Of a DNA stretch of 64,000 bases, positions 1 through 64,000 are shown one piece after another. The position numbers were made by a program, and so were the translations under genes. The notes below the pieces were generated by a model. It worked only from the letters and a program-made list of their open reading frames with translations, was not told the DNA's origin and made no database searches. How positions within the stretch are numbered: the first letter of the stretch is position 1; every line of letters begins with the position of its first letter. Source of the stretch: an uncultured virus (IMG/VR IMGVR_UViG_3300022752_000053) (lineage: Duplodnaviria; Heunggongvirae; Uroviricota; Caudoviricetes); IMG/VR virus record IMGVR_UViG_3300022752_000053. The stretch is one strand, 5' to 3'.

Positions 1-192
1 ACCTTCACACAAAATAGTTCTGTTATGAGACATAGTGGAGTTATTATTGGAAAAAATACTTCAGGTGATGAAGGACCATCAACTATGCATGGTGGAGCAT
101 CTCCAAATATGCTTACACTTTGTATGAGAAGAGTTGATAACTCAACAAAATTAGATGTTTGGTTTGCTTTTACTTGTAAGGAATTATCGTAA
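1..192 (+). CDS. 3' end of a hypothetical protein (truncated by window start)
   Basis: Frame 1 is open from base 1 (TFTQNSSVMRHSG...FTCKELS) to TAA at 190-192. Confidence 0.6.
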   Translation, partial: TFTQNSSVMRHSGVIIGKNTSGDEGPSTMHGGASPNMLTLCMRRVDNSTKLDVWFAFTCKELS

Positions 193-269
193 ATAGTAAT
201 AATTACTTCTATGAATGTTATTGAGAACTTGTAAAGTAATAAATAACTAATAAATGTATTATACGAGTA

Positions 270-827
270 ATGACGCATAGACCAGTTGGTATTGCAACCA
301 CAATTGCTATTAATGCAACATCATCTGCATCTCCAGCATTTTCGGTGCAGTCAAATGTATTGAGATTGGTTACTGTTGGTAATGGAGCACATGTGGCAAT
401 CGGAACTAATCCAACTGCCACAACAAATGATTATTATATTCCTGCAGGACAAAGTGCAACTCTTTCAATTGCTCCTGTAAATTCAAACATCATTGCTGGA
501 GTGACTACGGGAACAACAACTACAATTGATTTTATTGAGGGCACTGCAAGTCCATTTGAACCTGGAGATTGTGTCACCTTGACTTGCTCAGATCAGTCTT
601 ATTATAACATTTCACATGTTGCTGTAACAGCAGTAAATAGAACTTCTGATTACACTGGATATTATTCTGAAAGAATTATATTGGGATATAATTCAAGCGG
701 AATTGCAACTGCATACACATCAACTGTTGGCACTTTAAGAAAATCTCTTAAAGTGGCAGCAAGAACTGATACTGCCACTGCTGCAGTTTTACATCTCCAA
801 CAAGTCCAAATTACGAGCCAAGCATAA
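270..827 (+). CDS. Hypothetical, probable virion structural protein
   Basis: Thr/Ala/Ser-rich 185-aa ORF after late promoter ATAAATA (~239), directly upstream of gp21. Confidence 0.55.
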   Translation: MTHRPVGIATTIAINATSSASPAFSVQSNVLRLVTVGNGAHVAIGTNPTATTNDYYIPAGQSATLSIAPVNSNIIAGVTTGTTTTIDFIEGTASPFEPGDCVTLTCSDQSYYNISHVAVTAVNRTSDYTGYYSERIILGYNSSGIATAYTSTVGTLRKSLKVAARTDTATAAVLHLQQVQITSQA

Positions 828-828
828 A

Positions 829-1479
829 ATGAAACTTATCAGAGAAGAAATCGAATCAGTAGAGTTTATCGTTGAAAGTCACAACGGTAAGAAATCACTT
901 TATATTGAAGGTGTTTTTCTTCAAGGTGATATTCGAAATCGTAATGGTCGTATGTATCCAATGGAAGTATTGCGTCGTGAAGTTTCTAGATATAATGAAA
1001 ATCATGTTCAATCTGGAAGAGCTCTTGGTGAGTTGGGTCATCCAGATGGTCCTACCGTCAATCTTGACCGAGTTTCCCATAAAATTGTTTCACTCAAAGA
1101 AAGTGGCACTAATTTTATTGGTAAGGCAAAGATTCTTTCAACACCAATGGGTAAGATTGCAGAATCACTTATCAATGATGGCGTAAAACTTGGTGTTTCT
1201 TCTCGTGGCATAGGATCTCTTCAACTTACTCGTGAAGGAATCAATGTTGTTGGTGAAGATTTTATGCTTGCAACTGCTGCAGATATTGTAGCAGACCCAT
1301 CTGCTCCTGATGCATTTGTATCGGGAATTATGGAAGGAAAAGAGTGGGTATGGGATGGTGGCATTCTCCGCGAGAAGTATGCATCCAAAACTTATGCAAG
1401 AATTAATACTCTTGTAACACAAAAGAAACTTGAAGAGAATAAATTGAATCTCTTCAACGATTTTCTCGCAAATCTTTAA
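829..1479 (+). CDS. gp21: Prohead core protease gp21
   Basis: NRNGRMYP, ALGELGHP, GVSSRGIGS, DIVADPSAPDA motifs of T4 gp21. Confidence 0.97.
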   Translation: MKLIREEIESVEFIVESHNGKKSLYIEGVFLQGDIRNRNGRMYPMEVLRREVSRYNENHVQSGRALGELGHPDGPTVNLDRVSHKIVSLKESGTNFIGKAKILSTPMGKIAESLINDGVKLGVSSRGIGSLQLTREGINVVGEDFMLATAADIVADPSAPDAFVSGIMEGKEWVWDGGILREKYASKTYARINTLVTQKKLEENKLNLFNDFLANL

Positions 1480-1527
1480 ATTATAAATAAATATAGATTA
1501 AAACTAGAGGTTAATCGGAGAGTTCAA

Positions 1528-2682
1528 ATGTCTCGTGGAGATTTACAAGAAATGGAAGTAGGCACTAAGCAATCCAGAACTGCTGTGAATGCGAACGCTA
1601 AAGCGGCAGAACCAATGCCAAAACTTACTACTGGAGGCGCTGGTGTAAGTTGGGAAGACCTTGGAGGTCCTACCCCAGAAAATTATAAATCAGATGATGA
1701 TTCAGCAAAACTAAAAACCCCAGGTGCAACACTCAAGCAAGTCAGAGATGTTGTCAATAAAGGTGCCAAAGGTGCTGATGCAATGAAAGGTCTTAATAAA
1801 GAAGATTCTGATTATGATGAAGATGAATCTCTGTTAGCAGAAGAGGAAGAAGAAAAGGAAAATAGTAAAAAAGACCAAAAAGAAGATAAGAAGGAATATG
1901 GTAAAAAGAAACCTTCTAAATCTGAAGAAGATGATAAGGATGATGAAGATATGGAAGAAGAGTATGACATCGAAAGTGATGTCAATGCTCTAGTTGGTGG
2001 AGAAGATCTTTCAGAAGAATTTAGAGAAAAAGCAAAGACCATCTTTGAAGCTGCTCTAAAATCCAAAGTTAATGAAATTAAAGAAGCTCTTGAAATTCAA
2101 TATACTGAAAGACTTAATGAAGAAATTGAAGAAATTAAAGAAGAATTTCAGGATAGAGTTGATTCTTACTTAGAATATGTTTCTGAAGAGTGGGTAGAAG
2201 AGAATCAACTTGCCATCGAGCATGGTCTTAAGACTGAAATGACCGAATCATTCCTTCAAGGAATGAGAGGTCTTTTTGAAGCACATTATGTATCAATCCC
2301 TGAAGATAAATATGATGTCCTCAATAGTATGGTAAACAAACTTGATGAAATGGAAACAAAACTCAACGAACAAATTGAAAGAAATATTTCTCTGAATAAG
2401 AGACTGGCAGAATCAGTTGCTGATGGGATTGTAAGCGATGTTTCTGAGGGTCTAACGATTACTCAGAAAGAAAAACTCGCTTCTCTTGCTGAAAATGTTG
2501 AGTTTGAGGGTGAATCCGATTTTCGTGAAAAGGTTGAAACTCTGAAGGAATCTTATTTCCCAAGAGTGTCAAATCAAAACAGAAGTTCAGACAATTTAAA
2601 TGAAGGTGTAGAAAGCCATCCAGAATATACTGGAAGCATGGCAACATATTTAAATGCTCTGTCTGCTGTAGTTAAAAAATGA
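1528..2682 (+). CDS. gp22: Prohead core scaffold protein gp22
   Basis: Acidic coiled coil, AKTIFEAA and VDSYLEYV motifs; lies between gp21 and gp23. Confidence 0.93.
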   Translation: MSRGDLQEMEVGTKQSRTAVNANAKAAEPMPKLTTGGAGVSWEDLGGPTPENYKSDDDSAKLKTPGATLKQVRDVVNKGAKGADAMKGLNKEDSDYDEDESLLAEEEEEKENSKKDQKEDKKEYGKKKPSKSEEDDKDDEDMEEEYDIESDVNALVGGEDLSEEFREKAKTIFEAALKSKVNEIKEALEIQYTERLNEEIEEIKEEFQDRVDSYLEYVSEEWVEENQLAIEHGLKTEMTESFLQGMRGLFEAHYVSIPEDKYDVLNSMVNKLDEMETKLNEQIERNISLNKRLAESVADGIVSDVSEGLTITQKEKLASLAENVEFEGESDFREKVETLKESYFPRVSNQNRSSDNLNEGVESHPEYTGSMATYLNALSAVVKK

Positions 2683-2729
2683 ATTTAAGATTATAAAAAA
2701 AACCACAAACAAAAACAAGGTAAAAACAA

Positions 2730-4145
2730 ATGTTGGAAAACATTAATCAAATTCAAGAGAAGTGGAAGCCACTTCTAGATTATGATGGTCTCGATACAAT
2801 CAGAGATCCCCATCGTAGAGCAGTAACTGCTGCCCTTCTTGAAAACCAAGAAAAATTCCTCAAGGAAGAAAGAGCTTTCATGTATGAGTCTCCAGTGGGA
2901 CTCTATGAATCTCCAACCATGTCAGGTAATGCTGCTGGTGCTTCAGGTGGATTTAGTGGTTCAGCTGGTGCCACAGGTCCTGTTGCTGGTTTCGATCCAG
3001 TTTTGATTTCACTGATTAGACGCTCAATGCCTAATCTGGTTGCTTATGATCTTGCTGGTGTGCAACCAATGAATGGTCCTACTGGACTTATCTTTGCAAT
3101 GCGCTCTAGATACACCAACCAGTCTGGTTCTGAAGCATTTTTCAACGAAGTTGATACTGCATTCTCTGGCGAAAACGCATCATTCAGTGCAACTGCAGGT
3201 TTCTCTTCTGTTACCTCCGGTTTTGGTACTACTGCTCAACAAGGCACAAACCCTGGTCTTCTTAATCCAGAAGCAAGTCAGGCACAAAATACCTACTCTA
3301 CTGGTCAGGGTATGGTAACTGGTGACTCAGAAAACCTTGGCGTTGCTTCTGGTCCTCAGTTTAACGAAATGGCTTTCTCAATCGAGAAGGTTACTGTTAC
3401 TGCGAAGTCAAGAGCACTCAAGGCTGAGTATTCACTTGAGCTCGCACAAGACCTCAAGGCAATTCATGGTTTGAATGCTGAAGCGGAATTGGCAAACATT
3501 CTCTCAACAGAGATTCTTGCTGAAATCAACCGCGAAGTTATTCGTACCATCTATAAGGTTGCTGAATCTGGTGCTGCTGTTGGTACTGCCAACGCTGGCA
3601 CATTCGACCTCGATGTTGACTCCAACGGTCGTTGGTCAGTTGAGAAGTTCAAGGGTCTTCTTTTCCAAATCGAGCGTGATGCCAACGCAATCGCACAAAG
3701 AACTCGTAGAGGAAAGGGTAACATCATCATGTGCTCTGCTGACGTTGCTTCAGCATTGACCATGGCTGGTGTGCTTGACTACACCCCTGCACTCAACGCT
3801 AACCTCAACGTTGATGACACTGGCAATACTTTTGCTGGCACCATTAACGGCAAGTATCGCGTTTATATTGACCCATATGCTGCTAACGTAGCATCCACCC
3901 ACTACTATGTGGTTGGTTATAAGGGCACTTCACCTTATGACGCAGGTATCTTCTACTGCCCTTACATTCCTCTCCAAATGGTTCGTGCCGTTGGTGAAAA
4001 CACCTTCCAACCAAAAATCGGGTTTAAGACTCGTTATGGTATGGTTGCTAACCCATTTGCTGCTGGCACAACTCAGGGCATGGGTGGTCTGTATCCTAAT
4101 GCAAACCGTTACTACAGACGTGTTGCTGTTACCAACCTTATGTGA
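2730..4145 (+). CDS. gp23: Major capsid protein gp23
   Basis: GVQPMNGPTGLIFAMR, KSRALKAEYS, FQPKIGFKTRYG motifs. Confidence 0.99.
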   Translation: MLENINQIQEKWKPLLDYDGLDTIRDPHRRAVTAALLENQEKFLKEERAFMYESPVGLYESPTMSGNAAGASGGFSGSAGATGPVAGFDPVLISLIRRSMPNLVAYDLAGVQPMNGPTGLIFAMRSRYTNQSGSEAFFNEVDTAFSGENASFSATAGFSSVTSGFGTTAQQGTNPGLLNPEASQAQNTYSTGQGMVTGDSENLGVASGPQFNEMAFSIEKVTVTAKSRALKAEYSLELAQDLKAIHGLNAEAELANILSTEILAEINREVIRTIYKVAESGAAVGTANAGTFDLDVDSNGRWSVEKFKGLLFQIERDANAIAQRTRRGKGNIIMCSADVASALTMAGVLDYTPALNANLNVDDTGNTFAGTINGKYRVYIDPYAANVASTHYYVVGYKGTSPYDAGIFYCPYIPLQMVRAVGENTFQPKIGFKTRYGMVANPFAAGTTQGMGGLYPNANRYYRRVAVTNLM

Positions 4146-4167
4146 GTCTTTCTCACAAAGTTTCTCA

Positions 4168-4197
4168 AGAGGGTCCCGAAAGGGCCCTCTTTTTTTT
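4168..4197 (+). terminator. Intrinsic terminator after gp23
   Basis: AGAGGGTCCC-GAAA-GGGCCCTCT hairpin followed by a T-run. Confidence 0.9.
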
Positions 4198-4214
4198 ATC
4201 TAAATAATTCAAAA

Positions 4215-4781
4215 ATGCCAAAGTTTAATCCATATAAAAGACAAATAAAAAATAGAAATTTCTTAAATCCAACTGGGTTTAAGTTTATGTTGGCAAATTA
4301 CCCGCAGGTTGATTTCTTTTCAAACGAAGCAAATTTACCAGGAATCACTTTAGGAACTGCAGTTCAACCAACGTATTTGAAAGATATTGATATTCCAGGT
4401 GATAAATTAACTTATGAAGATTTTTCACTTCGGTTTATTGTTGACGAAGATATGGAAAATTATACTCAGATTCACAATTGGATGAGAGGACTTGGATATC
4501 CAGAAAGTATTGAAGAAATAGCAAATTTAAAATTGGAAAATGATTATAATCCACCAACAATCAAAAATACAGATATTCAATATTATTCAGATGGAACTTT
4601 AGAAATTTTAGATAGTAATCAGAATCCAAGATTTTTAGTTAAATTTTCTCAACTTTTTCCAATATCTTTGACAACTTTAACATTTGATGCTACTGCCACC
4701 GACATAAATTACTTTACAGCAGAGGCAACTTTCAAGTATACTTTATACAATATCACCGACACCTTTAATAATAGAGTATGA
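4215..4781 (+). CDS. gp3: Tail completion / sheath stabiliser gp3
   Basis: NFLNPTGFKF, ANLPGITLG, PGDKLTYEDF..RFIVDEDMENY; usual position after gp23. Confidence 0.88.
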   Translation: MPKFNPYKRQIKNRNFLNPTGFKFMLANYPQVDFFSNEANLPGITLGTAVQPTYLKDIDIPGDKLTYEDFSLRFIVDEDMENYTQIHNWMRGLGYPESIEEIANLKLENDYNPPTIKNTDIQYYSDGTLEILDSNQNPRFLVKFSQLFPISLTTLTFDATATDINYFTAEATFKYTLYNITDTFNNRV

Positions 4782-5209
4782 ATTTAGAATTGATTCAAAA
4801 AATGTGGACAGAAGATTCTATCATTGACAGAGATAATCTTCATGAAGAATCACTTAAAATACCACAACTACATGCAAAATATTATGAATTATACAACAAT
4901 ATAATTTTATTAAAAACAAGAGCAGAGCAACAAAGAAAAAATATTCGCCACGAAAGATTTGAATATTATTCAGGAAAAGCAGATCCAGATGTTTATGTTG
5001 AAAATCCTTTTCCCAAAAAAATAAGAGATAAAGACACACTTCAAAAATATCTTGATGCTGACGAAAAACTTTCCGAAATAAGTCTTAAAATTAACTACTA
5101 TGAAACTCTTATAAATTACTTACAGGACATTATTAAGGTAATTGTAAATCGCACTTATCAAATTAAGAATGCCGTGGAATTTATGAAGTTTCAAGCTGGT
5201 TATGGTTGA
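4778..5209 (+). CDS. uvsY: Recombination mediator UvsY
   Basis: ESLKIPQLHAKY, YLDADEKL, RTYQIKNAVEF; directly upstream of uvsW. Confidence 0.9.
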   Translation: MNLELIQKMWTEDSIIDRDNLHEESLKIPQLHAKYYELYNNIILLKTRAEQQRKNIRHERFEYYSGKADPDVYVENPFPKKIRDKDTLQKYLDADEKLSEISLKINYYETLINYLQDIIKVIVNRTYQIKNAVEFMKFQAGYG

Positions 5210-6665
5210 TATCAAAATTGCAAAGAAAAACGAAATTTATATTAAACTAATATGTGAAACACATATCCTATATGAGTTTGCCTCACATTTTACATTTGAA
5301 GTGCCTGGGGCAAAATTTATGCCTCAGTATAGGGGAAAACATTGGAATGGGGAAATAAGACTCCTATCGACACATACTGGAGAAATTTATTGTGGTCTTC
5401 TCGATAAGGTTATTTCTTTATGTGAACAGTATAATTACACTTACGAATTTGAGGAAAATAAATTTTATGGTTTACCATTTGAGGTAAATGAATTTATTTC
5501 TGAAGAAGGAACTAAAGATTATATTAAGTCAATTTGCAATCTAGATCCAAGAGACTATCAGATTTCTGGAGTATATGATGCTTTAAAGCATAATAGAAAG
5601 TTATTGATAAGTCCCACTGGGTCAGGAAAAAGTCTGATGATTTACGCTTTAACGCGATACTATACGGATAAAGGGAAAAAAACACTTTTAATTGTTCCAA
5701 CGACCAGTCTAGTGGAACAAATGTATGAGGATTTTCGATCTTATGGTTGGAATGTTGAATCATACTGCCACAAAATTTATTCTGGAAGAGAAAAAGAAAG
5801 TGATATGCCAGTTATAATTACAACTTGGCAATCTATCTATAAGTTGGAGAGATCTTTTTATAAAGATTATGAGGTAGTAATTGGAGATGAAGCTCATCTA
5901 TTTAAATCCAAATCTCTAATTTCAATTATGACTAAGCTTGATAATGCAAAATATAGATTTGGATTTACTGGCACATTGGATGGTAGTCAAACTCATAAAT
6001 GGGTTTTGGAAGGATTATTTGGACCATCTTATAAAATTACAAGAACTCACGAATTGATGGAAAAGGGACATCTTTCCAAACTTAATATTAATGTTTTATT
6101 ACTTAAACATAAGGAGCAGAAATTTGAAACTTATGAAGATGAAATTCAATATCTAATTCAACATGAAAAAAGAAATAAATTTATCTGCAATTTAGCAATC
6201 GATTTAAAAGGAAATAGTTTAATTCTTTATAGTAGAGTTGAAACTCATGGTGCTCTTCTATATGAAATGATAAATAATAAAGTAAATGACAATAGAAAAA
6301 TATTTTTTGTTCATGGTGGAGTAGATGCTGAAGAAAGGGAAAGAGTTAGAACAATTACTGAGCAAGAAAATAATGCTATTATTGTTGCATCTTACGGAAC
6401 CTTTTCAACAGGAATCAATATTAAAAATCTTCACAATGTGGTATTTGCTTCTCCAAGTAAATCACGAATACGAAATTTACAAAGCATTGGTAGAGTTTTA
6501 AGAAAGGGGAAAGATAAAACGGGTGCAATACTTTATGATATTGCTGATGATATTAGCACCAAAACTAGAAAAAACTACACCCTTAATCATTTAATTGAGA
6601 GAATTAAAATTTACAATGAAGAAAATTTTGAATATGAATTAATTCACGTTAAGTTAGAAAAATGA
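5202..6665 (+). CDS. uvsW: DNA helicase UvsW
   Basis: SF2 motifs SPTGSGKS, DEAH, GFTGT, LQSIGRVLR. Confidence 0.96.
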   Translation: MVDIKIAKKNEIYIKLICETHILYEFASHFTFEVPGAKFMPQYRGKHWNGEIRLLSTHTGEIYCGLLDKVISLCEQYNYTYEFEENKFYGLPFEVNEFISEEGTKDYIKSICNLDPRDYQISGVYDALKHNRKLLISPTGSGKSLMIYALTRYYTDKGKKTLLIVPTTSLVEQMYEDFRSYGWNVESYCHKIYSGREKESDMPVIITTWQSIYKLERSFYKDYEVVIGDEAHLFKSKSLISIMTKLDNAKYRFGFTGTLDGSQTHKWVLEGLFGPSYKITRTHELMEKGHLSKLNINVLLLKHKEQKFETYEDEIQYLIQHEKRNKFICNLAIDLKGNSLILYSRVETHGALLYEMINNKVNDNRKIFFVHGGVDAEERERVRTITEQENNAIIVASYGTFSTGINIKNLHNVVFASPSKSRIRNLQSIGRVLRKGKDKTGAILYDIADDISTKTRKNYTLNHLIERIKIYNEENFEYELIHVKLEK

Positions 6666-7054
6666 TAGAAGATGACTTTTACGCAACAGTAAAATTAAAA
6701 ACAAGCGAAGAAATCTTCTGTATTGTTGCTGCATCAGAAGAGGAAGATAGAACTATACTTTTAATTTCTAATCCAATTGTAATAACTGAAATAAAAGGAA
6801 AATCAACTACAGTTGGATATAAGGTAGAGCCATGGTTAAAGACAACTACAGATGATATGTTTTTTATTAATCTTGATGATGTCTTAACCTTAACTGAATG
6901 CTCAGATATTGAAATGATTAGTTTGCATCAAGATTACGTTAGACAACTGAATAAGATGAATGATAATCATAGCAAACTAACTAGAGAAATGGGATACCTA
7001 TCAACTATTGATGATGCAAAACAAATCCTAGAGAACCTCTATAAGAATCATTAG
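6662..7054 (+). CDS. Hypothetical protein
   Basis: 130-aa ORF overlapping the uvsW stop codon. Confidence 0.7.
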   Translation: MIEDDFYATVKLKTSEEIFCIVAASEEEDRTILLISNPIVITEIKGKSTTVGYKVEPWLKTTTDDMFFINLDDVLTLTECSDIEMISLHQDYVRQLNKMNDNHSKLTREMGYLSTIDDAKQILENLYKNH

Positions 7055-7090
7055 TACTTAATATTATGCTTTTCAACCTCCACAAAGGTA

Positions 7091-7119
7091 ATTATACACA
7101 TATTCCAATACCTTGTCAA
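7091..7119 (-). promoter_or_regulatory. Consensus sigma70 promoter on the minus strand
   Basis: Reverse complement reads TTGACA-17 nt-TATAAT. Confidence 0.7.
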
Positions 7120-7141
7120 GAGGCATTAAAGGTGTTATAAT
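7113..7141 (+). promoter_or_regulatory. Sigma70-type promoter for gp55
   Basis: TTGTCA-17 nt-TATAAT. Confidence 0.75.
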
Positions 7142-7168
7142 ATCTACATAATTAGGTAAATACTTAAA

Positions 7169-7663
7169 ATGATTACGACTACAGTTATGACCAAGAAGAA
7201 AAGGTCAGAGCATTACGTTAATAATAAAGAATTTTTGATTGCTATGGTCGAGTATAAGAAACTCGTAGCAAATGCATTGGAACGTGGTGATCCAAAACCA
7301 CAAATTCCAAGATACATTGGAGAATGTTTTTTGAAGATTGCAAATCATTTATCATTTAAACCAAATTTTGTCAATTATATGTTTAAGGATGATATGATTT
7401 GTGATGGTATTGAAAATTGTGTAAGATACATTAATAATTTTGATCCTGAAAAATCTCAGAATCCTTTTGCATATTTTACTCAAATTATTCATTATGCTTT
7501 TTTGAGAAGAATACAACAAGAAAAAAAGCAATTAGAAATTAAAAATAAAATTTTAGAAAGAACCGGATTTACCGAAGTTTTTTCGGATGATGGGGTTGAC
7601 GGACTTAATAATTCGGACTACAATAGCATTAAAGACGCGGTTTACTCCAAACTCAGATCCTAA
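7169..7663 (+). CDS. gp55: Late-transcription sigma factor gp55
   Basis: HYVNNKEF, YMFKDDMICDGIENC, NPFAYFTQI. Confidence 0.96.
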   Translation: MITTTVMTKKKRSEHYVNNKEFLIAMVEYKKLVANALERGDPKPQIPRYIGECFLKIANHLSFKPNFVNYMFKDDMICDGIENCVRYINNFDPEKSQNPFAYFTQIIHYAFLRRIQQEKKQLEIKNKILERTGFTEVFSDDGVDGLNNSDYNSIKDAVYSKLRS

Positions 7664-8697
7664 TGAAAGTCGCAATTATTACTGACACTCATTATGGTTG
7701 TCGAAAAGGCTCTAAACTTTTTCAAGACTATTTTGAGGCATTTTATAAAAACATCTTCTTTCCAAAATTAAAAGAAGAAGGAATTACTACAGTATTGCAT
7801 CTTGGAGATGCTTTTGATAGTCGTAAGTCAATTGATTATCAAAGTTTAGAATGGACAAAAAGAGTTGTGCTAGACCCCCTCTCTTCTTATGACGTTCATA
7901 TGCTGGTGGGAAATCATGATGCATATTATAAGAATACTAATAGTGTAAATTCTCCTTCACTTCTTCTTCAAAACTATTCAAATATTAAAACTTATAGTGA
8001 TCCAGAAGTAGTTAAAATTGACAATCTAAACGTCCTTTTTATTCCTTGGATATGTGCTGATAATGAGGAAAAAACTTTACGCTTAATTAAAAACAGTGAT
8101 TGTAAAGTTGCAATGGGGCATTTAGAATTAAATGGTTTCCAAGCTTATCTTGGACATACAATGGATGACGGAATGGATTCTGTTGTGTTTGATGGGTTTA
8201 CGAAAGTATTTTCTGGACATTATCATACTCGATCAAATAACGGAACAGTATTTTATCTGGGTAATCCTTATGAAATGTTTTGGAATGATGTAAATGATAC
8301 TCGTGGGTTTCATATTTTTGATACGGAAACCTTAGAGCATACTCCAGTTGATAATCCATATAAGATGTATCATATCATCTATTATGAAGATACTAATTAT
8401 CAGACATTTGATACAAGAAAATATGATGGGAAAATTGTAAAAATAATAGTTCGTAAAAAATCAAATTTGGAAAAGTTTGAGAAATTTACAGACAAACTAT
8501 ATCTGTCTGGAGTTTCCGAACTTAAGATTGTTGAGAATTTTCAACTACAAGAAAGTGAAAATTTTGAAATTTCTGAGTCTGAAGATACTCTTTCTATTCT
8601 TGATAGATATGTTGACGAATCTGAAATATCAATGGATAAATCATCAATTAAGGGGTTGATGCGAACGATATATCAAGAGGCTTGTGAGTTGGTTTGA
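7663..8697 (+). CDS. gp47: Recombination endonuclease subunit gp47 (Mre11/SbcD-like)
   Basis: Metallophosphoesterase motifs DTHYG, LGDAFD, GNHD, SGHYH. Confidence 0.95.
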   Translation: MKVAIITDTHYGCRKGSKLFQDYFEAFYKNIFFPKLKEEGITTVLHLGDAFDSRKSIDYQSLEWTKRVVLDPLSSYDVHMLVGNHDAYYKNTNSVNSPSLLLQNYSNIKTYSDPEVVKIDNLNVLFIPWICADNEEKTLRLIKNSDCKVAMGHLELNGFQAYLGHTMDDGMDSVVFDGFTKVFSGHYHTRSNNGTVFYLGNPYEMFWNDVNDTRGFHIFDTETLEHTPVDNPYKMYHIIYYEDTNYQTFDTRKYDGKIVKIIVRKKSNLEKFEKFTDKLYLSGVSELKIVENFQLQESENFEISESEDTLSILDRYVDESEISMDKSSIKGLMRTIYQEACELV

Positions 8698-8966
8698 TGT
8701 TTATACTTACAATTAACGGAAGAGAGCGGGAAGGTGCATATTCTGTTATTGATGAAGATGGTGATAAAATTTTATATCTTTTTGAAGAGGAAGATGATGC
8801 AGTAAGATATGCTCTTTTATTGGAAGAAGATGGTTATCCAGAAATGCATGTAATTGAAATTGAAAGTGATTTAATGATAAAAACTTGTAAATTGTATGGA
8901 TATCGATATTCAATTATTACTCAAAATGACATTGTAATTCCACCTAACGATAATGATTTTATTTAA
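8697..8966 (+). CDS. Hypothetical protein
   Basis: Acidic ORF with LFEEEDDAVRYALLL, between gp47 and gp46. Confidence 0.7.
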   Translation: MFILTINGREREGAYSVIDEDGDKILYLFEEEDDAVRYALLLEEDGYPEMHVIEIESDLMIKTCKLYGYRYSIITQNDIVIPPNDNDFI

Positions 8967-10683
8967 AAAAATTCGCTGGCGTAATCTTTTAAGTACTGGT
9001 AATCAGTTTACTGAGGTTAATTTTCTAGAAAATAAAACTAATTTAATTGTTGGCACAAATGGAGCTGGAAAGAGTACAGTTTTGGATGCTCTTACCTTTT
9101 CTTTATTTGGAAAACCATTTCGTAAAATTAATAAACCACAACTTATCAACACCGTCAATGAAAAGGATTGTATTGTTGAAGTTGAGTTTTTGATTGGAAC
9201 CACTGAATGGAAAGTTATTCGTGGTATTAAACCAAATATTTTTGAAATTCATCGTAACGGTGAAGTATTGGATCAAGCATCTGCTTCAGTAGATCAGCAG
9301 AAATGGTTAGAGCAAACAGTTATTAAGATGAATTATAAATCTTTTACTCAGATTGTAATTCTGGGTTCTAGCACATTTGTTCCCTTTATGCAACTTCCTG
9401 CAGCTCATCGTAGAGAAGTGATTGAGGATCTTTTGGATATTAAGATCTTTTCCTCTATGAATACTGTAATCAAGGAAAAGATTCGTCAAATTCGTGATGA
9501 AGTAAAGACTTTGCAACTTAAGAAAGAGTCTCTCTTTGATAAGGTTGAAATGCAAAAGAACTTTATTGGGGAATTGGAAAATAGGGGAAATGCTAATATA
9601 AATGCCAATAAAGAAAAGATTACTAATTTGATGAATGAAGTTGGTGATTATATTCAGCAGAATTCTTCTCTTGAAGAAAATATAATCAAACGCACAAAGG
9701 AGCAAGAGCAAGTTACTGGGGCAACAGATAAACTTCGTAAGTTAGGAAACCTGAAAGGTAAAATCTCTCAAAAAGTATCAACGATTACTGAAGAGCATAA
9801 GTTTTTTACAGAAAATACGGTATGCCCTACTTGCACTCAGGATATTGATGAAAGATTTCGCCTAGATAGAATTGCAGATGCTCAAAATAAAGCAAAGGAA
9901 TTGCAGTCTGGTTATAAAGAACTGGAAGATGCAATTAGAGGTGAGGAAAAGCGAGAGCATCAATTTACGATTATTTCTAAGGAGATTACAAAATTCACCC
10001 ATGAAATTTCTCAGAACAATACTAAAATCTCTGGATGTCAAAGACAAATCAGAGACCTTGAATCGGAAATTCAAACAATTGCCAATCAACTTGAAAACCG
10101 AAATACTGAGCATGAGAAGTTAGAATCTTTTAGGGAAAGTCTTCAAAAAACTTATGATGAACTGGCAACCAAGAAAGATTCTATTAGTTATTATGATTTT
10201 GCTTTCAGTTTATTGAAGGATGGTGGAGTCAAATCCAAAATCATTAAGAAGTATCTTCCCCTGATTAATCAGCAGGTAAATCGTTATCTTCAGATGATGG
10301 ACTTCTATATTAACTTCACTCTTGATGAGGAATTTAACGAAACTGTTCAATCACCGATTCATGAAGATTTCTCTTATGCTTCTTTTAGTGAAGGTGAAAA
10401 AATGAGAATTGATTTGGCTCTTCTCTTTACTTGGAGAGAAGTTGCAAGAATGAAGAACTCTGTGAATACAAATCTTCTAATTATGGATGAGGTATTTGAT
10501 AGTTCACTTGATGGATTTGGGACAGAAGAGTTTCTCAAGATTATCAAATATGTTATAAAGGATGCAAACATTTTTGTTATCTCTCATAAGACTGGTTTAG
10601 AGGACAAATTCCAAAGTGTCCTCCGATTTGAGAAAGTCAAGGGTTTTAGTCGTATGATGTCCCCACAAACACAAGAACCATGA
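8953..10683 (+). CDS. gp46: Recombination ATPase gp46 (Rad50/SbcC-like)
   Basis: GTNGAGKST, zinc hook CPTC, FSEGEK, LLIMDEVFD. Confidence 0.96.
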   Translation: MILFKKIRWRNLLSTGNQFTEVNFLENKTNLIVGTNGAGKSTVLDALTFSLFGKPFRKINKPQLINTVNEKDCIVEVEFLIGTTEWKVIRGIKPNIFEIHRNGEVLDQASASVDQQKWLEQTVIKMNYKSFTQIVILGSSTFVPFMQLPAAHRREVIEDLLDIKIFSSMNTVIKEKIRQIRDEVKTLQLKKESLFDKVEMQKNFIGELENRGNANINANKEKITNLMNEVGDYIQQNSSLEENIIKRTKEQEQVTGATDKLRKLGNLKGKISQKVSTITEEHKFFTENTVCPTCTQDIDERFRLDRIADAQNKAKELQSGYKELEDAIRGEEKREHQFTIISKEITKFTHEISQNNTKISGCQRQIRDLESEIQTIANQLENRNTEHEKLESFRESLQKTYDELATKKDSISYYDFAFSLLKDGGVKSKIIKKYLPLINQQVNRYLQMMDFYINFTLDEEFNETVQSPIHEDFSYASFSEGEKMRIDLALLFTWREVARMKNSVNTNLLIMDEVFDSSLDGFGTEEFLKIIKYVIKDANIFVISHKTGLEDKFQSVLRFEKVKGFSRMMSPQTQEP

Positions 10684-10922
10684 AAGTTCCAAATTGGCAA
10701 CATCACTCCCGTAAGGAGCAGAAACGCCATCTCAAACCACAAGCACTGAGGCAAGCAAAGAAACGGTTGGCCCAGTTCAAAAAGCGGCACATGAACCTCC
10801 CTAACCAGGAGGTTTCGTCGTATTATGGGTACATACGAAACAAAACCGATGGCAGTCAATCACGAAATCAAATCTCAACTTGCTCGCCTGCTTGCTACAG
10901 AAGACTTGGTAGTAGAACATAA
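10680..10922 (+). CDS. Small basic hypothetical protein
   Basis: Overlaps the gp46 stop (ATGA); its C-terminal part overlaps a promoter and the next gene. Confidence 0.5.
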   Translation: MKVPNWQHHSRKEQKRHLKPQALRQAKKRLAQFKKRHMNLPNQEVSSYYGYIRNKTDGSQSRNQISTCSPACYRRLGSRT

Positions 10923-13017
10923 AAAGGTTGAGACTGCCTGCTTCAACGTTCATACACGGGTGCTTACGCTACCTCTGTGGGAGAAAGCAAGCAACACCGT
11001 ATATGACTTGCTGGTGGGGCACGAGGTGGGCCATGCTCTCTTCACTCCTGATGAAGATTGGAGCGAGAATACTAAAGTTCCTCAACAGTTTATCAATGTG
11101 GTTGAAGATGCCCGAATTGAAAAATTGATGAAGCGTAAATATGGTGGACTTGCAAAGACATTCTATAATGGATATAAAGAACTGAATGATGAAGATTTCT
11201 TTCAGTTAGAGGATGAGGATATTTCTTCTTTCAATCTTGCCGATAAGGCAAATCTATTCTTTAAGATTGGTAACTTTCTTCCTTTAGATTTTTCCCCAGA
11301 AGAAAGTAAAATTGTTAGTCTGATTGGTGAGTGTGAATCATTTGATGATGCTCTTAATGCTGCAGAAAAACTTTATGAGTATTGCAAGAAAGAGCAGCAG
11401 CAACAGCAGAAAGTTGCCGATTTTGATTCTCACGGGCAAGAAGAAGGTAATAAATCTTCTGGTAATCAAGTACAAGAATCACAAGAAGATTCGGAAGAAT
11501 CTGAAGAGGGTAAATCCGATCAAGTGCAACCAGAAGAATCTGGCAGTTATGGTGGAACGGCTAAGGGAGAAGAAGTAAGTGTGGATAAATCAGAAGAACC
11601 TAAAGTTCGCACTGCAGATGCTCTTCGTGAAAAGATTGAAAATCTTGTGAACTATGATGCAAGTGAAAATACTTATGTAGAAATTCCTAAAGTCAATTTG
11701 GAAACTATAATCGGAAATAATTCTGAGATACATCAATACATTGATGAAAGTTTTACTTCTCAACAAGAAGGATTTGATGAAGTTTCAAAAGAAAATAATC
11801 TTGAATCTTATGATATATTTGAAGAAGTAGATAAATTATTTAAAGAATTTAAGAATTCTGCACAGAAAGAAGTCAACTATCTGGTAAAGGAATTTGAATG
11901 TCGTAAGGCAGCAGATAGTTATGCTCGTGCTTCTACTGCTCGCACCGGTGTTTTAGATACTGCTCGTCTTCATACCTATAAGTATAATGAAGACTTGTTT
12001 AAGAAAGTCAGTGTAATTCCTGATGGTAAAAATCACGGTTTGATTTTTATTCTGGATTGGAGTGGATCTATGCAAACAGTTCTTCAGGATACTTGCAAGC
12101 AACTGTTTAATCTTATTTGGTTCTGTAAGAAGGTTAATATTCCCTTTGAGGTTTATGCCTTTACAAATGAATGGCGCCGCCCCCAATATGATGCAAAAAC
12201 TGGAAGAATTTCACACGATTATCCTAAACATTATGAAATAAAGGAGGGATTGTTTTGTGTTTCTGAAGATTTTTCTTTGATGAATCTTTTTACAAGTAAG
12301 ACAAATACTAAAACTCTGGAACATCAGATGTTGAATATTTGGAGACTTGCTACTTGCTTCAGTAACACATATTCCTGTAAGTTTACTTATCCTCATCGTT
12401 TGTGTCTGTCTGGCACTCCTTTGAATGAAAGCTTGGTTGCTCTGCATCAAATTCTTCCAAAGTTTCAGAGAGACAATAAACTTCAAAAAGTTCAGTGTGT
12501 AATTTTGACTGATGGGGAAGCAAATCACATTCCTTATCATTATGAAGTAAAGCGTGGTACTGAACCTTATATGGGATTGCGTGGAATTTATCCTTCTTGC
12601 ACTTTTCTTCGGGATCGTAAAACCGGAAACACCTATAAATTTGGATGTGAGTACTATGAATTTTCAAATACTCTTTTGAAGAATTTGAAAGATAATTTTC
12701 CAACAGTGAATTTTATTGGCATTCGTGTTCTTGCAAATCGGGATGCGGCTCGTTTTATTGGAATTTATTACAAGCAAGCAACTAATGAATATGATAAAAT
12801 TATGACAGATTGGAGAAAGCAAAGGAGTTTCAATATCTCAACCTCTGCATATGATGCATACTTTGGACTTTCTGCTTCTGCTCTTTCTCAAGAGGCAGAA
12901 TTTGAGGTTGCCGAAGATGCCACCAAATTGCAAATTAAGAATGCCTTTGCAAAATCTTTGAAGACTAAGAAATTAAATAAGAAAGTTTTGGGAGAGTTTA
13001 TGGAACTTGTTGTCTAA
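10849..13017 (+). CDS. Metallopeptidase-like + vWA domain protein (CobT-like partner of the AAA ATPase)
   Basis: HEVGH and NVVEDARIE at the N-terminus, acidic linker, MIDAS DWSGSM...GTPL...LTDGEA. Confidence 0.85.
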   Translation: MAVNHEIKSQLARLLATEDLVVEHKKVETACFNVHTRVLTLPLWEKASNTVYDLLVGHEVGHALFTPDEDWSENTKVPQQFINVVEDARIEKLMKRKYGGLAKTFYNGYKELNDEDFFQLEDEDISSFNLADKANLFFKIGNFLPLDFSPEESKIVSLIGECESFDDALNAAEKLYEYCKKEQQQQQKVADFDSHGQEEGNKSSGNQVQESQEDSEESEEGKSDQVQPEESGSYGGTAKGEEVSVDKSEEPKVRTADALREKIENLVNYDASENTYVEIPKVNLETIIGNNSEIHQYIDESFTSQQEGFDEVSKENNLESYDIFEEVDKLFKEFKNSAQKEVNYLVKEFECRKAADSYARASTARTGVLDTARLHTYKYNEDLFKKVSVIPDGKNHGLIFILDWSGSMQTVLQDTCKQLFNLIWFCKKVNIPFEVYAFTNEWRRPQYDAKTGRISHDYPKHYEIKEGLFCVSEDFSLMNLFTSKTNTKTLEHQMLNIWRLATCFSNTYSCKFTYPHRLCLSGTPLNESLVALHQILPKFQRDNKLQKVQCVILTDGEANHIPYHYEVKRGTEPYMGLRGIYPSCTFLRDRKTGNTYKFGCEYYEFSNTLLKNLKDNFPTVNFIGIRVLANRDAARFIGIYYKQATNEYDKIMTDWRKQRSFNISTSAYDAYFGLSASALSQEAEFEVAEDATKLQIKNAFAKSLKTKKLNKKVLGEFMELVV

Positions 13018-13041
13018 TAAATAACTAAAAAGTTTATAAAA

Positions 13042-13554
13042 ATGAAGACTTTCCAGCAATTTGTGGTAGAATGTAATTCTATTCAGGAAACCTCCTTGAA
13101 TAGAATTAAGTCAAAATCTGACAAAGGTGGAATGGCAATTATGTCTGCTCAAAGAGGAGACAAATCGGGTAAGGAAAATAAAGCAAGATCTAAACAACTT
13201 GAAAAGGATATTAGAGGTGCTGGATTACCAGGACCTACTAAAGTCTCTGGAAGATATACAGAAAATCCAGGAACCTCCCAGGAGAAAAAAGTAGGAGAGA
13301 AATCTCACGTTGTTTCTTCTGGTAAAATGGGTAAGAGAAAGTTCAAGAAAGCAATTACAAAACTTGGAGCAAAGTATAATCAAGACTCCGTTCTTGTACA
13401 GAAAAAACCTGGCGGTTCAGCGCAATTCACAGGAACTTCTAAAACATCTTGGCCTGGAAAGGGTAAGAATGTTAAAGTTGGTAAAATGAACCCTGGTAAA
13501 ACAGGAGAATTTGATACTAAAGTTAAAAACAAAACATTTACATATGGTGATTGA
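13042..13554 (+). CDS. Putative SAM lyase (T3 SAMase-like) with capsid-targeting-like N-terminus
   Basis: SAQR..ENKAR..GRYTE..GEKS..QDSVLV parallels T3 SAMase motifs as recalled; starts MKTFQQFVVE; late promoter at 13017. Confidence 0.6.
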   Translation: MKTFQQFVVECNSIQETSLNRIKSKSDKGGMAIMSAQRGDKSGKENKARSKQLEKDIRGAGLPGPTKVSGRYTENPGTSQEKKVGEKSHVVSSGKMGKRKFKKAITKLGAKYNQDSVLVQKKPGGSAQFTGTSKTSWPGKGKNVKVGKMNPGKTGEFDTKVKNKTFTYGD

Positions 13555-13556
13555 TT

Positions 13557-13706
13557 ATGAAAAAAACTAATAATATTGATAAACTTTTGAACATTGATTA
13601 CAACAATAAAATTATCACTCAAAAAAGAGAATTAAATCCACCATCATTTAATGCTCGTTTTAGAAATGAGGTTAGAGAAAAGTATCCTGACTATGAATTG
13701 AAATAG
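13557..13706 (+). CDS. Small hypothetical protein (49 aa)
   Basis: MKKTNNIDKLL...PDYELK fills the gap after the previous stop; below the ORF-track cutoff. Confidence 0.4.
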   Translation: MKKTNNIDKLLNIDYNNKIITQKRELNPPSFNARFRNEVREKYPDYELK

Positions 13707-13789
13707 TGCCACTTGATTAACTGGCACAGGGGGCGTTTTTCACCCCCTTTTTTCGTCTATAATGACTATGTTGAAACAAACCACTCGTT

Positions 13790-14890
13790 ATGCCTCGCAC
13801 CAAAATGACTCCCGATTATATTGCTTCTTCTCTCAAATCACTTTACGGCACAAAAATTACTGCTGCTGATGTGCGTGGGTGGTGTTCTAGTAATGGTAGC
13901 TCTTATCAAACGGTCACTAAAAATCTTGATAAATATAAGACTTCTCGCGGCCGCTGGAATCTTGAAGTGACGCAAGAAAAAGTGCAAGAGATCGAACGTA
14001 GTTATACTTCCCCCGCTGCTCTTCCTGCTGTGGAACAAAATCTTATTCCTGATAAAGATGATACCTTCGTCAAGTTTGGCAACTTTAACGATATTAAGAA
14101 AATTATACAGTCCCGTCTTTTTTATCCAGCGTTTATTACGGGTCTTTCGGGTAATGGTAAAACGTTCAGTGTGGAGCAAGCTTGCTCTCAACTTGGTCGT
14201 GAGTTAATACGTGTAAATGTTACAATTGAAACCGATGAAGATGATCTTATTGGCGGCTTCCGCCTTGTTAATGGTGAAACCGTCTGGCACAATGGCCCAG
14301 TCATTGAAGCCCTTCAACGAGGTGCTGTATTGTTACTTGACGAAATCGATCTTGCCAGTAACAAAATTCTCTGTTTACAATCTGTCTTGGAAGGAAAAGG
14401 AGTTTTTCTTAAAAAAATTGGAAAATTCGTTAAACCAGCAAGTGGATTCAACATCATCGCAACTGCCAATACTAAAGGCAAAGGTTCGGACGACGGTAGG
14501 TTTATTGGAACTAACGTGCTCAACGAAGCATTTCTAGAGCGTTTTCCTGTAACCTTTGAGCAGTCCTATCCTTCTCCAACAGTGGAGCAAAAGATTCTTG
14601 AGGGTATTGCTCTAGATCTTGGTGTAGAAGATCGTGAATTCTGCAAGCGTCTTGTTGATTGGGGTGATATTATTCGTAAGACTTTTTATGATGGTGGTAT
14701 TGAGGAAATCATTTCCACCCGCCGCCTAGTTCATATCATTCGTGCCTATTCAGTATTTGGTGATAAGGCAAAGGCAATTCAAGTTTGCGTAAATCGTTTT
14801 GACGACGAAACTAAGCAAGCATTTATTGAATTGTATGATAAGGTTGATGTTGATTTTCAACTTCCAGTTGACACTGATACTTCCAACTGA
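13790..14890 (+). CDS. cobS: MoxR/CobS-like AAA+ ATPase
   Basis: Walker A GLSGNGKT, Walker B LLLDEID, ATANTKG, AFLERF, ISTRRL. Confidence 0.9.
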   Translation: MPRTKMTPDYIASSLKSLYGTKITAADVRGWCSSNGSSYQTVTKNLDKYKTSRGRWNLEVTQEKVQEIERSYTSPAALPAVEQNLIPDKDDTFVKFGNFNDIKKIIQSRLFYPAFITGLSGNGKTFSVEQACSQLGRELIRVNVTIETDEDDLIGGFRLVNGETVWHNGPVIEALQRGAVLLLDEIDLASNKILCLQSVLEGKGVFLKKIGKFVKPASGFNIIATANTKGKGSDDGRFIGTNVLNEAFLERFPVTFEQSYPSPTVEQKILEGIALDLGVEDREFCKRLVDWGDIIRKTFYDGGIEEIISTRRLVHIIRAYSVFGDKAKAIQVCVNRFDDETKQAFIELYDKVDVDFQLPVDTDTSN

Positions 14891-14944
14891 TATAATATGG
14901 GGAGGTAAATGTGCCTCCTTTTTTGTTCTTTATTTTGAAATTTT

Positions 14945-15454
14945 ATGTCTGAAATTCCTGAAAAAAATTATAATGTTAGTTTTGTTGATTCCGGTCTTCC
15001 AGGTGCAGATGCCTGGGCAAGTCAATGGGATGATGATCAAAGAACTCTCGCATTGACAAGCATTACAGCTCCTATGGGTCAAGATAATATATCCTTTTCG
15101 TATCCATATACATCCAATTCAACTACAGTATTAAAACAATCTATGAATCAAGAACACTTTTGGAAGTTTGGTGAAGGTGAAACTCTGAAGGCAGTGAATG
15201 ATTATATTGTAAGTACATATAATGCACACTATGCATCTGAAAAGTCTAAGGTTCAAGTGCTGGATATGATTGATGCAATTGGTGATGGTATTCCTTTCTG
15301 TCGTGATAATCTTATCAAGTATTCTTCCCGTTTCGGTAAGAAGGATGGAATGTCCAAACTTGACGCATTGAAGATTATTCACTATGGTGTTCTTCTGTAT
15401 CACTTTGCCGGATTTAATAATGAAACTGCGAAATCAAACTATGAAACTTTCTGA
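14945..15454 (+). CDS. Hypothetical protein (DUF3310-like C-terminal domain)
   Basis: TYNAHY..FCRDNLIKYSSRFGKKDG..DALKIIHY; start uncertain. Confidence 0.6.
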   Translation: MSEIPEKNYNVSFVDSGLPGADAWASQWDDDQRTLALTSITAPMGQDNISFSYPYTSNSTTVLKQSMNQEHFWKFGEGETLKAVNDYIVSTYNAHYASEKSKVQVLDMIDAIGDGIPFCRDNLIKYSSRFGKKDGMSKLDALKIIHYGVLLYHFAGFNNETAKSNYETF

Positions 15455-16106
15455 TAAGACTCTCACATTACTAAAGAATTTCTCTGGGATTAATCAATCT
15501 ATTCTATTCAAGGAAGGTAATAAACTTCGCACCATTTCGGTGATGAAGAATATTCTTGCCGAGGCAACTATTGCCGAAGAGTTTCCTAAAGATTTTGGTA
15601 TCTATGATCTGAATCAATTTCTTAATGGACTTAATCTACATCAGCAAGCTGAGTTAGATTTTGAGAATAATGGTTATGTGATGATTCGTGAAGGTAAGAT
15701 GCGGTCTAAGTATTTCTTTGCGGATCCCAGTGTAATTGTAACTCCTCCTGATAAGGAAATCTCTCTTCCCAGTGAAGATGTTTGCTTTGAGTTGAGTACT
15801 CAGCAAATGGATAAGTTTCTTAAGGCAGCAGCAATCTATCAACTTCCCGATCTTTCTGCTGTTGGTGAGGCAGGTGTGATAAAACTGCTGGTTCGTGATA
15901 AGAAGAATGATACGTCAAATGATTTTTCTATTGTAGTTGGTGAGACTGATGACACCTTTACCTTTAACTTTAAGGTAGAGAATATCAAGATTCTTCCTGG
16001 CAGTTACGAGGTGGTTGTGTCACAAAAACTTTTGTCACGATTCACGAGCACTGACCGAGATTTGAAGTATTATATTGCTCTAGAACCTGATTCTACCTTT
16101 GGTTAA
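15441..16106 (+). CDS. gp45: Sliding clamp gp45
   Basis: MKLSDKTLTLLKNFSGINQSI, FGIYDLNQFL, YYIALEPDS. Confidence 0.96.
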   Translation: MKLSDKTLTLLKNFSGINQSILFKEGNKLRTISVMKNILAEATIAEEFPKDFGIYDLNQFLNGLNLHQQAELDFENNGYVMIREGKMRSKYFFADPSVIVTPPDKEISLPSEDVCFELSTQQMDKFLKAAAIYQLPDLSAVGEAGVIKLLVRDKKNDTSNDFSIVVGETDDTFTFNFKVENIKILPGSYEVVVSQKLLSRFTSTDRDLKYYIALEPDSTFG

Positions 16107-16633
16107 TGAATATCTTTGTAACTGATGTGTCCCCCAGTAAGTCTGCTCAAGTACTTCCTGATAAGCACGTCGTGAAAATGCCCCTGGAGACCTGTCAGAT
16201 GGTCTCCATCATATATTCTAAGTGGTACTATGACTGGGGCACAATTAATAAAGCAGATGGCACTCCTTACATTACAGTAAAGGGTGCCTTTCGTAATCAT
16301 CCCTGCACTAAATGGACTGCAGATAATCACTACAATCTTGCCTGGTTGATTACACACGGAATACATTTATGCTTTGAGTACGAATATCGGTATCAAAAAC
16401 GACACTCTTGTTTGAGTACTTTAGAAGAAGCAATGGTAATCTTTCATAACAATGCTAAGATTTCTATTTCTGAGCATACTAATGTAAAAGAATTCACTCG
16501 GGCAATGCCTGATGAATATAAACTTGATGATAGTATTGATACCTTCACTGCTTATAAGATGTATGTTGCATCTAAACCCTGGGTGTGCGATAATTATCTT
16601 CGCCGTCCAGAACGGAAACCTGATTGGATTTGA
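16106..16633 (+). CDS. Pyrimidine-dimer DNA glycosylase / endonuclease V-like protein
   Basis: MNIF..LPDKHVVKMPLETCQM, HPCTKW, EYEYRYQKRH. Confidence 0.7.
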   Translation: MNIFVTDVSPSKSAQVLPDKHVVKMPLETCQMVSIIYSKWYYDWGTINKADGTPYITVKGAFRNHPCTKWTADNHYNLAWLITHGIHLCFEYEYRYQKRHSCLSTLEEAMVIFHNNAKISISEHTNVKEFTRAMPDEYKLDDSIDTFTAYKMYVASKPWVCDNYLRRPERKPDWI

Positions 16634-16635
16634 TT

Positions 16636-17580
16636 ATGCGTGATGAATTTCTATGGGTTGAAAAGTATCGCCCGAAGATTATTGAAGATTGTATTTTACC
16701 TGCCACAACCAAGAAGACATTTCAGGACTTTGTAAATAACGGAGAGATGCCAAATCTTCTTCTTGCTGGTCCTGCTGGTTGTGGAAAGACTACGGTAGCA
16801 AAGGCATTATGTAATGAATTGGGAGTAGATTTTTATGTCATCAATGGATCCGACGAAGGTAGATTCCTTGATACTGTCAGAAACAATGCGAAGAACTTCG
16901 CTTCGACCGTCTCACTTTCGTCAACTGCTAAACACAAAGTTATCATCATTGATGAGGCAGACAACACAACCAGCGATGTTCAACTCCTCTTACGGGCGTC
17001 TATTGAGGAATTTAGCAACAACTGCCGATTCATCTTCACCTGTAACTACAAAAACAAAATCATTGAACCGCTTCACTCCCGTTGTGCCGTTGTGGAGTTT
17101 GCAATTAAAGGAAAAGAAAAGCCTCAACTTGCGGGAGAATTCTTCAAGCGACTTCAAACAATTCTCGTTCACGAGCAAATCGAATTCGATGCAAAAGTCG
17201 TTGCAGAACTCATCAACAAGCACTTCCCAGACTGGAGAAGAATTCTTAACGAATGTCAAAGGTATTCGGTGGGAGGCAAAATTGACGCAGCAATTCTGGC
17301 ATCTTTTTCAGACGTTTCAGTAAATGATCTAATTAAGTATCTTAAGGAGAAAAACTTTGCAGAAGTTCGTAAGTGGGTTGTTTCCAATTTGGATAACGAT
17401 TCTAGTGTTATTCTCCGTAGAGTCTATGATTCACTTTACGACTCTTTGGTGCCCTCCACTATTCCTGCTGCTGTACTTATTATTGCTAAGTATCAGTATC
17501 AAATTGCATTTGTAGCAGATCAGGAAATTAATCTTCTTGCGGCACTAACTGAAATTATGTGTGAATGCGAGTTTAAATGA
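16636..17580 (+). CDS. gp44: Clamp loader large subunit gp44
   Basis: LWVEKYRP, GPAGCGKTT, IIIDEAD, PLHSRC. Confidence 0.96.
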   Translation: MRDEFLWVEKYRPKIIEDCILPATTKKTFQDFVNNGEMPNLLLAGPAGCGKTTVAKALCNELGVDFYVINGSDEGRFLDTVRNNAKNFASTVSLSSTAKHKVIIIDEADNTTSDVQLLLRASIEEFSNNCRFIFTCNYKNKIIEPLHSRCAVVEFAIKGKEKPQLAGEFFKRLQTILVHEQIEFDAKVVAELINKHFPDWRRILNECQRYSVGGKIDAAILASFSDVSVNDLIKYLKEKNFAEVRKWVVSNLDNDSSVILRRVYDSLYDSLVPSTIPAAVLIIAKYQYQIAFVADQEINLLAALTEIMCECEFK

Positions 17581-17771
17581 AATTTAATTATCAAGATCTT
17601 AAAGAGGGTAGTGTTAAAACTACTCCCCAAAATGTTGAGGAAGCAAATCAAAATTTGTTTCGGTCTAAGTGGAATCTTCCGAAGGCAGCAAGGCATTGTG
17701 GAATGACTAATAAGGAAATGAAACTTACATTTTTTGAATATCTAAAATACAATAAACCCGATTATGAGTAA
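17577..17771 (+). CDS. Hypothetical protein
   Basis: 64-aa ORF overlapping both neighbours. Confidence 0.6.
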   Translation: MKFNYQDLKEGSVKTTPQNVEEANQNLFRSKWNLPKAARHCGMTNKEMKLTFFEYLKYNKPDYE

Positions 17772-18639
17772 ACTAAAAACTCCCTTACGTTATCCTGGTG
17801 GAAAAAGTAGAGCTGTCGTCAAGATGCAACAATACTTTCCCGATATGAGAGATTATGATGAATTTCGTGAACCATTTCTAGGTGGTGGATCTGTTGCTAT
17901 TGATGTAACTCAACTTTATCCTAACCTAAGTATTTGGGTAAATGATCTTTATGAACCATTAGTTAATTTTTGGAAAATCCTTCAAAGTGAGGGAGAAAGA
18001 CTTTCTGAAAATCTTCTTATCATAAAACAGAAATATAATACTCCAGATAGAGCAAAGGTTGTATTCTTGGAGTCAAAAGAATATCTTACTCATAAAAAAT
18101 CGTCAAGTTCTAATTTTAATTTTGATCGAGCACTATCTTTTTATATTGTAAATAAATGCTCCTTTAGTGGTCTTACTGAAGCATCAAGTTTTTCCCCACA
18201 AGCATCTGATAATAATTTTACAGAAAGAAGTATTGGTCTTCTTCCAGAATACTCAAAAATAATTGAAAAATGGAGAATTACAAATCTTTCTTATGAAGAG
18301 TTAGTTTCTGATAATCATAGTGGTGCCTTTGTTTACTTGGATCCACCTTATGATATTAAGGATAATCTATATGGTAGAAAGGGTGAGATGCATAAAAAGT
18401 TTGATCATGATAAGTTTGCTGAAGTTTGTAATACCACAAATATGAATATGATGGTGAGTTATAATTCAGATCAACTTGTAAAGGATCGTTTTTCCGGAAA
18501 AGACTGGAAAGCATATGAGTTTGATTTAACTTATACTATGCGATCCGTTGGTGATTATATGAAAGAGCAACAAGAAAGAAAGGAATTATTACTACTAAAT
18601 TATGACTTACGAACTGAAGGACTGGTTGAACTCTATTAA
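17764..18639 (+). CDS. dam: DNA adenine methyltransferase (Dam family)
   Basis: LRYPGGKS, EPFLGGGSV, YLDPPY. Confidence 0.93.
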   Translation: MSKLKTPLRYPGGKSRAVVKMQQYFPDMRDYDEFREPFLGGGSVAIDVTQLYPNLSIWVNDLYEPLVNFWKILQSEGERLSENLLIIKQKYNTPDRAKVVFLESKEYLTHKKSSSSNFNFDRALSFYIVNKCSFSGLTEASSFSPQASDNNFTERSIGLLPEYSKIIEKWRITNLSYEELVSDNHSGAFVYLDPPYDIKDNLYGRKGEMHKKFDHDKFAEVCNTTNMNMMVSYNSDQLVKDRFSGKDWKAYEFDLTYTMRSVGDYMKEQQERKELLLLNYDLRTEGLVELY

Positions 18640-18985
18640 TTTCACCAAAGAAAATCTGATGGAAGATCCGTCAGTAAAAAAAGATTACGCACCTTATATT
18701 ATCAATCGTTGTTTGTCTGGACATATTGATTGTGTTTTATTTGCTAATGAAATGAATCTTAATCATTCTTTAGACAAAGATATGCAATATTCATTTTATC
18801 TAAATACTCTAAGGAAAAGGAAGAGATTTTCTCCCTGGCTCCGAAAGGATAAGGTCACAGATTTGGAATGTATAAAAAGTTACTATGGTTATAGTAATGA
18901 AAAAGCATCACAAGCTCTGAAAATTTTATCAAAAGATCAAATTAACTTTATTAAACAACGACTTGATATTGGAGGAAAACGATGA
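18602..18985 (+). CDS. gp62: Clamp loader small subunit gp62
   Basis: YAPYIINRCLS, RKRFSPW, YYGYSNEKA; directly upstream of regA. Confidence 0.92.
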   Translation: MTYELKDWLNSINFTKENLMEDPSVKKDYAPYIINRCLSGHIDCVLFANEMNLNHSLDKDMQYSFYLNTLRKRKRFSPWLRKDKVTDLECIKSYYGYSNEKASQALKILSKDQINFIKQRLDIGGKR

Positions 18986-19422
18986 CTTCTACTACAGTAG
19001 AACCAGTAGTAAAATGGTCACCCGATCAAATGGTGGAAATTGCTTTAAGTGAACCTGATGATTTTTTAAAGGTTCGTGAGACTTTAACTCGTATTGGAGT
19101 GGCATCTCGTAAGGAGAAAAAACTCTACCAATCTTGCCATATTCTACATAAGCAAGGTAGATATTATATTGTTCACTTTAAGGAATTGTTTGCCCTCGAT
19201 GGTAAACATGCAAATCTAACTGTGAATGATATTCAACGTAGAAATCGTATTGCAAGACTTCTTGTTGATTGGGGATTGATTGAAGTTAATAAACCAGAAT
19301 CAATTACTGACATCGCTCCTCTAAATCAAATTAAAGTAATTGCATATAAAGAAAAGAGTGAGTGGACCTTAGAAACCAAATATAATATTGGTAGAAAAGG
19401 TAAGGACCAGGAAACCGAATAA
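18982..19422 (+). CDS. regA: Translational repressor RegA
   Basis: DDFLKVRETLTRIG, LYQSCHILHKQGRYYIVHFKELF. Confidence 0.97.
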   Translation: MTSTTVEPVVKWSPDQMVEIALSEPDDFLKVRETLTRIGVASRKEKKLYQSCHILHKQGRYYIVHFKELFALDGKHANLTVNDIQRRNRIARLLVDWGLIEVNKPESITDIAPLNQIKVIAYKEKSEWTLETKYNIGRKGKDQETE

Positions 19423-19428
19423 AAATGG

Positions 19429-19454
19429 GCGGGAAACAACATCCCGCTTTTTTT
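19429..19454 (+). terminator. Intrinsic terminator after regA
   Basis: GCGGGA-loop-TCCCGC followed by a T-run. Confidence 0.75.
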
Positions 19455-19525
19455 ATGATCTCTTATAATTAGTAGTGGATGCCGAAAGGATCCAATCACT
19501 ACTAAGACGCTCATGGAGGTCTATT

Positions 19526-19972
19526 ATGTTCGGAACAAATGCACTTACACTTTCAGTACCAGAAACTGCAAAGTATTTGTTAGATATTCAAAAAAACAGT
19601 ATTGGAATGGATGAATGGTTTAAGAGGTTTGATACTACGTTTGAGACGCACACAAACTATCCACCATATAATCTTGTGAAAGAAGATAGTATTACTTTTA
19701 GATTGGAAATTGCTCTTGCTGGATTCAAGAGAGATGAAATTGAAGTTACTACTGAATGGAATAAACTTTTAGTAGAGGCAAAAAAATCTGATGATGTAGA
19801 TGAAGAATATTTACATCAGGGACTTGCCAAGAGAGCATTTACTCGCACCTGGACTTTATCTGATGATGTGGAAGTTAAGGATGTTGCTTTTGTTGATGGA
19901 TTACTCACTATCAAACTAAATAGAGTTATTCCAGAACATCAGAAGAAGAAGGTTTATGAAATCTTTCAGTAA
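19526..19972 (+). CDS. hsp20: Small heat-shock protein Hsp20
   Basis: NYPPYNL, LEIALAGF, AKRAFTRTWTL, DGLLTI; GGAGG RBS. Confidence 0.94.
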   Translation: MFGTNALTLSVPETAKYLLDIQKNSIGMDEWFKRFDTTFETHTNYPPYNLVKEDSITFRLEIALAGFKRDEIEVTTEWNKLLVEAKKSDDVDEEYLHQGLAKRAFTRTWTLSDDVEVKDVAFVDGLLTIKLNRVIPEHQKKKVYEIFQ

Positions 19973-20138
19973 ATTTGTATGCGAAGCAAATTTGATTTCA
20001 TATCCAATGGCCAAACCCCACAAGGCAGACCAGAGGTGGATTAAGGGTGGTAAGGCACTGCCCAAACGCTCTGGGTCCAGCGCAGGAGGTCCTGCAGGCG
20101 ATTCTGGTGGAGGATCTGGCGGCGGGTCTGATACATAA
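19956..20138 (+). CDS. Small Gly/Ser-rich protein with capsid-targeting-like N-terminus
   Basis: Starts MKSFSKFVCEA; possible late promoter CTAAATA at 19916. Confidence 0.55.
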   Translation: MKSFSKFVCEANLISYPMAKPHKADQRWIKGGKALPKRSGSSAGGPAGDSGGGSGGGSDT

Positions 20139-20237
20139 ATAATATTGCTATCGTTGCCGCAGGGGAGTTGACTGGCCAAAACCAGTTGCATCTCCCCTTT
20201 TTTTATGCTAAAATAACTACGGGCATGGAGTTAAAAA

Positions 20238-20591
20238 ATGACAGTAAAACTTTTACTTTTGAAGTCAAGTGAAGATGTAATTGCTGATGTTAAGGAATTA
20301 ATTGTTGAGGGTAGGGTAATTGGTTATCAATTGGCAAATCCTTATAGAGTTAGTCTTAACAAATCTGAAGTCTTGTTTGAAGAAGCAACCTCTTCTACGA
20401 GAAATGTAAGTATTACTTTTTTCCCTTGGATTCCTTTATCGCATGATAAGGAAATACCAATTCCTTCAGATTGGGTAGTAACAATGGTTGAGCCAGTTAA
20501 ACAACTTATAGAGTCATACAAGGAGAAAATGAATGCAAAAAATTCAAGTGATAGTGTTGGTAGACAAGACGATTCTGTTGGGTCAGATTGA
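20238..20591 (+). CDS. Hypothetical protein
   Basis: MTVKLLLLKSSEDVIADVKE; GGAG RBS; between hsp20 and gp43. Confidence 0.75.
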   Translation: MTVKLLLLKSSEDVIADVKELIVEGRVIGYQLANPYRVSLNKSEVLFEEATSSTRNVSITFFPWIPLSHDKEIPIPSDWVVTMVEPVKQLIESYKEKMNAKNSSDSVGRQDDSVGSD

Positions 20592-20790
20592 TGAAGTTTC
20601 TTCAGAAATGGGAGAACCAGATTGTAAATTAATCAATCCATATGTTGTGCTTGACGATGCTACTTTGACTCCTTGGTTGTCGAAGTATACAAATCAAAAT
20701 ATTTTTATGATTCATTCTGATAAAATATTGACGATTTCAGAACCAAATGGAAAAATGATTACTAATTATGAGGAAATTTTGAAGGGATGA
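20533..20790 (+). CDS. Hypothetical protein
   Basis: GEPDCKLINPY motif; overlaps the gp43 start. Confidence 0.7.
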   Translation: MQKIQVIVLVDKTILLGQIDEVSSEMGEPDCKLINPYVVLDDATLTPWLSKYTNQNIFMIHSDKILTISEPNGKMITNYEEILKG

Positions 20791-23282
20791 GATTCTACAC
20801 CAATGTGCAATTAGTTGGAAATAAATTTCTTGTTCGTGGTTATGAAAATGGAAAAAGTTTTATGACCAAGGAAGAATATTCTCCAACTCTTTTTGTGAAG
20901 AGTAAACGAGAGAGTAAATATAAAACTTTAGATGGTGAATATGTAGATCCGATTCAACCAGGTTTAGTGAGAGACTGTAGGGATTTTTATCAGAAATATG
21001 ATGGTGTAGATGGATTTAAGATATATGGTAATGACCGATATGTTTGTCAATACATTTCCGACAAATATCCTGAGGATGAAATTAAGTTTGATATAAACAA
21101 GATTAATCTTGCAACGATTGATATTGAAGTTGCTTCTGAGAATGGATTTCCGGATACGGAATCTTGCTCAGAAGAAATTCTCGCTATTACAATACAAAAT
21201 TATTCCAGTAAAAATATTTTAACTTGGGGAAGAAAGGAGTTTAATAATACTCAAAAAAATGTAAAGTATATTCATTGTGAAACTGAAAGGCAACTTTTGA
21301 TTTCATTTTTGGATTATTGGATAAATTTTCCCCCAGAAGTTGTGACTGGGTGGAATATTCAGATGTATGATATTCCATATATTTGTGGAAGACTTTCAAA
21401 GGTATTGGGTGAAAAACAGATGAAAAGATTTTCACCTTGGGGTCTTGTTACCGAGGGTGAAATTTTTGTTTCTGGTAGAAAACAAACTGTCTATGACATT
21501 GGTGGAATTACTCAACTTGATTATATGGATCTTTATAAGAAGTTTACTTATAAGGCACAGGAATCATATCGGTTGGATTATATTGCTGAAGTTGAGTTGG
21601 GGCAAAAGAAACTAGATCACTCTGAGTTTGATACATTTAAGGATTTTTATACTCAAAATTGGCAAAAGTTTGTTGAATATAATATTGTTGACGTAGAACT
21701 TGTTGACCGTCTGGAAGACAAGATGAAATTGATTGAGCTTGCACTTACAATGGCATATGATGCCAAAGTAAATTTTGCTGATGTATTTTATCAGGTTCGT
21801 ATGTGGGATAATATCATTTACAACTATCTTAAGAAACGTGATATTGTTATCCCCCAAAAGAATCGTAATGATAAGGATGAAAAATATGCTGGTGCTTATG
21901 TAAAAGAACCAACTCCTGGTGTTTATGATTGGGTGGTGAATTTTGACTTGAATAGTCTATATCCACATTTGATTATGATGTATAATGTAAGTCCGGAGAC
22001 CTTACTTGACGAGAAGCATCCAACAGTAAATGTGGATAAGATTCTCAGAAAAGAAATTGACTTTTCCGAATATAAGGACTATGCGGTGTGTCCAAATGGT
22101 GCAATGTATCGTAAGGATATTCGTGGATTTCTTCCAGAGTTGATGGAAAAAATGTATAATGATAGAGTCATCTTTAAGAAGAAGATGATTGATGCCAAGA
22201 AACAGTATGAGAAAAAGAAGAGCAAAGAGTTGGAAAAGGAAATTGCCAGATGTAATAACATTCAAATGGCAAAGAAGATTTCTCTAAACTCTGCATATGG
22301 TGCTATTGGTAATCAATATTTTAGATATTACAAACTTGCAAATGCTGAAGCAATCACAACGTCTGGTCAAGTTGCTATTCGTTGGATTGAAAATAAGATG
22401 AATGACTATTTGAATAAACTTCTTAAGACTGATGATGTAGATTATGTTATTGCTTCTGATACTGACTCCATTTATCTTAATATGGGTCCTTTGGTTGACA
22501 CTGTATACAAGGGAAGAGAGAAAACTACTGAAGGCATTGTTTCGTTCCTTGATAAGATCTGTGAAATGGAACTTGAAAAGTATATTGAAGGTTCTTACCA
22601 AGAATTGGCAGATTATGTAAATGCTTATGCCCAGAAGATGCAGATGAAGCGGGAGAATATTGCTGACCGTGGAATCTGGACTGCCAAGAAGCGATACATT
22701 TTGAATGTCTGGGATAGTGAAGGTGTTCGTTATGATGAACCTAAACTAAAGATGATGGGTATTGAAGCAGTCAAATCTTCTACTCCTGCACCTTGTCGTC
22801 AGATGATTAAGGATGGTCTGAAGATTATGATGAGTGGCACCGAAGATGAAGTTATTGATTATATCGATAAGTGTAGAGCAGAGTTTAAGAAACTTCCTCC
22901 AGAGCAAATATCATTTCCAAGATCCGTAAATGATGTGAAAAAATATTATTCACATTCTCAAATTTATGAGAAGGGAACACCAATTGCAGTTCGTGGGGCT
23001 CTTCTCTTTAATCATTATATTAAGGAGAAGAAACTTACTAATAAATATTCACTTATTAAGAATGGTGAAAAGATTAAATTTTGTTATTTAAAGAAACCAA
23101 ATCCAATATATGAAAATGTGATTTCATATATTTCAGATTTCCCAAAAGAATTGGGACTTGACAAATATGTAGATTATGACTTACAATTTGAAAAAAGTTT
23201 CCTAGAACCACTTAAGTCAATTTTAGATTCAATTGGATGGAGTGTGGAAAAAACCGTTAACCTTGATTTATTTTTTGCCTGA
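20787..23282 (+). CDS. gp43: Family B DNA polymerase gp43
   Basis: ExoI DIEV, DLNSLYPHL, KISLNSAYG, SDTDS; uninterrupted. Confidence 0.98.
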   Translation: MRFYTNVQLVGNKFLVRGYENGKSFMTKEEYSPTLFVKSKRESKYKTLDGEYVDPIQPGLVRDCRDFYQKYDGVDGFKIYGNDRYVCQYISDKYPEDEIKFDINKINLATIDIEVASENGFPDTESCSEEILAITIQNYSSKNILTWGRKEFNNTQKNVKYIHCETERQLLISFLDYWINFPPEVVTGWNIQMYDIPYICGRLSKVLGEKQMKRFSPWGLVTEGEIFVSGRKQTVYDIGGITQLDYMDLYKKFTYKAQESYRLDYIAEVELGQKKLDHSEFDTFKDFYTQNWQKFVEYNIVDVELVDRLEDKMKLIELALTMAYDAKVNFADVFYQVRMWDNIIYNYLKKRDIVIPQKNRNDKDEKYAGAYVKEPTPGVYDWVVNFDLNSLYPHLIMMYNVSPETLLDEKHPTVNVDKILRKEIDFSEYKDYAVCPNGAMYRKDIRGFLPELMEKMYNDRVIFKKKMIDAKKQYEKKKSKELEKEIARCNNIQMAKKISLNSAYGAIGNQYFRYYKLANAEAITTSGQVAIRWIENKMNDYLNKLLKTDDVDYVIASDTDSIYLNMGPLVDTVYKGREKTTEGIVSFLDKICEMELEKYIEGSYQELADYVNAYAQKMQMKRENIADRGIWTAKKRYILNVWDSEGVRYDEPKLKMMGIEAVKSSTPAPCRQMIKDGLKIMMSGTEDEVIDYIDKCRAEFKKLPPEQISFPRSVNDVKKYYSHSQIYEKGTPIAVRGALLFNHYIKEKKLTNKYSLIKNGEKIKFCYLKKPNPIYENVISYISDFPKELGLDKYVDYDLQFEKSFLEPLKSILDSIGWSVEKTVNLDLFFA

Positions 23283-23449
23283 TGGAATTGCCAATTAACG
23301 ACAAGGAACTTGATACAATCATTAGTGCTCTTGGTGTGGGTGGAGATGCCGCACTTTATAAAAAACTCAAAACTGTAAAAGAAGTCCGGAATGAAAATCC
23401 CGACTGCTATAAAAAAATCTTACGCGAAGAATACGGGATGGTAATTTGA
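23282..23449 (+). CDS. Small hypothetical protein (55 aa)
   Basis: MELPINDKELD...EEYGMVI; TGATG overlaps with both gp43 and uvsX. Confidence 0.65.
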   Translation: MELPINDKELDTIISALGVGGDAALYKKLKTVKEVRNENPDCYKKILREEYGMVI

Positions 23450-24459
23450 TGGATTTTCTTAAAGATATTGTAAAAGAAATTGGCGATGACTACACAGAGT
23501 TGGCATCAGACATTGATGAGACTGAAACATATGTGGACACTGGTTCCTACGTTTTTAATGCTCTTGTCAGTGGGAGTATCTTTGGTGGTGTATCTGGTAA
23601 CAAAATTACTGCAATCGCAGGTGAAAGTTCTACGGGAAAGACTTTCTTCAGTCTGGCTGTCGTTAAGAATTTTCTTGATAGTAATCCTGATGGATATTGT
23701 CTCTATTTTGATACTGAAGCAGCAATCACTAGATCACTTCTAGAAAGTCGTGGTGTTGATACGAAACGTCTTGTGGTTGTCAGAGTAGTTACAATTGAAG
23801 ACTTTAGAAATAAGGCACTGAAAGCAGTAGATATATATCTTAAGTCACCAGTGGATGATCGCAAACCTTGTATGTTTGTATTAGATTCTCTGGGTATGCT
23901 TTCTACTGATAAAGAGATTACTGATGCCCTAAATGAAAAGCAAGTCCGAGATATGACCAAATCTCAACTTGTGAAAGGTGCATTCCGAATGCTTACACTT
24001 AAACTTGGTCAAGCAAAAATTCCAATGATTGTAACCAATCATACCTACGATGTCATCGGTTCTTATGTTCCTACTAAAGAGATGGGAGGTGGCTCTGGTC
24101 TTAAGTATGCCAGTAGCACTATTGTATATCTCAGTAAGAAGAAGGAAAAAGATGGAACAGAAATCGTTGGAAACATTATCAAAGCAAAGACTGCTAAGTC
24201 GCGTTTGAGTAAGGAAAATAAAGATGTTGAGATTCGTTTGTTTTATGATGAGCGTGGTCTAGATCGATATTATGGTCTTCTTGAGTTGGGTGAACTTGGT
24301 GGACTTTGGAAAAATACTGCAGGAAGATATGAAATTGGTGGTAAAAAACTTTATGCCAAAGAAATCCTAAAAGATCCTGAGAAATATTTTACCGAAGAGG
24401 TAATGCAAAAAATTGATGAAATTGCTCAAGCGGAGTTTAGTTATGGATTGTCTAGTTGA
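23449..24459 (+). CDS. uvsX: RecA-like recombinase UvsX
   Basis: GESSTGKT, DSLGML, MGGGSGLKYASS. Confidence 0.95.
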   Translation: MDFLKDIVKEIGDDYTELASDIDETETYVDTGSYVFNALVSGSIFGGVSGNKITAIAGESSTGKTFFSLAVVKNFLDSNPDGYCLYFDTEAAITRSLLESRGVDTKRLVVVRVVTIEDFRNKALKAVDIYLKSPVDDRKPCMFVLDSLGMLSTDKEITDALNEKQVRDMTKSQLVKGAFRMLTLKLGQAKIPMIVTNHTYDVIGSYVPTKEMGGGSGLKYASSTIVYLSKKKEKDGTEIVGNIIKAKTAKSRLSKENKDVEIRLFYDERGLDRYYGLLELGELGGLWKNTAGRYEIGGKKLYAKEILKDPEKYFTEEVMQKIDEIAQAEFSYGLSS

Positions 24460-25000
24460 TTTAATTAAAGTATATGATAATGCAATTGAAAAAAATATTT
24501 GTGATATTTTAATTGATATATTTGACACTCACGAAGATAAGCATGATATAATTGAGAATGATCGTAAACCAAATTTTACACAATTAAATTTGACAGAGAT
24601 TTCTACTGAGTCTGAAGAGATTACTCAGGTGCATAATTATTTGATAAGTAAAGTGTTTGAATATAAAAAAGAATACTACGAATTTATCGATAAAAGATGC
24701 TTTCCTGAAGAACATGCTTTTGAGCAATTTAGAATTAAGAAATATAATAATGACGGTCATGATTCTTTTGATCATCATGTTGATGTTACAGATTATTCAA
24801 GTGCAAGAAGATTTTTATCATTTTTGTGGTATTTGAATGATGTTGATATTGGTGGAGAAACAGTTTTTAAGGATGTCACATTAAAACCTCAGGTAGGAAA
24901 ATTAATGATATTTCCACCATTATGGATGTTTCCACATTATGCTAGACCACCAGTGAGTAATGTAAAATACATTCTTCACACATACCTTCACTACAAGTAA
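24443..25000 (+). CDS. 2OG-Fe(II) oxygenase
   Basis: HVD..WYLNDVDIGGET..FPPLWMFPH..KY. Confidence 0.88.
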   Translation: MDCLVDLIKVYDNAIEKNICDILIDIFDTHEDKHDIIENDRKPNFTQLNLTEISTESEEITQVHNYLISKVFEYKKEYYEFIDKRCFPEEHAFEQFRIKKYNNDGHDSFDHHVDVTDYSSARRFLSFLWYLNDVDIGGETVFKDVTLKPQVGKLMIFPPLWMFPHYARPPVSNVKYILHTYLHYK

Positions 25001-26382
25001 TGGATAAAATTGAATTTGTCATTCTCAAAAATTTATTATGCAACGAAAATTACAGTCGAAAAGTTTTACCTTTTATTAAAGAAGAATACTTTGAAGATAT
25101 AAATCAAAAAATTGTTTTTGAGGAAATTAATTCTTTTATTCGCCAATATAATCAACTTGCAACTAAAGAAATTCTTTTAATTGAAGTTGATAAAAGGTCT
25201 GATATTAATGAGGACAATTATAAAAGTATTGCTAAAATACTTGAAGGTTTTGATGATTCAATATCCGAATTTGACTGGTTAATTAATACTACTGAAAAGT
25301 GGTGTCGTGACAGAGCAATATATCTTGCTCTGATGGAGTCAATTCATATTGCTGATGGTAAAAATGATAAAAAAAATCGAGATGCAATTCCATCCATTCT
25401 TTCCGATGCACTTGCAGTAAGTTTTGATAATCATGTTGGACATGACTATCTTCAAGACTATGAGGAAAGATATGAAACCTATCACAAAAAGGAGCAAAAA
25501 ATTGAATTCGATCTTGAATACTTTAATAAAATTACAAAAGGTGGTTTACCTAATAAGACTCTCAACATCGCTCTTGCTGGTACGGGCGTCGGAAAAAGTC
25601 TCTTCATGTGCCACGTTGCTAGTGCCTGCTTATTGCAAGGGCGCAATGTTCTCTACATCACACTTGAGATGGCAGAGGAGAAAATTGCTGAGCGAATTGA
25701 TGCAAACTTATTGAATGTAAATATCAAAGATATTGGTGATTTGCCAAAATCTATATTTGAATCTAAAGTAAACAGTATTGTAAAAAAGACTCAGGGCACC
25801 TTTATTATTAAAGAGTATCCAACTGCTTCTGCTCATGCTGGACATTTTAAAGCACTTCTTAATGAATTGTCTCTTAAAAAGTCATTTAAACCAAATATTA
25901 TTTTTATTGATTATCTTAATATTTGTGCCTCATCAAGATATAAAGGTAATCTCTCAGTCAATTCTTACTCCTATATTAAAGCAATTGCTGAAGAATTACG
26001 AGGACTTGCCGTGGAATTTAACGTTCCAATTGTTTCTGCTACTCAAACTACTCGGAGTGGTTCGACAAACTCGGATCCAGATTTAACCGATACTTCCGAA
26101 TCCTTTGGTCTTCCTGCTACTGCTGATCTTATGTTTGCTCTTATTAGCACTGAAGAGTTGGAAGGACTCGGACAAATTATGGTAAAACAATTAAAGAATC
26201 GTTATAATGATCCAACAATGAATAAGAGATTTATTGTTGGTATTGATCGTGCTAAAATGCGTCTTTATGATGTTGACCAAACTGCACAAAATAATGTTGT
26301 TGACAATGGGCAAGAAGAGGAGTATAATTCGGAAGAAAAGAAGAAACCCCTAAAAGAAAAATTCGGAGCTTTTAAATTCTAA
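25000..26382 (+). CDS. gp41: Replicative helicase gp41
   Basis: AGTGVGKS, TLEMAEE, IDYLNIC, SATQTTR, KNRYND. Confidence 0.97.
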   Translation: MDKIEFVILKNLLCNENYSRKVLPFIKEEYFEDINQKIVFEEINSFIRQYNQLATKEILLIEVDKRSDINEDNYKSIAKILEGFDDSISEFDWLINTTEKWCRDRAIYLALMESIHIADGKNDKKNRDAIPSILSDALAVSFDNHVGHDYLQDYEERYETYHKKEQKIEFDLEYFNKITKGGLPNKTLNIALAGTGVGKSLFMCHVASACLLQGRNVLYITLEMAEEKIAERIDANLLNVNIKDIGDLPKSIFESKVNSIVKKTQGTFIIKEYPTASAHAGHFKALLNELSLKKSFKPNIIFIDYLNICASSRYKGNLSVNSYSYIKAIAEELRGLAVEFNVPIVSATQTTRSGSTNSDPDLTDTSESFGLPATADLMFALISTEELEGLGQIMVKQLKNRYNDPTMNKRFIVGIDRAKMRLYDVDQTAQNNVVDNGQEEEYNSEEKKKPLKEKFGAFKF

Positions 26383-26789
26383 TGACTAATATTGACACGC
26401 AAAAATACATCGAATTCGTTCGTCAAACTACAAGTGATGCCAGTAGTGATTTTGCAGCACTTCTTGCTCGTCTAACAGAACTGGAACTTGCTGATGCCGA
26501 TGTTCCCCGTCTTCTTACTGCGGCATTTGGAGTGTCTGCCGAAGCAGGTGAATTGGTTGAAATTGTAAAGAAGATGTTTCTTCAAGGAAAACCTTATACC
26601 GAAGATAATATTATTCATATGAAGAAAGAAGCAGGAGATATTCTTTGGTATATGTCTCAACTTTGTATTGCTCTTGATACCACCTTTGAAGAATTGATGG
26701 AAATCAACTATCAAAAACTATCTGCAAGATATCCTGAAGGAACGTTTGATGTTCATAGAAGTGAAAATCGTGTAGTTGGGGATATTTGA
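26382..26789 (+). CDS. mazG: MazG-like nucleotide pyrophosphohydrolase
   Basis: AEAGELVEIVKK, EAGDILWY, NYQKLSARYP. Confidence 0.9.
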   Translation: MTNIDTQKYIEFVRQTTSDASSDFAALLARLTELELADADVPRLLTAAFGVSAEAGELVEIVKKMFLQGKPYTEDNIIHMKKEAGDILWYMSQLCIALDTTFEELMEINYQKLSARYPEGTFDVHRSENRVVGDI

Positions 26790-26819
26790 TTTATAAATAA
26801 CTAAAAAGTATTTGTAAAA

Positions 26820-27869
26820 ATGGATCCTAAGGAACTCAGAGGTTTGATGGAAGCATATACTGAAGTTTATGCTCCACAAGAAGAAATTGATGAAGCATCA
26901 TATTCTGCAAAGGCAGCAAGAGCAGGTAAAGATATCGGTAAACCTGGTAAAGCATTTTCAAAAATTGCTGCTTCTGCTGCAAAGCGTTATGGTTCTGAAG
27001 AGAGCGGTAAGAAAGTTGCTGGTGCAGTATTAGCAAAACTTCGTAAAGAAGAAATTGAAATTCTTGAAGATGTTATTGATGAAAATAGAATGGCTTCTCG
27101 CATGGAGAAAATGCCATCAGCACCTGCTAAAGTTGGTAAGGCAACTCATTCAACCAAAGATCTTGTTCCTTCAAAACCACCAACACCAGAAGAAAAGGCA
27201 AAGGCAAGAAAGGCACTTGGACTTGGTGAAGCAACTGCCATGGCAAAGAGGGGCAAGGATGAGACTGCTATTCGTAACAAGATTGCTTCATCAACTGGTG
27301 GTGGGCAATCTGCAGATAGAGCAGGAGCATTAGCAGATAGACCAACATATGGACAATCTGGTACTGATCCTAAAGCTAGAGCAAATTATGCAAGAAAGCA
27401 GATGGGTGATTTCCGCAAAACAAATTCATCTAATCCAGGACTTCACGGTTATGGTCATAAATCAAATGATCCTGAGGTAAAAGCAAAGCAAGCAGCAAGA
27501 GGAGCACAGAGAGGATCTGCTACTCTAACTCCTAACGAGAAGAAGAAACTTAATATGGGTGAAGCATACGACCTTTACGACATCATCCTTTCACATCTTA
27601 TTGATGAAGGTTATGCTGATACTCAAGAACAAGCAGAAGTCATTATGGTGAATATGAGTGAGGATTGGAGAGATAGTATTATTGAAACTCGTTTGGATCC
27701 AAGAGGTCGTCCTGCTTCTGGTCCTATGAATGTTTATGCTAATCCAAAGAAACCTTCACAGGCACATTTGGATGCTGTAAAAGCATATGATGAGAAGCAG
27801 AAAAAGAAAACTCCTGAGCAAAAAAAGGCAGAACTTGATGCTTATATGAATAGAAAAATGTATAGTTAA
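26820..27869 (+). CDS. Late modular basic protein, candidate internal head polyprotein
   Basis: Late promoter at 26793; Lys/Ala-rich blocks separated by acidic hydrophobic-X-Glu linkers. Confidence 0.55.
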   Translation: MDPKELRGLMEAYTEVYAPQEEIDEASYSAKAARAGKDIGKPGKAFSKIAASAAKRYGSEESGKKVAGAVLAKLRKEEIEILEDVIDENRMASRMEKMPSAPAKVGKATHSTKDLVPSKPPTPEEKAKARKALGLGEATAMAKRGKDETAIRNKIASSTGGGQSADRAGALADRPTYGQSGTDPKARANYARKQMGDFRKTNSSNPGLHGYGHKSNDPEVKAKQAARGAQRGSATLTPNEKKKLNMGEAYDLYDIILSHLIDEGYADTQEQAEVIMVNMSEDWRDSIIETRLDPRGRPASGPMNVYANPKKPSQAHLDAVKAYDEKQKKKTPEQKKAELDAYMNRKMYS

Positions 27870-27940
27870 ACTTAAACGCTGAAGGTTGTGATATTACCCA
27901 CTTGACTTTTAGTTGAGTGGGTTTTATAATTGGCAGGTAA

Positions 27941-28013
27941 GGGGAATTAGCTCAGTCGGTAGAGTGCGGTCTTTGCAAGGCTGAATTCAGGAGTTCGAGT
28001 CTCCTATTCTCCA
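27941..28013 (+). tRNA. tRNA-Ala(UGC)
   Basis: Acceptor GGGGAAT/ATTCTCC, anticodon TGC, TTCGAGT T-loop; own promoter TTGACT-17-TATAAT at 27902-27930. Confidence 0.9.
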
Positions 28014-28043
28014 TTCTAAATACTTAAAAAGTATTAATAACTG

Positions 28044-29219
28044 ATGGCTACTAATGCTACAGAAACTGCTAAACAAGAAAATGGTTCAAGAGTTTTTTTT
28101 GAATCAGTAATTGAAACTGGGAAAGAACCATCAGATGCAGTTATGTTGAAAGTTTATGATGGTTATAATGCAGAATGGAAAGAAACATATCGGAAACAGG
28201 CAGCAGCATTAAAGAAATTTCTAGGGTCAAATAAAGGATATGAATATTCCAGAGATACTGGAATAATGCCTTATATTGAAGATATTGCTAAAAGGGATTG
28301 TGGAGTTTCTGTTAAAGACAGATGGAATCCTATGGATATTGTCATGATTAAAAAAAATATGAAGAGATCTGTTGAGGGTACGATAAAAGAACTTACCAAT
28401 ATTGATGGAATTAGTAAGCAAGCAAACCTTTCTCTTTTGAATACTTATATGAAAGAAGCACTGCAAGATAAAATATTAATTGGAGTTTCTTTAAAGGCAA
28501 TATCAAAAAATAAAAAAGTTGCCAGCGCAGAGTTAGCAAATATGGGTGGAGATAAAGCAGGAAGAATTGATATTGACCTTATTCCACGTTCATTGAAATG
28601 TACTCTTACTTTAGGTAAAAAAGCAAACTTTTTATTTGATACTGGAGAACTTGGATTTGATTTGAAAACAGAGTCTGGAGGACAAATTCACGGACAATCT
28701 AGAAACTTTCAGTATTCTCAAGCAAGGAATGTGGTTCAAACTGATTTAACTCCAAAAGGAAAAGATGCTGGAGCAAAACTTGGAAAGGTTTCTAGTGTTG
28801 CTATGGATAAGTTCTTTTCTGATCTTGGAATGACTAGACCATCATCAGCAACTAAACACCCACATATTCCTGCTGTAGGAAAATGGAATGATACTGATAA
28901 AAAATATTGGGTAGACATGTATAATAAATTGAAAAATAATTCTATGATAGATTTTGGTGAAGTTTCTGTATATCAGGATGGTAAAAAAATTGGAGATACT
29001 TTTGAAGAAGTTTTAGAGAATGCAATCATATATGAAACAAACACAAGCGATAGAAGTTCTGCTGGAAGATTCTCTTCAAAACTCATTGCTATGGAATGGG
29101 CCAATACTTGGGCACAAATATCTAAGAAAGATAAAATGAAAGATTGGTGCAGAGTATTGTATTATGGAGCAAAGAAAGAGTTTGGTTCTGCAAATGGTCC
29201 ATTTTTAAAGATATACTAA
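28044..29219 (+). CDS. Hypothetical protein, possible PD-(D/E)xK-like nuclease
   Basis: 391-aa ORF; KDRWNPMDIVM...LIGVSLK pattern; CTAAATA late promoter at 28016. The ORF is secure, the function is tentative. Confidence 0.4.
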   Translation: MATNATETAKQENGSRVFFESVIETGKEPSDAVMLKVYDGYNAEWKETYRKQAAALKKFLGSNKGYEYSRDTGIMPYIEDIAKRDCGVSVKDRWNPMDIVMIKKNMKRSVEGTIKELTNIDGISKQANLSLLNTYMKEALQDKILIGVSLKAISKNKKVASAELANMGGDKAGRIDIDLIPRSLKCTLTLGKKANFLFDTGELGFDLKTESGGQIHGQSRNFQYSQARNVVQTDLTPKGKDAGAKLGKVSSVAMDKFFSDLGMTRPSSATKHPHIPAVGKWNDTDKKYWVDMYNKLKNNSMIDFGEVSVYQDGKKIGDTFEEVLENAIIYETNTSDRSSAGRFSSKLIAMEWANTWAQISKKDKMKDWCRVLYYGAKKEFGSANGPFLKIY

Positions 29220-29250
29220 ACAAATAAATAAAGGTATATAATCAAACAAT

Positions 29251-30507
29251 ATGAAGAATTTCTTCCAATTTTTATCAGAAGCGAGAGAATCCCAGGCATC
29301 GGATCAAGCAAAACGTCTTGGATTGGTTGGTGATGGTCATGGTGGATGGAAAGATAAGAAGGGGGAGTATGTTGCAAAGACTGAAAAGGGAAAATTAAAA
29401 TTCTTTAATCAACAGCAAAACGCGGGTCAAAAAGATGAACCTCAAGTGAGGTCTCCAAAAAATCAACAAGTTACTGCTGCTCAATCTGGAAATGCTCCAG
29501 CAACTCAACCACAACCTCAACAAAAAGTAGCACCTTCGGGAATTAATAAATCTGCAGAAGATGTGGGTGATACAACAGAAGAGAAAGGTGATAAAGGTTC
29601 GGTAACAATTGTATTTGGTAGATTTAATCCACCTACAATTGGGCATGAAAAACTTTTAAATAGTGCAGATAAAGTTTCAACGGGTGGAAATTTAAAGATA
29701 TATCCATCAAGAAGTCAAGATCCTAAAAAGAATCCTTTAAAACCAGACACTAAGATATCTTACATGCGTAAGATGTTTCCTAAGTATGGTGAGAAGATTA
29801 TTAATGACAATGATATGAAAACTATCTTTGATGTTTTAAAAAGAGCAGATGAGGATGGATACTCTTCGGTTAATATTGTAGTTGGTTCTGATCGTCAAGC
29901 AGAATTTGAAAATCTTGCAAACAAATATAATGGAGATCTTTATAATTTTGAAGAGATTCAAGTTATTTCTGCTGGTGTGAGAGATGCTGATGCTGAAGGT
30001 GTGGAGGGAATGTCTGCATCTAAGATGAGAAAAGCAGCAGCAGAAAATGATTTTGTTGCATTTGGTCGAGGTGTGCCGAAATCATTAGGTGATGATGAGA
30101 CTAAAAAATTATTCACGGCATTACGTTCGGCAATGAATGTGAAGGAGGGATATGAAATGTGGCGGATTGCTCCAAAATTTGATTGGAAAAATCTTCGTGA
30201 AAATTATATTATTGAAAAAGTTTTTAAAGTTGGTGATATCGTAGAAAATTTAAATACGGGAATTGTTGGTGAAGTGATTCGTAGAGGAACTAATCACTTA
30301 ATATGCTTAACTGCTGAAGGTATGATGTTTAAATCCTGGATTAAAGACTTAAATGAATATACTGAAGTTAAGATGGATAGTATACAAAGAGCACCAGGAA
30401 AACCAAATACATTAGTGGGCACTGGGGGATTTAGAAAACTTGCAATGAAAATGACTGGGACGACAGATATAAAAAATTTCATAAATAAGCATAGAATAAA
30501 AAAGTAA
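29251..30507 (+). CDS. Cytidylyltransferase/NMNAT-like nucleotidyltransferase
   Basis: FGRFNPPTIGH, VVGSDR, MSASKMR; N-terminus MKNFFQFLSEA. Confidence 0.85.
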   Translation: MKNFFQFLSEARESQASDQAKRLGLVGDGHGGWKDKKGEYVAKTEKGKLKFFNQQQNAGQKDEPQVRSPKNQQVTAAQSGNAPATQPQPQQKVAPSGINKSAEDVGDTTEEKGDKGSVTIVFGRFNPPTIGHEKLLNSADKVSTGGNLKIYPSRSQDPKKNPLKPDTKISYMRKMFPKYGEKIINDNDMKTIFDVLKRADEDGYSSVNIVVGSDRQAEFENLANKYNGDLYNFEEIQVISAGVRDADAEGVEGMSASKMRKAAAENDFVAFGRGVPKSLGDDETKKLFTALRSAMNVKEGYEMWRIAPKFDWKNLRENYIIEKVFKVGDIVENLNTGIVGEVIRRGTNHLICLTAEGMMFKSWIKDLNEYTEVKMDSIQRAPGKPNTLVGTGGFRKLAMKMTGTTDIKNFINKHRIKK

Positions 30508-30512
30508 CTTGC

Positions 30513-31484
30513 ATGTCAGAATTTACTGGTAGTCAACTTTATGATATGGGATTGGTCTATAAAGAAGTTATTGCTGAATCAGCAGTTCCTGGAAAACCCG
30601 CAGAGCGTCTTGGTGCAGTAAGTGCTATTCCCCAGGATGAGCGTGAAGCAGCAAAGCAAAGAACTCTTGCAAAGGCAGCAGCATTGAGAGCAAAAAAAAA
30701 TATCACACAAGAAGCAAAAGAATCAAATGATGGAAATCTTGCAAACAATTATCCCCCATACGATAAAGTCACTAGAGGAGATGTAATTGCAGGAAGACTT
30801 GGAAAAGATCAGATGGGTGGTAAGAAGAAAAAGAAAGTAAAAGAATCTTTTTCAAACTGGAGAAATGATCTTCGTGAAATTGCAGATGAGATTGAGTCAA
30901 AGACTTCAGAAAGTAATACTAAAACAATTACTGGAATGCCGCCAGGAAAAAAGAATAAAATCACCACTAGTCCTTCATTTAAGGAAGCAGTTGAGGAAAT
31001 TGGTGGTGAATTGATTGAGATGGTTAAAATTGATGAAAAAGCACCTCCTGGTGCAAAGTTTGAAAGAATGGTTAAGCATATTAAACAAGGATATTCTAAG
31101 AATGGATTGACTAAAAAAGAAAAGTCGATTGCTTATGCAACTGCTTGGAAAGCAAAAAATGTTGAAGAAGAAATGGATACAAATCTAATTGATCAGCAAC
31201 AACTTAAGAATAAAGAATTGATAATGAAAAAAAGGAATCAATTGCAAACTCAGCAATTGACTCTACAGAAACAAGGTAAACTTCCTTTAAATATTGAAGC
31301 AAAAGAATCTGCTTATGATGATTCTTTGTTGGGGAGAACTGCAGAACGTGCTAAAAGAGATGATTTGGTTGGAATGGCAATTCAAAGAGATCCAAAAGCA
31401 TATCAAAGAGCACTTAAGCAAATGGCAGTAGATAGAGAGAATGAAAGAAAACGCAAAGAAAAGATTAGAAATAATCCTGTGTGA
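30513..31484 (+). CDS. Late modular basic protein, candidate internal head polyprotein
   Basis: Late promoter at 30481; basic modules bounded by IAE, VKE, IDE, VEE. Confidence 0.55.
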   Translation: MSEFTGSQLYDMGLVYKEVIAESAVPGKPAERLGAVSAIPQDEREAAKQRTLAKAAALRAKKNITQEAKESNDGNLANNYPPYDKVTRGDVIAGRLGKDQMGGKKKKKVKESFSNWRNDLREIADEIESKTSESNTKTITGMPPGKKNKITTSPSFKEAVEEIGGELIEMVKIDEKAPPGAKFERMVKHIKQGYSKNGLTKKEKSIAYATAWKAKNVEEEMDTNLIDQQQLKNKELIMKKRNQLQTQQLTLQKQGKLPLNIEAKESAYDDSLLGRTAERAKRDDLVGMAIQRDPKAYQRALKQMAVDRENERKRKEKIRNNPV

Positions 31485-31538
31485 TTGTTAAAATTAGGTA
31501 AAATCCCTAAATAATATTGTTGTAATTGGATTATTAAA

Positions 31539-31712
31539 ATGGCTAATGTAGTAAATCTTTTAAAACCAGTCTTGATTCAGTTTATGAATTCCTGCCAGGT
31601 AAAGAAACTGGTTGTGGATCTGATTGATCGTTATGTCGCAACAACCGACAACGATATTGATAATGTAATTGCCTCAACAGTAAGAGTAGCTCTTCTCAAG
31701 AACTGCAAGTGA
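31539..31712 (+). CDS. Small hypothetical late protein (57 aa)
   Basis: MANVVNLLKPVL..TTDNDIDN..; CTAAATA upstream. Confidence 0.6.
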   Translation: MANVVNLLKPVLIQFMNSCQVKKLVVDLIDRYVATTDNDIDNVIASTVRVALLKNCK

Positions 31713-31861
31713 TTAGTTGCTTATTAGCAAATTGGGGATTTTCATTATTTCTTGGAATATTATTTTCTCTTTCTGAGTATATTGGATCGAATCAAAAAAT
31801 TAAAGCAAATAGTGTTTATCAATTTATAAAGAATATTTTAGCAGTATTGCTTAAGAAATAG
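31709..31861 (+). CDS. Small membrane protein (50 aa)
   Basis: GTGA overlap with the previous gene; hydrophobic N-terminal helix then LSEYIG..IKANSVYQF. Confidence 0.5.
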   Translation: MISCLLANWGFSLFLGILFSLSEYIGSNQKIKANSVYQFIKNILAVLLKK

Positions 31862-31933
31862 TTGGGAGACTAAAACTGGGGTCTCCCTTTTTTATAAATA
31901 TTCTTAGGATAACCAAGTTATAGGAAAAAAAGA

Positions 31934-32962
31934 ATGGCACTCTGGGGTATTTCAACAAGTTCCGAAACCGTAGCAAATAATTTTGCAATTCCAAAGCATC
32001 TAAAGGACACTGACCGTAGAAATTCTCCATGGAATTGTTTTGCTGATTGTCGCGGTTGGATTTTGAGAAGATATGGAACTTCAGAAAATTCTGGATTATC
32101 AACCCAGTACTATGATGAAATTTTAGTGCCGGTGATTGGATTGAATACCACTTCTGGATCTGGGGGAACTGGTATTGGTACTGCTGGACCAATTGCTGTT
32201 TTCTTTGAAGACCCAAATTTATCATCAAAAATTTCTATTGGTGCTGGCGCCACTTCTGGAATTGGAACTGGTAGGACCGGATACATTCATGTTGTATTTA
32301 ATGAATTGGTATTTGCAAGTGCTGGTGCTACAGCATTAATTCGCACATATGATGCAGCAAATCTAACTCAGTCAACTTCAATAGTTGCAACTGCATCATC
32401 CAATAGAAGCACACAGTATGCTTGGTCAGCAACTGCTAGATCCCACGGATCTCCAGATACTTTTGTAAATTACAACGGGCAGATTTGCAATAGAGTAGCA
32501 TTTGCATTTACTGCACCAAATACTCTTTTAACTGCTGATGTTAATTTCTTAACCACAGCAGTAAGCGCAACTGGAGTTGGAATTGGTGCAACAATTATCT
32601 ATCTTGATTCTGTAACAAATGTCTCTGTTGGAAGCTCTCTTTCAGTCAGTGGTAAATTGGTTAAAGTGCCTGTGACTTCTATTGGAAGCACATTTGTTAC
32701 AATTGGTACCGCTTCTACAATTGGGACAACAATGAGTGCGGGTCTTGCTGCCACATTTAGCACTTTTACTACTGCTACGATTCTTAAAATTGACCACGCA
32801 GCTGGATTTGTTGGAGTGATTACTGATGGATCCAATGGTGTTGGAGTAATTAGTTCCTTTAGTCAACAGTTTGCTGGATATAGTCTTATTCGTAATGTTG
32901 GTGGTGCTGGAACTACCGGTGGTGTTGGTATTGGTACAACTACGTTAACAGTTAAAGCATAA
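31934..32962 (+). CDS. Probable virion structural/decoration protein
   Basis: MALWG start, Gly/Thr-rich with repeated GIGT, late promoter TATAAATA ~31893. Confidence 0.5.
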   Translation: MALWGISTSSETVANNFAIPKHLKDTDRRNSPWNCFADCRGWILRRYGTSENSGLSTQYYDEILVPVIGLNTTSGSGGTGIGTAGPIAVFFEDPNLSSKISIGAGATSGIGTGRTGYIHVVFNELVFASAGATALIRTYDAANLTQSTSIVATASSNRSTQYAWSATARSHGSPDTFVNYNGQICNRVAFAFTAPNTLLTADVNFLTTAVSATGVGIGATIIYLDSVTNVSVGSSLSVSGKLVKVPVTSIGSTFVTIGTASTIGTTMSAGLAATFSTFTTATILKIDHAAGFVGVITDGSNGVGVISSFSQQFAGYSLIRNVGGAGTTGGVGIGTTTLTVKA

Positions 32963-32966
32963 TTGA

Positions 32967-33353
32967 ATGATATTTACTGAATTGAATGACGAAAATTATA
33001 TGATGTTTGCTATACAAAATTATAGCAATCCACAGTCATCCACTAAAGATGACTTTCTTGACGATATGAAGAGGTTTAAGTATGTTAAACGTCTTCTGAG
33101 ACGATATAAAAAGACAGGAAATTTGAAATATAATTTAGTCATAAATCATTTTATTATTATATACAATGTATTTCAAGATGCAGCGACCCCTCTTCTTTTC
33201 TACAAAATAGATAAAGATTTGTGGTCAACTATGAAAAGTTTTATTTTATTTTTGAATAGAATTCCAGAATATCCAAAGTGCTATATTCATAATATACCAA
33301 TTGATGAAACATGTTACAATTCTCTACAATTAACCTATAATGAAAGAGAATAA
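32967..33353 (+). CDS. Hypothetical protein
   Basis: ELNDENYMMFAIQNYSNPQ..DMKRFKYVKRLL; 128-aa ORF in the late run before primase. Confidence 0.75.
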   Translation: MIFTELNDENYMMFAIQNYSNPQSSTKDDFLDDMKRFKYVKRLLRRYKKTGNLKYNLVINHFIIIYNVFQDAATPLLFYKIDKDLWSTMKSFILFLNRIPEYPKCYIHNIPIDETCYNSLQLTYNERE

Positions 33354-33582
33354 AATTAATAAAATTATTGATATACTTCGCAATCTGAATGAAGATGGTG
33401 GGCCCACAATGAGTGCTGGAACAGGTGGATTCACTTCATCTGCAAATGCAAAGGGACCAGTTGCCGGATTTGATACTGTAATGGGAATGACAAAAAGAAA
33501 ACCATCAAAATATGCAACAGGTGGAGTTGGATCACGTAGAAGATGGTTAGATTTTTTAAACTTAAAAAGTAAATCTAATTAA
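33340..33582 (+). CDS. Small protein containing a gp23 N-arm-like segment
   Basis: PTMSAGTGGFTSSANAKGPVAGFD resembles gp23 PTMSGNAAGASGGFSGSAGATGPVAGFD in this window. Confidence 0.7.
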   Translation: MKENKINKIIDILRNLNEDGGPTMSAGTGGFTSSANAKGPVAGFDTVMGMTKRKPSKYATGGVGSRRRWLDFLNLKSKSN

Positions 33583-33588
33583 AGAGCA

Positions 33589-34026
33589 ATGGAAGAAGGA
33601 ATTAGAGTTGCTGTTCTTGGTCAAAAATTAGAAGATTTGAAGCACATTGTTGAGAAAATTGATACTGCGATTGAAAAACTAAGTGAAATCAATACGAATG
33701 TAATTAAAATGTTAGCAGTTCACGAAGAAAAAATTGATAATCAGCAGAAGGTTGATGATTTGATTATCAAAATGATAGAAGATATGAAAGATGAAAATGA
33801 TAAAGAGCATAAAAGAACATTGGAAAGAGTTGAAGTAGTTGAGAATAAAGCAGAAGAATATAGTAGAGTTAAATGGATGACAATTGGTATTGGTGCATTT
33901 GGTGCAGTTATTGCCACTGTCGTGTCTACTTTGGTTGCACCCTGGTTGACACCAAGTGAAATGGGATATAAGATGGAACACAGATACGTTCCAAACAAAG
34001 AAAATATTCGTAATGGATCTAATTGA
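33589..34026 (+). CDS. Coiled-coil protein with a C-terminal transmembrane helix
   Basis: Heptad-rich region followed by WMTIGIGAFGAVIATVVSTLV. Confidence 0.65.
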   Translation: MEEGIRVAVLGQKLEDLKHIVEKIDTAIEKLSEINTNVIKMLAVHEEKIDNQQKVDDLIIKMIEDMKDENDKEHKRTLERVEVVENKAEEYSRVKWMTIGIGAFGAVIATVVSTLVAPWLTPSEMGYKMEHRYVPNKENIRNGSN

Positions 34027-34981
34027 TGTCAAATACATTAGCTTAATTTCTTCCCGACTTCAAAAATTTAAAAAGGTAAAGAATAATCTTTATAACTTTC
34101 GTTGCCCTATTTGTGGAGATTCTCAAAAAAATAAGAATAAGTTGAGGGGATATCTTTATCAGGTAAAAAATAATACAAATTATAAGTGTCATAATTGTGG
34201 TATTAACATATCATTTAATAATTTTCTCAAACAACTTGATATAGAAACTCATAAAAAATACATCTTTGAGAAATTTAAAGAAGGTTATACTGGTAAGAAT
34301 TTTACAGTAGAAGAACCCAAATTTGAATTTAAGGTTCCTGAGTTTAAATCAAAACTTGATTTGCCCAAAGCATCTGAAAATCCAAGTGCATCTGGATATT
34401 TGCAGGGTAGAAAACTGAATCCAGATAAATTTTATTATGCCGAAAAGTTTAAAGAGTGGACTAATTCTATTAAGCAAACTTTTGAGAATACAAAGTATGA
34501 CGAACCGAGGATTATCATTCCCATCTTCTATCAGAAATCTCTAGTAGGATTTCAAGGGAGAGCATTGGGTCCAAACAAGGTTAAATATATTACTGTGATG
34601 CTTTATGAAGATGCACCAAAAATCTATGGTCTTGATGAAATACAAAAGGACAAAACTGTATACATCACCGAAGGTCCCTTTGATTCAACATTTATTTCAA
34701 ACGCGATTGCTCTTTGCGGAGCTGACGGTGATGTTAATAAGTGGGGGATTAACAATCCTGTGTGGGTATATGATAACGAACCACGTAATTCAGAAATCCT
34801 ATCAAGAATTTCCCGTGTTATTGAAACTGGACAAAAAGTTGTCATCTGGCCTTCAAAAATAGAGGAAAAGGATATAAATGATATGATTCTTGCTGGACAA
34901 AATGTTCGGGAAGTGATAGAATTAAATACATATTCTGGTTTAGAAGCAAAACTAAAATTCACTATTTGGAAAAAAATATGA
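34013..34981 (+). CDS. gp61: DNA primase gp61
   Basis: Zinc finger CPICGDS..CHNC; TOPRIM EGPFDS, YDNEPRN, KDINDM. Confidence 0.95.
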   Translation: MDLIDVKYISLISSRLQKFKKVKNNLYNFRCPICGDSQKNKNKLRGYLYQVKNNTNYKCHNCGINISFNNFLKQLDIETHKKYIFEKFKEGYTGKNFTVEEPKFEFKVPEFKSKLDLPKASENPSASGYLQGRKLNPDKFYYAEKFKEWTNSIKQTFENTKYDEPRIIIPIFYQKSLVGFQGRALGPNKVKYITVMLYEDAPKIYGLDEIQKDKTVYITEGPFDSTFISNAIALCGADGDVNKWGINNPVWVYDNEPRNSEILSRISRVIETGQKVVIWPSKIEEKDINDMILAGQNVREVIELNTYSGLEAKLKFTIWKKI

Positions 34982-37272
34982 GCAACGGTCTTAAAGTTAA
35001 AAAGCGAAACGGTCATGTTGAGCAGATAGATCTTGATAAAATGCACATCATGGTTGATGAGGCATGTAAGAATCTTGCTGGAGTTTCTGCATCACAAGTT
35101 GAAATACAATCTGGTATTCAATTTTATGATGGAATTACTACTTCAGAAATTCAAGAGATTTTGATTCGCTCTGCATCAGATTTGATTGATTTGGAGCATC
35201 CGAATTATCAGTTTGTTGCTGCCCGTCTGCTTCTTTTTTCAATTCGTAAGCAACTTTACGGAAAGATGCAAGAACTTCCTCATCTTGAAACTCACATCAT
35301 GGATTGTGTTTCTGCGGAAGTTTATGATAGTGACATTTATAATAAGTATTCTAAGGAAGAAATTGAGTCTGCAAACGCTTTTATTCGGCACGATAGAGAC
35401 TATTTGTTTACCTATGCTGGACTTCGGCAGGTTGTTGATAAGTATCTTGTGCAAGATCGAAGCTCTGGTGGAGTATATGAAACTCCACAATTCATGTATA
35501 TGATGATTGCTCTGACTATCTTTGCAGAGTATCCTAAGGAAACCCGTCTTTCATACGTCAAGAGGTATTATGACGCAATCTCAAGACACAAAATCAACAT
35601 TCCAACACCAATCATGGCGGGGGTGCGAACACCTCTCCGGCAATTTGCATCTTGTGTTCTCGTTGATGTTGATGACTCCCTCGATAGCATCTTTAGTAGC
35701 GATATGGCTATTGGCAGATATGTCTCACAGAGGGCTGGTATCGGTATCAACGCAGGCAGAATCCGTGGTATCAACAGTAAGATCAGAGGTGGAGAAGTTC
35801 AACACACTGGTGTTATTCCTTTCCTTAAAAAGTTTGAATCAACTGTACGATGCTGCACACAAAATGGGATTCGTGGAGGTTCAGCAACCGTCCACTTCCC
35901 AATCTGGCACCAAGAAATCCAAGACATTCTAGTTCTCAAAAATAACAAGGGTACGGAAGATAATCGTGTCCGTAAACTTGATTACTCAATTCAGATTAGT
36001 AAGTTATTCTATGAAAGGTTTATTCAAGATTCTGAGATTACATTATTCTCACCGCACGATGTTCCTGGACTTTATGATTCTTTCGGAACAATTGAGTTTG
36101 ACTCTCTCTACATTGGGTATGAAAACAATCCAAATATTCCAAAAAAGAAAATCAAAGCTCAGGAATTAATTCTTAACCTTCTTAAGGAACGTGCTGAAAC
36201 GGGTCGTATCTACATCATGAATATTGATCATTGCAACTCTCACTCATCCTTTAATGATAAGGTAAATATGAGTAACTTATGTCAAGAAATTACTTTGCCC
36301 ACAGATCCTATTCGTCATATTGATGGTGATGGTGAGATTGCTCTTTGCATTCTTTCTGCTATCAATGTTGGTAAAGTAAAATCTGATGACGAACTGGAAG
36401 AACTATGTGAACTTTCTGTGCGAGGATTGGAGGAATTAATTGATTATCAAGACTATCCGGTAAAGTCTGCTGAAATTGCTACTAAGGCAAGACGCTCTCT
36501 TGGAATCGGTTATATTGGTCTGGCACATTATCTTGCCAAATTGGGATTCAAATATGATTCGCAAGAAGCATGGGATGCAGTTCATGGACTTTCTGAGTCT
36601 TTTCAATATTATCTTTTAAAGGCATCAAATCAACTTGCCAAGGAAAAAGGACATTGTGAATATTTTGGACGCACTAAGTATTCCGATGGATTACTTCCAA
36701 TTGATCATTATAAGTCTGAAGTGGATGAGATTTCATCAATTCCTTATCAACATGATTGGGGCGATCTTCGACAATCAATTGCAAAATATGGACTCAGGCA
36801 TTCCACATTGTCTGCTCAGATGCCTTCGGAAAGTAGTTCGGTAGTTTCTAACGCAACAAATGGTATTGAGCCTCCTCGTGGATTTTTATCCATTAAGAAA
36901 TCTAAGAAGGGTCCACTTAAGCAAATTGTTCCTCAGTATATGACACTAAAAAATAATTATACTTTGTTATGGGATATGAAGAGTAATGATGGATATATCA
37001 AGATTGTTGCAATGATGCAAAAGTTTTTTGACCAAGCAATATCCGGAAACTGGTCATATAATCCTGAAAATTATACGGATAATGAAGTTCCTGTGAGTGT
37101 GATGGCAAAAGATTTTTTGACTACATATAAGTATGGGTGGAAGACTTCATATTATCAAAATACCTACGATATTAAAACCGATGAAGTTGAGGAGTCAAAG
37201 CCTACTTTGTCTGAATTGCTTGACGAGTTAAGTTCAGTAGAGGAAGGGGAGTGTGAATCCTGTGCAGTTTAA
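34978..37272 (+). CDS. nrdA: Ribonucleotide reductase class Ia alpha subunit
   Basis: ATP cone, PTPIMAG, SNLCQEI, MPSESSS, C-terminal CESC. Confidence 0.97.
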   Translation: MSNGLKVKKRNGHVEQIDLDKMHIMVDEACKNLAGVSASQVEIQSGIQFYDGITTSEIQEILIRSASDLIDLEHPNYQFVAARLLLFSIRKQLYGKMQELPHLETHIMDCVSAEVYDSDIYNKYSKEEIESANAFIRHDRDYLFTYAGLRQVVDKYLVQDRSSGGVYETPQFMYMMIALTIFAEYPKETRLSYVKRYYDAISRHKINIPTPIMAGVRTPLRQFASCVLVDVDDSLDSIFSSDMAIGRYVSQRAGIGINAGRIRGINSKIRGGEVQHTGVIPFLKKFESTVRCCTQNGIRGGSATVHFPIWHQEIQDILVLKNNKGTEDNRVRKLDYSIQISKLFYERFIQDSEITLFSPHDVPGLYDSFGTIEFDSLYIGYENNPNIPKKKIKAQELILNLLKERAETGRIYIMNIDHCNSHSSFNDKVNMSNLCQEITLPTDPIRHIDGDGEIALCILSAINVGKVKSDDELEELCELSVRGLEELIDYQDYPVKSAEIATKARRSLGIGYIGLAHYLAKLGFKYDSQEAWDAVHGLSESFQYYLLKASNQLAKEKGHCEYFGRTKYSDGLLPIDHYKSEVDEISSIPYQHDWGDLRQSIAKYGLRHSTLSAQMPSESSSVVSNATNGIEPPRGFLSIKKSKKGPLKQIVPQYMTLKNNYTLLWDMKSNDGYIKIVAMMQKFFDQAISGNWSYNPENYTDNEVPVSVMAKDFLTTYKYGWKTSYYQNTYDIKTDEVEESKPTLSELLDELSSVEEGECESCAV

Positions 37273-38440
37273 AATTCTTAGTGAAGAGGAACATACGCAA
37301 GTAAAAGGTATGACTGTCTTCAACACGGATCAGGTCAATACTAAAAAACAACCAATGTTCTTCGGTAAACCTTTGGGAATCCAAAGGTATGATTCATACA
37401 AATATCCAATCTTTGAAAAATTAACAACTCAACAATTAGGATATTTCTGGAGACCTGAAGAGGTTTCACTTCAGAAAGATCGTGGAGATTACCAAACCCT
37501 TCGTCCCGAGCAAAAGCACATTTACACTTCTAACTTGAAGTATCAGATTATGCTTGATTCTGTTCAGGGAAGAGGTCCGGGACTGGCATTTTTGCCATAC
37601 TGCTCACTTCCTGAACTGGAAGCATGTATGACAGTGTGGGAGTTTATGGAGATGATTCATAGTCGCTCCTATACATATATCATCAAAAACATTTATTCAG
37701 ACCCATCAGAAGTGTTTGATACTATTATCACTGACGAACGCATTCTGGAACGTGCTGAGAGCGTTACAGAGTCATATAATGACTTTATACAGACAGCACA
37801 AGATTATGGATCATCCAATCAATGGGTGCATCAACTTGAAGGAGTTCCATTAGCAAAAGAAACACTTAAAGATGTCAAAAGAAAGTTGTACAGAGCAATT
37901 GCAAATGTTAACATTCTTGAAGGTATTCGGTTTTACGTTAGCTTTGCTTGTAGTTTCGCATTTGGTGAACTTAAGCTTATGGAGGGATCAGCTAAAATTA
38001 TTAGCCTCATTGCCAGAGATGAAAATCAACATTTAGCAATTACTCAAAATATTATGAATAAGTGGAGGGAAGGTGATGATCCCGAAATGAAACAAATTGT
38101 GAAGGAAGAAGAAGAGTGGGTTATTAAAATGTTTGATCGTGCTGTGAATGAGGAAAAGAAATGGGCAGATTATCTGTTCAAAGATGGTAGCATGATTGGA
38201 TTAAACGATAAACTTCTTCAGCAATATGTTGAATGGATTGCAAATCGAAGAATGAAAGCAATTGGACTCAAACCAAAATATGATATTTCAGCAAATAACA
38301 ATCCCCTTCCTTGGACACAGCACTGGATTTCCTCTAAAGGTCTCCAGGTGGCTCCTCAGGAAACCGAAGTAGAAAGTTATGTAGTTGGTGGAATCAAACA
38401 AGATGTGAAAAAAGACACATTCAGTGGATTTAAATTATAA
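37253..38440 (+). CDS. nrdB: Ribonucleotide reductase class Ia beta subunit
   Basis: FWRPEEV, EMIHSRSY, LEGIRFYVSF, RDENQH, APQETE. Confidence 0.97.
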   Translation: MNPVQFKILSEEEHTQVKGMTVFNTDQVNTKKQPMFFGKPLGIQRYDSYKYPIFEKLTTQQLGYFWRPEEVSLQKDRGDYQTLRPEQKHIYTSNLKYQIMLDSVQGRGPGLAFLPYCSLPELEACMTVWEFMEMIHSRSYTYIIKNIYSDPSEVFDTIITDERILERAESVTESYNDFIQTAQDYGSSNQWVHQLEGVPLAKETLKDVKRKLYRAIANVNILEGIRFYVSFACSFAFGELKLMEGSAKIISLIARDENQHLAITQNIMNKWREGDDPEMKQIVKEEEEWVIKMFDRAVNEEKKWADYLFKDGSMIGLNDKLLQQYVEWIANRRMKAIGLKPKYDISANNNPLPWTQHWISSKGLQVAPQETEVESYVVGGIKQDVKKDTFSGFKL

Positions 38441-38451
38441 ATTTCATATAG

Positions 38452-38481
38452 ATAGGGAAGAGAAATCTTCCCTATTTTTTT
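38452..38481 (+). terminator. Intrinsic terminator after nrdB
   Basis: ATAGGGAAGA-GAAA-TCTTCCCTAT followed by a T-run. Confidence 0.85.
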
Positions 38482-38631
38482 ATGATTGACATCACAGATA
38501 TTTACGCTTTAAAGGCAAAAATTTATAAACTTAAACATAAGGTTAACGAAGAAATTGTTTTTTCAAATGATAAATTAGTAGTCAATAAATATCTGAATAA
38601 AGTGTTAGATTATATTGATGAGTTACGATAA
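38482..38631 (+). CDS. Small hypothetical protein (49 aa)
   Basis: MIDITDIYALKAKIYKLK..KVLDYIDELR; overlaps the next start. Confidence 0.5.
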   Translation: MIDITDIYALKAKIYKLKHKVNEEIVFSNDKLVVNKYLNKVLDYIDELR

Positions 38632-39052
38632 TCCTTGGATTTATGATGAAAAATGTTTTGAATCAAATCAGATTGGCGATTATTATGGGTTTGTATATCT
38701 CATACGAAATACTTGTAATCATAGGTGTTATATTGGAAGAAAGTATTTTTGGTCATTTCAGAAACCAAAGGGAAAGAGTAGAAGAGAAAAGAAAGAATCA
38801 AATTGGAAACTTTATTATGGATCCTGCCCAGAACTCAAAGAGGATATTGTAAAATATGGTAAGGAAAATTTTGAGAGATTTATTCTCTCACTTCACAAAA
38901 CCAAAGGAAAAACCAACTTCGAAGAAACAAGGCAACTCTTCCTTCAGAGAGTCCTTTCCGAATCGCTTGACGATGGAACCCCAGCATACTACAATGGGAA
39001 CATCCTCGGAAGATACTACAGAAAAGACTATTATGAAAAGGATGAAGACTGA
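38618..39052 (+). CDS. GIY-YIG endonuclease (endonuclease II/DenA-like)
   Basis: GFVYLIRN..YIGRK, YYGS, YYNGNI; sits after nrdB like T4 denA. Confidence 0.7.
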   Translation: MSYDNPWIYDEKCFESNQIGDYYGFVYLIRNTCNHRCYIGRKYFWSFQKPKGKSRREKKESNWKLYYGSCPELKEDIVKYGKENFERFILSLHKTKGKTNFEETRQLFLQRVLSESLDDGTPAYYNGNILGRYYRKDYYEKDED

Positions 39053-39227
39053 AGAAATTGTTGCACATTTGCGGGATTGGTCTATTGATAAAATAAAGGA
39101 AGTATCGGAAAAGAGTGTTTTTGATGCAAATGCGATTTATAAGGAATTTGAAGAATGGATTGAAATTGATGAAGATGTTGATGTTATAAGTTTAGAGCCA
39201 GAAGAATCTGAAGAAGAGATATATTGA
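39033..39227 (+). CDS. Small acidic hypothetical protein
   Basis: ATG at 39033/39042; AIYKEFEEWIE. Confidence 0.55.
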   Translation: MKRMKTEEIVAHLRDWSIDKIKEVSEKSVFDANAIYKEFEEWIEIDEDVDVISLEPEESEEEIY

Positions 39228-39302
39228 CAAAACCTAAATAATCACTTATAATGTTAAGGCACGATTAAAGTGCCTTTTTTATTATGAGATTTTGAGTGCG
39301 AT

Positions 39303-39368
39303 TAGAGCCGTGGAAGATGCCCTTCGAGAGTTGGGTATACCCCTCTTCTATACGGATGTAGAGTTCTA
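39303..39368 (+). ncRNA. Candidate structured RNA in the rlpA-like 5' leader
   Basis: Nested stems TAGAG/TTCTA, CCGT/ACGG, GGAAGA/TCTTCT, ATGCCC/GGGTAT with a GAGA loop. Confidence 0.5.
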
Positions 39369-39377
39369 TTTTTTTAA

Positions 39378-39746
39378 ATGCGTTTATTCAGTTTATTTCT
39401 TGCTTTTGGTTTTGTCGGTGTAGCACCCGTAACAGCAAAAGCAGCATCCCCGGCAAGTTCATGCAGTCTTGCTTCTAACTATGGTGTGGGGGATGGATAT
39501 AATGGGCAGACAACTGCCAATGGCGAAAGGTTCAATGCATACGGTTATTCGGTAGCACATCGTTGGCTGCCATTTGGAACCAAACTTAGAGTGACAAATC
39601 AGGCAAATGGTAAGTCAGTGGTTGTGCGTGTAAATGATAGGGGTCCTTTTGTTGGAGGAAGAGATCTTGATTTGTCCTACGGGGCGTTTGTGGCAATTGC
39701 GCCTCCAGGGCAAGGAGTTGCTAATGTCTGTTATACTACTGCCTAA
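39378..39746 (+). CDS. RlpA-like (DPBB) lytic transglycosylase with signal peptide
   Basis: TANGERFN..AHRWLPFGT..VRVNDRGPF..DLS. Confidence 0.9.
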   Translation: MRLFSLFLAFGFVGVAPVTAKAASPASSCSLASNYGVGDGYNGQTTANGERFNAYGYSVAHRWLPFGTKLRVTNQANGKSVVVRVNDRGPFVGGRDLDLSYGAFVAIAPPGQGVANVCYTTA

Positions 39747-39783
39747 CAGATAAATATGGGAGGTTCACTACCTCCCTTTTTTT

Positions 39784-40182
39784 ATGGAATTTAATTTTCA
39801 ATTTGGAAAGAAACCAAAGACTATTTTTAGATATGCAATCATTGGAGTAATGTTTACTTCTTTGGTGACCGGAGTATCTCAATGCACTCGTATTCCGGAA
39901 GAAAGAATTTATGATATAGTGGATCAAGTTCAAAGAAAAATACCCGGAAAACCTTTGAACGACTATATTATCAATGATCCGGTGCTCTTGGATCGTAGAG
40001 TGCATCGGGATGTGGACAGAGCAATCGCAGAGTATGAACGCTTGACAGGAGACGATGGGAGTGCTATGATAAGGGGACCGAAGTTGGTTGAGAGACCACC
40101 AGACGGTAGCAAAGCACAGGAACTACTTGGTGGTGAAATGCGTCTTTGTGCTCCATGGGTTGACGACTGCCCTAAGGAGTGA
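39784..40182 (+). CDS. Membrane-anchored hypothetical protein
   Basis: N-terminal hydrophobic helix; late promoter at ~39749. Confidence 0.6.
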   Translation: MEFNFQFGKKPKTIFRYAIIGVMFTSLVTGVSQCTRIPEERIYDIVDQVQRKIPGKPLNDYIINDPVLLDRRVHRDVDRAIAEYERLTGDDGSAMIRGPKLVERPPDGSKAQELLGGEMRLCAPWVDDCPKE

Positions 40183-40224
40183 AGTGTTAGAGTATTATAA
40201 ATAACTACAACTACTCTAACTACT

Positions 40225-40641
40225 ATGAAGTCTAATTGTTTAACTTGTGGTGAAGAATTTTCTTATAAATCTTCTCAACAAACTGGTAAGTATTGCTCCA
40301 ACAAATGTCAGCAAGAATACCAAAAAAACAAAGTTGTTAAAGAATGGAAGAATAATTCTATTACTGGTGTTAAGACAGGTTATCGCTTGAAGTCGGCAAT
40401 ACGAAATTATATCTTTGACAAATATAATCATCAGTGCTCTTCTTGTGGGTGGAATAAAGTAAATGAATCTACTGGCAAACCTCCTTTGGAGGTAGATCAT
40501 ATTGATGGGGATTGCTCCAACAATAATGAAGAAAATCTACGATTACTTTGCCCCAACTGCCATTCATTAACTTCTAATTACAAAGCACTCAATAAGGGAA
40601 ATGGTAATAGAAAAAGGTTAAAGTATTTTGGACTCATTTAA
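40225..40641 (+). CDS. HNH endonuclease (probable free-standing homing endonuclease)
   Basis: CLTC..YCSNKC zinc module; LEVDHIDGD..NNNEENLRLLCPNCHS; abuts the tRNA cluster. Confidence 0.88.
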   Translation: MKSNCLTCGEEFSYKSSQQTGKYCSNKCQQEYQKNKVVKEWKNNSITGVKTGYRLKSAIRNYIFDKYNHQCSSCGWNKVNESTGKPPLEVDHIDGDCSNNNEENLRLLCPNCHSLTSNYKALNKGNGNRKRLKYFGLI

Positions 40642-40642
40642 T

Positions 40643-40717
40643 GGGACATTAACTCAGCCTGGTCAGAGTATCCGACTTTTAATCGGTTAGTCCTGGGTTC
40701 AAATCCCAGATGTCCCA
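40643..40717 (+). tRNA. tRNA-Lys(UUU)
   Basis: GGGACAT/ATGTCCC acceptor, loop CTTTTAA, TTCAAAT T-loop. Confidence 0.9.
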
Positions 40718-40755
40718 CTTGACAATCAAATCCATAACTGGTATGATTGTCTTAT

Positions 40756-40829
40756 GTCTTGGTAGCTCAGATGGATAGAGCATCTCACTTCTAATGAGTT
40801 GGTCGGGGGTTCGAGTCCCTCCCAAGACG
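40756..40829 (+). tRNA. tRNA-Arg(UCU)
   Basis: GTCTTGG/CCAAGAC acceptor, loop CTTCTAA. Confidence 0.9.
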
Positions 40830-40868
40830 CTTGACAATTTGGAGTTTATCTCTTATAATTGTCTCATT

Positions 40869-40940
40869 GCGAAATTAGTTCAGTGGTAGAACGCTATCCT
40901 TCCAAGTTAGATGTCGGGGGTTCGAGTCCCCTATTTCGCT
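40869..40940 (+). tRNA. tRNA-Gly(UCC)
   Basis: GCGAAAT/ATTTCGC acceptor, loop CTTCCAA, U73 discriminator. Confidence 0.9.
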
Positions 40941-40962
40941 TTATAAATAAATCAAAAAGATA

Positions 40963-41400
40963 ATGGACGAGTTATACGAATTACTTCATAAAACGCAGAC
41001 AAGTCTTTTTTGTTTGTTTCAGAAGACTTGGGTGTATCATTGGAATGTTGTAGGTTCTGATTTCTATCAACTTCATACTGTATTTGGTAATCAGTATGAA
41101 ACGATGTTTGAAGAGATTGACAGACTCTCTGAACATATGCGATACTTAAGAATGAAAGCAATTGCACCTATTAGTAGAGTTGTTGAAACTTCTCAGATTC
41201 CAGAGGCATCTAATAATCCAACAGCACAATTGATGATTAGTCAATTACTTGCTGATAATAAACAGTTGTGTGAAATGCTTGCTAAAATTTCAGAGGAATC
41301 GGAAAAGCAAAAGTCATATGCAACTGCAAATCTGGTTCAGGATTTGATGGAATCTCACGGTAAATTTGTTTGGATGTTGAGGTCATTTTTAAAAGAGTAA
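40963..41400 (+). CDS. dps: Dps family DNA-protecting ferritin-like protein
   Basis: YHWNVVGSDFYQLHTVF..QYE..IDRLSEH, KFVWMLRS. Confidence 0.92.
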   Translation: MDELYELLHKTQTSLFCLFQKTWVYHWNVVGSDFYQLHTVFGNQYETMFEEIDRLSEHMRYLRMKAIAPISRVVETSQIPEASNNPTAQLMISQLLADNKQLCEMLAKISEESEKQKSYATANLVQDLMESHGKFVWMLRSFLKE

Positions 41401-41404
41401 GATT

Positions 41405-41656
41405 ATGTTAAAGATAAGATGTAAAGATTGTAATGTTGAGTTGACTGCACATCCAACTCAAACAAGATGTTGTGGGTGTGCAAATATGATGACTGTTTGC
41501 AATGATAAAGTTACTGCACTTGACTTGGCTCGTATTGTTATGGTAGAATCAAGTCAAGGAAATCAAAAATCAAAAGTATTTTCCGATGAAGATCTTGCCT
41601 TTCAAGAAGCAAGGCGCCAACGTAAAGTTCGTAAATTGGACTTTGAAATACGATAA
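41405..41656 (+). CDS. Cys-rich hypothetical protein
   Basis: CKDC..CCGC; C-terminal RKVRKLDFEIR. Confidence 0.7.
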   Translation: MLKIRCKDCNVELTAHPTQTRCCGCANMMTVCNDKVTALDLARIVMVESSQGNQKSKVFSDEDLAFQEARRQRKVRKLDFEIR

Positions 41657-41741
41657 GGAAAGATGGCCGAGTGGTTTAAGGCAACAGTCTTGAAAACTGT
41701 CGAGGTGAAAGCCTCCGTGAGTTCGAATCTCACTCTTTCCG
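41657..41741 (+). tRNA. tRNA-Ser(UGA)
   Basis: GGAAAGA/TCTTTCC acceptor, loop CTTGAAA, long variable arm. Confidence 0.93.
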
Positions 41742-41744
41742 TAT

Positions 41745-41816
41745 CCGAGTGTAAGTCAGTGGTAGACGGCTGCTTTTGGGAAGCAGAGGACGTTGGTTCA
41801 AATCCAATCACTCGGA
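41745..41816 (+). tRNA. tRNA-Pro(UGG)
   Basis: CCGAGTG/CACTCGG acceptor, CTGCT-TTTGGGA-AGCAG anticodon arm. Confidence 0.88.
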
Positions 41817-41824
41817 CTAAATAT

Positions 41825-41897
41825 GCTTCTTTAGCAATCTGGTGAATGCACCGAACTCATAATTCGGCTGAGGTCGGTTCGATCCCGACAAGGAGCA
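41825..41897 (+). tRNA. tRNA with CAU anticodon (elongator Met or Ile2)
   Basis: GCTTCTT/AAGGAGC acceptor, CCGAA-CTCATAA-TTCGG arm. Confidence 0.85.
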
Positions 41898-41973
41898 TGA
41901 GACACTTTTAAAACTGTCTCTCTTGACTTTCAATTTCATTTCTCCTATAATTAGTAGGTAATTAATCAAAGCA

Positions 41974-42186
41974 ATGTCTCTCATTTCAAAGTTTAAAAAA
42001 GAAGTCATTACTCTTCGTTCTGCTGCGAACGGTGAAATTTTTCTTGATGTAAAGAATCCGAAACTTTACAAAAAGGTTTTTAGGTATTATCAAAACGAGG
42101 GTGTGGTATTCTCAGATGATGCCTTAGATAATTATGATATTCTAATTGAATGCCTAGTTCAAGATCTTGAAACCGTTGGAGTATAA
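41974..42186 (+). CDS. Hypothetical protein
   Basis: FLDVKNPKLYKKV; promoter TTGACT-17-TATAAT at 41923-41951. Confidence 0.7.
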   Translation: MSLISKFKKEVITLRSAANGEIFLDVKNPKLYKKVFRYYQNEGVVFSDDALDNYDILIECLVQDLETVGV

Positions 42187-42416
42187 TGTCAAAAGTTCTT
42201 CTTGAGCGTGAAGGATACCGTTTCGTAGAGAAAGGTATTATTCAATTAAACGGAAAACCAGACTATCGGCTGCAAAAACAAGATTATTATACTAAACGCT
42301 GGAATGACATTTATTTGTTTGATAATTCTATGCAATGCACTACTGCAATGGAAGATATTGAATACGCAAAATGGTTAGATCCAGATTGTGTGCCAGCATA
42401 TCGTTATTATACCTAA
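42186..42416 (+). CDS. Hypothetical protein
   Basis: TAATG coupling; GYRFVEKGII..NGKPDYRLQ. Confidence 0.7.
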   Translation: MSKVLLEREGYRFVEKGIIQLNGKPDYRLQKQDYYTKRWNDIYLFDNSMQCTTAMEDIEYAKWLDPDCVPAYRYYT

Positions 42417-42431
42417 ATTAAAGTATTACTA

Positions 42432-42896
42432 ATGGAAAATGGTTTTTATTCTCTCACAGAAATTGACAGTGAGTTTAAATTAGAAAATCTTAGAATAATT
42501 AGAAATGAATGTCGAGAGTATATGACTCGATATAATGATGAAATATCTAAGCAACAGCAAAGACAATGGTTTGATTCTTTAGATAAAACTAAAACTTTTC
42601 CATATTTATTTTTAGAAAATTATTATGGAGCTTGTCTTACTTTTATTGGATATGGAATGATTCAACTTGAAAATGGAGTTTCTTCTTTGAGTGCCGGATT
42701 ATCAAAAAATAATCAGGGAATGGGACTTGGAAAAATTTTATTTGAAAATTTAATTGAAAAATCTAAAGAAATGAATTGTGCATCTATAGAATTGGAAGTT
42801 TTAAAAACCAATATTAGAGCATATAAACTTTATGAAAAACTTGGATTTAAAGTTGCAAATGAAAATGATAATATATATCATATGAAATTGACTTGA
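42432..42896 (+). CDS. GNAT acetyltransferase
   Basis: QGMGLG acetyl-CoA motif; NIRAYKLYEKLGF. Confidence 0.88.
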   Translation: MENGFYSLTEIDSEFKLENLRIIRNECREYMTRYNDEISKQQQRQWFDSLDKTKTFPYLFLENYYGACLTFIGYGMIQLENGVSSLSAGLSKNNQGMGLGKILFENLIEKSKEMNCASIELEVLKTNIRAYKLYEKLGFKVANENDNIYHMKLT

Positions 42897-42901
42897 AGTT
42901 G

Positions 42902-43627
42902 ATGAAAGTATCCATTCTTTGTTGCTATTATAATCGACCAAATATGGTTAGATTTGCTTTGAATTCTATTAAGAATCAAAGTTATAAAAATTGGGAATTA
43001 ATTTTTGTTGATGATGCAAGTGAATTTCCTGGAGATCCAGTAGTTAGAGAAATTTTATCTGCAGATATCGATAAGATAAAATTCTATAATACAAATGATC
43101 CCGAAAAGAAAGAAGGTGAAAGTGTATTTGGAAAATATTGGAATATTGGATCTTTAGAAAGTGACTCTGATATTTCCATTATGCTTTGTGATGATGATGC
43201 ATTAATGCCAAATTATCTTGAATCATTGGTTGATTGGTATTCAAATAATCCAGAGCAAAATTATTCATATTGCCATTTAAATATATTTGATCCTTATCAA
43301 GTTAAATCTTTAGAAGAAGTTAAATTGAATACGGATTATGTGTTGAATCACACTGGACATATAAATCCATATTCAATGGTAGATGCAAGTCAAGTTTCTT
43401 GGAAAACTGATGCAATTCGTTTACATGGAGTAAGATTTCCATATCCCAAAACATCAAGTTTAGATGCAGTCTTATATGCACAACTTGTTCAGATATATGG
43501 ATTATGCCCATTTAATGGTATAATAGGACAATATAAAGGTGTGCATTCTGATCAGTTAAATGTTAGAGAAACATCAAATAAAGATACAATGTATAATGTG
43601 AGAGACATTCCCCATATTCCATTATGA
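42902..43627 (+). CDS. Glycosyltransferase family 2
   Basis: VSILCCYYNR, ELIFVDDAS, CDDD. Confidence 0.85.
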   Translation: MKVSILCCYYNRPNMVRFALNSIKNQSYKNWELIFVDDASEFPGDPVVREILSADIDKIKFYNTNDPEKKEGESVFGKYWNIGSLESDSDISIMLCDDDALMPNYLESLVDWYSNNPEQNYSYCHLNIFDPYQVKSLEEVKLNTDYVLNHTGHINPYSMVDASQVSWKTDAIRLHGVRFPYPKTSSLDAVLYAQLVQIYGLCPFNGIIGQYKGVHSDQLNVRETSNKDTMYNVRDIPHIPL

Positions 43628-44709
43628 TTCCGTTATTTAAAGTTAAAATGTCCGACTCAGCATCTGAGTTGGTATCTGCAGTATTAGCATCTGGATTTAT
43701 TGGTCAAGGTTCTAAGGTAGAAGAATTTGAAGATTTACTTTGGAAAGAATTAAAAACTAATATTCGACCAATTACTGTAAATTCTTGCACAAGTGCAATT
43801 GATTTAGCTCTTCATCTTTGTAAGGTAGGTCCTGGTGATGAAGTTATTTCCACACCACAAACTTGCTTTGCTAGTCAAGTTGGAATTATTCATCGTAATG
43901 CTACTATTCGTTGGGCAGATATCGATCCTATGACGGGATTGATGAATCCTGATAGTGTAAAAAACTTAATTACTTCCAAGACTAAAGCAATTGTATCTGT
44001 GAATTGGGCTGGAAAAATATGTGATTATGCTGCTCTTAAGTCATTTGGTGTTCCAGTAATTGAAGATGCTGCACATACTTGGGATTCATTTTTGCAAAAT
44101 CCTATCGAGCGTGGAGATTATATTTGTTATAGTTTTCAAGCAATTAAATTTCTTACTACGTCCGATGGTGGATTATTGATTACTCCTGAAGATAAGCAAG
44201 ATGATGCTCGTCTTCTCAGATGGTATGGTCTTGATAGAACTAAAAATCAATCTTTTAGATGCACTCAAAATATTATTGAAGCTGGATTCAAATATCACAT
44301 GAATGATGTTTGTGCTGCTATTGGTATTTGCAATATTCCTGAGGCAAGAGATTCTGTAATTAAGCATCGAGAAAATGCTAAGTTTTATTCTGAAAATCTT
44401 AAAGAATGTAGTAGTGTTTCAGTTTTAGATTTTGATGATACTTGTTCTTATTGGTTGTATTCGTTGCTTGTTGAAAGTGGTACAAGAGATGAATTTATTT
44501 CTTACTTAAATCAAAATGGAATTACCGCAAGTCCAGTGCATCATAGAAATGATTTATATGAATGCACTTCCAAATTTTCGGAAGGAAGTCTTTTGGGTGT
44601 AGATAAGTTTTATGAAAAGCAAGTTAGCATTCCTGTTGGGTGGTGGGTAACTTCTGAGGAAAGAAGTTACATTGTAAATACAATTAAATCATATTTTCCA
44701 AATGGTTAA
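43624..44709 (+). CDS. DegT/DnrJ PLP-dependent sugar aminotransferase
   Basis: NSCTSAI, IEDAAH, SFQAIKFLTTSDGG (catalytic Lys). Confidence 0.92.
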   Translation: MIPLFKVKMSDSASELVSAVLASGFIGQGSKVEEFEDLLWKELKTNIRPITVNSCTSAIDLALHLCKVGPGDEVISTPQTCFASQVGIIHRNATIRWADIDPMTGLMNPDSVKNLITSKTKAIVSVNWAGKICDYAALKSFGVPVIEDAAHTWDSFLQNPIERGDYICYSFQAIKFLTTSDGGLLITPEDKQDDARLLRWYGLDRTKNQSFRCTQNIIEAGFKYHMNDVCAAIGICNIPEARDSVIKHRENAKFYSENLKECSSVSVLDFDDTCSYWLYSLLVESGTRDEFISYLNQNGITASPVHHRNDLYECTSKFSEGSLLGVDKFYEKQVSIPVGWWVTSEERSYIVNTIKSYFPNG

Positions 44710-44759
44710 ATAGTCTTGGGAAGACTCTAAACTCACCCTGGTCAGGAGTGTAAGCCCTT

Positions 44760-44981
44760 ATGTCTAAGACAAGTATACTTCGTTACTTAGGCAATATTCT
44801 CCTCATAGTTGGTTATCAAACTATGTTGTGGGGAGATTTCAAATATGGACTACTTGTAAAATGCGTTGGTGGTATTTTAACAATACCTTTCGCAGTGAAA
44901 CTTAAACTCTATGATGTTTTGGTTTTATGTGGATTTTTTACCGTAAACGAGATAGCAAAGTTAGTCCATTTATTTTCTTAG
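44760..44981 (+). CDS. Small membrane protein
   Basis: 73 aa, 2-3 hydrophobic segments; AGGAG upstream. Confidence 0.65.
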   Translation: MSKTSILRYLGNILLIVGYQTMLWGDFKYGLLVKCVGGILTIPFAVKLKLYDVLVLCGFFTVNEIAKLVHLFS

Positions 44982-45021
44982 TTTTCTAAAAACTAAGTGG
45001 TGGAGTCAAATATGACCCTAT

Positions 45022-45117
45022 TGTTTTCTTGCTTTTCTCAAAAGCAAGTGGTGCGGATGGGGAATTCTTTCTCCGCCTGGTTTCCAATTTCCAGTTAAAG
45101 AATTGGTGGCGAGCCTG
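45022..45117 (+). ncRNA. wcaG RNA motif-like element
   Basis: Two stem/pseudoknot units each followed by TGGYG and linked by a hairpin, upstream of a WcaG-type epimerase; family assigned from memory. Confidence 0.6.
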
Positions 45118-45173
45118 GTTTACATGGGGGGTTGACAATAACCCCCCTTTTTTGTATGATAAAGAAAAAACTT

Positions 45174-45989
45174 ATGAAGTATTCAGTTTACGGTGGCACT
45201 GGTTTTGTTGGTGGAAATTTTTGTCAAATGTTTTCTGACATCTCATTACCAGTAAAACGGGATGCAAGAGAACCTTTAACAGATAAGGTAATCTATTTCA
45301 TTTCAACAATTCATAATTATAATGTGTATGATGATTTACATTTAGATATTGACACAAATTTGAATGTGTTGGTTGATGTTTTAGATAAGTGTAGAGATAA
45401 AAATATTACATTTAATTTTATTAGTTCTTGGTTTGTTTATGGGAGATCTAGACTTCCTGCTAGAGAGGATGACTATTGTGATCCAAAAGGATTTTATTCG
45501 ATTACAAAGAGAGCTGCAGAGCAATTATTAATTTCTTTTTGTGAAACTTTTGGTGTTAAATATCGCATTCTTCGTTTGTGTAATGTTTATGGGAATGGTG
45601 ATAAGAAGTCTTCATCAAAAAAGAATGCGATCCAATATATGATTGATTTGATTAAGACTGGAGATGATGTTAACCTCTATGAGGGTGGATATGTTTTAAG
45701 AGATTTGATGCACGTAAATGATGTTTGTCGTGCAATTAAATTGGTCTGTGAAAGGGGAGAATTGAATACAATTTATAATATTGGTAGTGGTCAACCAGTA
45801 GCAATTCATAGTATAATGCAGCAAGTTAAAGATCATCTAAATAGTCCGAGCAAATTTAATACTATTGAAACTCCAAGATTTCATGACATTGTGCAATCTC
45901 GTGATTTCTATATGGACGTATCTAAACTTAAGTCTCTTGGATTTAATCAAACAATAACACTTGATGATGGTATCAGAAGTTTATTATGA
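45174..45989 (+). CDS. NAD-dependent epimerase/dehydratase
   Basis: GGTGFVG, YSITK (YxxxK), LRLCNVYG. Confidence 0.9.
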   Translation: MKYSVYGGTGFVGGNFCQMFSDISLPVKRDAREPLTDKVIYFISTIHNYNVYDDLHLDIDTNLNVLVDVLDKCRDKNITFNFISSWFVYGRSRLPAREDDYCDPKGFYSITKRAAEQLLISFCETFGVKYRILRLCNVYGNGDKKSSSKKNAIQYMIDLIKTGDDVNLYEGGYVLRDLMHVNDVCRAIKLVCERGELNTIYNIGSGQPVAIHSIMQQVKDHLNSPSKFNTIETPRFHDIVQSRDFYMDVSKLKSLGFNQTITLDDGIRSLL

Positions 45990-46699
45990 AAAAAATACCA
46001 GTATTGGGAACTCAATCATTAAATTCATTTACCAATTTAAAAAATTTAATCAATTCAATTGATTATCCAGTAGAAACATTATCTATTGTTATTAACAGTG
46101 AAAATGTTAATTATTTTTTAGATGTTGATGAATTCTGTAAAAATAATATTGATAAAGATTTAATTGAAAGAGTCGATATAAGTTTTCACCCAACCAATCT
46201 TGGATGTCCCGCAAGTTGGAATTACCATTTCAAATCATATCCTTATGCAGATTTTTTTGTAAAACCTGATGATGATATTGTCTTTTCTCCAGGAGATCTT
46301 GAGAAAATTGTAAATGCATTGTCCTCTCATGATATGGTTTTTTATTCCTCGGGCACAGGATATGCTTGTTTTGGAATTACTAAACATACTCTTAAAACCG
46401 TAGGGTTATTTGATGAAAATTTATTCCCATGTAATTATGAGGATAATGATTATGAGTTGAGATGTAATTCATATGAAATCAAGAAAATATCTTTAAGTTT
46501 AAATACTCATCATGTTTCTTCTGGCACCAGTAGAAACATAACAGCAGAAGAGCATGAAAAATACTTGCAAAAATATCTTATAACTACTGAAGAATATTTT
46601 CATCGAAAGTGGAATGGAGAATTTGGCAATCCATTACAATGGTGGTATAATTACAACTATAGAGAAAACAAAATTTTTAGGTATAAAAACTATTATTGA
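45986..46699 (+). CDS. Glycosyltransferase (GT2-like)
   Basis: NLGCPASWN, PDDDIVF, VGLFDENLFPCNYEDNDY. Confidence 0.75.
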   Translation: MKKIPVLGTQSLNSFTNLKNLINSIDYPVETLSIVINSENVNYFLDVDEFCKNNIDKDLIERVDISFHPTNLGCPASWNYHFKSYPYADFFVKPDDDIVFSPGDLEKIVNALSSHDMVFYSSGTGYACFGITKHTLKTVGLFDENLFPCNYEDNDYELRCNSYEIKKISLSLNTHHVSSGTSRNITAEEHEKYLQKYLITTEEYFHRKWNGEFGNPLQWWYNYNYRENKIFRYKNYY

Positions 46700-46704
46700 T
46701 TTTT

Positions 46705-48021
46705 ATGAAAGACTTAATTAAAACTTTTATTTCCGCAGCAAAAGAAGAAGATAGTAATTTATTTCCATTTATTGCAAATAAAAAAATATTCAATAAGGAA
46801 AAGGATTCTGTATATTATTCCGGTCCTTATTGGGATGATACTGAAGTTGAAGCACTTCTTTATAGTATTTTAAAAGGAAAGTGGTTATCCTCTGGAGAAT
46901 CTGTAAATAAATTTGAAAAGGAATTTTCTAAAAAGTTTAATAAGGATTATTCCGTAATGGTCAACTCGGGAAGCTCTGCTAACCTTGTGATGATAGCTGC
47001 TCTCAAAAAATACTTTGATTGGCAAGATGGTGATGAAATTATCGTTTCTTGTGTTGGATTTCCAACTACAATTGCACCAATTGTTCAGAATGGATTGGTG
47101 CCAGTATTCGTAGATATTACTTGGAATGATTTAAATTGGGATCTCTTTGAGATTGAAAGAAAAATTACTTCTAAAACAAAGGCAGTATTTTCTTCTCCAG
47201 TGCTTGGAAATCCTTATGATATTGATAGACTTGTAGAAATTTGTGATAAAAATGGGTTAGAATTGATTGCGGATAATTGTGATAGTCTTGGTAGTAAGTG
47301 GAATGGAAAATATTTAACTGATTATGCAGTTGCTTCTTCTTGTTCTTTTTATCCTGCTCATCACATCACCACAATTGAAGGTGGTATGGTATCATCAAAT
47401 ATTAAGGATATTGTAGATCTTGCTCGTAGTTTTGCGTGGTGGGGTCGTGCTTGTTATTGTGTTGGTCAACAGAATCTTCTTTCTAATGGAGTATGTGGTA
47501 AGAGATTTGATACTTGGTTGAAAGGATATGATGAGACTGTTGATCATAAGTATATTTTTTCAAACATGGGTTATAATCTTAAACCCACCGATTTTCAAGG
47601 TGCAATTGGATCGATACAAATTCAAAAGTTTGATTTGATACATGAAATTCGTAGATCAAATAAAGAAAGGTTGGATGAAATTTTTCAACGTATTCCTGGT
47701 ATTCGCACCCTAAATGAATTACCACAAGCAGAAACCAGCTGGTTTGGCACACCTTTTGTTTGTGACTCCCCATATCTTAAGAGAGATCTTGTCAAACATC
47801 TTGAAAAAAATAGAGTGCAGACTCGAAATTATTTCGCAGGAAATGTGCTTATGCATCCTGGGTATAAGCATCTAGATGATTATATTCACTATCCAAATGC
47901 AAATAAAGTTTTAGACTTAGTATTTTTTATTGGATCTTCTCCAACAATTTCCGATGATATGATTCTCTATATTGAAGAAGTTGTGGATAATTTTATTACC
48001 GTTATTCATCATAGAGTATGA
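46705..48021 (+). CDS. rfbH: RfbH/DdhC-like NDP-4-keto-6-deoxyhexose 3-dehydratase
   Basis: NSGSSANL, SFYPAHHITTIEGG (His at the Lys position), WGRACYC...C cluster, YIFSNMGYNLK. Confidence 0.82.
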   Translation: MKDLIKTFISAAKEEDSNLFPFIANKKIFNKEKDSVYYSGPYWDDTEVEALLYSILKGKWLSSGESVNKFEKEFSKKFNKDYSVMVNSGSSANLVMIAALKKYFDWQDGDEIIVSCVGFPTTIAPIVQNGLVPVFVDITWNDLNWDLFEIERKITSKTKAVFSSPVLGNPYDIDRLVEICDKNGLELIADNCDSLGSKWNGKYLTDYAVASSCSFYPAHHITTIEGGMVSSNIKDIVDLARSFAWWGRACYCVGQQNLLSNGVCGKRFDTWLKGYDETVDHKYIFSNMGYNLKPTDFQGAIGSIQIQKFDLIHEIRRSNKERLDEIFQRIPGIRTLNELPQAETSWFGTPFVCDSPYLKRDLVKHLEKNRVQTRNYFAGNVLMHPGYKHLDDYIHYPNANKVLDLVFFIGSSPTISDDMILYIEEVVDNFITVIHHRV

Positions 48022-48848
48022 AAATTTACGATTGTTTTCAATTTTTCAATGAATTAGATATTCTTGAGATTCGACTCAACATCATGGATCCTTATGTGGA
48101 TTACTTTGTGCTTACTGAATCTACAGTCACATTTTCTGGATTAGATAAACCTCTTTATTATCAAGAGAATAAAGATAAGTTTGAAAAATTTAATCATAAG
48201 ATAATTCATGTTGTAGTTGATGATACTCCAGATGCAAATCCTTTTGAAAGGGATGTCTTTCAAAAGAATGCTATTATTCGAGGTCTTCAAAATTGTGATG
48301 ACGATGATATTATTATTACAAGTGATATCGATGAAATTCCAGATCCAGATGTTGTCGATCAATTAATTGATATCTGTAAGGATGATAAAGTGTATCATTT
48401 TGCTCAAGATTTATTTTACTATTATTTAAATTTGAAAGAAGTCTCTGGCAATCTTCACTCTTATACTGGAGAATTTGATGAAGTAAATGAAAAGAAATGG
48501 TTAGGATCTAAACTGTGTAAGTATCAATTCTTGAAACAATATCCTATCAGTGAGTTAAGAGCACCTCATATGAAAGATTGTGGATATCGGGTTTCTCCTG
48601 GTGGTTGGCATTTTACTTATGTTGGTAGTGATGGTAAGAGTGTAGAAGAAAGAATATCTCATAAGATTGAATGTGCTGCTCATCAAGAATTTAATACTTC
48701 TCAAATCAAGAATGCAATTTCCAATAATGTCGATGCAAATAAAGATGTTTTTTATCGACCATCACAATTTGAAGTTGTTGAAATAGACGAATCTTTTCCA
48801 AAATATCTTCAACAAAATCAAGATAAATATCGCAATTTAATTAAATGA
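48018..48848 (+). CDS. Glycosyltransferase family 17
   Basis: IYDCFQFFNELDILEIRL, ESTVTFSG, SDIDEIP, GGWHF. Confidence 0.85.
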   Translation: MKIYDCFQFFNELDILEIRLNIMDPYVDYFVLTESTVTFSGLDKPLYYQENKDKFEKFNHKIIHVVVDDTPDANPFERDVFQKNAIIRGLQNCDDDDIIITSDIDEIPDPDVVDQLIDICKDDKVYHFAQDLFYYYLNLKEVSGNLHSYTGEFDEVNEKKWLGSKLCKYQFLKQYPISELRAPHMKDCGYRVSPGGWHFTYVGSDGKSVEERISHKIECAAHQEFNTSQIKNAISNNVDANKDVFYRPSQFEVVEIDESFPKYLQQNQDKYRNLIK

Positions 48849-49738
48849 TTATTAATGAAATTAAGCATGGTCAAGGGTTGGGAAACCAACTCTTTTGTTA
48901 TGTGACAACAAGATGTATTGCCAAAGATAATGGATATGATTTTGGATTTCTTGGCATTGAAAATCTAGGAGATCCGAGATTTAATTCTGATGGTTTATAT
49001 TTTATGAATTTGGATTTGGGTAACAATCCAATTCAAGTTGAAAATACCTATACTGAAAAAACAAAAAGGATCAAATTAAATACTTGTCATCATGATATGA
49101 CACATGGTTGTGATGTTAGTCTCTATGATGAGAATCTTGCAAAGGTTGCTGACAATACATTAATTGAAGGTATTATGCAAGACGAAAGATATTTCTATCA
49201 TCACATTGACGATATCAGAGGATGGTTAAAGTTAAAACCAGAATATGATACTTATGATTTATATAAAGATGATATCTGCATTCTGAATTTGCGTGGGGGT
49301 GAATATAGAAATCTTCGTGAATTATATTTGGCAAGAGAATACTGGATCAATGCAATTAAGCATATGGTGAAAATCAATCCAGAAATGGATTTTAGAATTG
49401 TGACCGAAGATATTTCAGCAGCAAATGAAATGTTTCCAGAGATTGAAGCATATCATTTTGATATTGCAAAAGACTATGCAACTATTAAGAATGCTAAGTA
49501 TCTTATTCTTTCAAATTCAACCTTTGGATGTTTTCCTGCATTTACAAGTGAAACTGTAGAATATGTAATTGCACCAAAATATTGGGCTCGTCATAATGTT
49601 TCTGATGGGTATTGGGCAACAGGACAAAACTTATATCAAAATTGGATGTGGCAAGATCGTGAGGGGTTGCTTTTTGACTACGAACAATGCTATAATGAAT
49701 TTGAAAAATATAAGATAGAATCGGGTATATATGCTTGA
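48845..49738 (+). CDS. GT11-like (alpha-1,2-fucosyltransferase-like) glycosyltransferase
   Basis: GLGNQLF, LNLRGGEY, ILSNSTFG. Confidence 0.78.
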   Translation: MIINEIKHGQGLGNQLFCYVTTRCIAKDNGYDFGFLGIENLGDPRFNSDGLYFMNLDLGNNPIQVENTYTEKTKRIKLNTCHHDMTHGCDVSLYDENLAKVADNTLIEGIMQDERYFYHHIDDIRGWLKLKPEYDTYDLYKDDICILNLRGGEYRNLRELYLAREYWINAIKHMVKINPEMDFRIVTEDISAANEMFPEIEAYHFDIAKDYATIKNAKYLILSNSTFGCFPAFTSETVEYVIAPKYWARHNVSDGYWATGQNLYQNWMWQDREGLLFDYEQCYNEFEKYKIESGIYA

Positions 49739-50399
49739 CTTATCTAAAGTAACGTTAGTTGCAATTACTTCCGTAGACTTTGATGGACATATCGCGTCTA
49801 TGATGAAGAGTTTATCTCAGGCAAAGTTTGCTAGAGCAGTATTAGTAACTCATGAAAAACCAAAGAATCTTCCTTCAGAAATTGAATGGGAAGATACTGG
49901 TCGTAAACTGAATTATGAGCAGTTTAGTGAATACTGCATTTATCACATGACGAAACATGTGCATACGGAATTTTGTTTGCACGTACACGCAGACAGTTGG
50001 ATTATTCGTCCAGATCTTTGGGATGATGAATTTTTTAATTATGATTATATCGGCGCCCCCTGGCCTCTAAGTTATGATGCATTTGTAGATCCTTTTGGTC
50101 GTCATATTCGTGTGGGCAATGGTGGATTTTCTCTTCGCAGTAAAATGCTTTTAGATGTTCCTTCAAATATTATTATTCCATTTGAAGTGAATGAAGATGA
50201 TTTTTATAAGCATATGAATGCGAAATCATATAATGAAGATGGAAATATCTGTGTGCATAACCGTCATCTTTATGAATTGATGGGATGTAAGTTTGCTCCA
50301 GTAGAAATTGCTGCTAAATTTTCTTTTGAAAATCCTGTTCCAGAGACTGTCGAATCTTTTGGATTTCATAAACACTTACCATCTTGGGCAAATGCTTAG
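49731..50399 (+). CDS. DUF5672-like putative glycosyltransferase
   Basis: YDYIGAPW, VGNGGFSLRS, NEDG, FGFHK. Confidence 0.78.
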   Translation: MLDLSKVTLVAITSVDFDGHIASMMKSLSQAKFARAVLVTHEKPKNLPSEIEWEDTGRKLNYEQFSEYCIYHMTKHVHTEFCLHVHADSWIIRPDLWDDEFFNYDYIGAPWPLSYDAFVDPFGRHIRVGNGGFSLRSKMLLDVPSNIIIPFEVNEDDFYKHMNAKSYNEDGNICVHNRHLYELMGCKFAPVEIAAKFSFENPVPETVESFGFHKHLPSWANA

Positions 50400-51141
50400 T
50401 TTTAATAATCTTGGAAGACTTGGAAGACTTGGAAATCAGATGTTTCAGTATGCTTCCTTAAAGGGAATTGCTGATAGTAATAAAGAAACATTTGTGATTC
50501 CAAGAACGGAATTGTTTGATATCTTTGAAATGTCTGGTGCAACAATCGGACAGCAAAATATTCAAACAATTCAAGAAAGTTTTTTTCATTTTGATGAAAG
50601 TCTCTTTAGTGACTGTAAAAATAAAGACATTCTTGGATATTTTCAATCTGAAAAATATTTTATTAATATTGAAGATTCTATTCGCAAAGATTTCTCATTC
50701 AAAAAAGCAATCTACCAACCTTGTTGGAATATGATAAAAGATATTCCTGAAACAATTAGTCTTCATGTGAGAAGGGGGGATTATTTAAAAAAACCAGAGT
50801 GTCATCCCCCATGCACAATTAATTATTATCAACAAGCACTTTCAAAGTTTGATGAAAATATTCCTGTTTTGATTTTCACTGATGATATAAATTGGTGTGA
50901 GAATCAGGAATTATTTTCTTCAGATAGATTTCTGATTGCAAAAGGAAATGCTGTTGAGGCAGATTTGTGTTTGATGGCAATGTGTCATAATCATATTCTT
51001 TCCAATAGCTCACTTGCTTGGTGGGGAGCATGGTTGGCAAATAGTAAAAAAGTAGTTGCACCAAAGAGGTGGTTTGGTCCAGCACTGCCACATAATACTG
51101 AAGATCTTTATTTGAGTCATTGGGAGTTGATTGATGCCTGA
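50392..51141 (+). CDS. Glycosyltransferase family 11 (alpha-1,2-fucosyltransferase-like)
   Basis: GRLGNQMFQYA, GYFQSEKYF, HVRRGDY, NSSLAWWGAWL. Confidence 0.9.
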   Translation: MLSFNNLGRLGRLGNQMFQYASLKGIADSNKETFVIPRTELFDIFEMSGATIGQQNIQTIQESFFHFDESLFSDCKNKDILGYFQSEKYFINIEDSIRKDFSFKKAIYQPCWNMIKDIPETISLHVRRGDYLKKPECHPPCTINYYQQALSKFDENIPVLIFTDDINWCENQELFSSDRFLIAKGNAVEADLCLMAMCHNHILSNSSLAWWGAWLANSKKVVAPKRWFGPALPHNTEDLYLSHWELIDA

Positions 51142-51859
51142 ATTTTCAATTTGTATTCCTACTTATGAATATAAAGGAAGAGGTGTGGAATTTCTTTCTC
51201 ATCTTTTTGATACATTAGAGGAGCAAACATTTACCGACTATGAGGTAATCGTATCTGATCATAGTCAAGACCTGGAAATTTATAATTTTTGTGAGAAATC
51301 TGGAGATAGATTCGATTTAAAATATCTAAGAAATTCAGAGCAAAGAGGAAGTCTATCGCAAAATACAAATATGTGTTTTAGAATTGCTCAAGGAAGAATT
51401 TTAAAACCAGTATATCAAGATGATTTCTTTTATGATGCATCTGCCCTTATGAAAATTAAAGATGTTTTTGATACAACAAGTTGTAAGTGGGTAGTAACTG
51501 CTTGCAATCATTATGATGACAAATCAAAAACTTTTTATCGAGATTTTTATCCAAATTTTGATAATCCATCTTCAACTTTATTTGGGGAAAATTTATTAAG
51601 TTGTCCAACGGTTATTTCTTTTCTCAAATCGACAATGATTGAATTTGATGAAAATCTTAAAATGTTGATGGATTGTGAGTTTTACTATAGAATGTATATT
51701 GAGAATGGAATGCCCTTTCTTTTGAATCAAATTCTAATGACAAATCGATCACATTCGGGTCAAAGTCAACATCAAGAAGATTTTCAGAATGTAATGCAAA
51801 CCGAACAAGAATACTGCTATCACAAACATGTTGCACAAAATAATTATTTGGGGTCATAA
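51134..51859 (+). CDS. Glycosyltransferase family 2
   Basis: SICIPTY, EVIVSDHS, YQDD. Confidence 0.85.
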   Translation: MPEFSICIPTYEYKGRGVEFLSHLFDTLEEQTFTDYEVIVSDHSQDLEIYNFCEKSGDRFDLKYLRNSEQRGSLSQNTNMCFRIAQGRILKPVYQDDFFYDASALMKIKDVFDTTSCKWVVTACNHYDDKSKTFYRDFYPNFDNPSSTLFGENLLSCPTVISFLKSTMIEFDENLKMLMDCEFYYRMYIENGMPFLLNQILMTNRSHSGQSQHQEDFQNVMQTEQEYCYHKHVAQNNYLGS

Positions 51860-52688
51860 ACTCCATAGTCACACACATTCATATATTCACAATTCATATT
51901 TCAAAGCATTTAAGTCTTTGGGGTATGATGTTTTTTGGTTTGATCATACTGATGATATTTCTGGGTTTGATTTTTCAAATTCAATATTTTTTACTGAAGA
52001 TCAGGTCAAAAAGGGTATGCCCCTAAGAAAGGATTGTAAATATATTGCTCATCATATTCAACCTGAATTCTTTAAGGATATTGGTGGAGTCTTAAATCTT
52101 GGAAACTATATTGTAGATGTTGAAAAATATATTAAAGTAAAGAATGAAACTTACTATGATGATAAAACCAAGACTTTATATCAATGTTGGGCAACCGATT
52201 TATTGCCAGATGAAATTGATTCAAACGACTTTTGCGAATACGATTCAAATAAAAATTCTGTAAATTATATTGGATCTTTATATGAAGAAGGTTTGACTTT
52301 TGCTCAAGAATTTGGGTCTATTCTTCAAGAAAAATCTTCTAAACAGTTGAGATTATATCATGGAGTCAGTGATGAAGAAAATAGACAATATATAAGAGAT
52401 TCATTTCTGTGTCCAGATTTTAGGAATTATCATCACATTAAAGTTGGATATATTCCATGTCGTATTTTTAAGACCATTAGTTATGGGCAGGTTGTTGGTA
52501 CAAATTCAATTAATGTGAAAAGAGTGTTTGGTGATTATGTTGTATTTGGATCAAACCCAAATGATTTGTATGAGAATATGATTGAAGCATCTTCAAATAG
52601 ACGTATAGATATCAAGGAAGCAATGTTATTTGTAAAAAATAATCATACTTACATCAATAGAGTTAAAACAATTTTGGAGGTGTTATGA
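51828..52688 (+). CDS. Hypothetical, probable GT-B glycosyltransferase
   Basis: YIPCRIFK..SYG, HTYINRV C-terminus; island context. Confidence 0.55.
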   Translation: MLHKIIIWGHKLHSHTHSYIHNSYFKAFKSLGYDVFWFDHTDDISGFDFSNSIFFTEDQVKKGMPLRKDCKYIAHHIQPEFFKDIGGVLNLGNYIVDVEKYIKVKNETYYDDKTKTLYQCWATDLLPDEIDSNDFCEYDSNKNSVNYIGSLYEEGLTFAQEFGSILQEKSSKQLRLYHGVSDEENRQYIRDSFLCPDFRNYHHIKVGYIPCRIFKTISYGQVVGTNSINVKRVFGDYVVFGSNPNDLYENMIEASSNRRIDIKEAMLFVKNNHTYINRVKTILEVL

Positions 52689-53584
52689 GATCTTTAGTAA
52701 CTGGTGGGTTGGGATTTATTGGATCAAATCTTGTCGATAAATTAATTGAAATTGGGCATGAAGTTTTTGTAATTGATAATCAATCCTCAAAGAGTAATAA
52801 AAATTATCATATTAATGGCAATACGCAAAACTTTTATTTGGATTTATCAAATAGAATTAATTTTCCAATTATAAAAGAATTATTTGATGGTGTAGATTAT
52901 GTGTTTCATATGGCAGCAGATGTCTCAATTCAATATTGTATTGAGAATCCAATGGAATCATATATCAATAATGTAAATGCTACAAATTATGTAATTGAAG
53001 CAGCACGTTTGTCAAATGTAAAGCGAGTAGTATTTTCTTCTACATCTGCACTTTATGGTGCTACTGATAAAACATGCACAGAGACACTTCCAGTTGAAGC
53101 TTTGAATACTTATTCACAATCTAAGTTTGCTGGTGAAAATTTAATGAAATTATATTCTGAATTATATGGTCTCAAAACAGTTTCATTACGATACTTTAAT
53201 GCATATGGTCCGAGACAACCTTCTTCAGGACAGTATGCTCCAGTAATTGGAATATTTAATAGGCAGAGGAATGCCGAAGAGAATCTAACTATTGTTGGTG
53301 ATGGTCAGCAGACTCGTGATTTTATTCACGTATCAGATATTGTTGACGCAAACATTAAAGTTGCCACTACAGATACTGATAAATATGGTGAAGTTTATAA
53401 TGTTGGTACGGGAGTTAGTTATACAATTAAAAAAATTGCTAACATGATATCCGATAAACAAATTCATCTTCCACCCCGCCCCGCAGAAGCACGTTTCAGT
53501 CGTGCAAATATTAATAAAATTAAATCAACTTATGGTTGGTCGCCTAAAGTAAATCTTGAAACTTGGATTAAAGAAAATTTATGA
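52685..53584 (+). CDS. NAD-dependent sugar epimerase (GalE/WbpP-like)
   Basis: TGGLGFIGS, YSQSK, LRYFNAYGPRQ, GDGQQTRDF. Confidence 0.92.
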   Translation: MRSLVTGGLGFIGSNLVDKLIEIGHEVFVIDNQSSKSNKNYHINGNTQNFYLDLSNRINFPIIKELFDGVDYVFHMAADVSIQYCIENPMESYINNVNATNYVIEAARLSNVKRVVFSSTSALYGATDKTCTETLPVEALNTYSQSKFAGENLMKLYSELYGLKTVSLRYFNAYGPRQPSSGQYAPVIGIFNRQRNAEENLTIVGDGQQTRDFIHVSDIVDANIKVATTDTDKYGEVYNVGTGVSYTIKKIANMISDKQIHLPPRPAEARFSRANINKIKSTYGWSPKVNLETWIKENL

Positions 53585-54579
53585 AAATCTTACATTTGTC
53601 TCATCATAATGGTTGCATATATGATCAAGAATATATCTTAAATAAACTTGGTCATGAAGTTACTTCACTGAAGTTTCTTGAATTGGGAGAAACCTTAACG
53701 GTAATTAATCCTATCGAATCTTTTCGCGTAAGTCGCTCTCTTGCTAAAGTTGTTTGGAGTGAAGTAAAGGATTATCTCAATTCATTTGATGTTGTTTTGA
53801 CATCAGATACTGCACCAATCAGTAGAGTAATTCTTGAAAACATTGAAGAGTTTACTGGAAAATTAATTATCTGGATTTGTAATCGGTATAATTATGAAGT
53901 TTTTGGTGATGGTGAATGGACTAAATTATTCGATAAAGCAAATGATTTTGAAAATGTAAGAATTGTTCCATATACATTATTTGAAAAAATCTGGGCCGAT
54001 GCCAATGGTATTCGCACAGAAAATTGGGAAGTTATCACTCCAATTGGAAAATGGATGGTAAATGATATTCCACTTGAGAAAAATAATGATGCTTGGGTTG
54101 GAATGTATTGGAATGACAATAAGTTTATGAATCTGAAGCAAACACTTTTGGACATGGGAGTGAAAGCTGAAGGTGGTGAGCATGAGAAATATGCAAACAT
54201 TAATGAATTAAAAAGGCATCATTCTTTCATTACTTTACCAGATGCTCCATCTAAATTAGTTTGTTTTGAGTTGATTCATATTGGTGTGCCAGCAATTCTT
54301 CCAGCAAAACCTTTTATGAAAAGACTTAAAAATACTGAAGGATATGGTATTCCACTTGCTCCTGCACAATTTGACGATAACATTATTGAGGTATTAGAAT
54401 GGTATGATCCAGAATTGGAAGATTGTAGATATTACTACAATAGTTTTGAAGAGATTCCTAAACTTATCAACCTAATTAAAAAAAGCACTGATGTGATTCA
54501 AGAAAATTGTGCATATCATTCTCAAAGAATTGAAAATAAAGTTTTGAATCAGTGGAAAAATATTTACGACAATCTATGA
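53581..54579 (+). CDS. Hypothetical, possible glycosyltransferase
   Basis: 332-aa coupled ORF inside the island; MKILHLSHH start. Confidence 0.5.
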   Translation: MKILHLSHHNGCIYDQEYILNKLGHEVTSLKFLELGETLTVINPIESFRVSRSLAKVVWSEVKDYLNSFDVVLTSDTAPISRVILENIEEFTGKLIIWICNRYNYEVFGDGEWTKLFDKANDFENVRIVPYTLFEKIWADANGIRTENWEVITPIGKWMVNDIPLEKNNDAWVGMYWNDNKFMNLKQTLLDMGVKAEGGEHEKYANINELKRHHSFITLPDAPSKLVCFELIHIGVPAILPAKPFMKRLKNTEGYGIPLAPAQFDDNIIEVLEWYDPELEDCRYYYNSFEEIPKLINLIKKSTDVIQENCAYHSQRIENKVLNQWKNIYDNL

Positions 54580-55214
54580 AACTTAACGAAATTAAAACTT
54601 ATTATATCAATCTTGACAAAGATGAGGAGAAGAGAGAGAGTATGGAAAACATGCTCTCAACTCTTAAATTTAATTATGAAAGATTTCCTGCAATTGAAGA
54701 AAACTGGGGTTGTGAAAAGAGTCACCATAAACTTCTTTCCGAAGGATTGAAGGCACCTTTTATTGTTTTGGAAGATGACTGTGCTCTGAAGAATGATGTG
54801 CTTGAATTGGGTGTTCCAAATAATATTGATTTCATTTATTTGGGTGTATCTGGATTTGGATATTGCAATGGAAATATTTCTTATGTTTTATATGAGCAGG
54901 CAACAGAAGAAGTGAGTCGAGTTTATAATATGCTTTCGACTCATGCTATGTTGTATTTGTCGGATGACTATGCTAATATGGTAAAAAATTTGGCATTTTA
55001 TTGTGGATATAAAGCAAATCAGCATTTTGATAAATCAATTGCTGAGGTAGAAAAATATTATGAAGTCTATTCCTTAAACAATCCAATGTTTTATCAAGAT
55101 AATTATAATAAACCATATACCTATCATGACTTAAGAAGTTATTCTACAACTCAAAGTATTGAAGAAGTATCTCAACCAACCATTGTAAGATCTGAACCTA
55201 TTTTATTCTCATGA
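54576..55214 (+). CDS. GT25-like glycosyltransferase
   Basis: YYINLD, ERFPAI, GCEKSH, VLEDD. Confidence 0.75.
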   Translation: MKLNEIKTYYINLDKDEEKRESMENMLSTLKFNYERFPAIEENWGCEKSHHKLLSEGLKAPFIVLEDDCALKNDVLELGVPNNIDFIYLGVSGFGYCNGNISYVLYEQATEEVSRVYNMLSTHAMLYLSDDYANMVKNLAFYCGYKANQHFDKSIAEVEKYYEVYSLNNPMFYQDNYNKPYTYHDLRSYSTTQSIEEVSQPTIVRSEPILFS

Positions 55215-56023
55215 CTGACCCAATTAATACTCTCACCGTAAAGAAAAAAATCAAAGGATTTGGTCCAGTCTATTGGATTAATCTTGATACGGATACTGAG
55301 AGAAAAGAAAAAACAGAGGAATTGTTTGATTACTATTCGATTCCAAATACTAGAATCTCTGGATTTGATGGCAGAAAAGAAGATTTGAGCATTTACCTTG
55401 ATGGAAATTTTCCTGGGGGAATGTCTCAAACTGAAATGGGATGCACACTTTCTCACCTAAAAGCACTTCGACATTTTCTTGAGGAGACTGATGAAGAGAT
55501 TGCAATCATTTGTGAAGATGATATTATCTTTGATACTGTGCAATGGTGGCCATTTAATTGGAAACTTTTTATGGAAAGTCTGCCATATGATTGGGATTGT
55601 CTACAACTTTCAATTACAAGCACTGGAAATCTTGTAGCAAATTTGCATCCAAGAATTCTTACAAATTTCTGTACAGTGTGCAATGTTTTTACTCGCAGAT
55701 ATGCAGAAAAACTTGCACACTTTCATTTTCGTGGTGAAAAGTATAAAGTTGACAATGGTATAAAACCCAGAGCAGTTGCAGATGAAATTCTGTTTAATGC
55801 TGGTAAAACTTATTCCATGCCATTGTTTTTATATCGTTATGACTTTCATTCAAACATCCATCAAGATCACGTTGAAGTTTTTCATAAGAATAATGTAGAA
55901 GCAATTATGAAATTCTGGCAGGAGACTGGACATACAATTCCAATTAGTAGTTTGTTAGATTATGATTACTATGACCACTACATGAGACCAGTTACAAAAC
56001 CGTCCATGGAAGAAAAGACTTGA
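55211..56023 (+). CDS. Glycosyltransferase family 25
   Basis: WINLD..ERK, EMGCTLSHL, ICEDD. Confidence 0.85.
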   Translation: MTDPINTLTVKKKIKGFGPVYWINLDTDTERKEKTEELFDYYSIPNTRISGFDGRKEDLSIYLDGNFPGGMSQTEMGCTLSHLKALRHFLEETDEEIAIICEDDIIFDTVQWWPFNWKLFMESLPYDWDCLQLSITSTGNLVANLHPRILTNFCTVCNVFTRRYAEKLAHFHFRGEKYKVDNGIKPRAVADEILFNAGKTYSMPLFLYRYDFHSNIHQDHVEVFHKNNVEAIMKFWQETGHTIPISSLLDYDYYDHYMRPVTKPSMEEKT

Positions 56024-56105
56024 CACAGAAACTGCCCTCTGTTAAAATAAATAGGTCTTGAGATTCTTGAAAAGTCTCTCTTAACATTTCACTAAACTAA
56101 AATTT

Positions 56106-56990
56106 ATGATTACTCGTTCAATTCTTGCCGGTGTTGCTGTTATCGCAACCTCTGCTCCTGTACTTGCTGCTCCTGCTACCTATTCGGATTTGCAACCTAC
56201 CGACTGGGCATATCAGGCAATTCAAAATCTTAACTCACGCTATGGATGCCTTGCTGGTTATCCTAACGGCACTCTTAAGCCTGGTGCTGATGCAACTCGT
56301 AATGAAGTATTTGCTCTGACCAATCATTGTCTTGACAACATCACTGCATTTTATACTGAAGCAGATGCTAAGTTGGCAGCTGCTCTTCGGGCACAAATCG
56401 GTGCTGTGAGCAACCGTGTAACCAAGTTGGAAGTTGCTGCTGTGACTGCAACTCAACGTCGTGAACTCGGTGTTGGTAACTATGGTGGTATTGCCTTTGC
56501 TGGTAATGCTGCTAACTATCCTGGTATTACTGCTAATGCTGCTCGTGTTTATGAGTCAGGTATTACTCTTCAAGGTCGTGTAAAGGCACTTGATCTTGGT
56601 AATCAGTATGCCGTCTCCGCTCGTCCTTATGTGACCTTGACTTCTACTCCTAACTATGTGAGTGGTGGTGTATTCGGTGGTGGACTTGCTACTCTTGATA
56701 TTCCCGTTGCTCGTCGTACTCTTGCCGATGGTAGTCAAGTATCTGCTGCCAACATCTATGTTGGTGCTGGTGGTCAGGTGGGTGGCAATCAGGGTGCTGG
56801 TATCGGTGTTGCAGGTGCGGAAGTATCCGTAGCAAAGAACATCGTTCTCTTTGCCGATGCCAAGATTCCTTTTAGTAACACTGGTGCCGAGACCTTTGGA
56901 TCTGTAAAGGCTGGTAGAGCTACCTACAATTACGGCAGTGGTCAAGGTTACAATGTAACTGGCACTGTCGGACTTGGTTTCAAGTTCTGA
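56106..56990 (+). CDS. SLH-domain outer-membrane protein (cyanobacterial porin-type N-terminus)
   Basis: Signal peptide; SDLQPTDWAYQAIQNL..RYGCLAGYPNG; coiled coil; ends GLGFKF (beta-signal). Confidence 0.8.
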   Translation: MITRSILAGVAVIATSAPVLAAPATYSDLQPTDWAYQAIQNLNSRYGCLAGYPNGTLKPGADATRNEVFALTNHCLDNITAFYTEADAKLAAALRAQIGAVSNRVTKLEVAAVTATQRRELGVGNYGGIAFAGNAANYPGITANAARVYESGITLQGRVKALDLGNQYAVSARPYVTLTSTPNYVSGGVFGGGLATLDIPVARRTLADGSQVSAANIYVGAGGQVGGNQGAGIGVAGAEVSVAKNIVLFADAKIPFSNTGAETFGSVKAGRATYNYGSGQGYNVTGTVGLGFKF

Positions 56991-57002
56991 TAATTTAATT
57001 TC

Positions 57003-57040
57003 AAGAGAGGGTTGACACCCTCTCTTTTTTTCTATATAAT
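57003..57040 (+). terminator. Terminator overlapping the sigma70 promoter of hli
   Basis: AAGAGAGGGT/ACCCTCTCTT hairpin + T-run containing TTGACA-17-TATAAT. Confidence 0.8.
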
Positions 57041-57067
57041 ATTGTTGTAAAACTTCATAAAGCACTA

Positions 57068-57277
57068 ATGACTGTTACGACTGAAGACGGTGGACGCCAA
57101 AATATGTTTGCCAGAGAACCCAAAATGTACATTACTGAGGAAGATCAAATGAAACACGAACAAGAAACTTATAGCGAACGTGCAGAAAAACTGAATGGAC
57201 GTTTTGCAATGCTGGGAGTAATTGCTGCTCTTGGTGCGTATGCTCTAACAGGACAGATTATTCCTGGGTTATGGTGA
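57068..57277 (+). CDS. hli: High-light-inducible protein
   Basis: AEKLNGRFAMLG chlorophyll-binding helix; TGQIIPG. Confidence 0.95.
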   Translation: MTVTTEDGGRQNMFAREPKMYITEEDQMKHEQETYSERAEKLNGRFAMLGVIAALGAYALTGQIIPGLW

Positions 57278-57306
57278 AATAAATAGAGGGCATAAAAGAG
57301 ATTTGT

Positions 57307-57999
57307 ATGAAAATAGATTTGCATAACTTTTTTAAGAATTATGATGCAAAAAATCCAAAGCACGTTGCTGCAGTAGATGAACTTCAATCAAATATTGAGA
57401 AGTATGCTGCGGCACTGCTTGAGGATAGTGCAAATTGGGTTCGTATTTACCGAACCAAAGTAGAAAAACCAAAGTCATCTATTCGTTTAGATGTTCCTTA
57501 TTATCCACAGACTGATAATTATACAGATGCATCGCGCACTTGTAATAGTTCTAGTTGTGCGATGTGCCTTCAGTATTTTAAACCAGGCACACTAAAGGGA
57601 GCACAAGGAGATGATGCGTATGTTCGCAAAGTCTTTTCAATCGGTGATACAACAGATCACGAAGTTCAAACAAAGGCATTATCTGACTACGGTATCCGTT
57701 CTCAGTTTAGTTACAATCTGTCTTTCGCAGATATTGATTGTGAGTTGTCTGCTGGACGACCTGTGGTTATTGGCATTCTCCATAGAGGTTCTTTGTCTAA
57801 TCCTACTGGTGGCCACATGGTCGTTGTAGTTGGTAAGACAGATGGTGGTGATTATGTTGTAAATGATCCTTATGGTTCACTCAACGATGGTTATACTGGG
57901 GATGTTTATAATGGTAAGGGTGCTATCTATAAGAAGTCTGAATTAGTTGCTCGTTGGTGCCCAAATGGGAACGATGGATGGGGTAGGATTTTCGCATGA
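57307..57999 (+). CDS. Peptidase C39-like protein (putative cell-wall hydrolase)
   Basis: [33 protein letters not shown]. Confidence 0.82.
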
Positions 58000-58670
58000 C
58001 TATTAACTTTTTAGATGCGATTAAGTATAATAAGAATACTCCAGAGCAACTAAAAGCATGGGAGTATCTTCAACAGCACGTAGCACCTGAGATTCTGGAA
58101 GAGTTTGCAAAACTCTATAGAACAAAACCGCCAGTTTATGGTATGCAACTTGTTTCAAAAGAACAACTTGCATTCATTTGGGGTTGTAGTACTACACTTA
58201 TTCAAGATACAGAAATTGTTGAACTGAATAAGTGCCTGAAGACTTTTGATATCACTACTCCTGTTCGTATTCGCCACTTCCTCGCACAGATTTCTCATGA
58301 GTCTGGTGGTGGAAGATATAACCTGGAACTGGCATCCGGTGATGCTTATGAGGGTCGTAGTGACCTTGGAAATACTCATTCTGGTGATGGGCCAAGATAT
58401 AAAGGTGCCGGGTATATTCAACTGACTGGTAGAGCAAACTATCAGGCATTTGCTAATTATATCAAGGATCCTGATGTGATGGATGGTGTAGCATATGTTG
58501 CAACTCGTTATCCATTTACCAGTGCTGGTTTCTGGTGGATGAATACTCAAATGAATGCTTTATGTGATACGAATCCAACGGTAGAGCAGGTTACTCTCAG
58601 AGTAAATGGTGGATATAACGGATTGGATGATCGTAAGATGTATTACAAGAGATGTTGTAATGTAATATGA
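57996..58670 (+). CDS. GH19 lysozyme/chitinase-like endolysin
   Basis: [38 protein letters not shown]. Confidence 0.9.
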
Positions 58671-58864
58671 TACAATTAAATCCACCAATTCCTTTAATTA
58701 CCTCAAAGGGTAATGGGTGGGCGTTTTTTCTAATTGATAGATCTCAAGAGCACGATTTAGAATGGGTCGTATTTTTAAATGATACTGGAGAATGTTGGAC
58801 TTTTAATAATTCTCAAGTGAAAATTCAGAAGAATTATACTATGAAAAGAAACTCACAAATGTGA
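58667..58864 (+). CDS. Hypothetical protein
   Basis: [25 protein letters not shown] overlap. Confidence 0.7.
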
Positions 58865-58865
58865 T

Positions 58866-59054
58866 CTAATTTTCTTGACTGCGTATCCAGTCTTTTAATC
58901 TATAAACATATTGACGGAGATATTCGGCTTGTTCTTCATGCCAGGTATCTCCGGTTTTTATATAAATGTCTGTATGATTATCTATTGCCTTCAATATCCT
59001 ATGAATAGGACCATTCCACGGTTCTCTAATCGGAGTGTTGAAGTCCCTAGACAT
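58866..59054 (-). CDS. Hypothetical protein (only convincing minus-strand gene)
   Basis: MSRDFNTPIREPWN..ILKAIDNH; minus-strand CTAAATA at 59074-59080; fills a gap with no + ORF. Confidence 0.65.
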   Translation of the reverse strand: MSRDFNTPIREPWNGPIHRILKAIDNHTDIYIKTGDTWHEEQAEYLRQYVYRLKDWIRSQEN

Positions 59055-59121
59055 TATTGGAAGGTTCTTGAAATATTTAGATAAAAGATTCGTCATAAAT
59101 ATTTAAAATTTTAATTGTGCG

Positions 59122-59457
59122 ATGGCAGTTCCAGCAGTCAATATAACAATTGAACAGGGCACTGATTATACGCAAGATTTTATTGTGAAAAATTCAGATC
59201 AATCTGTATTGAATTTGAGTGGATATACTTCACAAGCTAAAATAAGAAAATTTTCAGATGCAACAACATATTCATCATTTAATGTTGGCATCACATCAAG
59301 TTTGGGAAAGATTACAATCTCAATGGCAAATACTGTAACAAGCTCATTAGATTCTGGAAGACACTATTATGATATTGTAATTGTTTCAACTGCAACATCA
59401 TCAATTACAAAAGTATATACTGGAATGGCTATGGTTAATGCATCAGTAACAGTTTGA
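59122..59457 (+). CDS. Probable virion structural protein (beta-sandwich)
   Basis: NITIEQGTDY..LNLSGYT..IRK..GRHYYDIV; late promoter at 59095. Confidence 0.6.
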   Translation: MAVPAVNITIEQGTDYTQDFIVKNSDQSVLNLSGYTSQAKIRKFSDATTYSSFNVGITSSLGKITISMANTVTSSLDSGRHYYDIVIVSTATSSITKVYTGMAMVNASVTV

Positions 59458-59487
59458 CAGGATTTCCTGACAGTGCTATAATAAATA
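59454..59487 (+). promoter_or_regulatory. psbA promoter: sigma70 plus overlapping late promoter
   Basis: TTGACA-17-TATAAT running into ATAAATA. Confidence 0.8.
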
Positions 59488-59515
59488 GATGTTAAGGAAT
59501 GTAAAGTTTCTTAAT

Positions 59516-59610
59516 CTTGCCGCACCAGGACTAGGCAAGTAAAATCCGTCCTTATACCTATGCAGGAGGGTTGCATAGGAATACTTTTACCGTTCAGCAC
59601 CTCCTGAACT
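59516..59610 (+). ncRNA. PhotoRC-II-like structured psbA leader
   Basis: CTTGCC/GGCAAG stem with AGGAC/GTCCT pseudoknot; CCTATGCA/TGCATAGG and GTTCAG/CTGAAC hairpins; family assigned from memory. Confidence 0.65.
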
Positions 59611-59633
59611 CATATCTACCCCTTTAACGAAAA

Positions 59634-60713
59634 ATGACTGCTACAATTGCTACACGCAAAACTTTTAATGCCTGGGACGAATTCTGCTCCTGGGTGACTT
59701 CTACCGATAATCGTCTTTATGTTGGTTGGTTCGGCGTTCTGATGATTCCAACGTTGCTTGCTGCAACCACTTGCTTTATCATCGCATTCATCGGTGCCCC
59801 CCCTGTGGACATTGATGGCATTCGTGAACCTGTATCTGGTTCATTAATGTATGGAAACAACATTATCTCTGGTGCTGTTGTTCCTTCTTCTAATGCTATT
59901 GGACTTCACTTGTATCCTATCTGGGAAGCTGCCTCTCTGGATGAGTGGTTATACAATGGTGGACCTTTTCAACTTGTTGTATTTCACTTTCTCATTGGTA
60001 TCTTCTGCTATATGGGTCGTGAATGGGAACTCTCCTATCGTTTAGGTATGCGTCCTTGGATTATGGTTGCTTATAGCGCACCTGTTGCTGCTGCGACTGC
60101 CGTATTCCTGGTGTATCCTTTCGGTCAAGGTTCTTTCTCTGATGCTATGCCTCTTGGTATTTCTGGCACATTCAATTATATGCTCGTCTTCCAGGCAGAA
60201 CATAACATTCTGATGCATCCTTTTCATATGCTTGGAGTTGCTGGTGTATTTGGTGGTTCACTTTTCTCTGCGATGCACGGAAGTTTGGTAACCTCATCAC
60301 TGGTTCGTGAAACTACTGAAAACGAAAGTCAAAACTATGGGTACAAGTTCGGACAAGAAGAAGAAACCTACAATATTGTTGCAGCACACGGATACTTCGG
60401 AAGACTTATCTTCCAGTATGCATCCTTTAACAATAGCAGGAGCCTTCACTTTTTTCTGGCTGCTTGGCCTGTTGTTGGTATCTGGTTCACTGCTCTTGGC
60501 GTGTCTACGATGGCCTTTAACCTTAATGGGTTCAATTTTAACCAGTCTCTACTTGATAGTCAAAACCGAGTAATTCCTACTTGGGCTGATATTCTTAACA
60601 AAGCAGGACTTGGGCTCGAGGTAATGCACGAAAGAAATGCACATAATTTTCCTTTGGACTTGGCTGCTGCCGAAGCAACTCCTGTTGCTTTAACTGCACC
60701 TGCTATTGGTTAA
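59634..60713 (+). CDS. psbA: Photosystem II D1 protein
   Basis: [37 protein letters not shown]; no intron. Confidence 0.99.
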
Positions 60714-60735
60714 TAACTACTCATAACATGAGTTT

Positions 60736-60763
60736 AACTACCCCCACTCGGGGTAGTTTTTTT
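60736..60763 (+). terminator. psbA terminator
   Basis: AACTACCCC/GGGGTAGTT followed by a T-run. Confidence 0.85.
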
Positions 60764-60783
60764 ATACAAATAAATACTCATAG

Positions 60784-61167
60784 ATGCTTTCCTACATGGA
60801 ACTCTACAATTCTTCTGAAGATTATTTGTATCATCTACATGCAACTTCTTCATCAGATGCAAAACGAATGTGGAGACAATCAATAAAGGAAAAATGGAAT
60901 CATAAATGTGCTTATTGCGAAAGCCCAGAAAATTTGACAATTGACCATGTAATACCACAATGTAAAGGTGGCAGTGATTTCATTACAAATGTAGTCTGTT
61001 GCTGCAAATCCTGCAACAATTCAAAGTCACATACAGATTGGGAAACTTGGTATTACAATCAAGATTTCTTTACGGAAAAAAGATATGATGCTATAGTGGA
61101 GTGGATGACACCTAAAACAAATTCAAATTTATATAAGTATCGTCCAAGAAAAAATTGTGCATATTAA
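60784..61167 (+). CDS. HNH endonuclease
   Basis: CAYC..LTIDHVIP..GG..NVVCCCKSCN; late promoter ~60770. Confidence 0.88.
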   Translation: MLSYMELYNSSEDYLYHLHATSSSDAKRMWRQSIKEKWNHKCAYCESPENLTIDHVIPQCKGGSDFITNVVCCCKSCNNSKSHTDWETWYYNQDFFTEKRYDAIVEWMTPKTNSNLYKYRPRKNCAY

Positions 61168-61191
61168 AATTTAATAAATATTAATATTCTT

Positions 61192-61557
61192 TTGGTGGAA
61201 TTGGAAAATCATCTGGGAACTCACTACATTTTGGATGCTTGTAATTCAAATGGGGAATTGTTAAATAACAAAGAATACATCATGAATTCTTTGAAACATG
61301 CTATACTAAAGTCAAATGCCACTTTAGTGGAAGAAATTGCTGTGGAATTTACTCCACAGGGAATTACTGCAGTTTGTTTACTTGCAGAGTCTCATCTTTC
61401 AATTCATACTTGGCCAGAGAAAAGTTATGCTGCAATAGATATCTTTACTTGTGGCGATCATTGTAATCCTATCGACGCTTGTAATTTTTTGGTGAATGCA
61501 TTTGAATCTAAAACTCCAAAGATACATGTTATTAATCGTGGATATGGATTCTCATAG
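61192..61557 (+). CDS. speD: S-adenosylmethionine decarboxylase proenzyme
   Basis: FTPQGIT..LLAESHLSIHTWPE..DIFTCG. Confidence 0.93.
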   Translation: MVELENHLGTHYILDACNSNGELLNNKEYIMNSLKHAILKSNATLVEEIAVEFTPQGITAVCLLAESHLSIHTWPEKSYAAIDIFTCGDHCNPIDACNFLVNAFESKTPKIHVINRGYGFS

Positions 61558-61635
61558 TATTTCTCCTCAATTTCAAATGCTTGTGGGAGTTATCATTTCA
61601 ATCTTAATTATTATTTTACCAATTTTAATAATCTT

Positions 61636-61872
61636 ATGAAATTTACAGTTTATTCAAAAGATGGTTGTCCATATTGCACAAAAATTCAACAAGTGCTAGA
61701 CTTGACCCATCTTGAGCACATAATCTACAAACTTGACGTAGACTATACGAAAGAGCAATTTTATAATGAATTTGGGCAAGGATCAACCTTTCCCCAAATT
61801 ATATGTGATGAAAAGCATCTGGGAGGATGCTCCGATACAATTCAATATCTTAGAGAAAATAAATTGGTCTAA
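61636..61872 (+). CDS. nrdC: Glutaredoxin
   Basis: CPYC, TFPQI, LGGC. Confidence 0.92.
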   Translation: MKFTVYSKDGCPYCTKIQQVLDLTHLEHIIYKLDVDYTKEQFYNEFGQGSTFPQIICDEKHLGGCSDTIQYLRENKLV

Positions 61873-62090
61873 TGTCCAACTATGATACTACCTCAATAAA
61901 TAAAGGTGTGGAGTTATTACTAAGGAGGAAAAGGAAACCAGAATGTCCAAAGATTTTTAAATTTGGATTTGAAAAAATGGTTTCTCTCCTTGGAAGAGAG
62001 ATAACTGTTTCATTTAATTTTTCGTTTGATATAAAAAAACAGTTTCTCCGGGAGAAAAAAAATGTTGGCAGTAACTCTAACAATCTTTAG
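61872..62090 (+). CDS. Hypothetical protein
   Basis: INKGVELLLRR; TAATG coupling. Confidence 0.55.
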   Translation: MSNYDTTSINKGVELLLRRKRKPECPKIFKFGFEKMVSLLGREITVSFNFSFDIKKQFLREKKNVGSNSNNL

Positions 62091-62289
62091 TTTTATCTCG
62101 ATTCTATTCTTACTTGTTGGAACAATTATAGGATGGACAATGAAAGATTATTTCTACCAAACAGCATCTCCACAACTTCATCCAGAAATGTATGATGAAA
62201 ATGGTAATATTTTACCTGATGAAATTTTAGCCCTACGATTTGAAAATACCTATGACTCAGACGAAGACGACGACGAAGACGACAACTAA
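62062..62289 (+). CDS. Small membrane protein
   Basis: N-terminal TM helix; LHPEMYDENGN; acidic tail. Confidence 0.7.
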   Translation: MLAVTLTIFSFISILFLLVGTIIGWTMKDYFYQTASPQLHPEMYDENGNILPDEILALRFENTYDSDEDDDEDDN

Positions 62290-62737
62290 CGAAAATTTAC
62301 CACCAAATCCTTTTGTGAGTGAAATTTTAGCATTGGTTTCTAAACAAAAAACCAATGCTAAAAGAATTGAAGTGCTTAGAGAATATGAAAATCAAGCACT
62401 TAAGTCAGTATTGATTTGGAATTTTGATGATACTGTAATTACAGTATTGCCTGCTGGAGATGTTCCGTTTAAACCAAATGAAGCACCAGCAGGTACTGAG
62501 CACACAAGTTTGAGACAGGAACATCAATATCTTTATAATTTTATTAAAGGTGGAAATGATACTCTTCCTGCAGTAAGAAGAGAGACTATATTTATTCAAA
62601 TTCTTGAGAATTTGCACCCAGAAGAAGCAGAAATTTTAGTTCTCACCAAGGATAAAAAACTTCAGTCAAAATATAAGATTACTAAAGACTTGGTTTCTGA
62701 AGCTTATCCTGATATTCAATGGGGAGGACGTTCTTGA
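62252..62737 (+). CDS. Hypothetical protein
   Basis: WNFD..LPAGDVP, RRETIFIQILENLHPEEAE. Confidence 0.75.
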   Translation: MTQTKTTTKTTTNENLPPNPFVSEILALVSKQKTNAKRIEVLREYENQALKSVLIWNFDDTVITVLPAGDVPFKPNEAPAGTEHTSLRQEHQYLYNFIKGGNDTLPAVRRETIFIQILENLHPEEAEILVLTKDKKLQSKYKITKDLVSEAYPDIQWGGRS

Positions 62738-62757
62738 AAACCCTTGTCGGAGAAGAA

Positions 62758-63066
62758 ATGGCAGAAAAAAATCCAAAAGAATTAGAATGTCTGCCATCCA
62801 AATATGGTTGTGACATCATTTATGAAAGAGCAACCAAAGAGCAGCAAATAGATAAAAATATTCCTTCTGATGCAAAATTGGTTACTTATATTGTGAATAA
62901 TGAAAAGTTTGTAGATGTTTGTCGAGCAAATAGGCAAGTTGATATATTTGATTTTTATTATGACAAATATGGTCCAGGTGCTATTCTAAAAATTGATTTG
63001 GCACAGGGAAGAATATATCCCAGAAATTGGGGTTACAAATCACCAGAAAAGAAAAGAAGAAAATGA
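62758..63066 (+). CDS. Hypothetical protein
   Basis: VDIFDFYYDKYG; GGAG upstream. Confidence 0.65.
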   Translation: MAEKNPKELECLPSKYGCDIIYERATKEQQIDKNIPSDAKLVTYIVNNEKFVDVCRANRQVDIFDFYYDKYGPGAILKIDLAQGRIYPRNWGYKSPEKKRRK

Positions 63067-63254
63067 TTGGGTTTGGTGCCGATTCTAATTCTAAAAAACA
63101 ACTTAAATTTAGAGTTAATCAAAATGAATTGAATAAAATTATAAAAGACTATAAGAAAATTAAAAAGTATATGAAATCTTCGTTATATGATATCCGAATG
63201 ATGGATGGAAATGAAACAGTAGTATCTAAGTTACTGGAATCTTCAGACCAATAA
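63063..63254 (+). CDS. Hypothetical protein
   Basis: KKIKKYMKSSLYDIRMMDG. Confidence 0.55.
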   Translation: MIGFGADSNSKKQLKFRVNQNELNKIIKDYKKIKKYMKSSLYDIRMMDGNETVVSKLLESSDQ

Positions 63255-63324
63255 AATATTAAAAGAGGGGGATTGACACTCCCTCTTTTTTTGTGTATAA
63301 TATCTTTGTTAAGGATGAAAAACA

Positions 63325-63492
63325 ATGAATCAAGACAAGCTTAAAATCCTAATTAAGAACCTAGAACTTATAGTTGATTCTCTCAAAGCAGAAGTATATT
63401 CAAGTCCAGATTCTTATGTGTATGAAAAAATTGCCCCATACATTGGAGACATAAAAGATTATGACGAAGTATTCGAAGACGACGACGATTGA
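63325..63492 (+). CDS. Small hypothetical protein (55 aa)
   Basis: MNQDKLKILIKNLELIVDSLKAEVYS..DYDEVFEDDDD, after promoter 63273-63301. Confidence 0.65.
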   Translation: MNQDKLKILIKNLELIVDSLKAEVYSSPDSYVYEKIAPYIGDIKDYDEVFEDDDD

Positions 63493-63499
63493 ACCTACT

Positions 63500-63730
63500 A
63501 TGGAAAAAGAAACTGAAAAATTTATTTTTGCTATACCAAGTGGAGATGGAGACTTTCTTGATATTGCGGCACAGAATAATCTTGGTGTCTATGCTACTCA
63601 CGTCGGGTATATTTCTGCACTTGCAAGCAGTGGAAAAATATCAACCGAAGAAGCATATAAACAAATCAAAAAACTCACTAAATCACTACGTCAATCTTAT
63701 AAAACATTAAAGGGAAGTTGGTTTTTATGA
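63500..63730 (+). CDS. Hypothetical protein
   Basis: [15 protein letters not shown]. Confidence 0.6.
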
Positions 63731-64000
63731 ATGAATTAGCAAAACTAATCTCTGTTACTCCTGATGCAGAAAGGCATATTGCATATTGTGCTCGGGTGAG
63801 TAATCCAAAAAATCAAGAGAATGATTCTTTTGAAGGATTGCTTAAATATTGTATCAAGAATCAACACTGGAGCATCTTTGAACATGCATTCCTTACAGTT
63901 GAGATTAATACCTCGCTTGCGATTGCTACGCAAATCCTCCGGCATAGGAGCTTTACTTTTCAGCAATTCAGTCAGAGGTATGCAGACAGTACAGAACTTC
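63727..64000 (+). CDS. thyX: FAD-dependent thymidylate synthase ThyX (5' part, truncated)
   Basis: [33 protein letters not shown] signature; absent from the ORF track because it has no stop in the window. Confidence 0.93.

Follow-up and report, generated by a model that had tools for sequence, protein, structure and literature searches.

The SAM lyase of phage T3 (gp0.3, or SAMase) is the product of the first early gene and is made from the injected DNA. It is described as counteracting type I restriction as well as BREX. T4 Alt and P1 DarA/DarB are loaded into the head, ejected with the DNA and active before gene expression, although these proteins and their activities are unrelated to the one discussed here and P1 uses a different loading route. 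T4 IPI* is described as a protein that is injected and inhibits a restriction nuclease. It was on another enzyme, Svi3-3, that the lyase chemistry was established: S-adenosylmethionine (SAM) is split into MTA and homoserine lactone. Across proven SAM lyases, conservation is confined to four residues, Gly56, Tyr58, Glu69 and Gln104 in Svi3-3 (PMC7877911). The T3 enzyme forms dimers and Svi3-3 forms trimers (PMC7877911, PMC8406200). In the leader of T4 internal proteins, positions 4 and 7 are important for targeting, and positions 8 and 10 for processing; a T4 head holds 20-200 leader-fusion proteins (PMC9026906).

A virion-borne enzyme of this kind was published in 2023 for S-CREM2, where gp6 is named 'S-adenosyl methionine hydrolase (virion protein)' and was detected by mass spectrometry, with 19 unique peptides, in CsCl-purified virions (PMC10665884). 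An injected enzyme that degrades SAM has already been proposed for this phage: the authors suggested that gp6 enters with the DNA and protects against restriction, and they also cautioned that late proteins, when abundant, may be co-purified with virions (PMC10665884). A leader or a processing of gp6 is not mentioned in the accessible text of that paper (PMC10665884), and we found no description in the open-access literature of a capsid targeting sequence, or internal-protein leader, in cyanophages, nor of the cleavage mechanism.

The window analysed here (the whole stretch of 64,000 nucleotides) comes from a T4-like cyanophage. In one of its genes a T3-type SAM lyase is joined to a T4 head-loading leader, and hence the virion probably carries this enzyme and delivers it along with the DNA, so as to blunt restriction by the host. 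The best explanation of the gene, as read from its sequence, is that it encodes the putative pro-form of a T3-type S-adenosylmethionine lyase. The locus is organised as follows.

13016..13023, plus strand: late-type promoter motif AATAAATA, which fits NATAAATA, 19 nt upstream of the ATG
13042..13554, plus strand: putative pro-enzyme ORF, 170 aa plus stop (ORF call, Pfam)
13042..13071, plus strand: leader, residues 1-10, MKTFQQFVVE, ending in V-V-E and resembling the T4 capsid targeting sequence
13072..13089, plus strand: spacer, residues 11-16, CNSIQE, whose end is the candidate protease site I-Q-E
13090..13551, plus strand: predicted mature SAM lyase domain, residues 17-170 (Pfam, profile, Foldseek, conserved residues)
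13557..13706, plus strand: small ORF downstream, phrog_3538 (function unknown), of 49 aa when counted from the ATG
13706..13754, plus strand: terminator-like end of the unit, two hairpins and then U6 (-20 kcal/mol, z -2.5)

The small downstream ORF apparently lies in one transcription unit with the SAM lyase gene. Five contigs from RNA library X11 fall over this unit (13072-13747) and leave its flanks uncovered, library X16 has coverage at 13245-13837, and that of X17 is scattered and more divergent. Since DNA may be present in these libraries, this coverage is no sign of transcription, and it says nothing of timing or of transcript ends.

The ORF claimed by the original prediction is real (13042-13554, plus strand, 170 aa) and, judged by profile and predicted fold, its product is confirmed as a genuine member of the SAM lyase family. 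Residues 33-168 match Pfam PF23780 with 60.6 bits (cut-off 28, E 2e-16). A phmmer search of the PDB with the single protein gave no match, and T3 SAMase (7OCK/8BB1) was reached only by the profile of 57 homologues (E 3.7e-4). The motif order that had suggested a SAM lyase was retrieved at SAQR (residues 35-38), ENKAR (45-49), GRYTE (70-74), GEKS (85-88) and QDSVLV (114-119), and the T3 motifs quoted for comparison, SAFR, NMSR, GCYRE, EEKT and QDCVLV, are real and in register with these in the 7OCK profile alignment. The AlphaFold model of the 170-aa protein has a pLDDT of 88.2 and a pTM of 0.79, and its top seven Foldseek matches are without exception T3 SAM lyase or Svi3-3, led by 8bb1_E of T3 (E 3.8e-6, TM 0.61/0.69). 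Family and fold thus came out as predicted, and both enzymes proposed for comparison were matched. A further Pfam match, to DUF3293, was disregarded (E 0.008, below its cut-off).

The likeness to T3 gp0.3 (7OCK, 8BB1) consists of a shared family (PF23780), the closest solved fold (TM 0.69) and the motifs SAxR, N..R, G.Y.E, E-K and QD.VLV in register, but identity is only about 15%. Unlike the T3 gene, the one studied here follows a late-type promoter, and its product begins with a T4-type leader and has an additional helix near the N-terminus (residues 19-28). Svi3-3 (6ZM9, 6ZMG, 6ZNB) shares the conserved Gly, Glu and Gln plus the Tyr and is matched in structure with E 7.5e-4; it differs in that the structural match is weaker (TM 0.35-0.42), the form is trimeric and PII-like, and no leader is known. 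Across the 57 homologues, whose mean column identity is 24%, G70, E86 and Q114 never vary and Y72 hardly does (at least 90% conserved), which argues for selection on catalysis. These four residues correspond to Svi3-3 Gly56, Tyr58, Glu69 and Gln104 (in the order G70, Y72, E86, Q114), and align with T3 G55, Y57, E68 and Q94, as counted by hand on the profile alignment.

We then compared the N-terminus with the T4 internal proteins. The start MKTFQQFVVE had been likened to MKTYQEFIAE, and translation of NC_000866 confirmed the latter as the start of both IPII and IPIII (IPI starts with MKTFKEF). Six of the ten residues are shared with the IPII/IPIII leader and the other four are conservative changes; homologue P0015 and others share up to nine. 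Of 166 tagged homologues, 164 have F or Y at position 4, 161 have F at position 7, 151 have M, I, V or L at position 8 and 143 have E at position 10. The homologues here and the contigs used below are related to one another, so that the counts are of non-independent events. The conserved leader positions are the same ones that matter in T4. The leader is kept while the linker between it and the domain ranges from 10 to 218 residues, and it persists even where 50-200 variable residues intervene. Across the 64-kb window, which is the scope of this tally of leader-bearing genes, the leader pattern occurs at three ORF starts and is absent elsewhere in all six frames. One leader-bearing ORF, of 60 aa (19956-20138), was set aside as not shown to be a gene: it was unmatched in the phage collection and had only two identical copies among the viral contigs.

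The product has two candidate cleavage sites, V-V-E (residues 8-10) and I-Q-E (residues 14-16). The second had been put forward as a possible gp21 site and is indeed of the kind, [ILVM]-x-E, nearly always found just before the domain: in 222 homologues, P1 is E in 214 and P3 is I, L, V or M in 214. A V at P3, as in the first site, is the minority choice (18/222 before the domain). The gp21-cut T4 proteins IPI, IPII and IPIII are similar in that their leader ends in hydrophobic-x-Glu and that an S77 protease and a scaffold are encoded nearby, and the 19-residue propeptide of IPI, which ends in I-T-E, resembles the 16-residue option here. They differ in their cargo, which is here a cofactor-removing enzyme rather than an inhibitor of a single nuclease, and in that the phage is here a cyanophage. 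In some homologues the leader directly abuts the domain with no spacer, so the conservation of E16 and I14 could be partly for folding. The model places residues 4-12 in a low-confidence short helix detached from the domain, and pLDDT falls below 50 at residues 12-14.

Processing and late expression would depend on other genes of the phage, three of which are given here.

829..1479, plus strand: prohead core serine protease of the T4 gp21 type, Peptidase_S77 (E 9.4e-36)
1528..2682, plus strand: capsid assembly scaffolding protein of the gp22 type, T4_CASP (E 7.3e-79)
7169..7663, plus strand: late sigma factor of the gp55 type (phrog_234, E 7.4e-68)

The gp21-type protease that the proposed processing needs is therefore encoded in the window. 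It is presumably the enzyme that processes the leader, and the gp22-type scaffold may, we presume, be the docking core. Homologues of gp21, gp22 and gp23 all lie within 829-4145 (Gp23 E 1.9e-150). The cyanomyovirus late promoter has been published as NATAAATA (PMC2984593). The ATAAATA predicted at 13017 is present at 13017-13023, and fits this consensus when the preceding A is included. As a mere word, ATAAATA is not over-represented in the window (28 seen versus 30.3 expected). Its placement is significant: 26 of the 28 copies are on the coding strand, and 17 of these 26 lie 5-45 nt before a called start, compared with 5.7% of positions (P 1.4e-15). The motif is also conserved, since the upstream 60 nt of 80 related loci contain ATAAATA in 45 cases and TAAATA in 72. 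A scan for sigma-70 promoters around the gene gave sites no more numerous than in shuffles. The gp55-type sigma factor would read NATAAATA promoters, and the SAM lyase gene would be transcribed late.

Virion data from relatives bear on the packaging. S-CREM2 gp6 is 54% identical to our protein over residues 1-167 and has the same type of leader (MKDFDSFLEE); it differs by its length of 414 aa, which includes a long extension at the C-terminus, and by its genome position, beside a Dam methylase. The gene is also present in the cultured relatives S-H34, S-N03 and P-TIM68. In a scan of the whole S-CREM2 genome, the leader was found at the starts of gp6, gp13, gp14 and gp154, and in a looser form on gp136. 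All five of these proteins are among the 52 detected in virions, out of 219 CDS. The window also encodes a second protein with such a leader.

29223..30507, plus strand: second putative leader-bearing cargo, a 418-aa cytidylyltransferase/NMNAT-like protein starting with MKNFFQFLSEA (leader, promoter)

The gene is preceded by NATAAATA at 29223-29230, and orthologues of its product were found in virions of S-CREM2, S-SZBM1 and S-SCSM1. The virion-detected cytidylyltransferase of S-SZBM1 starts with MRFRQFIIEA.

These observations allow us to weigh other explanations of the gene. It could encode a genuine SAM lyase that acts late in the cytoplasm of the producing cell and is never packaged, the likeness to the T4 leader having no targeting role; such an enzyme might, for instance, keep progeny DNA unmethylated or shut down host metabolism. 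We regard this as unlikely. In its favour, the S-CREM2 authors allow for abundant late proteins being co-purified, and a leader that abuts the domain in some homologues could belong to it. However, the leader is retained over linkers of 10-218 residues, it heads many unrelated proteins, its conserved positions are those important in T4, and in S-CREM2 the proteins that carry it are in the virion list five times out of five, against 52 of 219 CDS overall. A late cytoplasmic lyase would also starve two SAM-dependent enzymes of the phage itself, a Dam-type DNA methyltransferase (17764-18639) and a SAM decarboxylase (SpeD, 61192-61557), both encoded in the same window. The need of these two enzymes for SAM also counts against the packaged lyase.

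The protein might instead be packaged and injected and have a main action other than SAM cleavage, either the cleavage of a signal derived from SAM, such as SAM-AMP, as an anti-CRISPR, or chiefly the inhibition of the host's SAM synthetase (MetK) by binding. Type III CRISPR systems are rare in picocyanobacteria, which counts against the former. The fold family does include SAM-AMP lyases, one phage enzyme cleaving SAM-AMP and not SAM, and at the active site only Glu and Gln are shared (PMC12255297). MetK inhibition has a precedent in T3 SAMase, the closest solved structure, which forms inhibitory filaments with E. coli MetK (PMC8406200). Yet SAM lyases make up all seven of the best structural matches, T3 being the closest, and the Tyr and Gly packing against SAM in Svi3-3 (PMC7877911) have conserved counterparts here, so that we give little credence to a different main action. 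Hardly any is due to a packaged basic internal protein with a structural role in DNA condensation or ejection, in which the enzyme fold is kept but inactive. The product is lysine-rich, and many other leader-bearing ORFs have small basic products that lack known domains and recall the T4 internal proteins, but an inactive fold fits poorly with invariant G70, E86 and Q114, and a nearly invariant Y72, in homologues this divergent.

The original prediction of a virion-packaged SAM lyase is thus supported, and its packaging part appears well supported by indirect evidence. We consider it probable that the pro-enzyme is loaded into the head by means of its T4-type leader, processed, injected, and cleaves SAM at once. 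The leader would dock it onto the scaffolding core of the assembling prohead, where the prohead protease would cut after E10 and/or E16 and free an enzyme of 154-160 residues in the head. At the next infection this enzyme would leave the head together with the DNA and immediately convert SAM into methylthioadenosine and homoserine lactone, ahead of any phage gene expression. The loss of SAM would starve SAM-dependent defences (type I and type III restriction, BREX) and host methylation. T3 has to make its SAM lyase in time to forestall restriction, a race that a pre-loaded enzyme would remove. The turnover of Svi3-3 is about 9.5 per second (PMC7877911). In a rough estimate that assumes about 100 micromolar SAM and a cell of 0.1-0.5 fl, i.e. 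6,000-30,000 molecules, and that ignores Km and resynthesis, a few tens of enzyme molecules could empty the SAM pool in about 1 minute.

If the pro-enzyme is indeed head-loaded, the combination of leader, cut site and late promoter would give a testable sequence rule for virion-delivered effectors in metagenomes, and would explain the recurrent 'metabolic' enzymes in cyanophage virion proteomes. The T4 head-loading signal would then predate the T-even phages by far and be much more widespread than they are, and the leader might be used to put chosen proteins into cyanophage heads. We lean slightly towards a broader reading, in which M-K-x-F-x-x-F-hydrophobic-x-E is a general and portable address label, passed down from an ancestor shared by T4 and the cyanomyoviruses, with which a changing kit of 'first-strike' enzymes is loaded into the head. 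This kit would include the SAM lyase, the NMNAT-like nucleotidyltransferase, kinases, ADP-ribosyltransferase-like proteins and many small basic proteins. Were this true, the injected counter-defence effectors of uncultured T4-like phages could be read from sequence alone, and the SAM lyase would counter restriction by destroying a cofactor, as an enzyme delivered in protein form rather than expressed. The sample of viral contigs contains at least 85 exact matches to MKTFQEF, and in 82 of the 85 listed the match is at the first ATG of an ORF. TAAATA lies at most 45 nt upstream in 63 of these 85, compared with 3.7% of background windows. Among the 81 distinct ORFs in the matches listed, only 16 have a Pfam SAM lyase and the rest belong to other or unknown families; many of the other leader-bearing ORFs encode small basic proteins without known domains.

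The 170-aa window protein is, by sequence and predicted structure, a member of the SAM lyase family. This assignment follows from several observations. Residues 33-168 match Pfam S-AdoMet_lyase (E 2e-16; 60.6 bits vs a cut-off of 28), and a profile built from 57 diverse members matches T3 SAMase (7OCK/8BB1) with E 3.7e-4, placing in register the T3 motifs that the original prediction had named. The AlphaFold prediction has high confidence (pLDDT 88.2, pTM 0.79), and T3 SAM lyase or Svi3-3 accounts for each of its seven best PDB matches. Among proven SAM lyases, Guo et al. (PMC7877911) find strict conservation only of Gly56, Glu69 and Gln104, and report that Tyr58 packs against the substrate; in the 57-member alignment the equivalent residues G70, E86 and Q114 are invariant and Y72 nearly so. 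Relatives at E<=0.001 number 2005 among proteins of similar length, and a set of 50%-identity representatives gave 916. Enzymes of this fold are also known that use SAM-AMP instead (PMC12255297).

The window is part of a T4-like cyanomyovirus in which every gene lies on the + strand. Features of the window:
829-4145, + strand: prohead protease, scaffold and major capsid protein
7169-7663, + strand: late sigma factor gp55
13016-13023, + strand: AATAAATA, late-type promoter motif
13042-13554, + strand: 170-aa ORF (lyase)
3' of the lyase, + strand: 49-aa ORF, part of the lyase unit
13706-13754, + strand: two hairpins with a U-run, end of the lyase unit
29223-30507, + strand: cytidylyltransferase/NMNAT-like protein, 418 aa, phrog_395, leader MKNFFQFLSEA
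In the window, + strand: UvsY and UvsW; gp47/46 nuclease, CobT-like peptidase and CobS; clamp, clamp loader and Dam-type methylase; DNA polymerase, UvsX, helicase and ribonucleotide reductase; a large sugar-modification island; psbA and speD

No close relative appeared in the phage collection, the sole match being cobS (74-80% DNA identity). The lyase unit is compact and lies between the CobT-like gene and cobS. Since these two genes adjoin directly in cyanophage S-SZBM1, the unit is an accessory insertion. Sampled words of 12600-14000 occur at shares of 0.56-0.75 in nine public DNA runs labelled freshwater or lake-water metagenome, and this psbA-carrying phage is therefore probably a freshwater cyanophage. 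Between the window start and the prohead protease, a DUF7243 protein (270-827) with an upstream ATAAATA motif occupies the place of the small prohead core proteins in T4. The sugar and cell-envelope genes at 42432-56023 form an island of 13.6 kb, whose products are a GNAT acetyltransferase, two aminotransferases of the DegT type, two epimerases/dehydratases and glycosyltransferases (families 2, 11, 17 and 25). Behind the island come genes for an SLH-domain protein (56106-56990), a C39-like peptidase (57307-57999) and an endolysin (57996-58670).

The N-terminus of the lyase, MKTFQQFVVE, resembles the capsid targeting sequence of T4 internal proteins: translated from the T4 record, IPII and IPIII begin MKTYQEFIAE and IPI begins MKTFKEF. 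According to a review (PMC9026906), the first 10 residues of the T4 signal suffice for loading, residues 4 and 7 acting in targeting and residues 8 and 10 in processing. We retrieved 267 lyase relatives and located the domain start by pattern in 222, of which 166 carry the leader. Within this set of 166, F or Y stands at position 4 in 164 proteins, F at position 7 in 161, M/I/V/L at position 8 in 151 and E at position 10 in 143. Leader and domain are 10 to 218 residues apart, the gap being filled by unrelated basic inserts. Irrespective of the insert, the domain begins T/S-S-L-x-R just after a Glu (214/222), with I/L/V/M two residues ahead of that Glu (214/222). Model confidence is low at residues 1-20 (below 50 at 12-14), and the leader is thus predicted to lie outside the compact fold. 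Some relatives have the leader immediately next to the domain, so part of the conservation described could serve folding. Long forms of 220-290 aa and more (P0029, P0044, P0045, P0054, P0085, P0100 and others) place one to several basic modules, such as GDWWHPDPE..., ELFITRKSPEE... and GMTMKDFKANRRK..., between leader and enzyme; every module junction ends hydrophobic-x-E, resembling a small polyprotein of head cargo.

We scanned the complete genome of S-CREM2, a cultured cyanophage, in six frames and found the strict leader at four gene starts (gp6, the lyase homologue, gp13, gp14 and gp154) and a looser form at the start of gp136. All five are in the list of 52 proteins, of 219 CDS, found in purified virions (Table 3, PMC10665884). 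The hypergeometric chance of this overlap is about 0.003 for the four and 0.0007 for the five, the pattern having been refined after three were already seen. The same report gives 19 unique peptides for gp6, and its authors propose that gp6 enters with the DNA while cautioning about co-purification. In gp12 (L001 7704-10313), a virion protein with a Cas9-like nuclease annotation, a leader-like LRFASFMAEA lies some 17 residues in from the annotated start; the protein may in truth start further downstream, or else carry the leader internally.

The motif NATAAATA has been described as a late promoter of cyanomyoviruses (PMC2984593), and lies 19 nt before the lyase ATG and 21 nt before that of the NMNAT-like gene. 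The word ATAAATA is no commoner in the window than expected (28 copies vs 30.3). However, the coding strand has 26 of the 28 copies, and for 17 of these 26 a called start follows at 5-45 nt, vs 5.7% of positions (P 1.4e-15). Within 60 nt upstream of 80 related lyase genes, ATAAATA occurs in 45 and TAAATA in 72, in otherwise divergent flanks; several of the eight without TAAATA have mis-called or cut starts.

The most likely course, by analogy with T4 and T3 for all that follows transcription, is that the gene would be transcribed late, the pro-enzyme (leader, spacer CNSIQE and lyase domain) would dock to the scaffold core via its leader, and the prohead protease would cleave after E10 and/or E16; the enzyme would then be carried in the head, ejected with the DNA and cleave SAM at once in the new host. 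The phage also encodes SAM users, a D12-class N6-adenine DNA methyltransferase (Dam-type, 17764-18639) and the SAM decarboxylase SpeD (61192-61557), and in S-CREM2 a Dam methylase lies two genes from the lyase. Two SAM users stand here beside a predicted SAM destroyer in one phage; one may speculate that keeping the lyase inside heads would ease the conflict.

Both the SAM lyases and the loading signal of T4 are already known, and a virion-associated cyanophage 'SAM hydrolase', with the idea of its entry with DNA, was published in 2023 (PMC10665884). Neither the combination of leader, cut site and late promoter as a loading mechanism nor the spread of the leader over different cyanophage proteins was found in the papers searched.

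In the window, the leader pattern also starts the NMNAT-like protein (29251) and a doubtful 60-aa ORF (19956). Orthologues of the former were found in three cyanophage virion proteomes, including those of S-SZBM1, where the protein begins MRFRQFIIEA, and S-SCSM1. The NMNAT-like protein is a candidate injected NAD-related enzyme. Its linker motif RLGLVGDGHGGW...G.L.F also occurs in S-CREM2 virion proteins gp12 and gp14. The 60-aa ORF (19956-20138) is basic and Gly/Ser-rich, begins MKSFSKFVCEA and overlaps the end of the hsp20 gene; we do not accept it as an established gene, only identical copies being found elsewhere.

We scanned viral contigs for the exact heptapeptide MKTFQEF and read 80 loci. 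Among the 85 matches listed, 82 coincide with an ORF's first ATG and 63 have TAAATA within 45 nt upstream (vs 3.7% of background windows), counts that are not independent because the contigs are related to each other. The listed matches comprise 81 distinct ORFs: 16 Pfam SAM lyases, 60 without a Pfam family, three DUF5661, one DUF6321 and one weakly PARP-like. Four contig loci (L133, L142, L158 and L161) have ORFs of 150-181 aa in which the exact leader MKTFQEFIAEA precedes a weakly PARP/ADP-ribosyltransferase-like domain (Pfam PARP E 3.9e-4, L142 only), recalling the packaged T4 enzyme Alt. Back in the window, two Ala/Lys/Gly-rich proteins without known family (26820-27869 and 30513-31484), each preceded by an ATAAATA motif, may be further head cargo or bear a second kind of leader; the former begins MDPKELRGLMEAYTEVY, and the metagenome protein P0084 is a fusion with a similar N-terminus ahead of a leader-bearing SAM lyase.

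Follow-up and report, generated by a model that had tools for sequence, protein, structure and literature searches.

Among the known systems closest to the protein discussed here are proteins of the head of bacteriophage T4. The internal proteins IPI, IPII, IPIII, and Alt are small and mostly basic; they carry a leader that is removed by the prohead protease gp21 after L/I-x-E, are loaded into the prohead core, and are retained in the head (PMC9026906, PMC9958956). The same triplet, L/I-x-E, is given as the cleavage motif of gp21, and positions 4, 7, 8, and 10 of the leader are decisive for both targeting and cutting (PMC9026906). This 10-residue targeting sequence of the internal proteins is so far the only defined signal for sorting into the prohead, and the sorting of the core proteins is still described as mysterious (PMC9958956).

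The major capsid protein of T4, gp23, is cleaved after residue 65 (PMC7136217). In the unexpanded head its mature N-terminal region is disordered, lies on the inside, and probably contacts the scaffolding core; on expansion the N-terminus moves out and forms an N-arm with a 25-residue N-fist, which binds four subunits belonging to two capsomers (PMC9958956, PMC9546572).

Here we describe a family of small genes that carry a copy of this arm. The member analysed in most detail lies in a stretch of 64,000 nucleotides (the window) from an uncultured virus (IMG/VR record IMGVR_UViG_3300022752_000053). The virus is either a T4-like cyanophage itself or closely related to one; between its gp23 and the gp23 of Synechococcus phage RB11-B there is 78% identity. 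All features discussed below lie on the plus strand. We propose, with a probability of roughly 45%, that the small protein is a head protein trimmed by gp21, whose arm copy would act as an address or holdfast in the prohead and whose basic tail would face the DNA.

The small gene and its match to gp23

The window carries the genes for the prohead protease gp21 (829..1479; Pfam Peptidase_S77, 9.4e-36), which is expected to cut both gp23 and the small protein, the scaffolding core protein gp22 (1528..2682; Pfam T4_CASP, 7.3e-79), with which the gp23 arm may interact in the prohead, and gp23 itself (2730..4145, 471 aa; Pfam Gp23, 1.9e-150; T4 gp23 structures, 3.9e-85). As the earlier note on this DNA had remarked, no gene for gp24 comes after gp23; the next gene is tail-tube-like.

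The small gene occupies 33340..33582 and encodes 80 residues plus a stop. Its product can be divided into three parts: a leader (residues 1-18; 33340..33393), predicted to be an amphipathic helix whose last triplet, L-N-E, may be cleaved by gp21; a copy of the gp23 N-fist and the start of the N-arm (residues 19-48; 33394..33483), found by both BLASTP and tblastn and modelled as coil; and a basic linker with a C-terminal helix (residues 49-80; 33484..33579), which holds a motif of the type G-S-R-R-x-W-L that is common to the small protein, P0005, Bellamy, Sf-CH8, and the IMG/VR relative G004. The AlphaFold2 model (mean pLDDT 65) places helices at residues 3-18 and 63-79 with coil at 19-62 between them, and the leader helix stops exactly at L-N-E.

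The match to gp23 is short and specific to the arm. With composition adjustment on, BLASTP aligns residues 22-48 of the small protein with residues 62-92 of the window's gp23, with 18 of 31 positions identical, one 4-residue gap, and an E value of 6e-8. When gp23 residues 55-100 are compared by tblastn with all six frames of the 64-kb window, 33403-33483 is found at 4.5e-7 besides gp23 itself; the other three rows have E values of 0.059 to 8.1. In both proteins an L-x-E triplet stands immediately N-terminal to the common segment—L-N-E in the small protein and L-Y-E in gp23, where the site and the copied segment span residues 58-92 (2901..3005). Alignment with T4 gp23, together with the known cut after residue 65, identifies the common segment as the N-terminus of mature gp23. 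The capsid-arm copy that had been claimed for 33340..33582 is thus borne out by the alignment, by the L-x-E sites, and by the basic tail.

No other part of gp23 is shared; the Gp23 capsid-protein domain (PF07068, HK97-type fold) is absent from the small protein by Pfam, and no other Pfam family matches it. Against solved structures the best match is an unrelated enzyme (E 0.3), and the ESM Atlas returns only unnamed viral clusters, with an Atlas model of pLDDT 0.38. The two segments are encoded differently: the codon is the same for 6 of the 20 identical residues, and the base for 4 of the 15 four-fold third positions. Residues that are kept while synonymous sites are scrambled point to selection on the protein, as the earlier note had supposed from the differing codons.

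The gene is part of a cluster whose first member encodes a 342-residue Ala/Gly/Thr-rich protein (31934..32962; phrog_11617, 1.2e-14). Upstream of it, at 31864..31900, a terminator-like hairpin with a T run (hairpin at 31864-31887) is followed by the T4 late-promoter consensus TATAAATA at 31893-31900, 34 nt 5' of the first gene; from 31900 to 34100 no terminator-like site was found on the plus strand. A late-promoter consensus that heads the cluster, with no terminator-like site in between, speaks for a head protein, and is to be read with the count of this 8-mer in the window, which is not above chance (five found against 6.4 expected). Relatives' genes at the position of the first gene are labelled 'head protein', 'structural protein', or 'S-layer domain' and belong to T4-GC 425; T4-GC 425, which we liken to the window's first gene by position, was found in S-SM1 virions (Table S8, PMC3037559).

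Directly 5' of the small gene, and overlapping its start by 14 nt, is a DUF7207 gene (32967..33353; PF23837, 4e-51). On the other side, a DUF7201 gene (33589..34026; PF23831, 3.9e-33), whose product has a coiled coil and a hydrophobic C-terminal stretch, lies between the small gene and the gene for the DNA primase gp61 (33956..34981; BLASTP to T4 gp61, 36% identity over 339 residues, E 3e-60), which serves as a conserved downstream anchor. An equivalence of DUF7201 with gp40, the head-assembly chaperone of T4, was considered and rejected; the two have no similarity and belong to different Pfam families.

The family in cyanophages

The small ORF is a real, conserved gene, one of a family found in T4-like phages. 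A tblastn search with the small protein returned 184 phage records, all of them from cyanophages or uncultured marine viruses, of which a few of the weakest (rows H112, H113, and H119) are the gp23 gene itself; nine database proteins also match. Two PHROG profiles are hit: phrog_3286 (E 8.8e-8), where residues 1-58 cover positions 1-54 of a 64-position profile, and phrog_696 (E 2.1e-11), where residues 21-58 cover positions 5-42 only of a profile of 263. The position of the gene is kept as well. In 18 of 19 relatives it directly follows the DUF7207 gene, the remaining case being S-CAM9, where a 41-aa ORF is annotated there instead; where the stretch examined extends further downstream, it has DUF7201 and then primase, which is annotated in 14 of the 19.

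Annotated members range from 61 to 286 aa, and what stays constant among them is the arm copy. In short forms (61-105 aa) it is preceded by a helical leader with (I/L/F)-x-E at its end; long forms (122-286 aa) start with the arm copy or with M-(I)-N-E preceding it. In every form the copy thus has either an (L/I/F)-x-E site in front of it or a translation start within 0-4 residues, so that, judged from sequence, it would come to lie at a free N-terminus or a few residues from one, like the arm of mature gp23. An alignment of 10 short homologues has 15 invariant columns in the copy (M24, A26, G27, T28, G29, G30, F31, S34, and G39-D45), while leader and tail vary. The run G39 P40 V41 A42 G43 F44 D45, whose loss in homologues the earlier note had named as telling against its reading, is therefore conserved in all 10 short database homologues; in a minority subgroup consisting of Bellamy and two IMG/VR relatives the copy is degenerate, and G-P-V-A-G-F-D has given way to A-G-D-D-P-P-V.

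The long cyanophage form, T4-GC 426 or phrog_696, shares its locus and its N-terminal arm copy with the window's small gene. It differs in its length of 122-286 aa and in a conserved C-terminal extension (profile positions about 43-263), which has no match in the window protein; the latter ends at residue 80. Members of this group are labelled 'major head protein' in RefSeq and PHROG. The label appears to be an annotation artefact—it seems to be based on the arm copy alone, since the 275-aa homologue from ACG-2014d has no Pfam Gp23 match.

Evidence that family members are virion components comes from two cyanophages. In purified virions of S-SM1, T4-GC 426 was detected at 17 peptide counts, against 18 for the portal, 22 for gp22, and 119 for gp23 (Table S8, PMC3037559); in GenBank this protein is S-SM1_197, the product of a 182-aa gene at the same locus and hence a long form. 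A short form, from S-SCSM1, is called 'virion protein' in GenBank, and the paper attached to that record describes 45 proteins identified by virion mass spectrometry; because a supplementary file of PMC9602691 does not name ORF97, the virion evidence for this short form rests on the GenBank product name. The same survey that detected T4-GC 426 in S-SM1 reports that S-PM2 does not have the gene and that in Syn9 it is annotated and its product undetected in virions (Table S8, PMC3037559). The undetected Syn9 homologue and the lack of the gene in S-PM2 count against a head protein. The idea of a gp21-processed peptide, put forward in the earlier note, gains indirect support from the gp21 gene at 829-1479, the recurring (L/I/F)-x-E, and the virion-labelled or virion-detected homologues.

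These observations bear on the simplest alternative, namely that the segment has no function and remains from a partial duplication at the 5' end of gene 23, or that the ORF is spurious and its match to gp23 a coincidence. In favour of it, the match aligns just 31 residues and has a high content of Gly, Ala, Ser, and Thr. Against this stand its significance with composition adjustment (E 6e-8), the invariant columns across homologues, the scrambling of synonymous sites while residues are kept, the synteny across relatives, matches in hundreds of genomes, and the S-SM1 virion peptides; we consider the leftover or chance explanation refuted.

The arm copy and the mature gp23 arm were cut from 18 cyanophages and the window, and every copy was scored against every arm; AG-345-E15, a 66-kb contig without gp23, was left out. 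The sum of own-pair scores exceeds that of permuted pairings (z 5.95, 0 of 20000 permutations, n=19). The gp23 arms of S-PRM1 and P-RSM6 duplicate those of S-CAM9 and P-TIM40; with these two phages dropped, 17 remain and the result is much the same (z 5.69, 0 of 20000), as it is for the variable part alone, from which the last 10 residues are removed (z 5.60, n=17). A copy's own gp23 ranks first or tied first in 7 of the 17 phages and among the top four in 12; in the window it ranks fourth. Features that are specific to one phage and common to its copy and its own gp23 are seen in Sf-CH8, Syn9, P-TIM68, and S-CAM7.

The tracking is not universal, which is a further point against the head-protein reading. 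There are five clear exceptions among the 17 phages, in which the copy departs over its first half or more; the copies of S-SM1, P-SSM7, S-CAM22, and ACG-2014b have a first half that is unlike the phage's own gp23 type (rank 10-17 of 17). Covariation of the segment with gp23 across phages, which the earlier note had named as a check on its reading, is thus present in the set of 17 as a whole (0 of 20000 permutations), with these five exceptions.

An excess of likeness to a phage's own gp23 implies co-evolution or gene conversion—independent divergence after an old duplication would give none. Recent gene conversion is not supported as the cause, with third-position identity at identical residues being 0.414 in own pairs and 0.369 in pairs from different phages; old conversion events may lie behind the tracking.

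Gene 61.1 of T4 and its counterparts in Straboviridae

The main new result of this work is that T4 itself has a gene of this design, with a leader, a copy of its own gp23 arm, and a basic tail. When T4 gp23 residues 66-105 are compared with the T4 genome, the one match besides gp23 is gene 61.1 (E 3.1e-4), a 54-codon 'hypothetical protein' gene that abuts the primase gene 61 directly upstream. BLASTP aligns T4 gp61.1 with residues 57-93 of T4 gp23 (17 of 37 identical, E 6e-9); gp61.1 has an I-K-E triplet whose E falls on gp23 residue 65, with the two sequences in register at the cut. A Lys-rich tail follows the arm copy. The first 10 residues are identical at 7 of 10 positions to the capsid-targeting leader of IPII and IPIII; at the decisive positions 4, 7, 8, and 10 gp61.1 has an aromatic residue, F, I, and E, conserved in kind. 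This leader adds indirect support for a gp21-processed peptide. Among solved structures, T4 gp61.1 matches gp23 chains only. Our literature search found no paper on the function of 61.1, on a mimic of the capsid arm, or on 61.1 as a head component.

Genes of this kind are found in other Straboviridae as well. A tblastn search with T4 gp61.1 gave matches in 1389 phage records, a few of which are the capsid gene itself; among the 30 matches listed, most are annotated as 'hypothetical protein' and two fall on the capsid gene. In PVA23, P19, PSTCR6, and phiC120, which comprise a Schizotequatrovirus, a Ceceduovirus, a Mosigvirus, and an unclassified Providencia phage, the ORF directly upstream of primase has a domain of roughly 110 residues before the cut site and closes with L-x-E, a copy of the gp23 arm of that phage's family, and a Lys/Arg tract. 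The T4 short form corresponds to phrog_1823 and the long forms of Straboviridae to phrog_2086, both of unknown function in PHROGs. In Rhizobium phage RL2RES (Pootjesviridae), no arm copy was found within about 1.5 kb on either side of the primase match.

Judged from design and position, the window gene is the counterpart of T4 61.1. The two lie upstream of primase on the same strand and have in common an (L/I)-x-E site, a copy of the phage's own gp23 arm, and a basic tail; they differ in that 61.1 abuts primase, whereas cyanophages have the DUF7201 gene between the small gene and primase. We speak of a counterpart rather than a proven homologue because a PHROG scan of the window protein returned only phrog_696 and phrog_3286, and neither phrog_1823 nor phrog_2086, and because copies scored against gp23 arms average 64-80 within their own family and 13 in the other family. 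Within the five Straboviridae there is little difference between own pairs (69) and other pairs (65). We also asked if DUF7207 could be the roughly 110-residue N-terminal domain of phrog_2086 in detached form; hhalign gives this a probability of 0.08%, and the candidate was dropped.

The surroundings of 61.1 fit a head protein less well. In T4 the gene lies among replication and accessory genes, which we take to be early or middle genes, and this position counts against the head-protein reading. It also brings in another explanation: the copy could be a decoy against a host defence that senses the N-terminal segment of gp23, whether as a free protein in the host cell or as one that enters it along with the DNA. 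Gene 61.1 sits beside accessory genes, known counter-defence genes among them (61.2 is AdfA, PF23813, 1e-135, and dmd is nearby), and if the copy imitated an epitope that is sensed, its tracking of gp23 would be accounted for. The strip of T4 gp23 that is known to be sensed, the Gol region (about residues 94-122), is located immediately C-terminal to the copied part rather than within it; we know of no defence system that senses T4 gp23 residues 66-93, and a literature search for one found none. Packaged proteins can be counter-defence factors, as IPI is (PMC9958956). The position of the family is kept across Kyanoviridae and Straboviridae, which is unusual for counter-defence genes, and on the whole we hold a decoy to be very unlikely.

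Proposed role and comparison with known head proteins

The reading that we prefer is that of a gp21-trimmed head protein. The small protein would be made as a three-part precursor, with a helical leader ending in L-x-E, a copy of roughly 30 residues of the phage's own gp23 arm, and a basic tail. It would enter the prohead, where gp21 would cut after L-N-E and leave a product that starts like mature gp23 and stays in the head. In the unexpanded prohead the arm copy would be gripped by whatever holds the gp23 arm; the likeliest candidates are the gp22 core and the inner face of the shell. The position of the T4 arm, disordered inside the unexpanded head and probably touching the core, favours this reading, as do the head-length mutations that map to it (PMC9546572). 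The copy may in this way act as a second kind of capsid-targeting signal with variable cargo: here a basic, probably DNA-facing tail with a short helix, and in other cyanophages an extension of 100-200 residues. Cleavage, packaging of the short form, the partner that binds it, and what the tail does are points that we infer; as an alternative fate, a short basic peptide could be expelled after cleavage, like scaffold fragments.

The leader of the window protein is a weaker part of this picture, and its unlikeness to the T4 targeting sequence beyond helical character and L-x-E argues against a head protein. It cannot be a general packaging signal for the family, because the long cyanophage forms have no leader.

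A related explanation is that the trimmed copy acts in the finished shell as a surrogate arm, docking in vacant N-fist sites, for example beside the portal, from where its basic tail would reach DNA or portal; a few copies would cement the shell or tether the DNA to it. The earlier note had named sites left empty at the portal or vertices among its proposals and had connected the gene with the missing gp24. That connection does not hold, as T4 and the four other Straboviridae carry the same kind of gene. Among the matches listed, cyanophages have one gp23-like place and most T4-type phages two; the second in T4 is gp24, and the T4-type matches listed mostly show such a second place. The presence of the gene is therefore independent of gp24, which speaks against the docking explanation. 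Several features of the family would suit it: a free gp23-type N-terminus is kept in all forms, a common docking site predicts similarity rather than complementarity, as is seen, and the 17 peptide counts of the S-SM1 homologue are near those of low-copy proteins such as the portal (18). The 25-residue N-fist of T4, which binds four subunits of two capsomers, forms only on expansion (PMC9958956, PMC9546572).

Difficulties arise with the geometry. The N-fist lies outside the expanded shell, whereas a DNA-binding tail belongs inside, and the available parts of PMC7136217, PMC9546572, and PMC9958956 report no empty N-fist site; PMC9546572 mentions a helical density beneath gp24 that is left without explanation. 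An exact docking site should, moreover, not tolerate the departures from the phage's own gp23 seen in 5 of 17 phages. A complex prediction with alignments, using two copies of gp23 residues 93-471 and residues 19-80 of the small protein, gave no answer (score 0.02, mark 0.32); it contained two gp23 subunits only, and the T4 N-fist site needs four subunits from two capsomers. We regard docking in the finished shell as unlikely.

The copy might instead work only during assembly. As a transient regulator it would compete with the gp23 arm for the core or the portal and then be cut and largely lost, as T4 gp67 and gp68 are, and would thereby tune nucleation, head size, or the timing of expansion. 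The T4 head-length mutations A66D, A94V, and G97S map to the copied arm region, for which the authors propose contact with gp22 (PMC9546572). T4 gp67 is linked to head size (PMC9026906) and is weakly similar to gp23 (E 0.6) in the stretch leading up to the same cut site, and the absence of the Syn9 homologue from the proteins detected in virions would suit a protein that is lost. The S-SM1 homologue, by contrast, is present in mature virions, the variable C-terminal cargo of a family that spans 61 to 286 aa fits a carrier better, and gp67 itself is acidic and unrelated in sequence; a purely transient regulator seems to us rather improbable.

If the head-protein reading is right, its scope could be wide. 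T4-like phages from coliphages to marine cyanophages may have a second way of addressing proteins to the head, in which a co-evolving copy of the gp23 arm, exposed by the protease, loads or fixes variable cargo, as small as a basic peptide alone or as large as 200-residue domains. Because the T4 head-length mutations fall in the copied segment, the peptide could on this view also have a role in setting head geometry or triggering expansion. This general form is the more tentative proposal, and we think that the odds are against it. The arm-copy family would point to a partner that holds the gp23 arm before expansion, and a role of the family in head assembly can be tested in T4 through one small gene, 61.1. 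If packaging turns out to be signalled by the arm copy, the copy would be a candidate for a tag that brings foreign proteins into heads of the T4 type.

Among known head proteins, two kinds invite direct comparison. The first is T4 gp67, a small gp21 substrate of the head core, which is also 80 aa long and has a hint of gp23 likeness beside the same cut site. It differs in being acidic, in having no arm copy, and in being encoded between genes 20 and 68; as a homologue of the small protein it was rejected, being acidic and unrelated, with a likeness to gp23 that is not significant (E 0.6). The second is the set of internal proteins, IPI, IPII, IPIII, and Alt, with which the proposed precursor would share small size, a mostly basic character, and removal of a leader after L/I-x-E. 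The 18-residue leader of the window protein has only its start and its x-E end in common with the leader of IPII and IPIII, and the T4 internal proteins, for their part, are without a copy of the capsid arm.

The label carried by the long cyanophage forms

Long cyanophage homologues of the small gene go by the name 'major head protein' in both RefSeq and PHROGs (phrog_696). An example is gp159 of cyanophage ACG-2014d, a protein of 275 aa encoded at 3998-4825 of the stretch taken from that genome (L001), and the same label is found in P-RSM6, P-SSM7, P-TIM40, and S-MbCM100. On sequence grounds this name seems to be an artefact of annotation, because a Pfam search with the ACG-2014d protein gave no Gp23 match and the arm of about 30 residues is the only part that it has in common with gp23.

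The arm copy is itself altered in a subgroup of the short forms, in which A-G-D-D-P-P-V replaces G-P-V-A-G-F-D—these are encoded in Bellamy (L017, 901-1113) and in two IMG/VR relatives (L146, 1468-1695; L149, 1480-1704). These proteins still have the leader and x-E site, and the opening residues of their copy are kept; the G-S-R-R-x-W-L helix at the C-terminus is also retained.

Genes on either side of the small gene

The start of the small gene overlaps the end of the DUF7207 gene by 14 nt in a different frame (window 33340-33353), and the corresponding overlap in ACG-2014d is 4 nt; this arrangement fits translational coupling. Between the small gene and the primase gene lies a DUF7201 gene (33589-34026), whose product has a coiled coil and a hydrophobic C-terminal stretch. 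Its counterpart in S-SCSM1 is annotated as 'holin-like', and the product weakly matches a head-scaffold family (phrog_206, 2.7e-4). We also considered DUF7201 as a relative of T4 gp40; this was ruled out, as the two are unrelated.

In T4 (L054 2467-3259; T4 18966-19758), the counterpart by position and design is gene 61.1 (54 aa), and directly upstream of it is gene 61.2, which encodes the anti-DarT factor AdfA (PF23813, 1e-135). The 61.1 product matches only the last third of ORFs of 145-160 aa in other Straboviridae (phrog_2086), so an N-domain may have been lost in T4, at the place now occupied by accessory genes.

The head-gene region in the window and in T4

A second exact copy of TATAAATA, the T4 late-promoter consensus 8-mer (five in the window versus 6.4 expected), lies at 1482-1489, 39 nt upstream of the gp22 start codon, a position consistent with the head genes being transcribed late.

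In T4, the core protein gp67 (80 aa; L003 2782-3024) resembles residues 51-78 of gp23 (L003 4946-6508), which surround the same cut site; this likeness (11/28 identical, E 0.6) is weak and, taken alone, not significant. Directly upstream of the gp21 gene, the window has an Ala/Thr/Ser-rich ORF of 185 aa (270-827; DUF7243, 1.3e-20)—the place held in T4 by genes 67 and 68.
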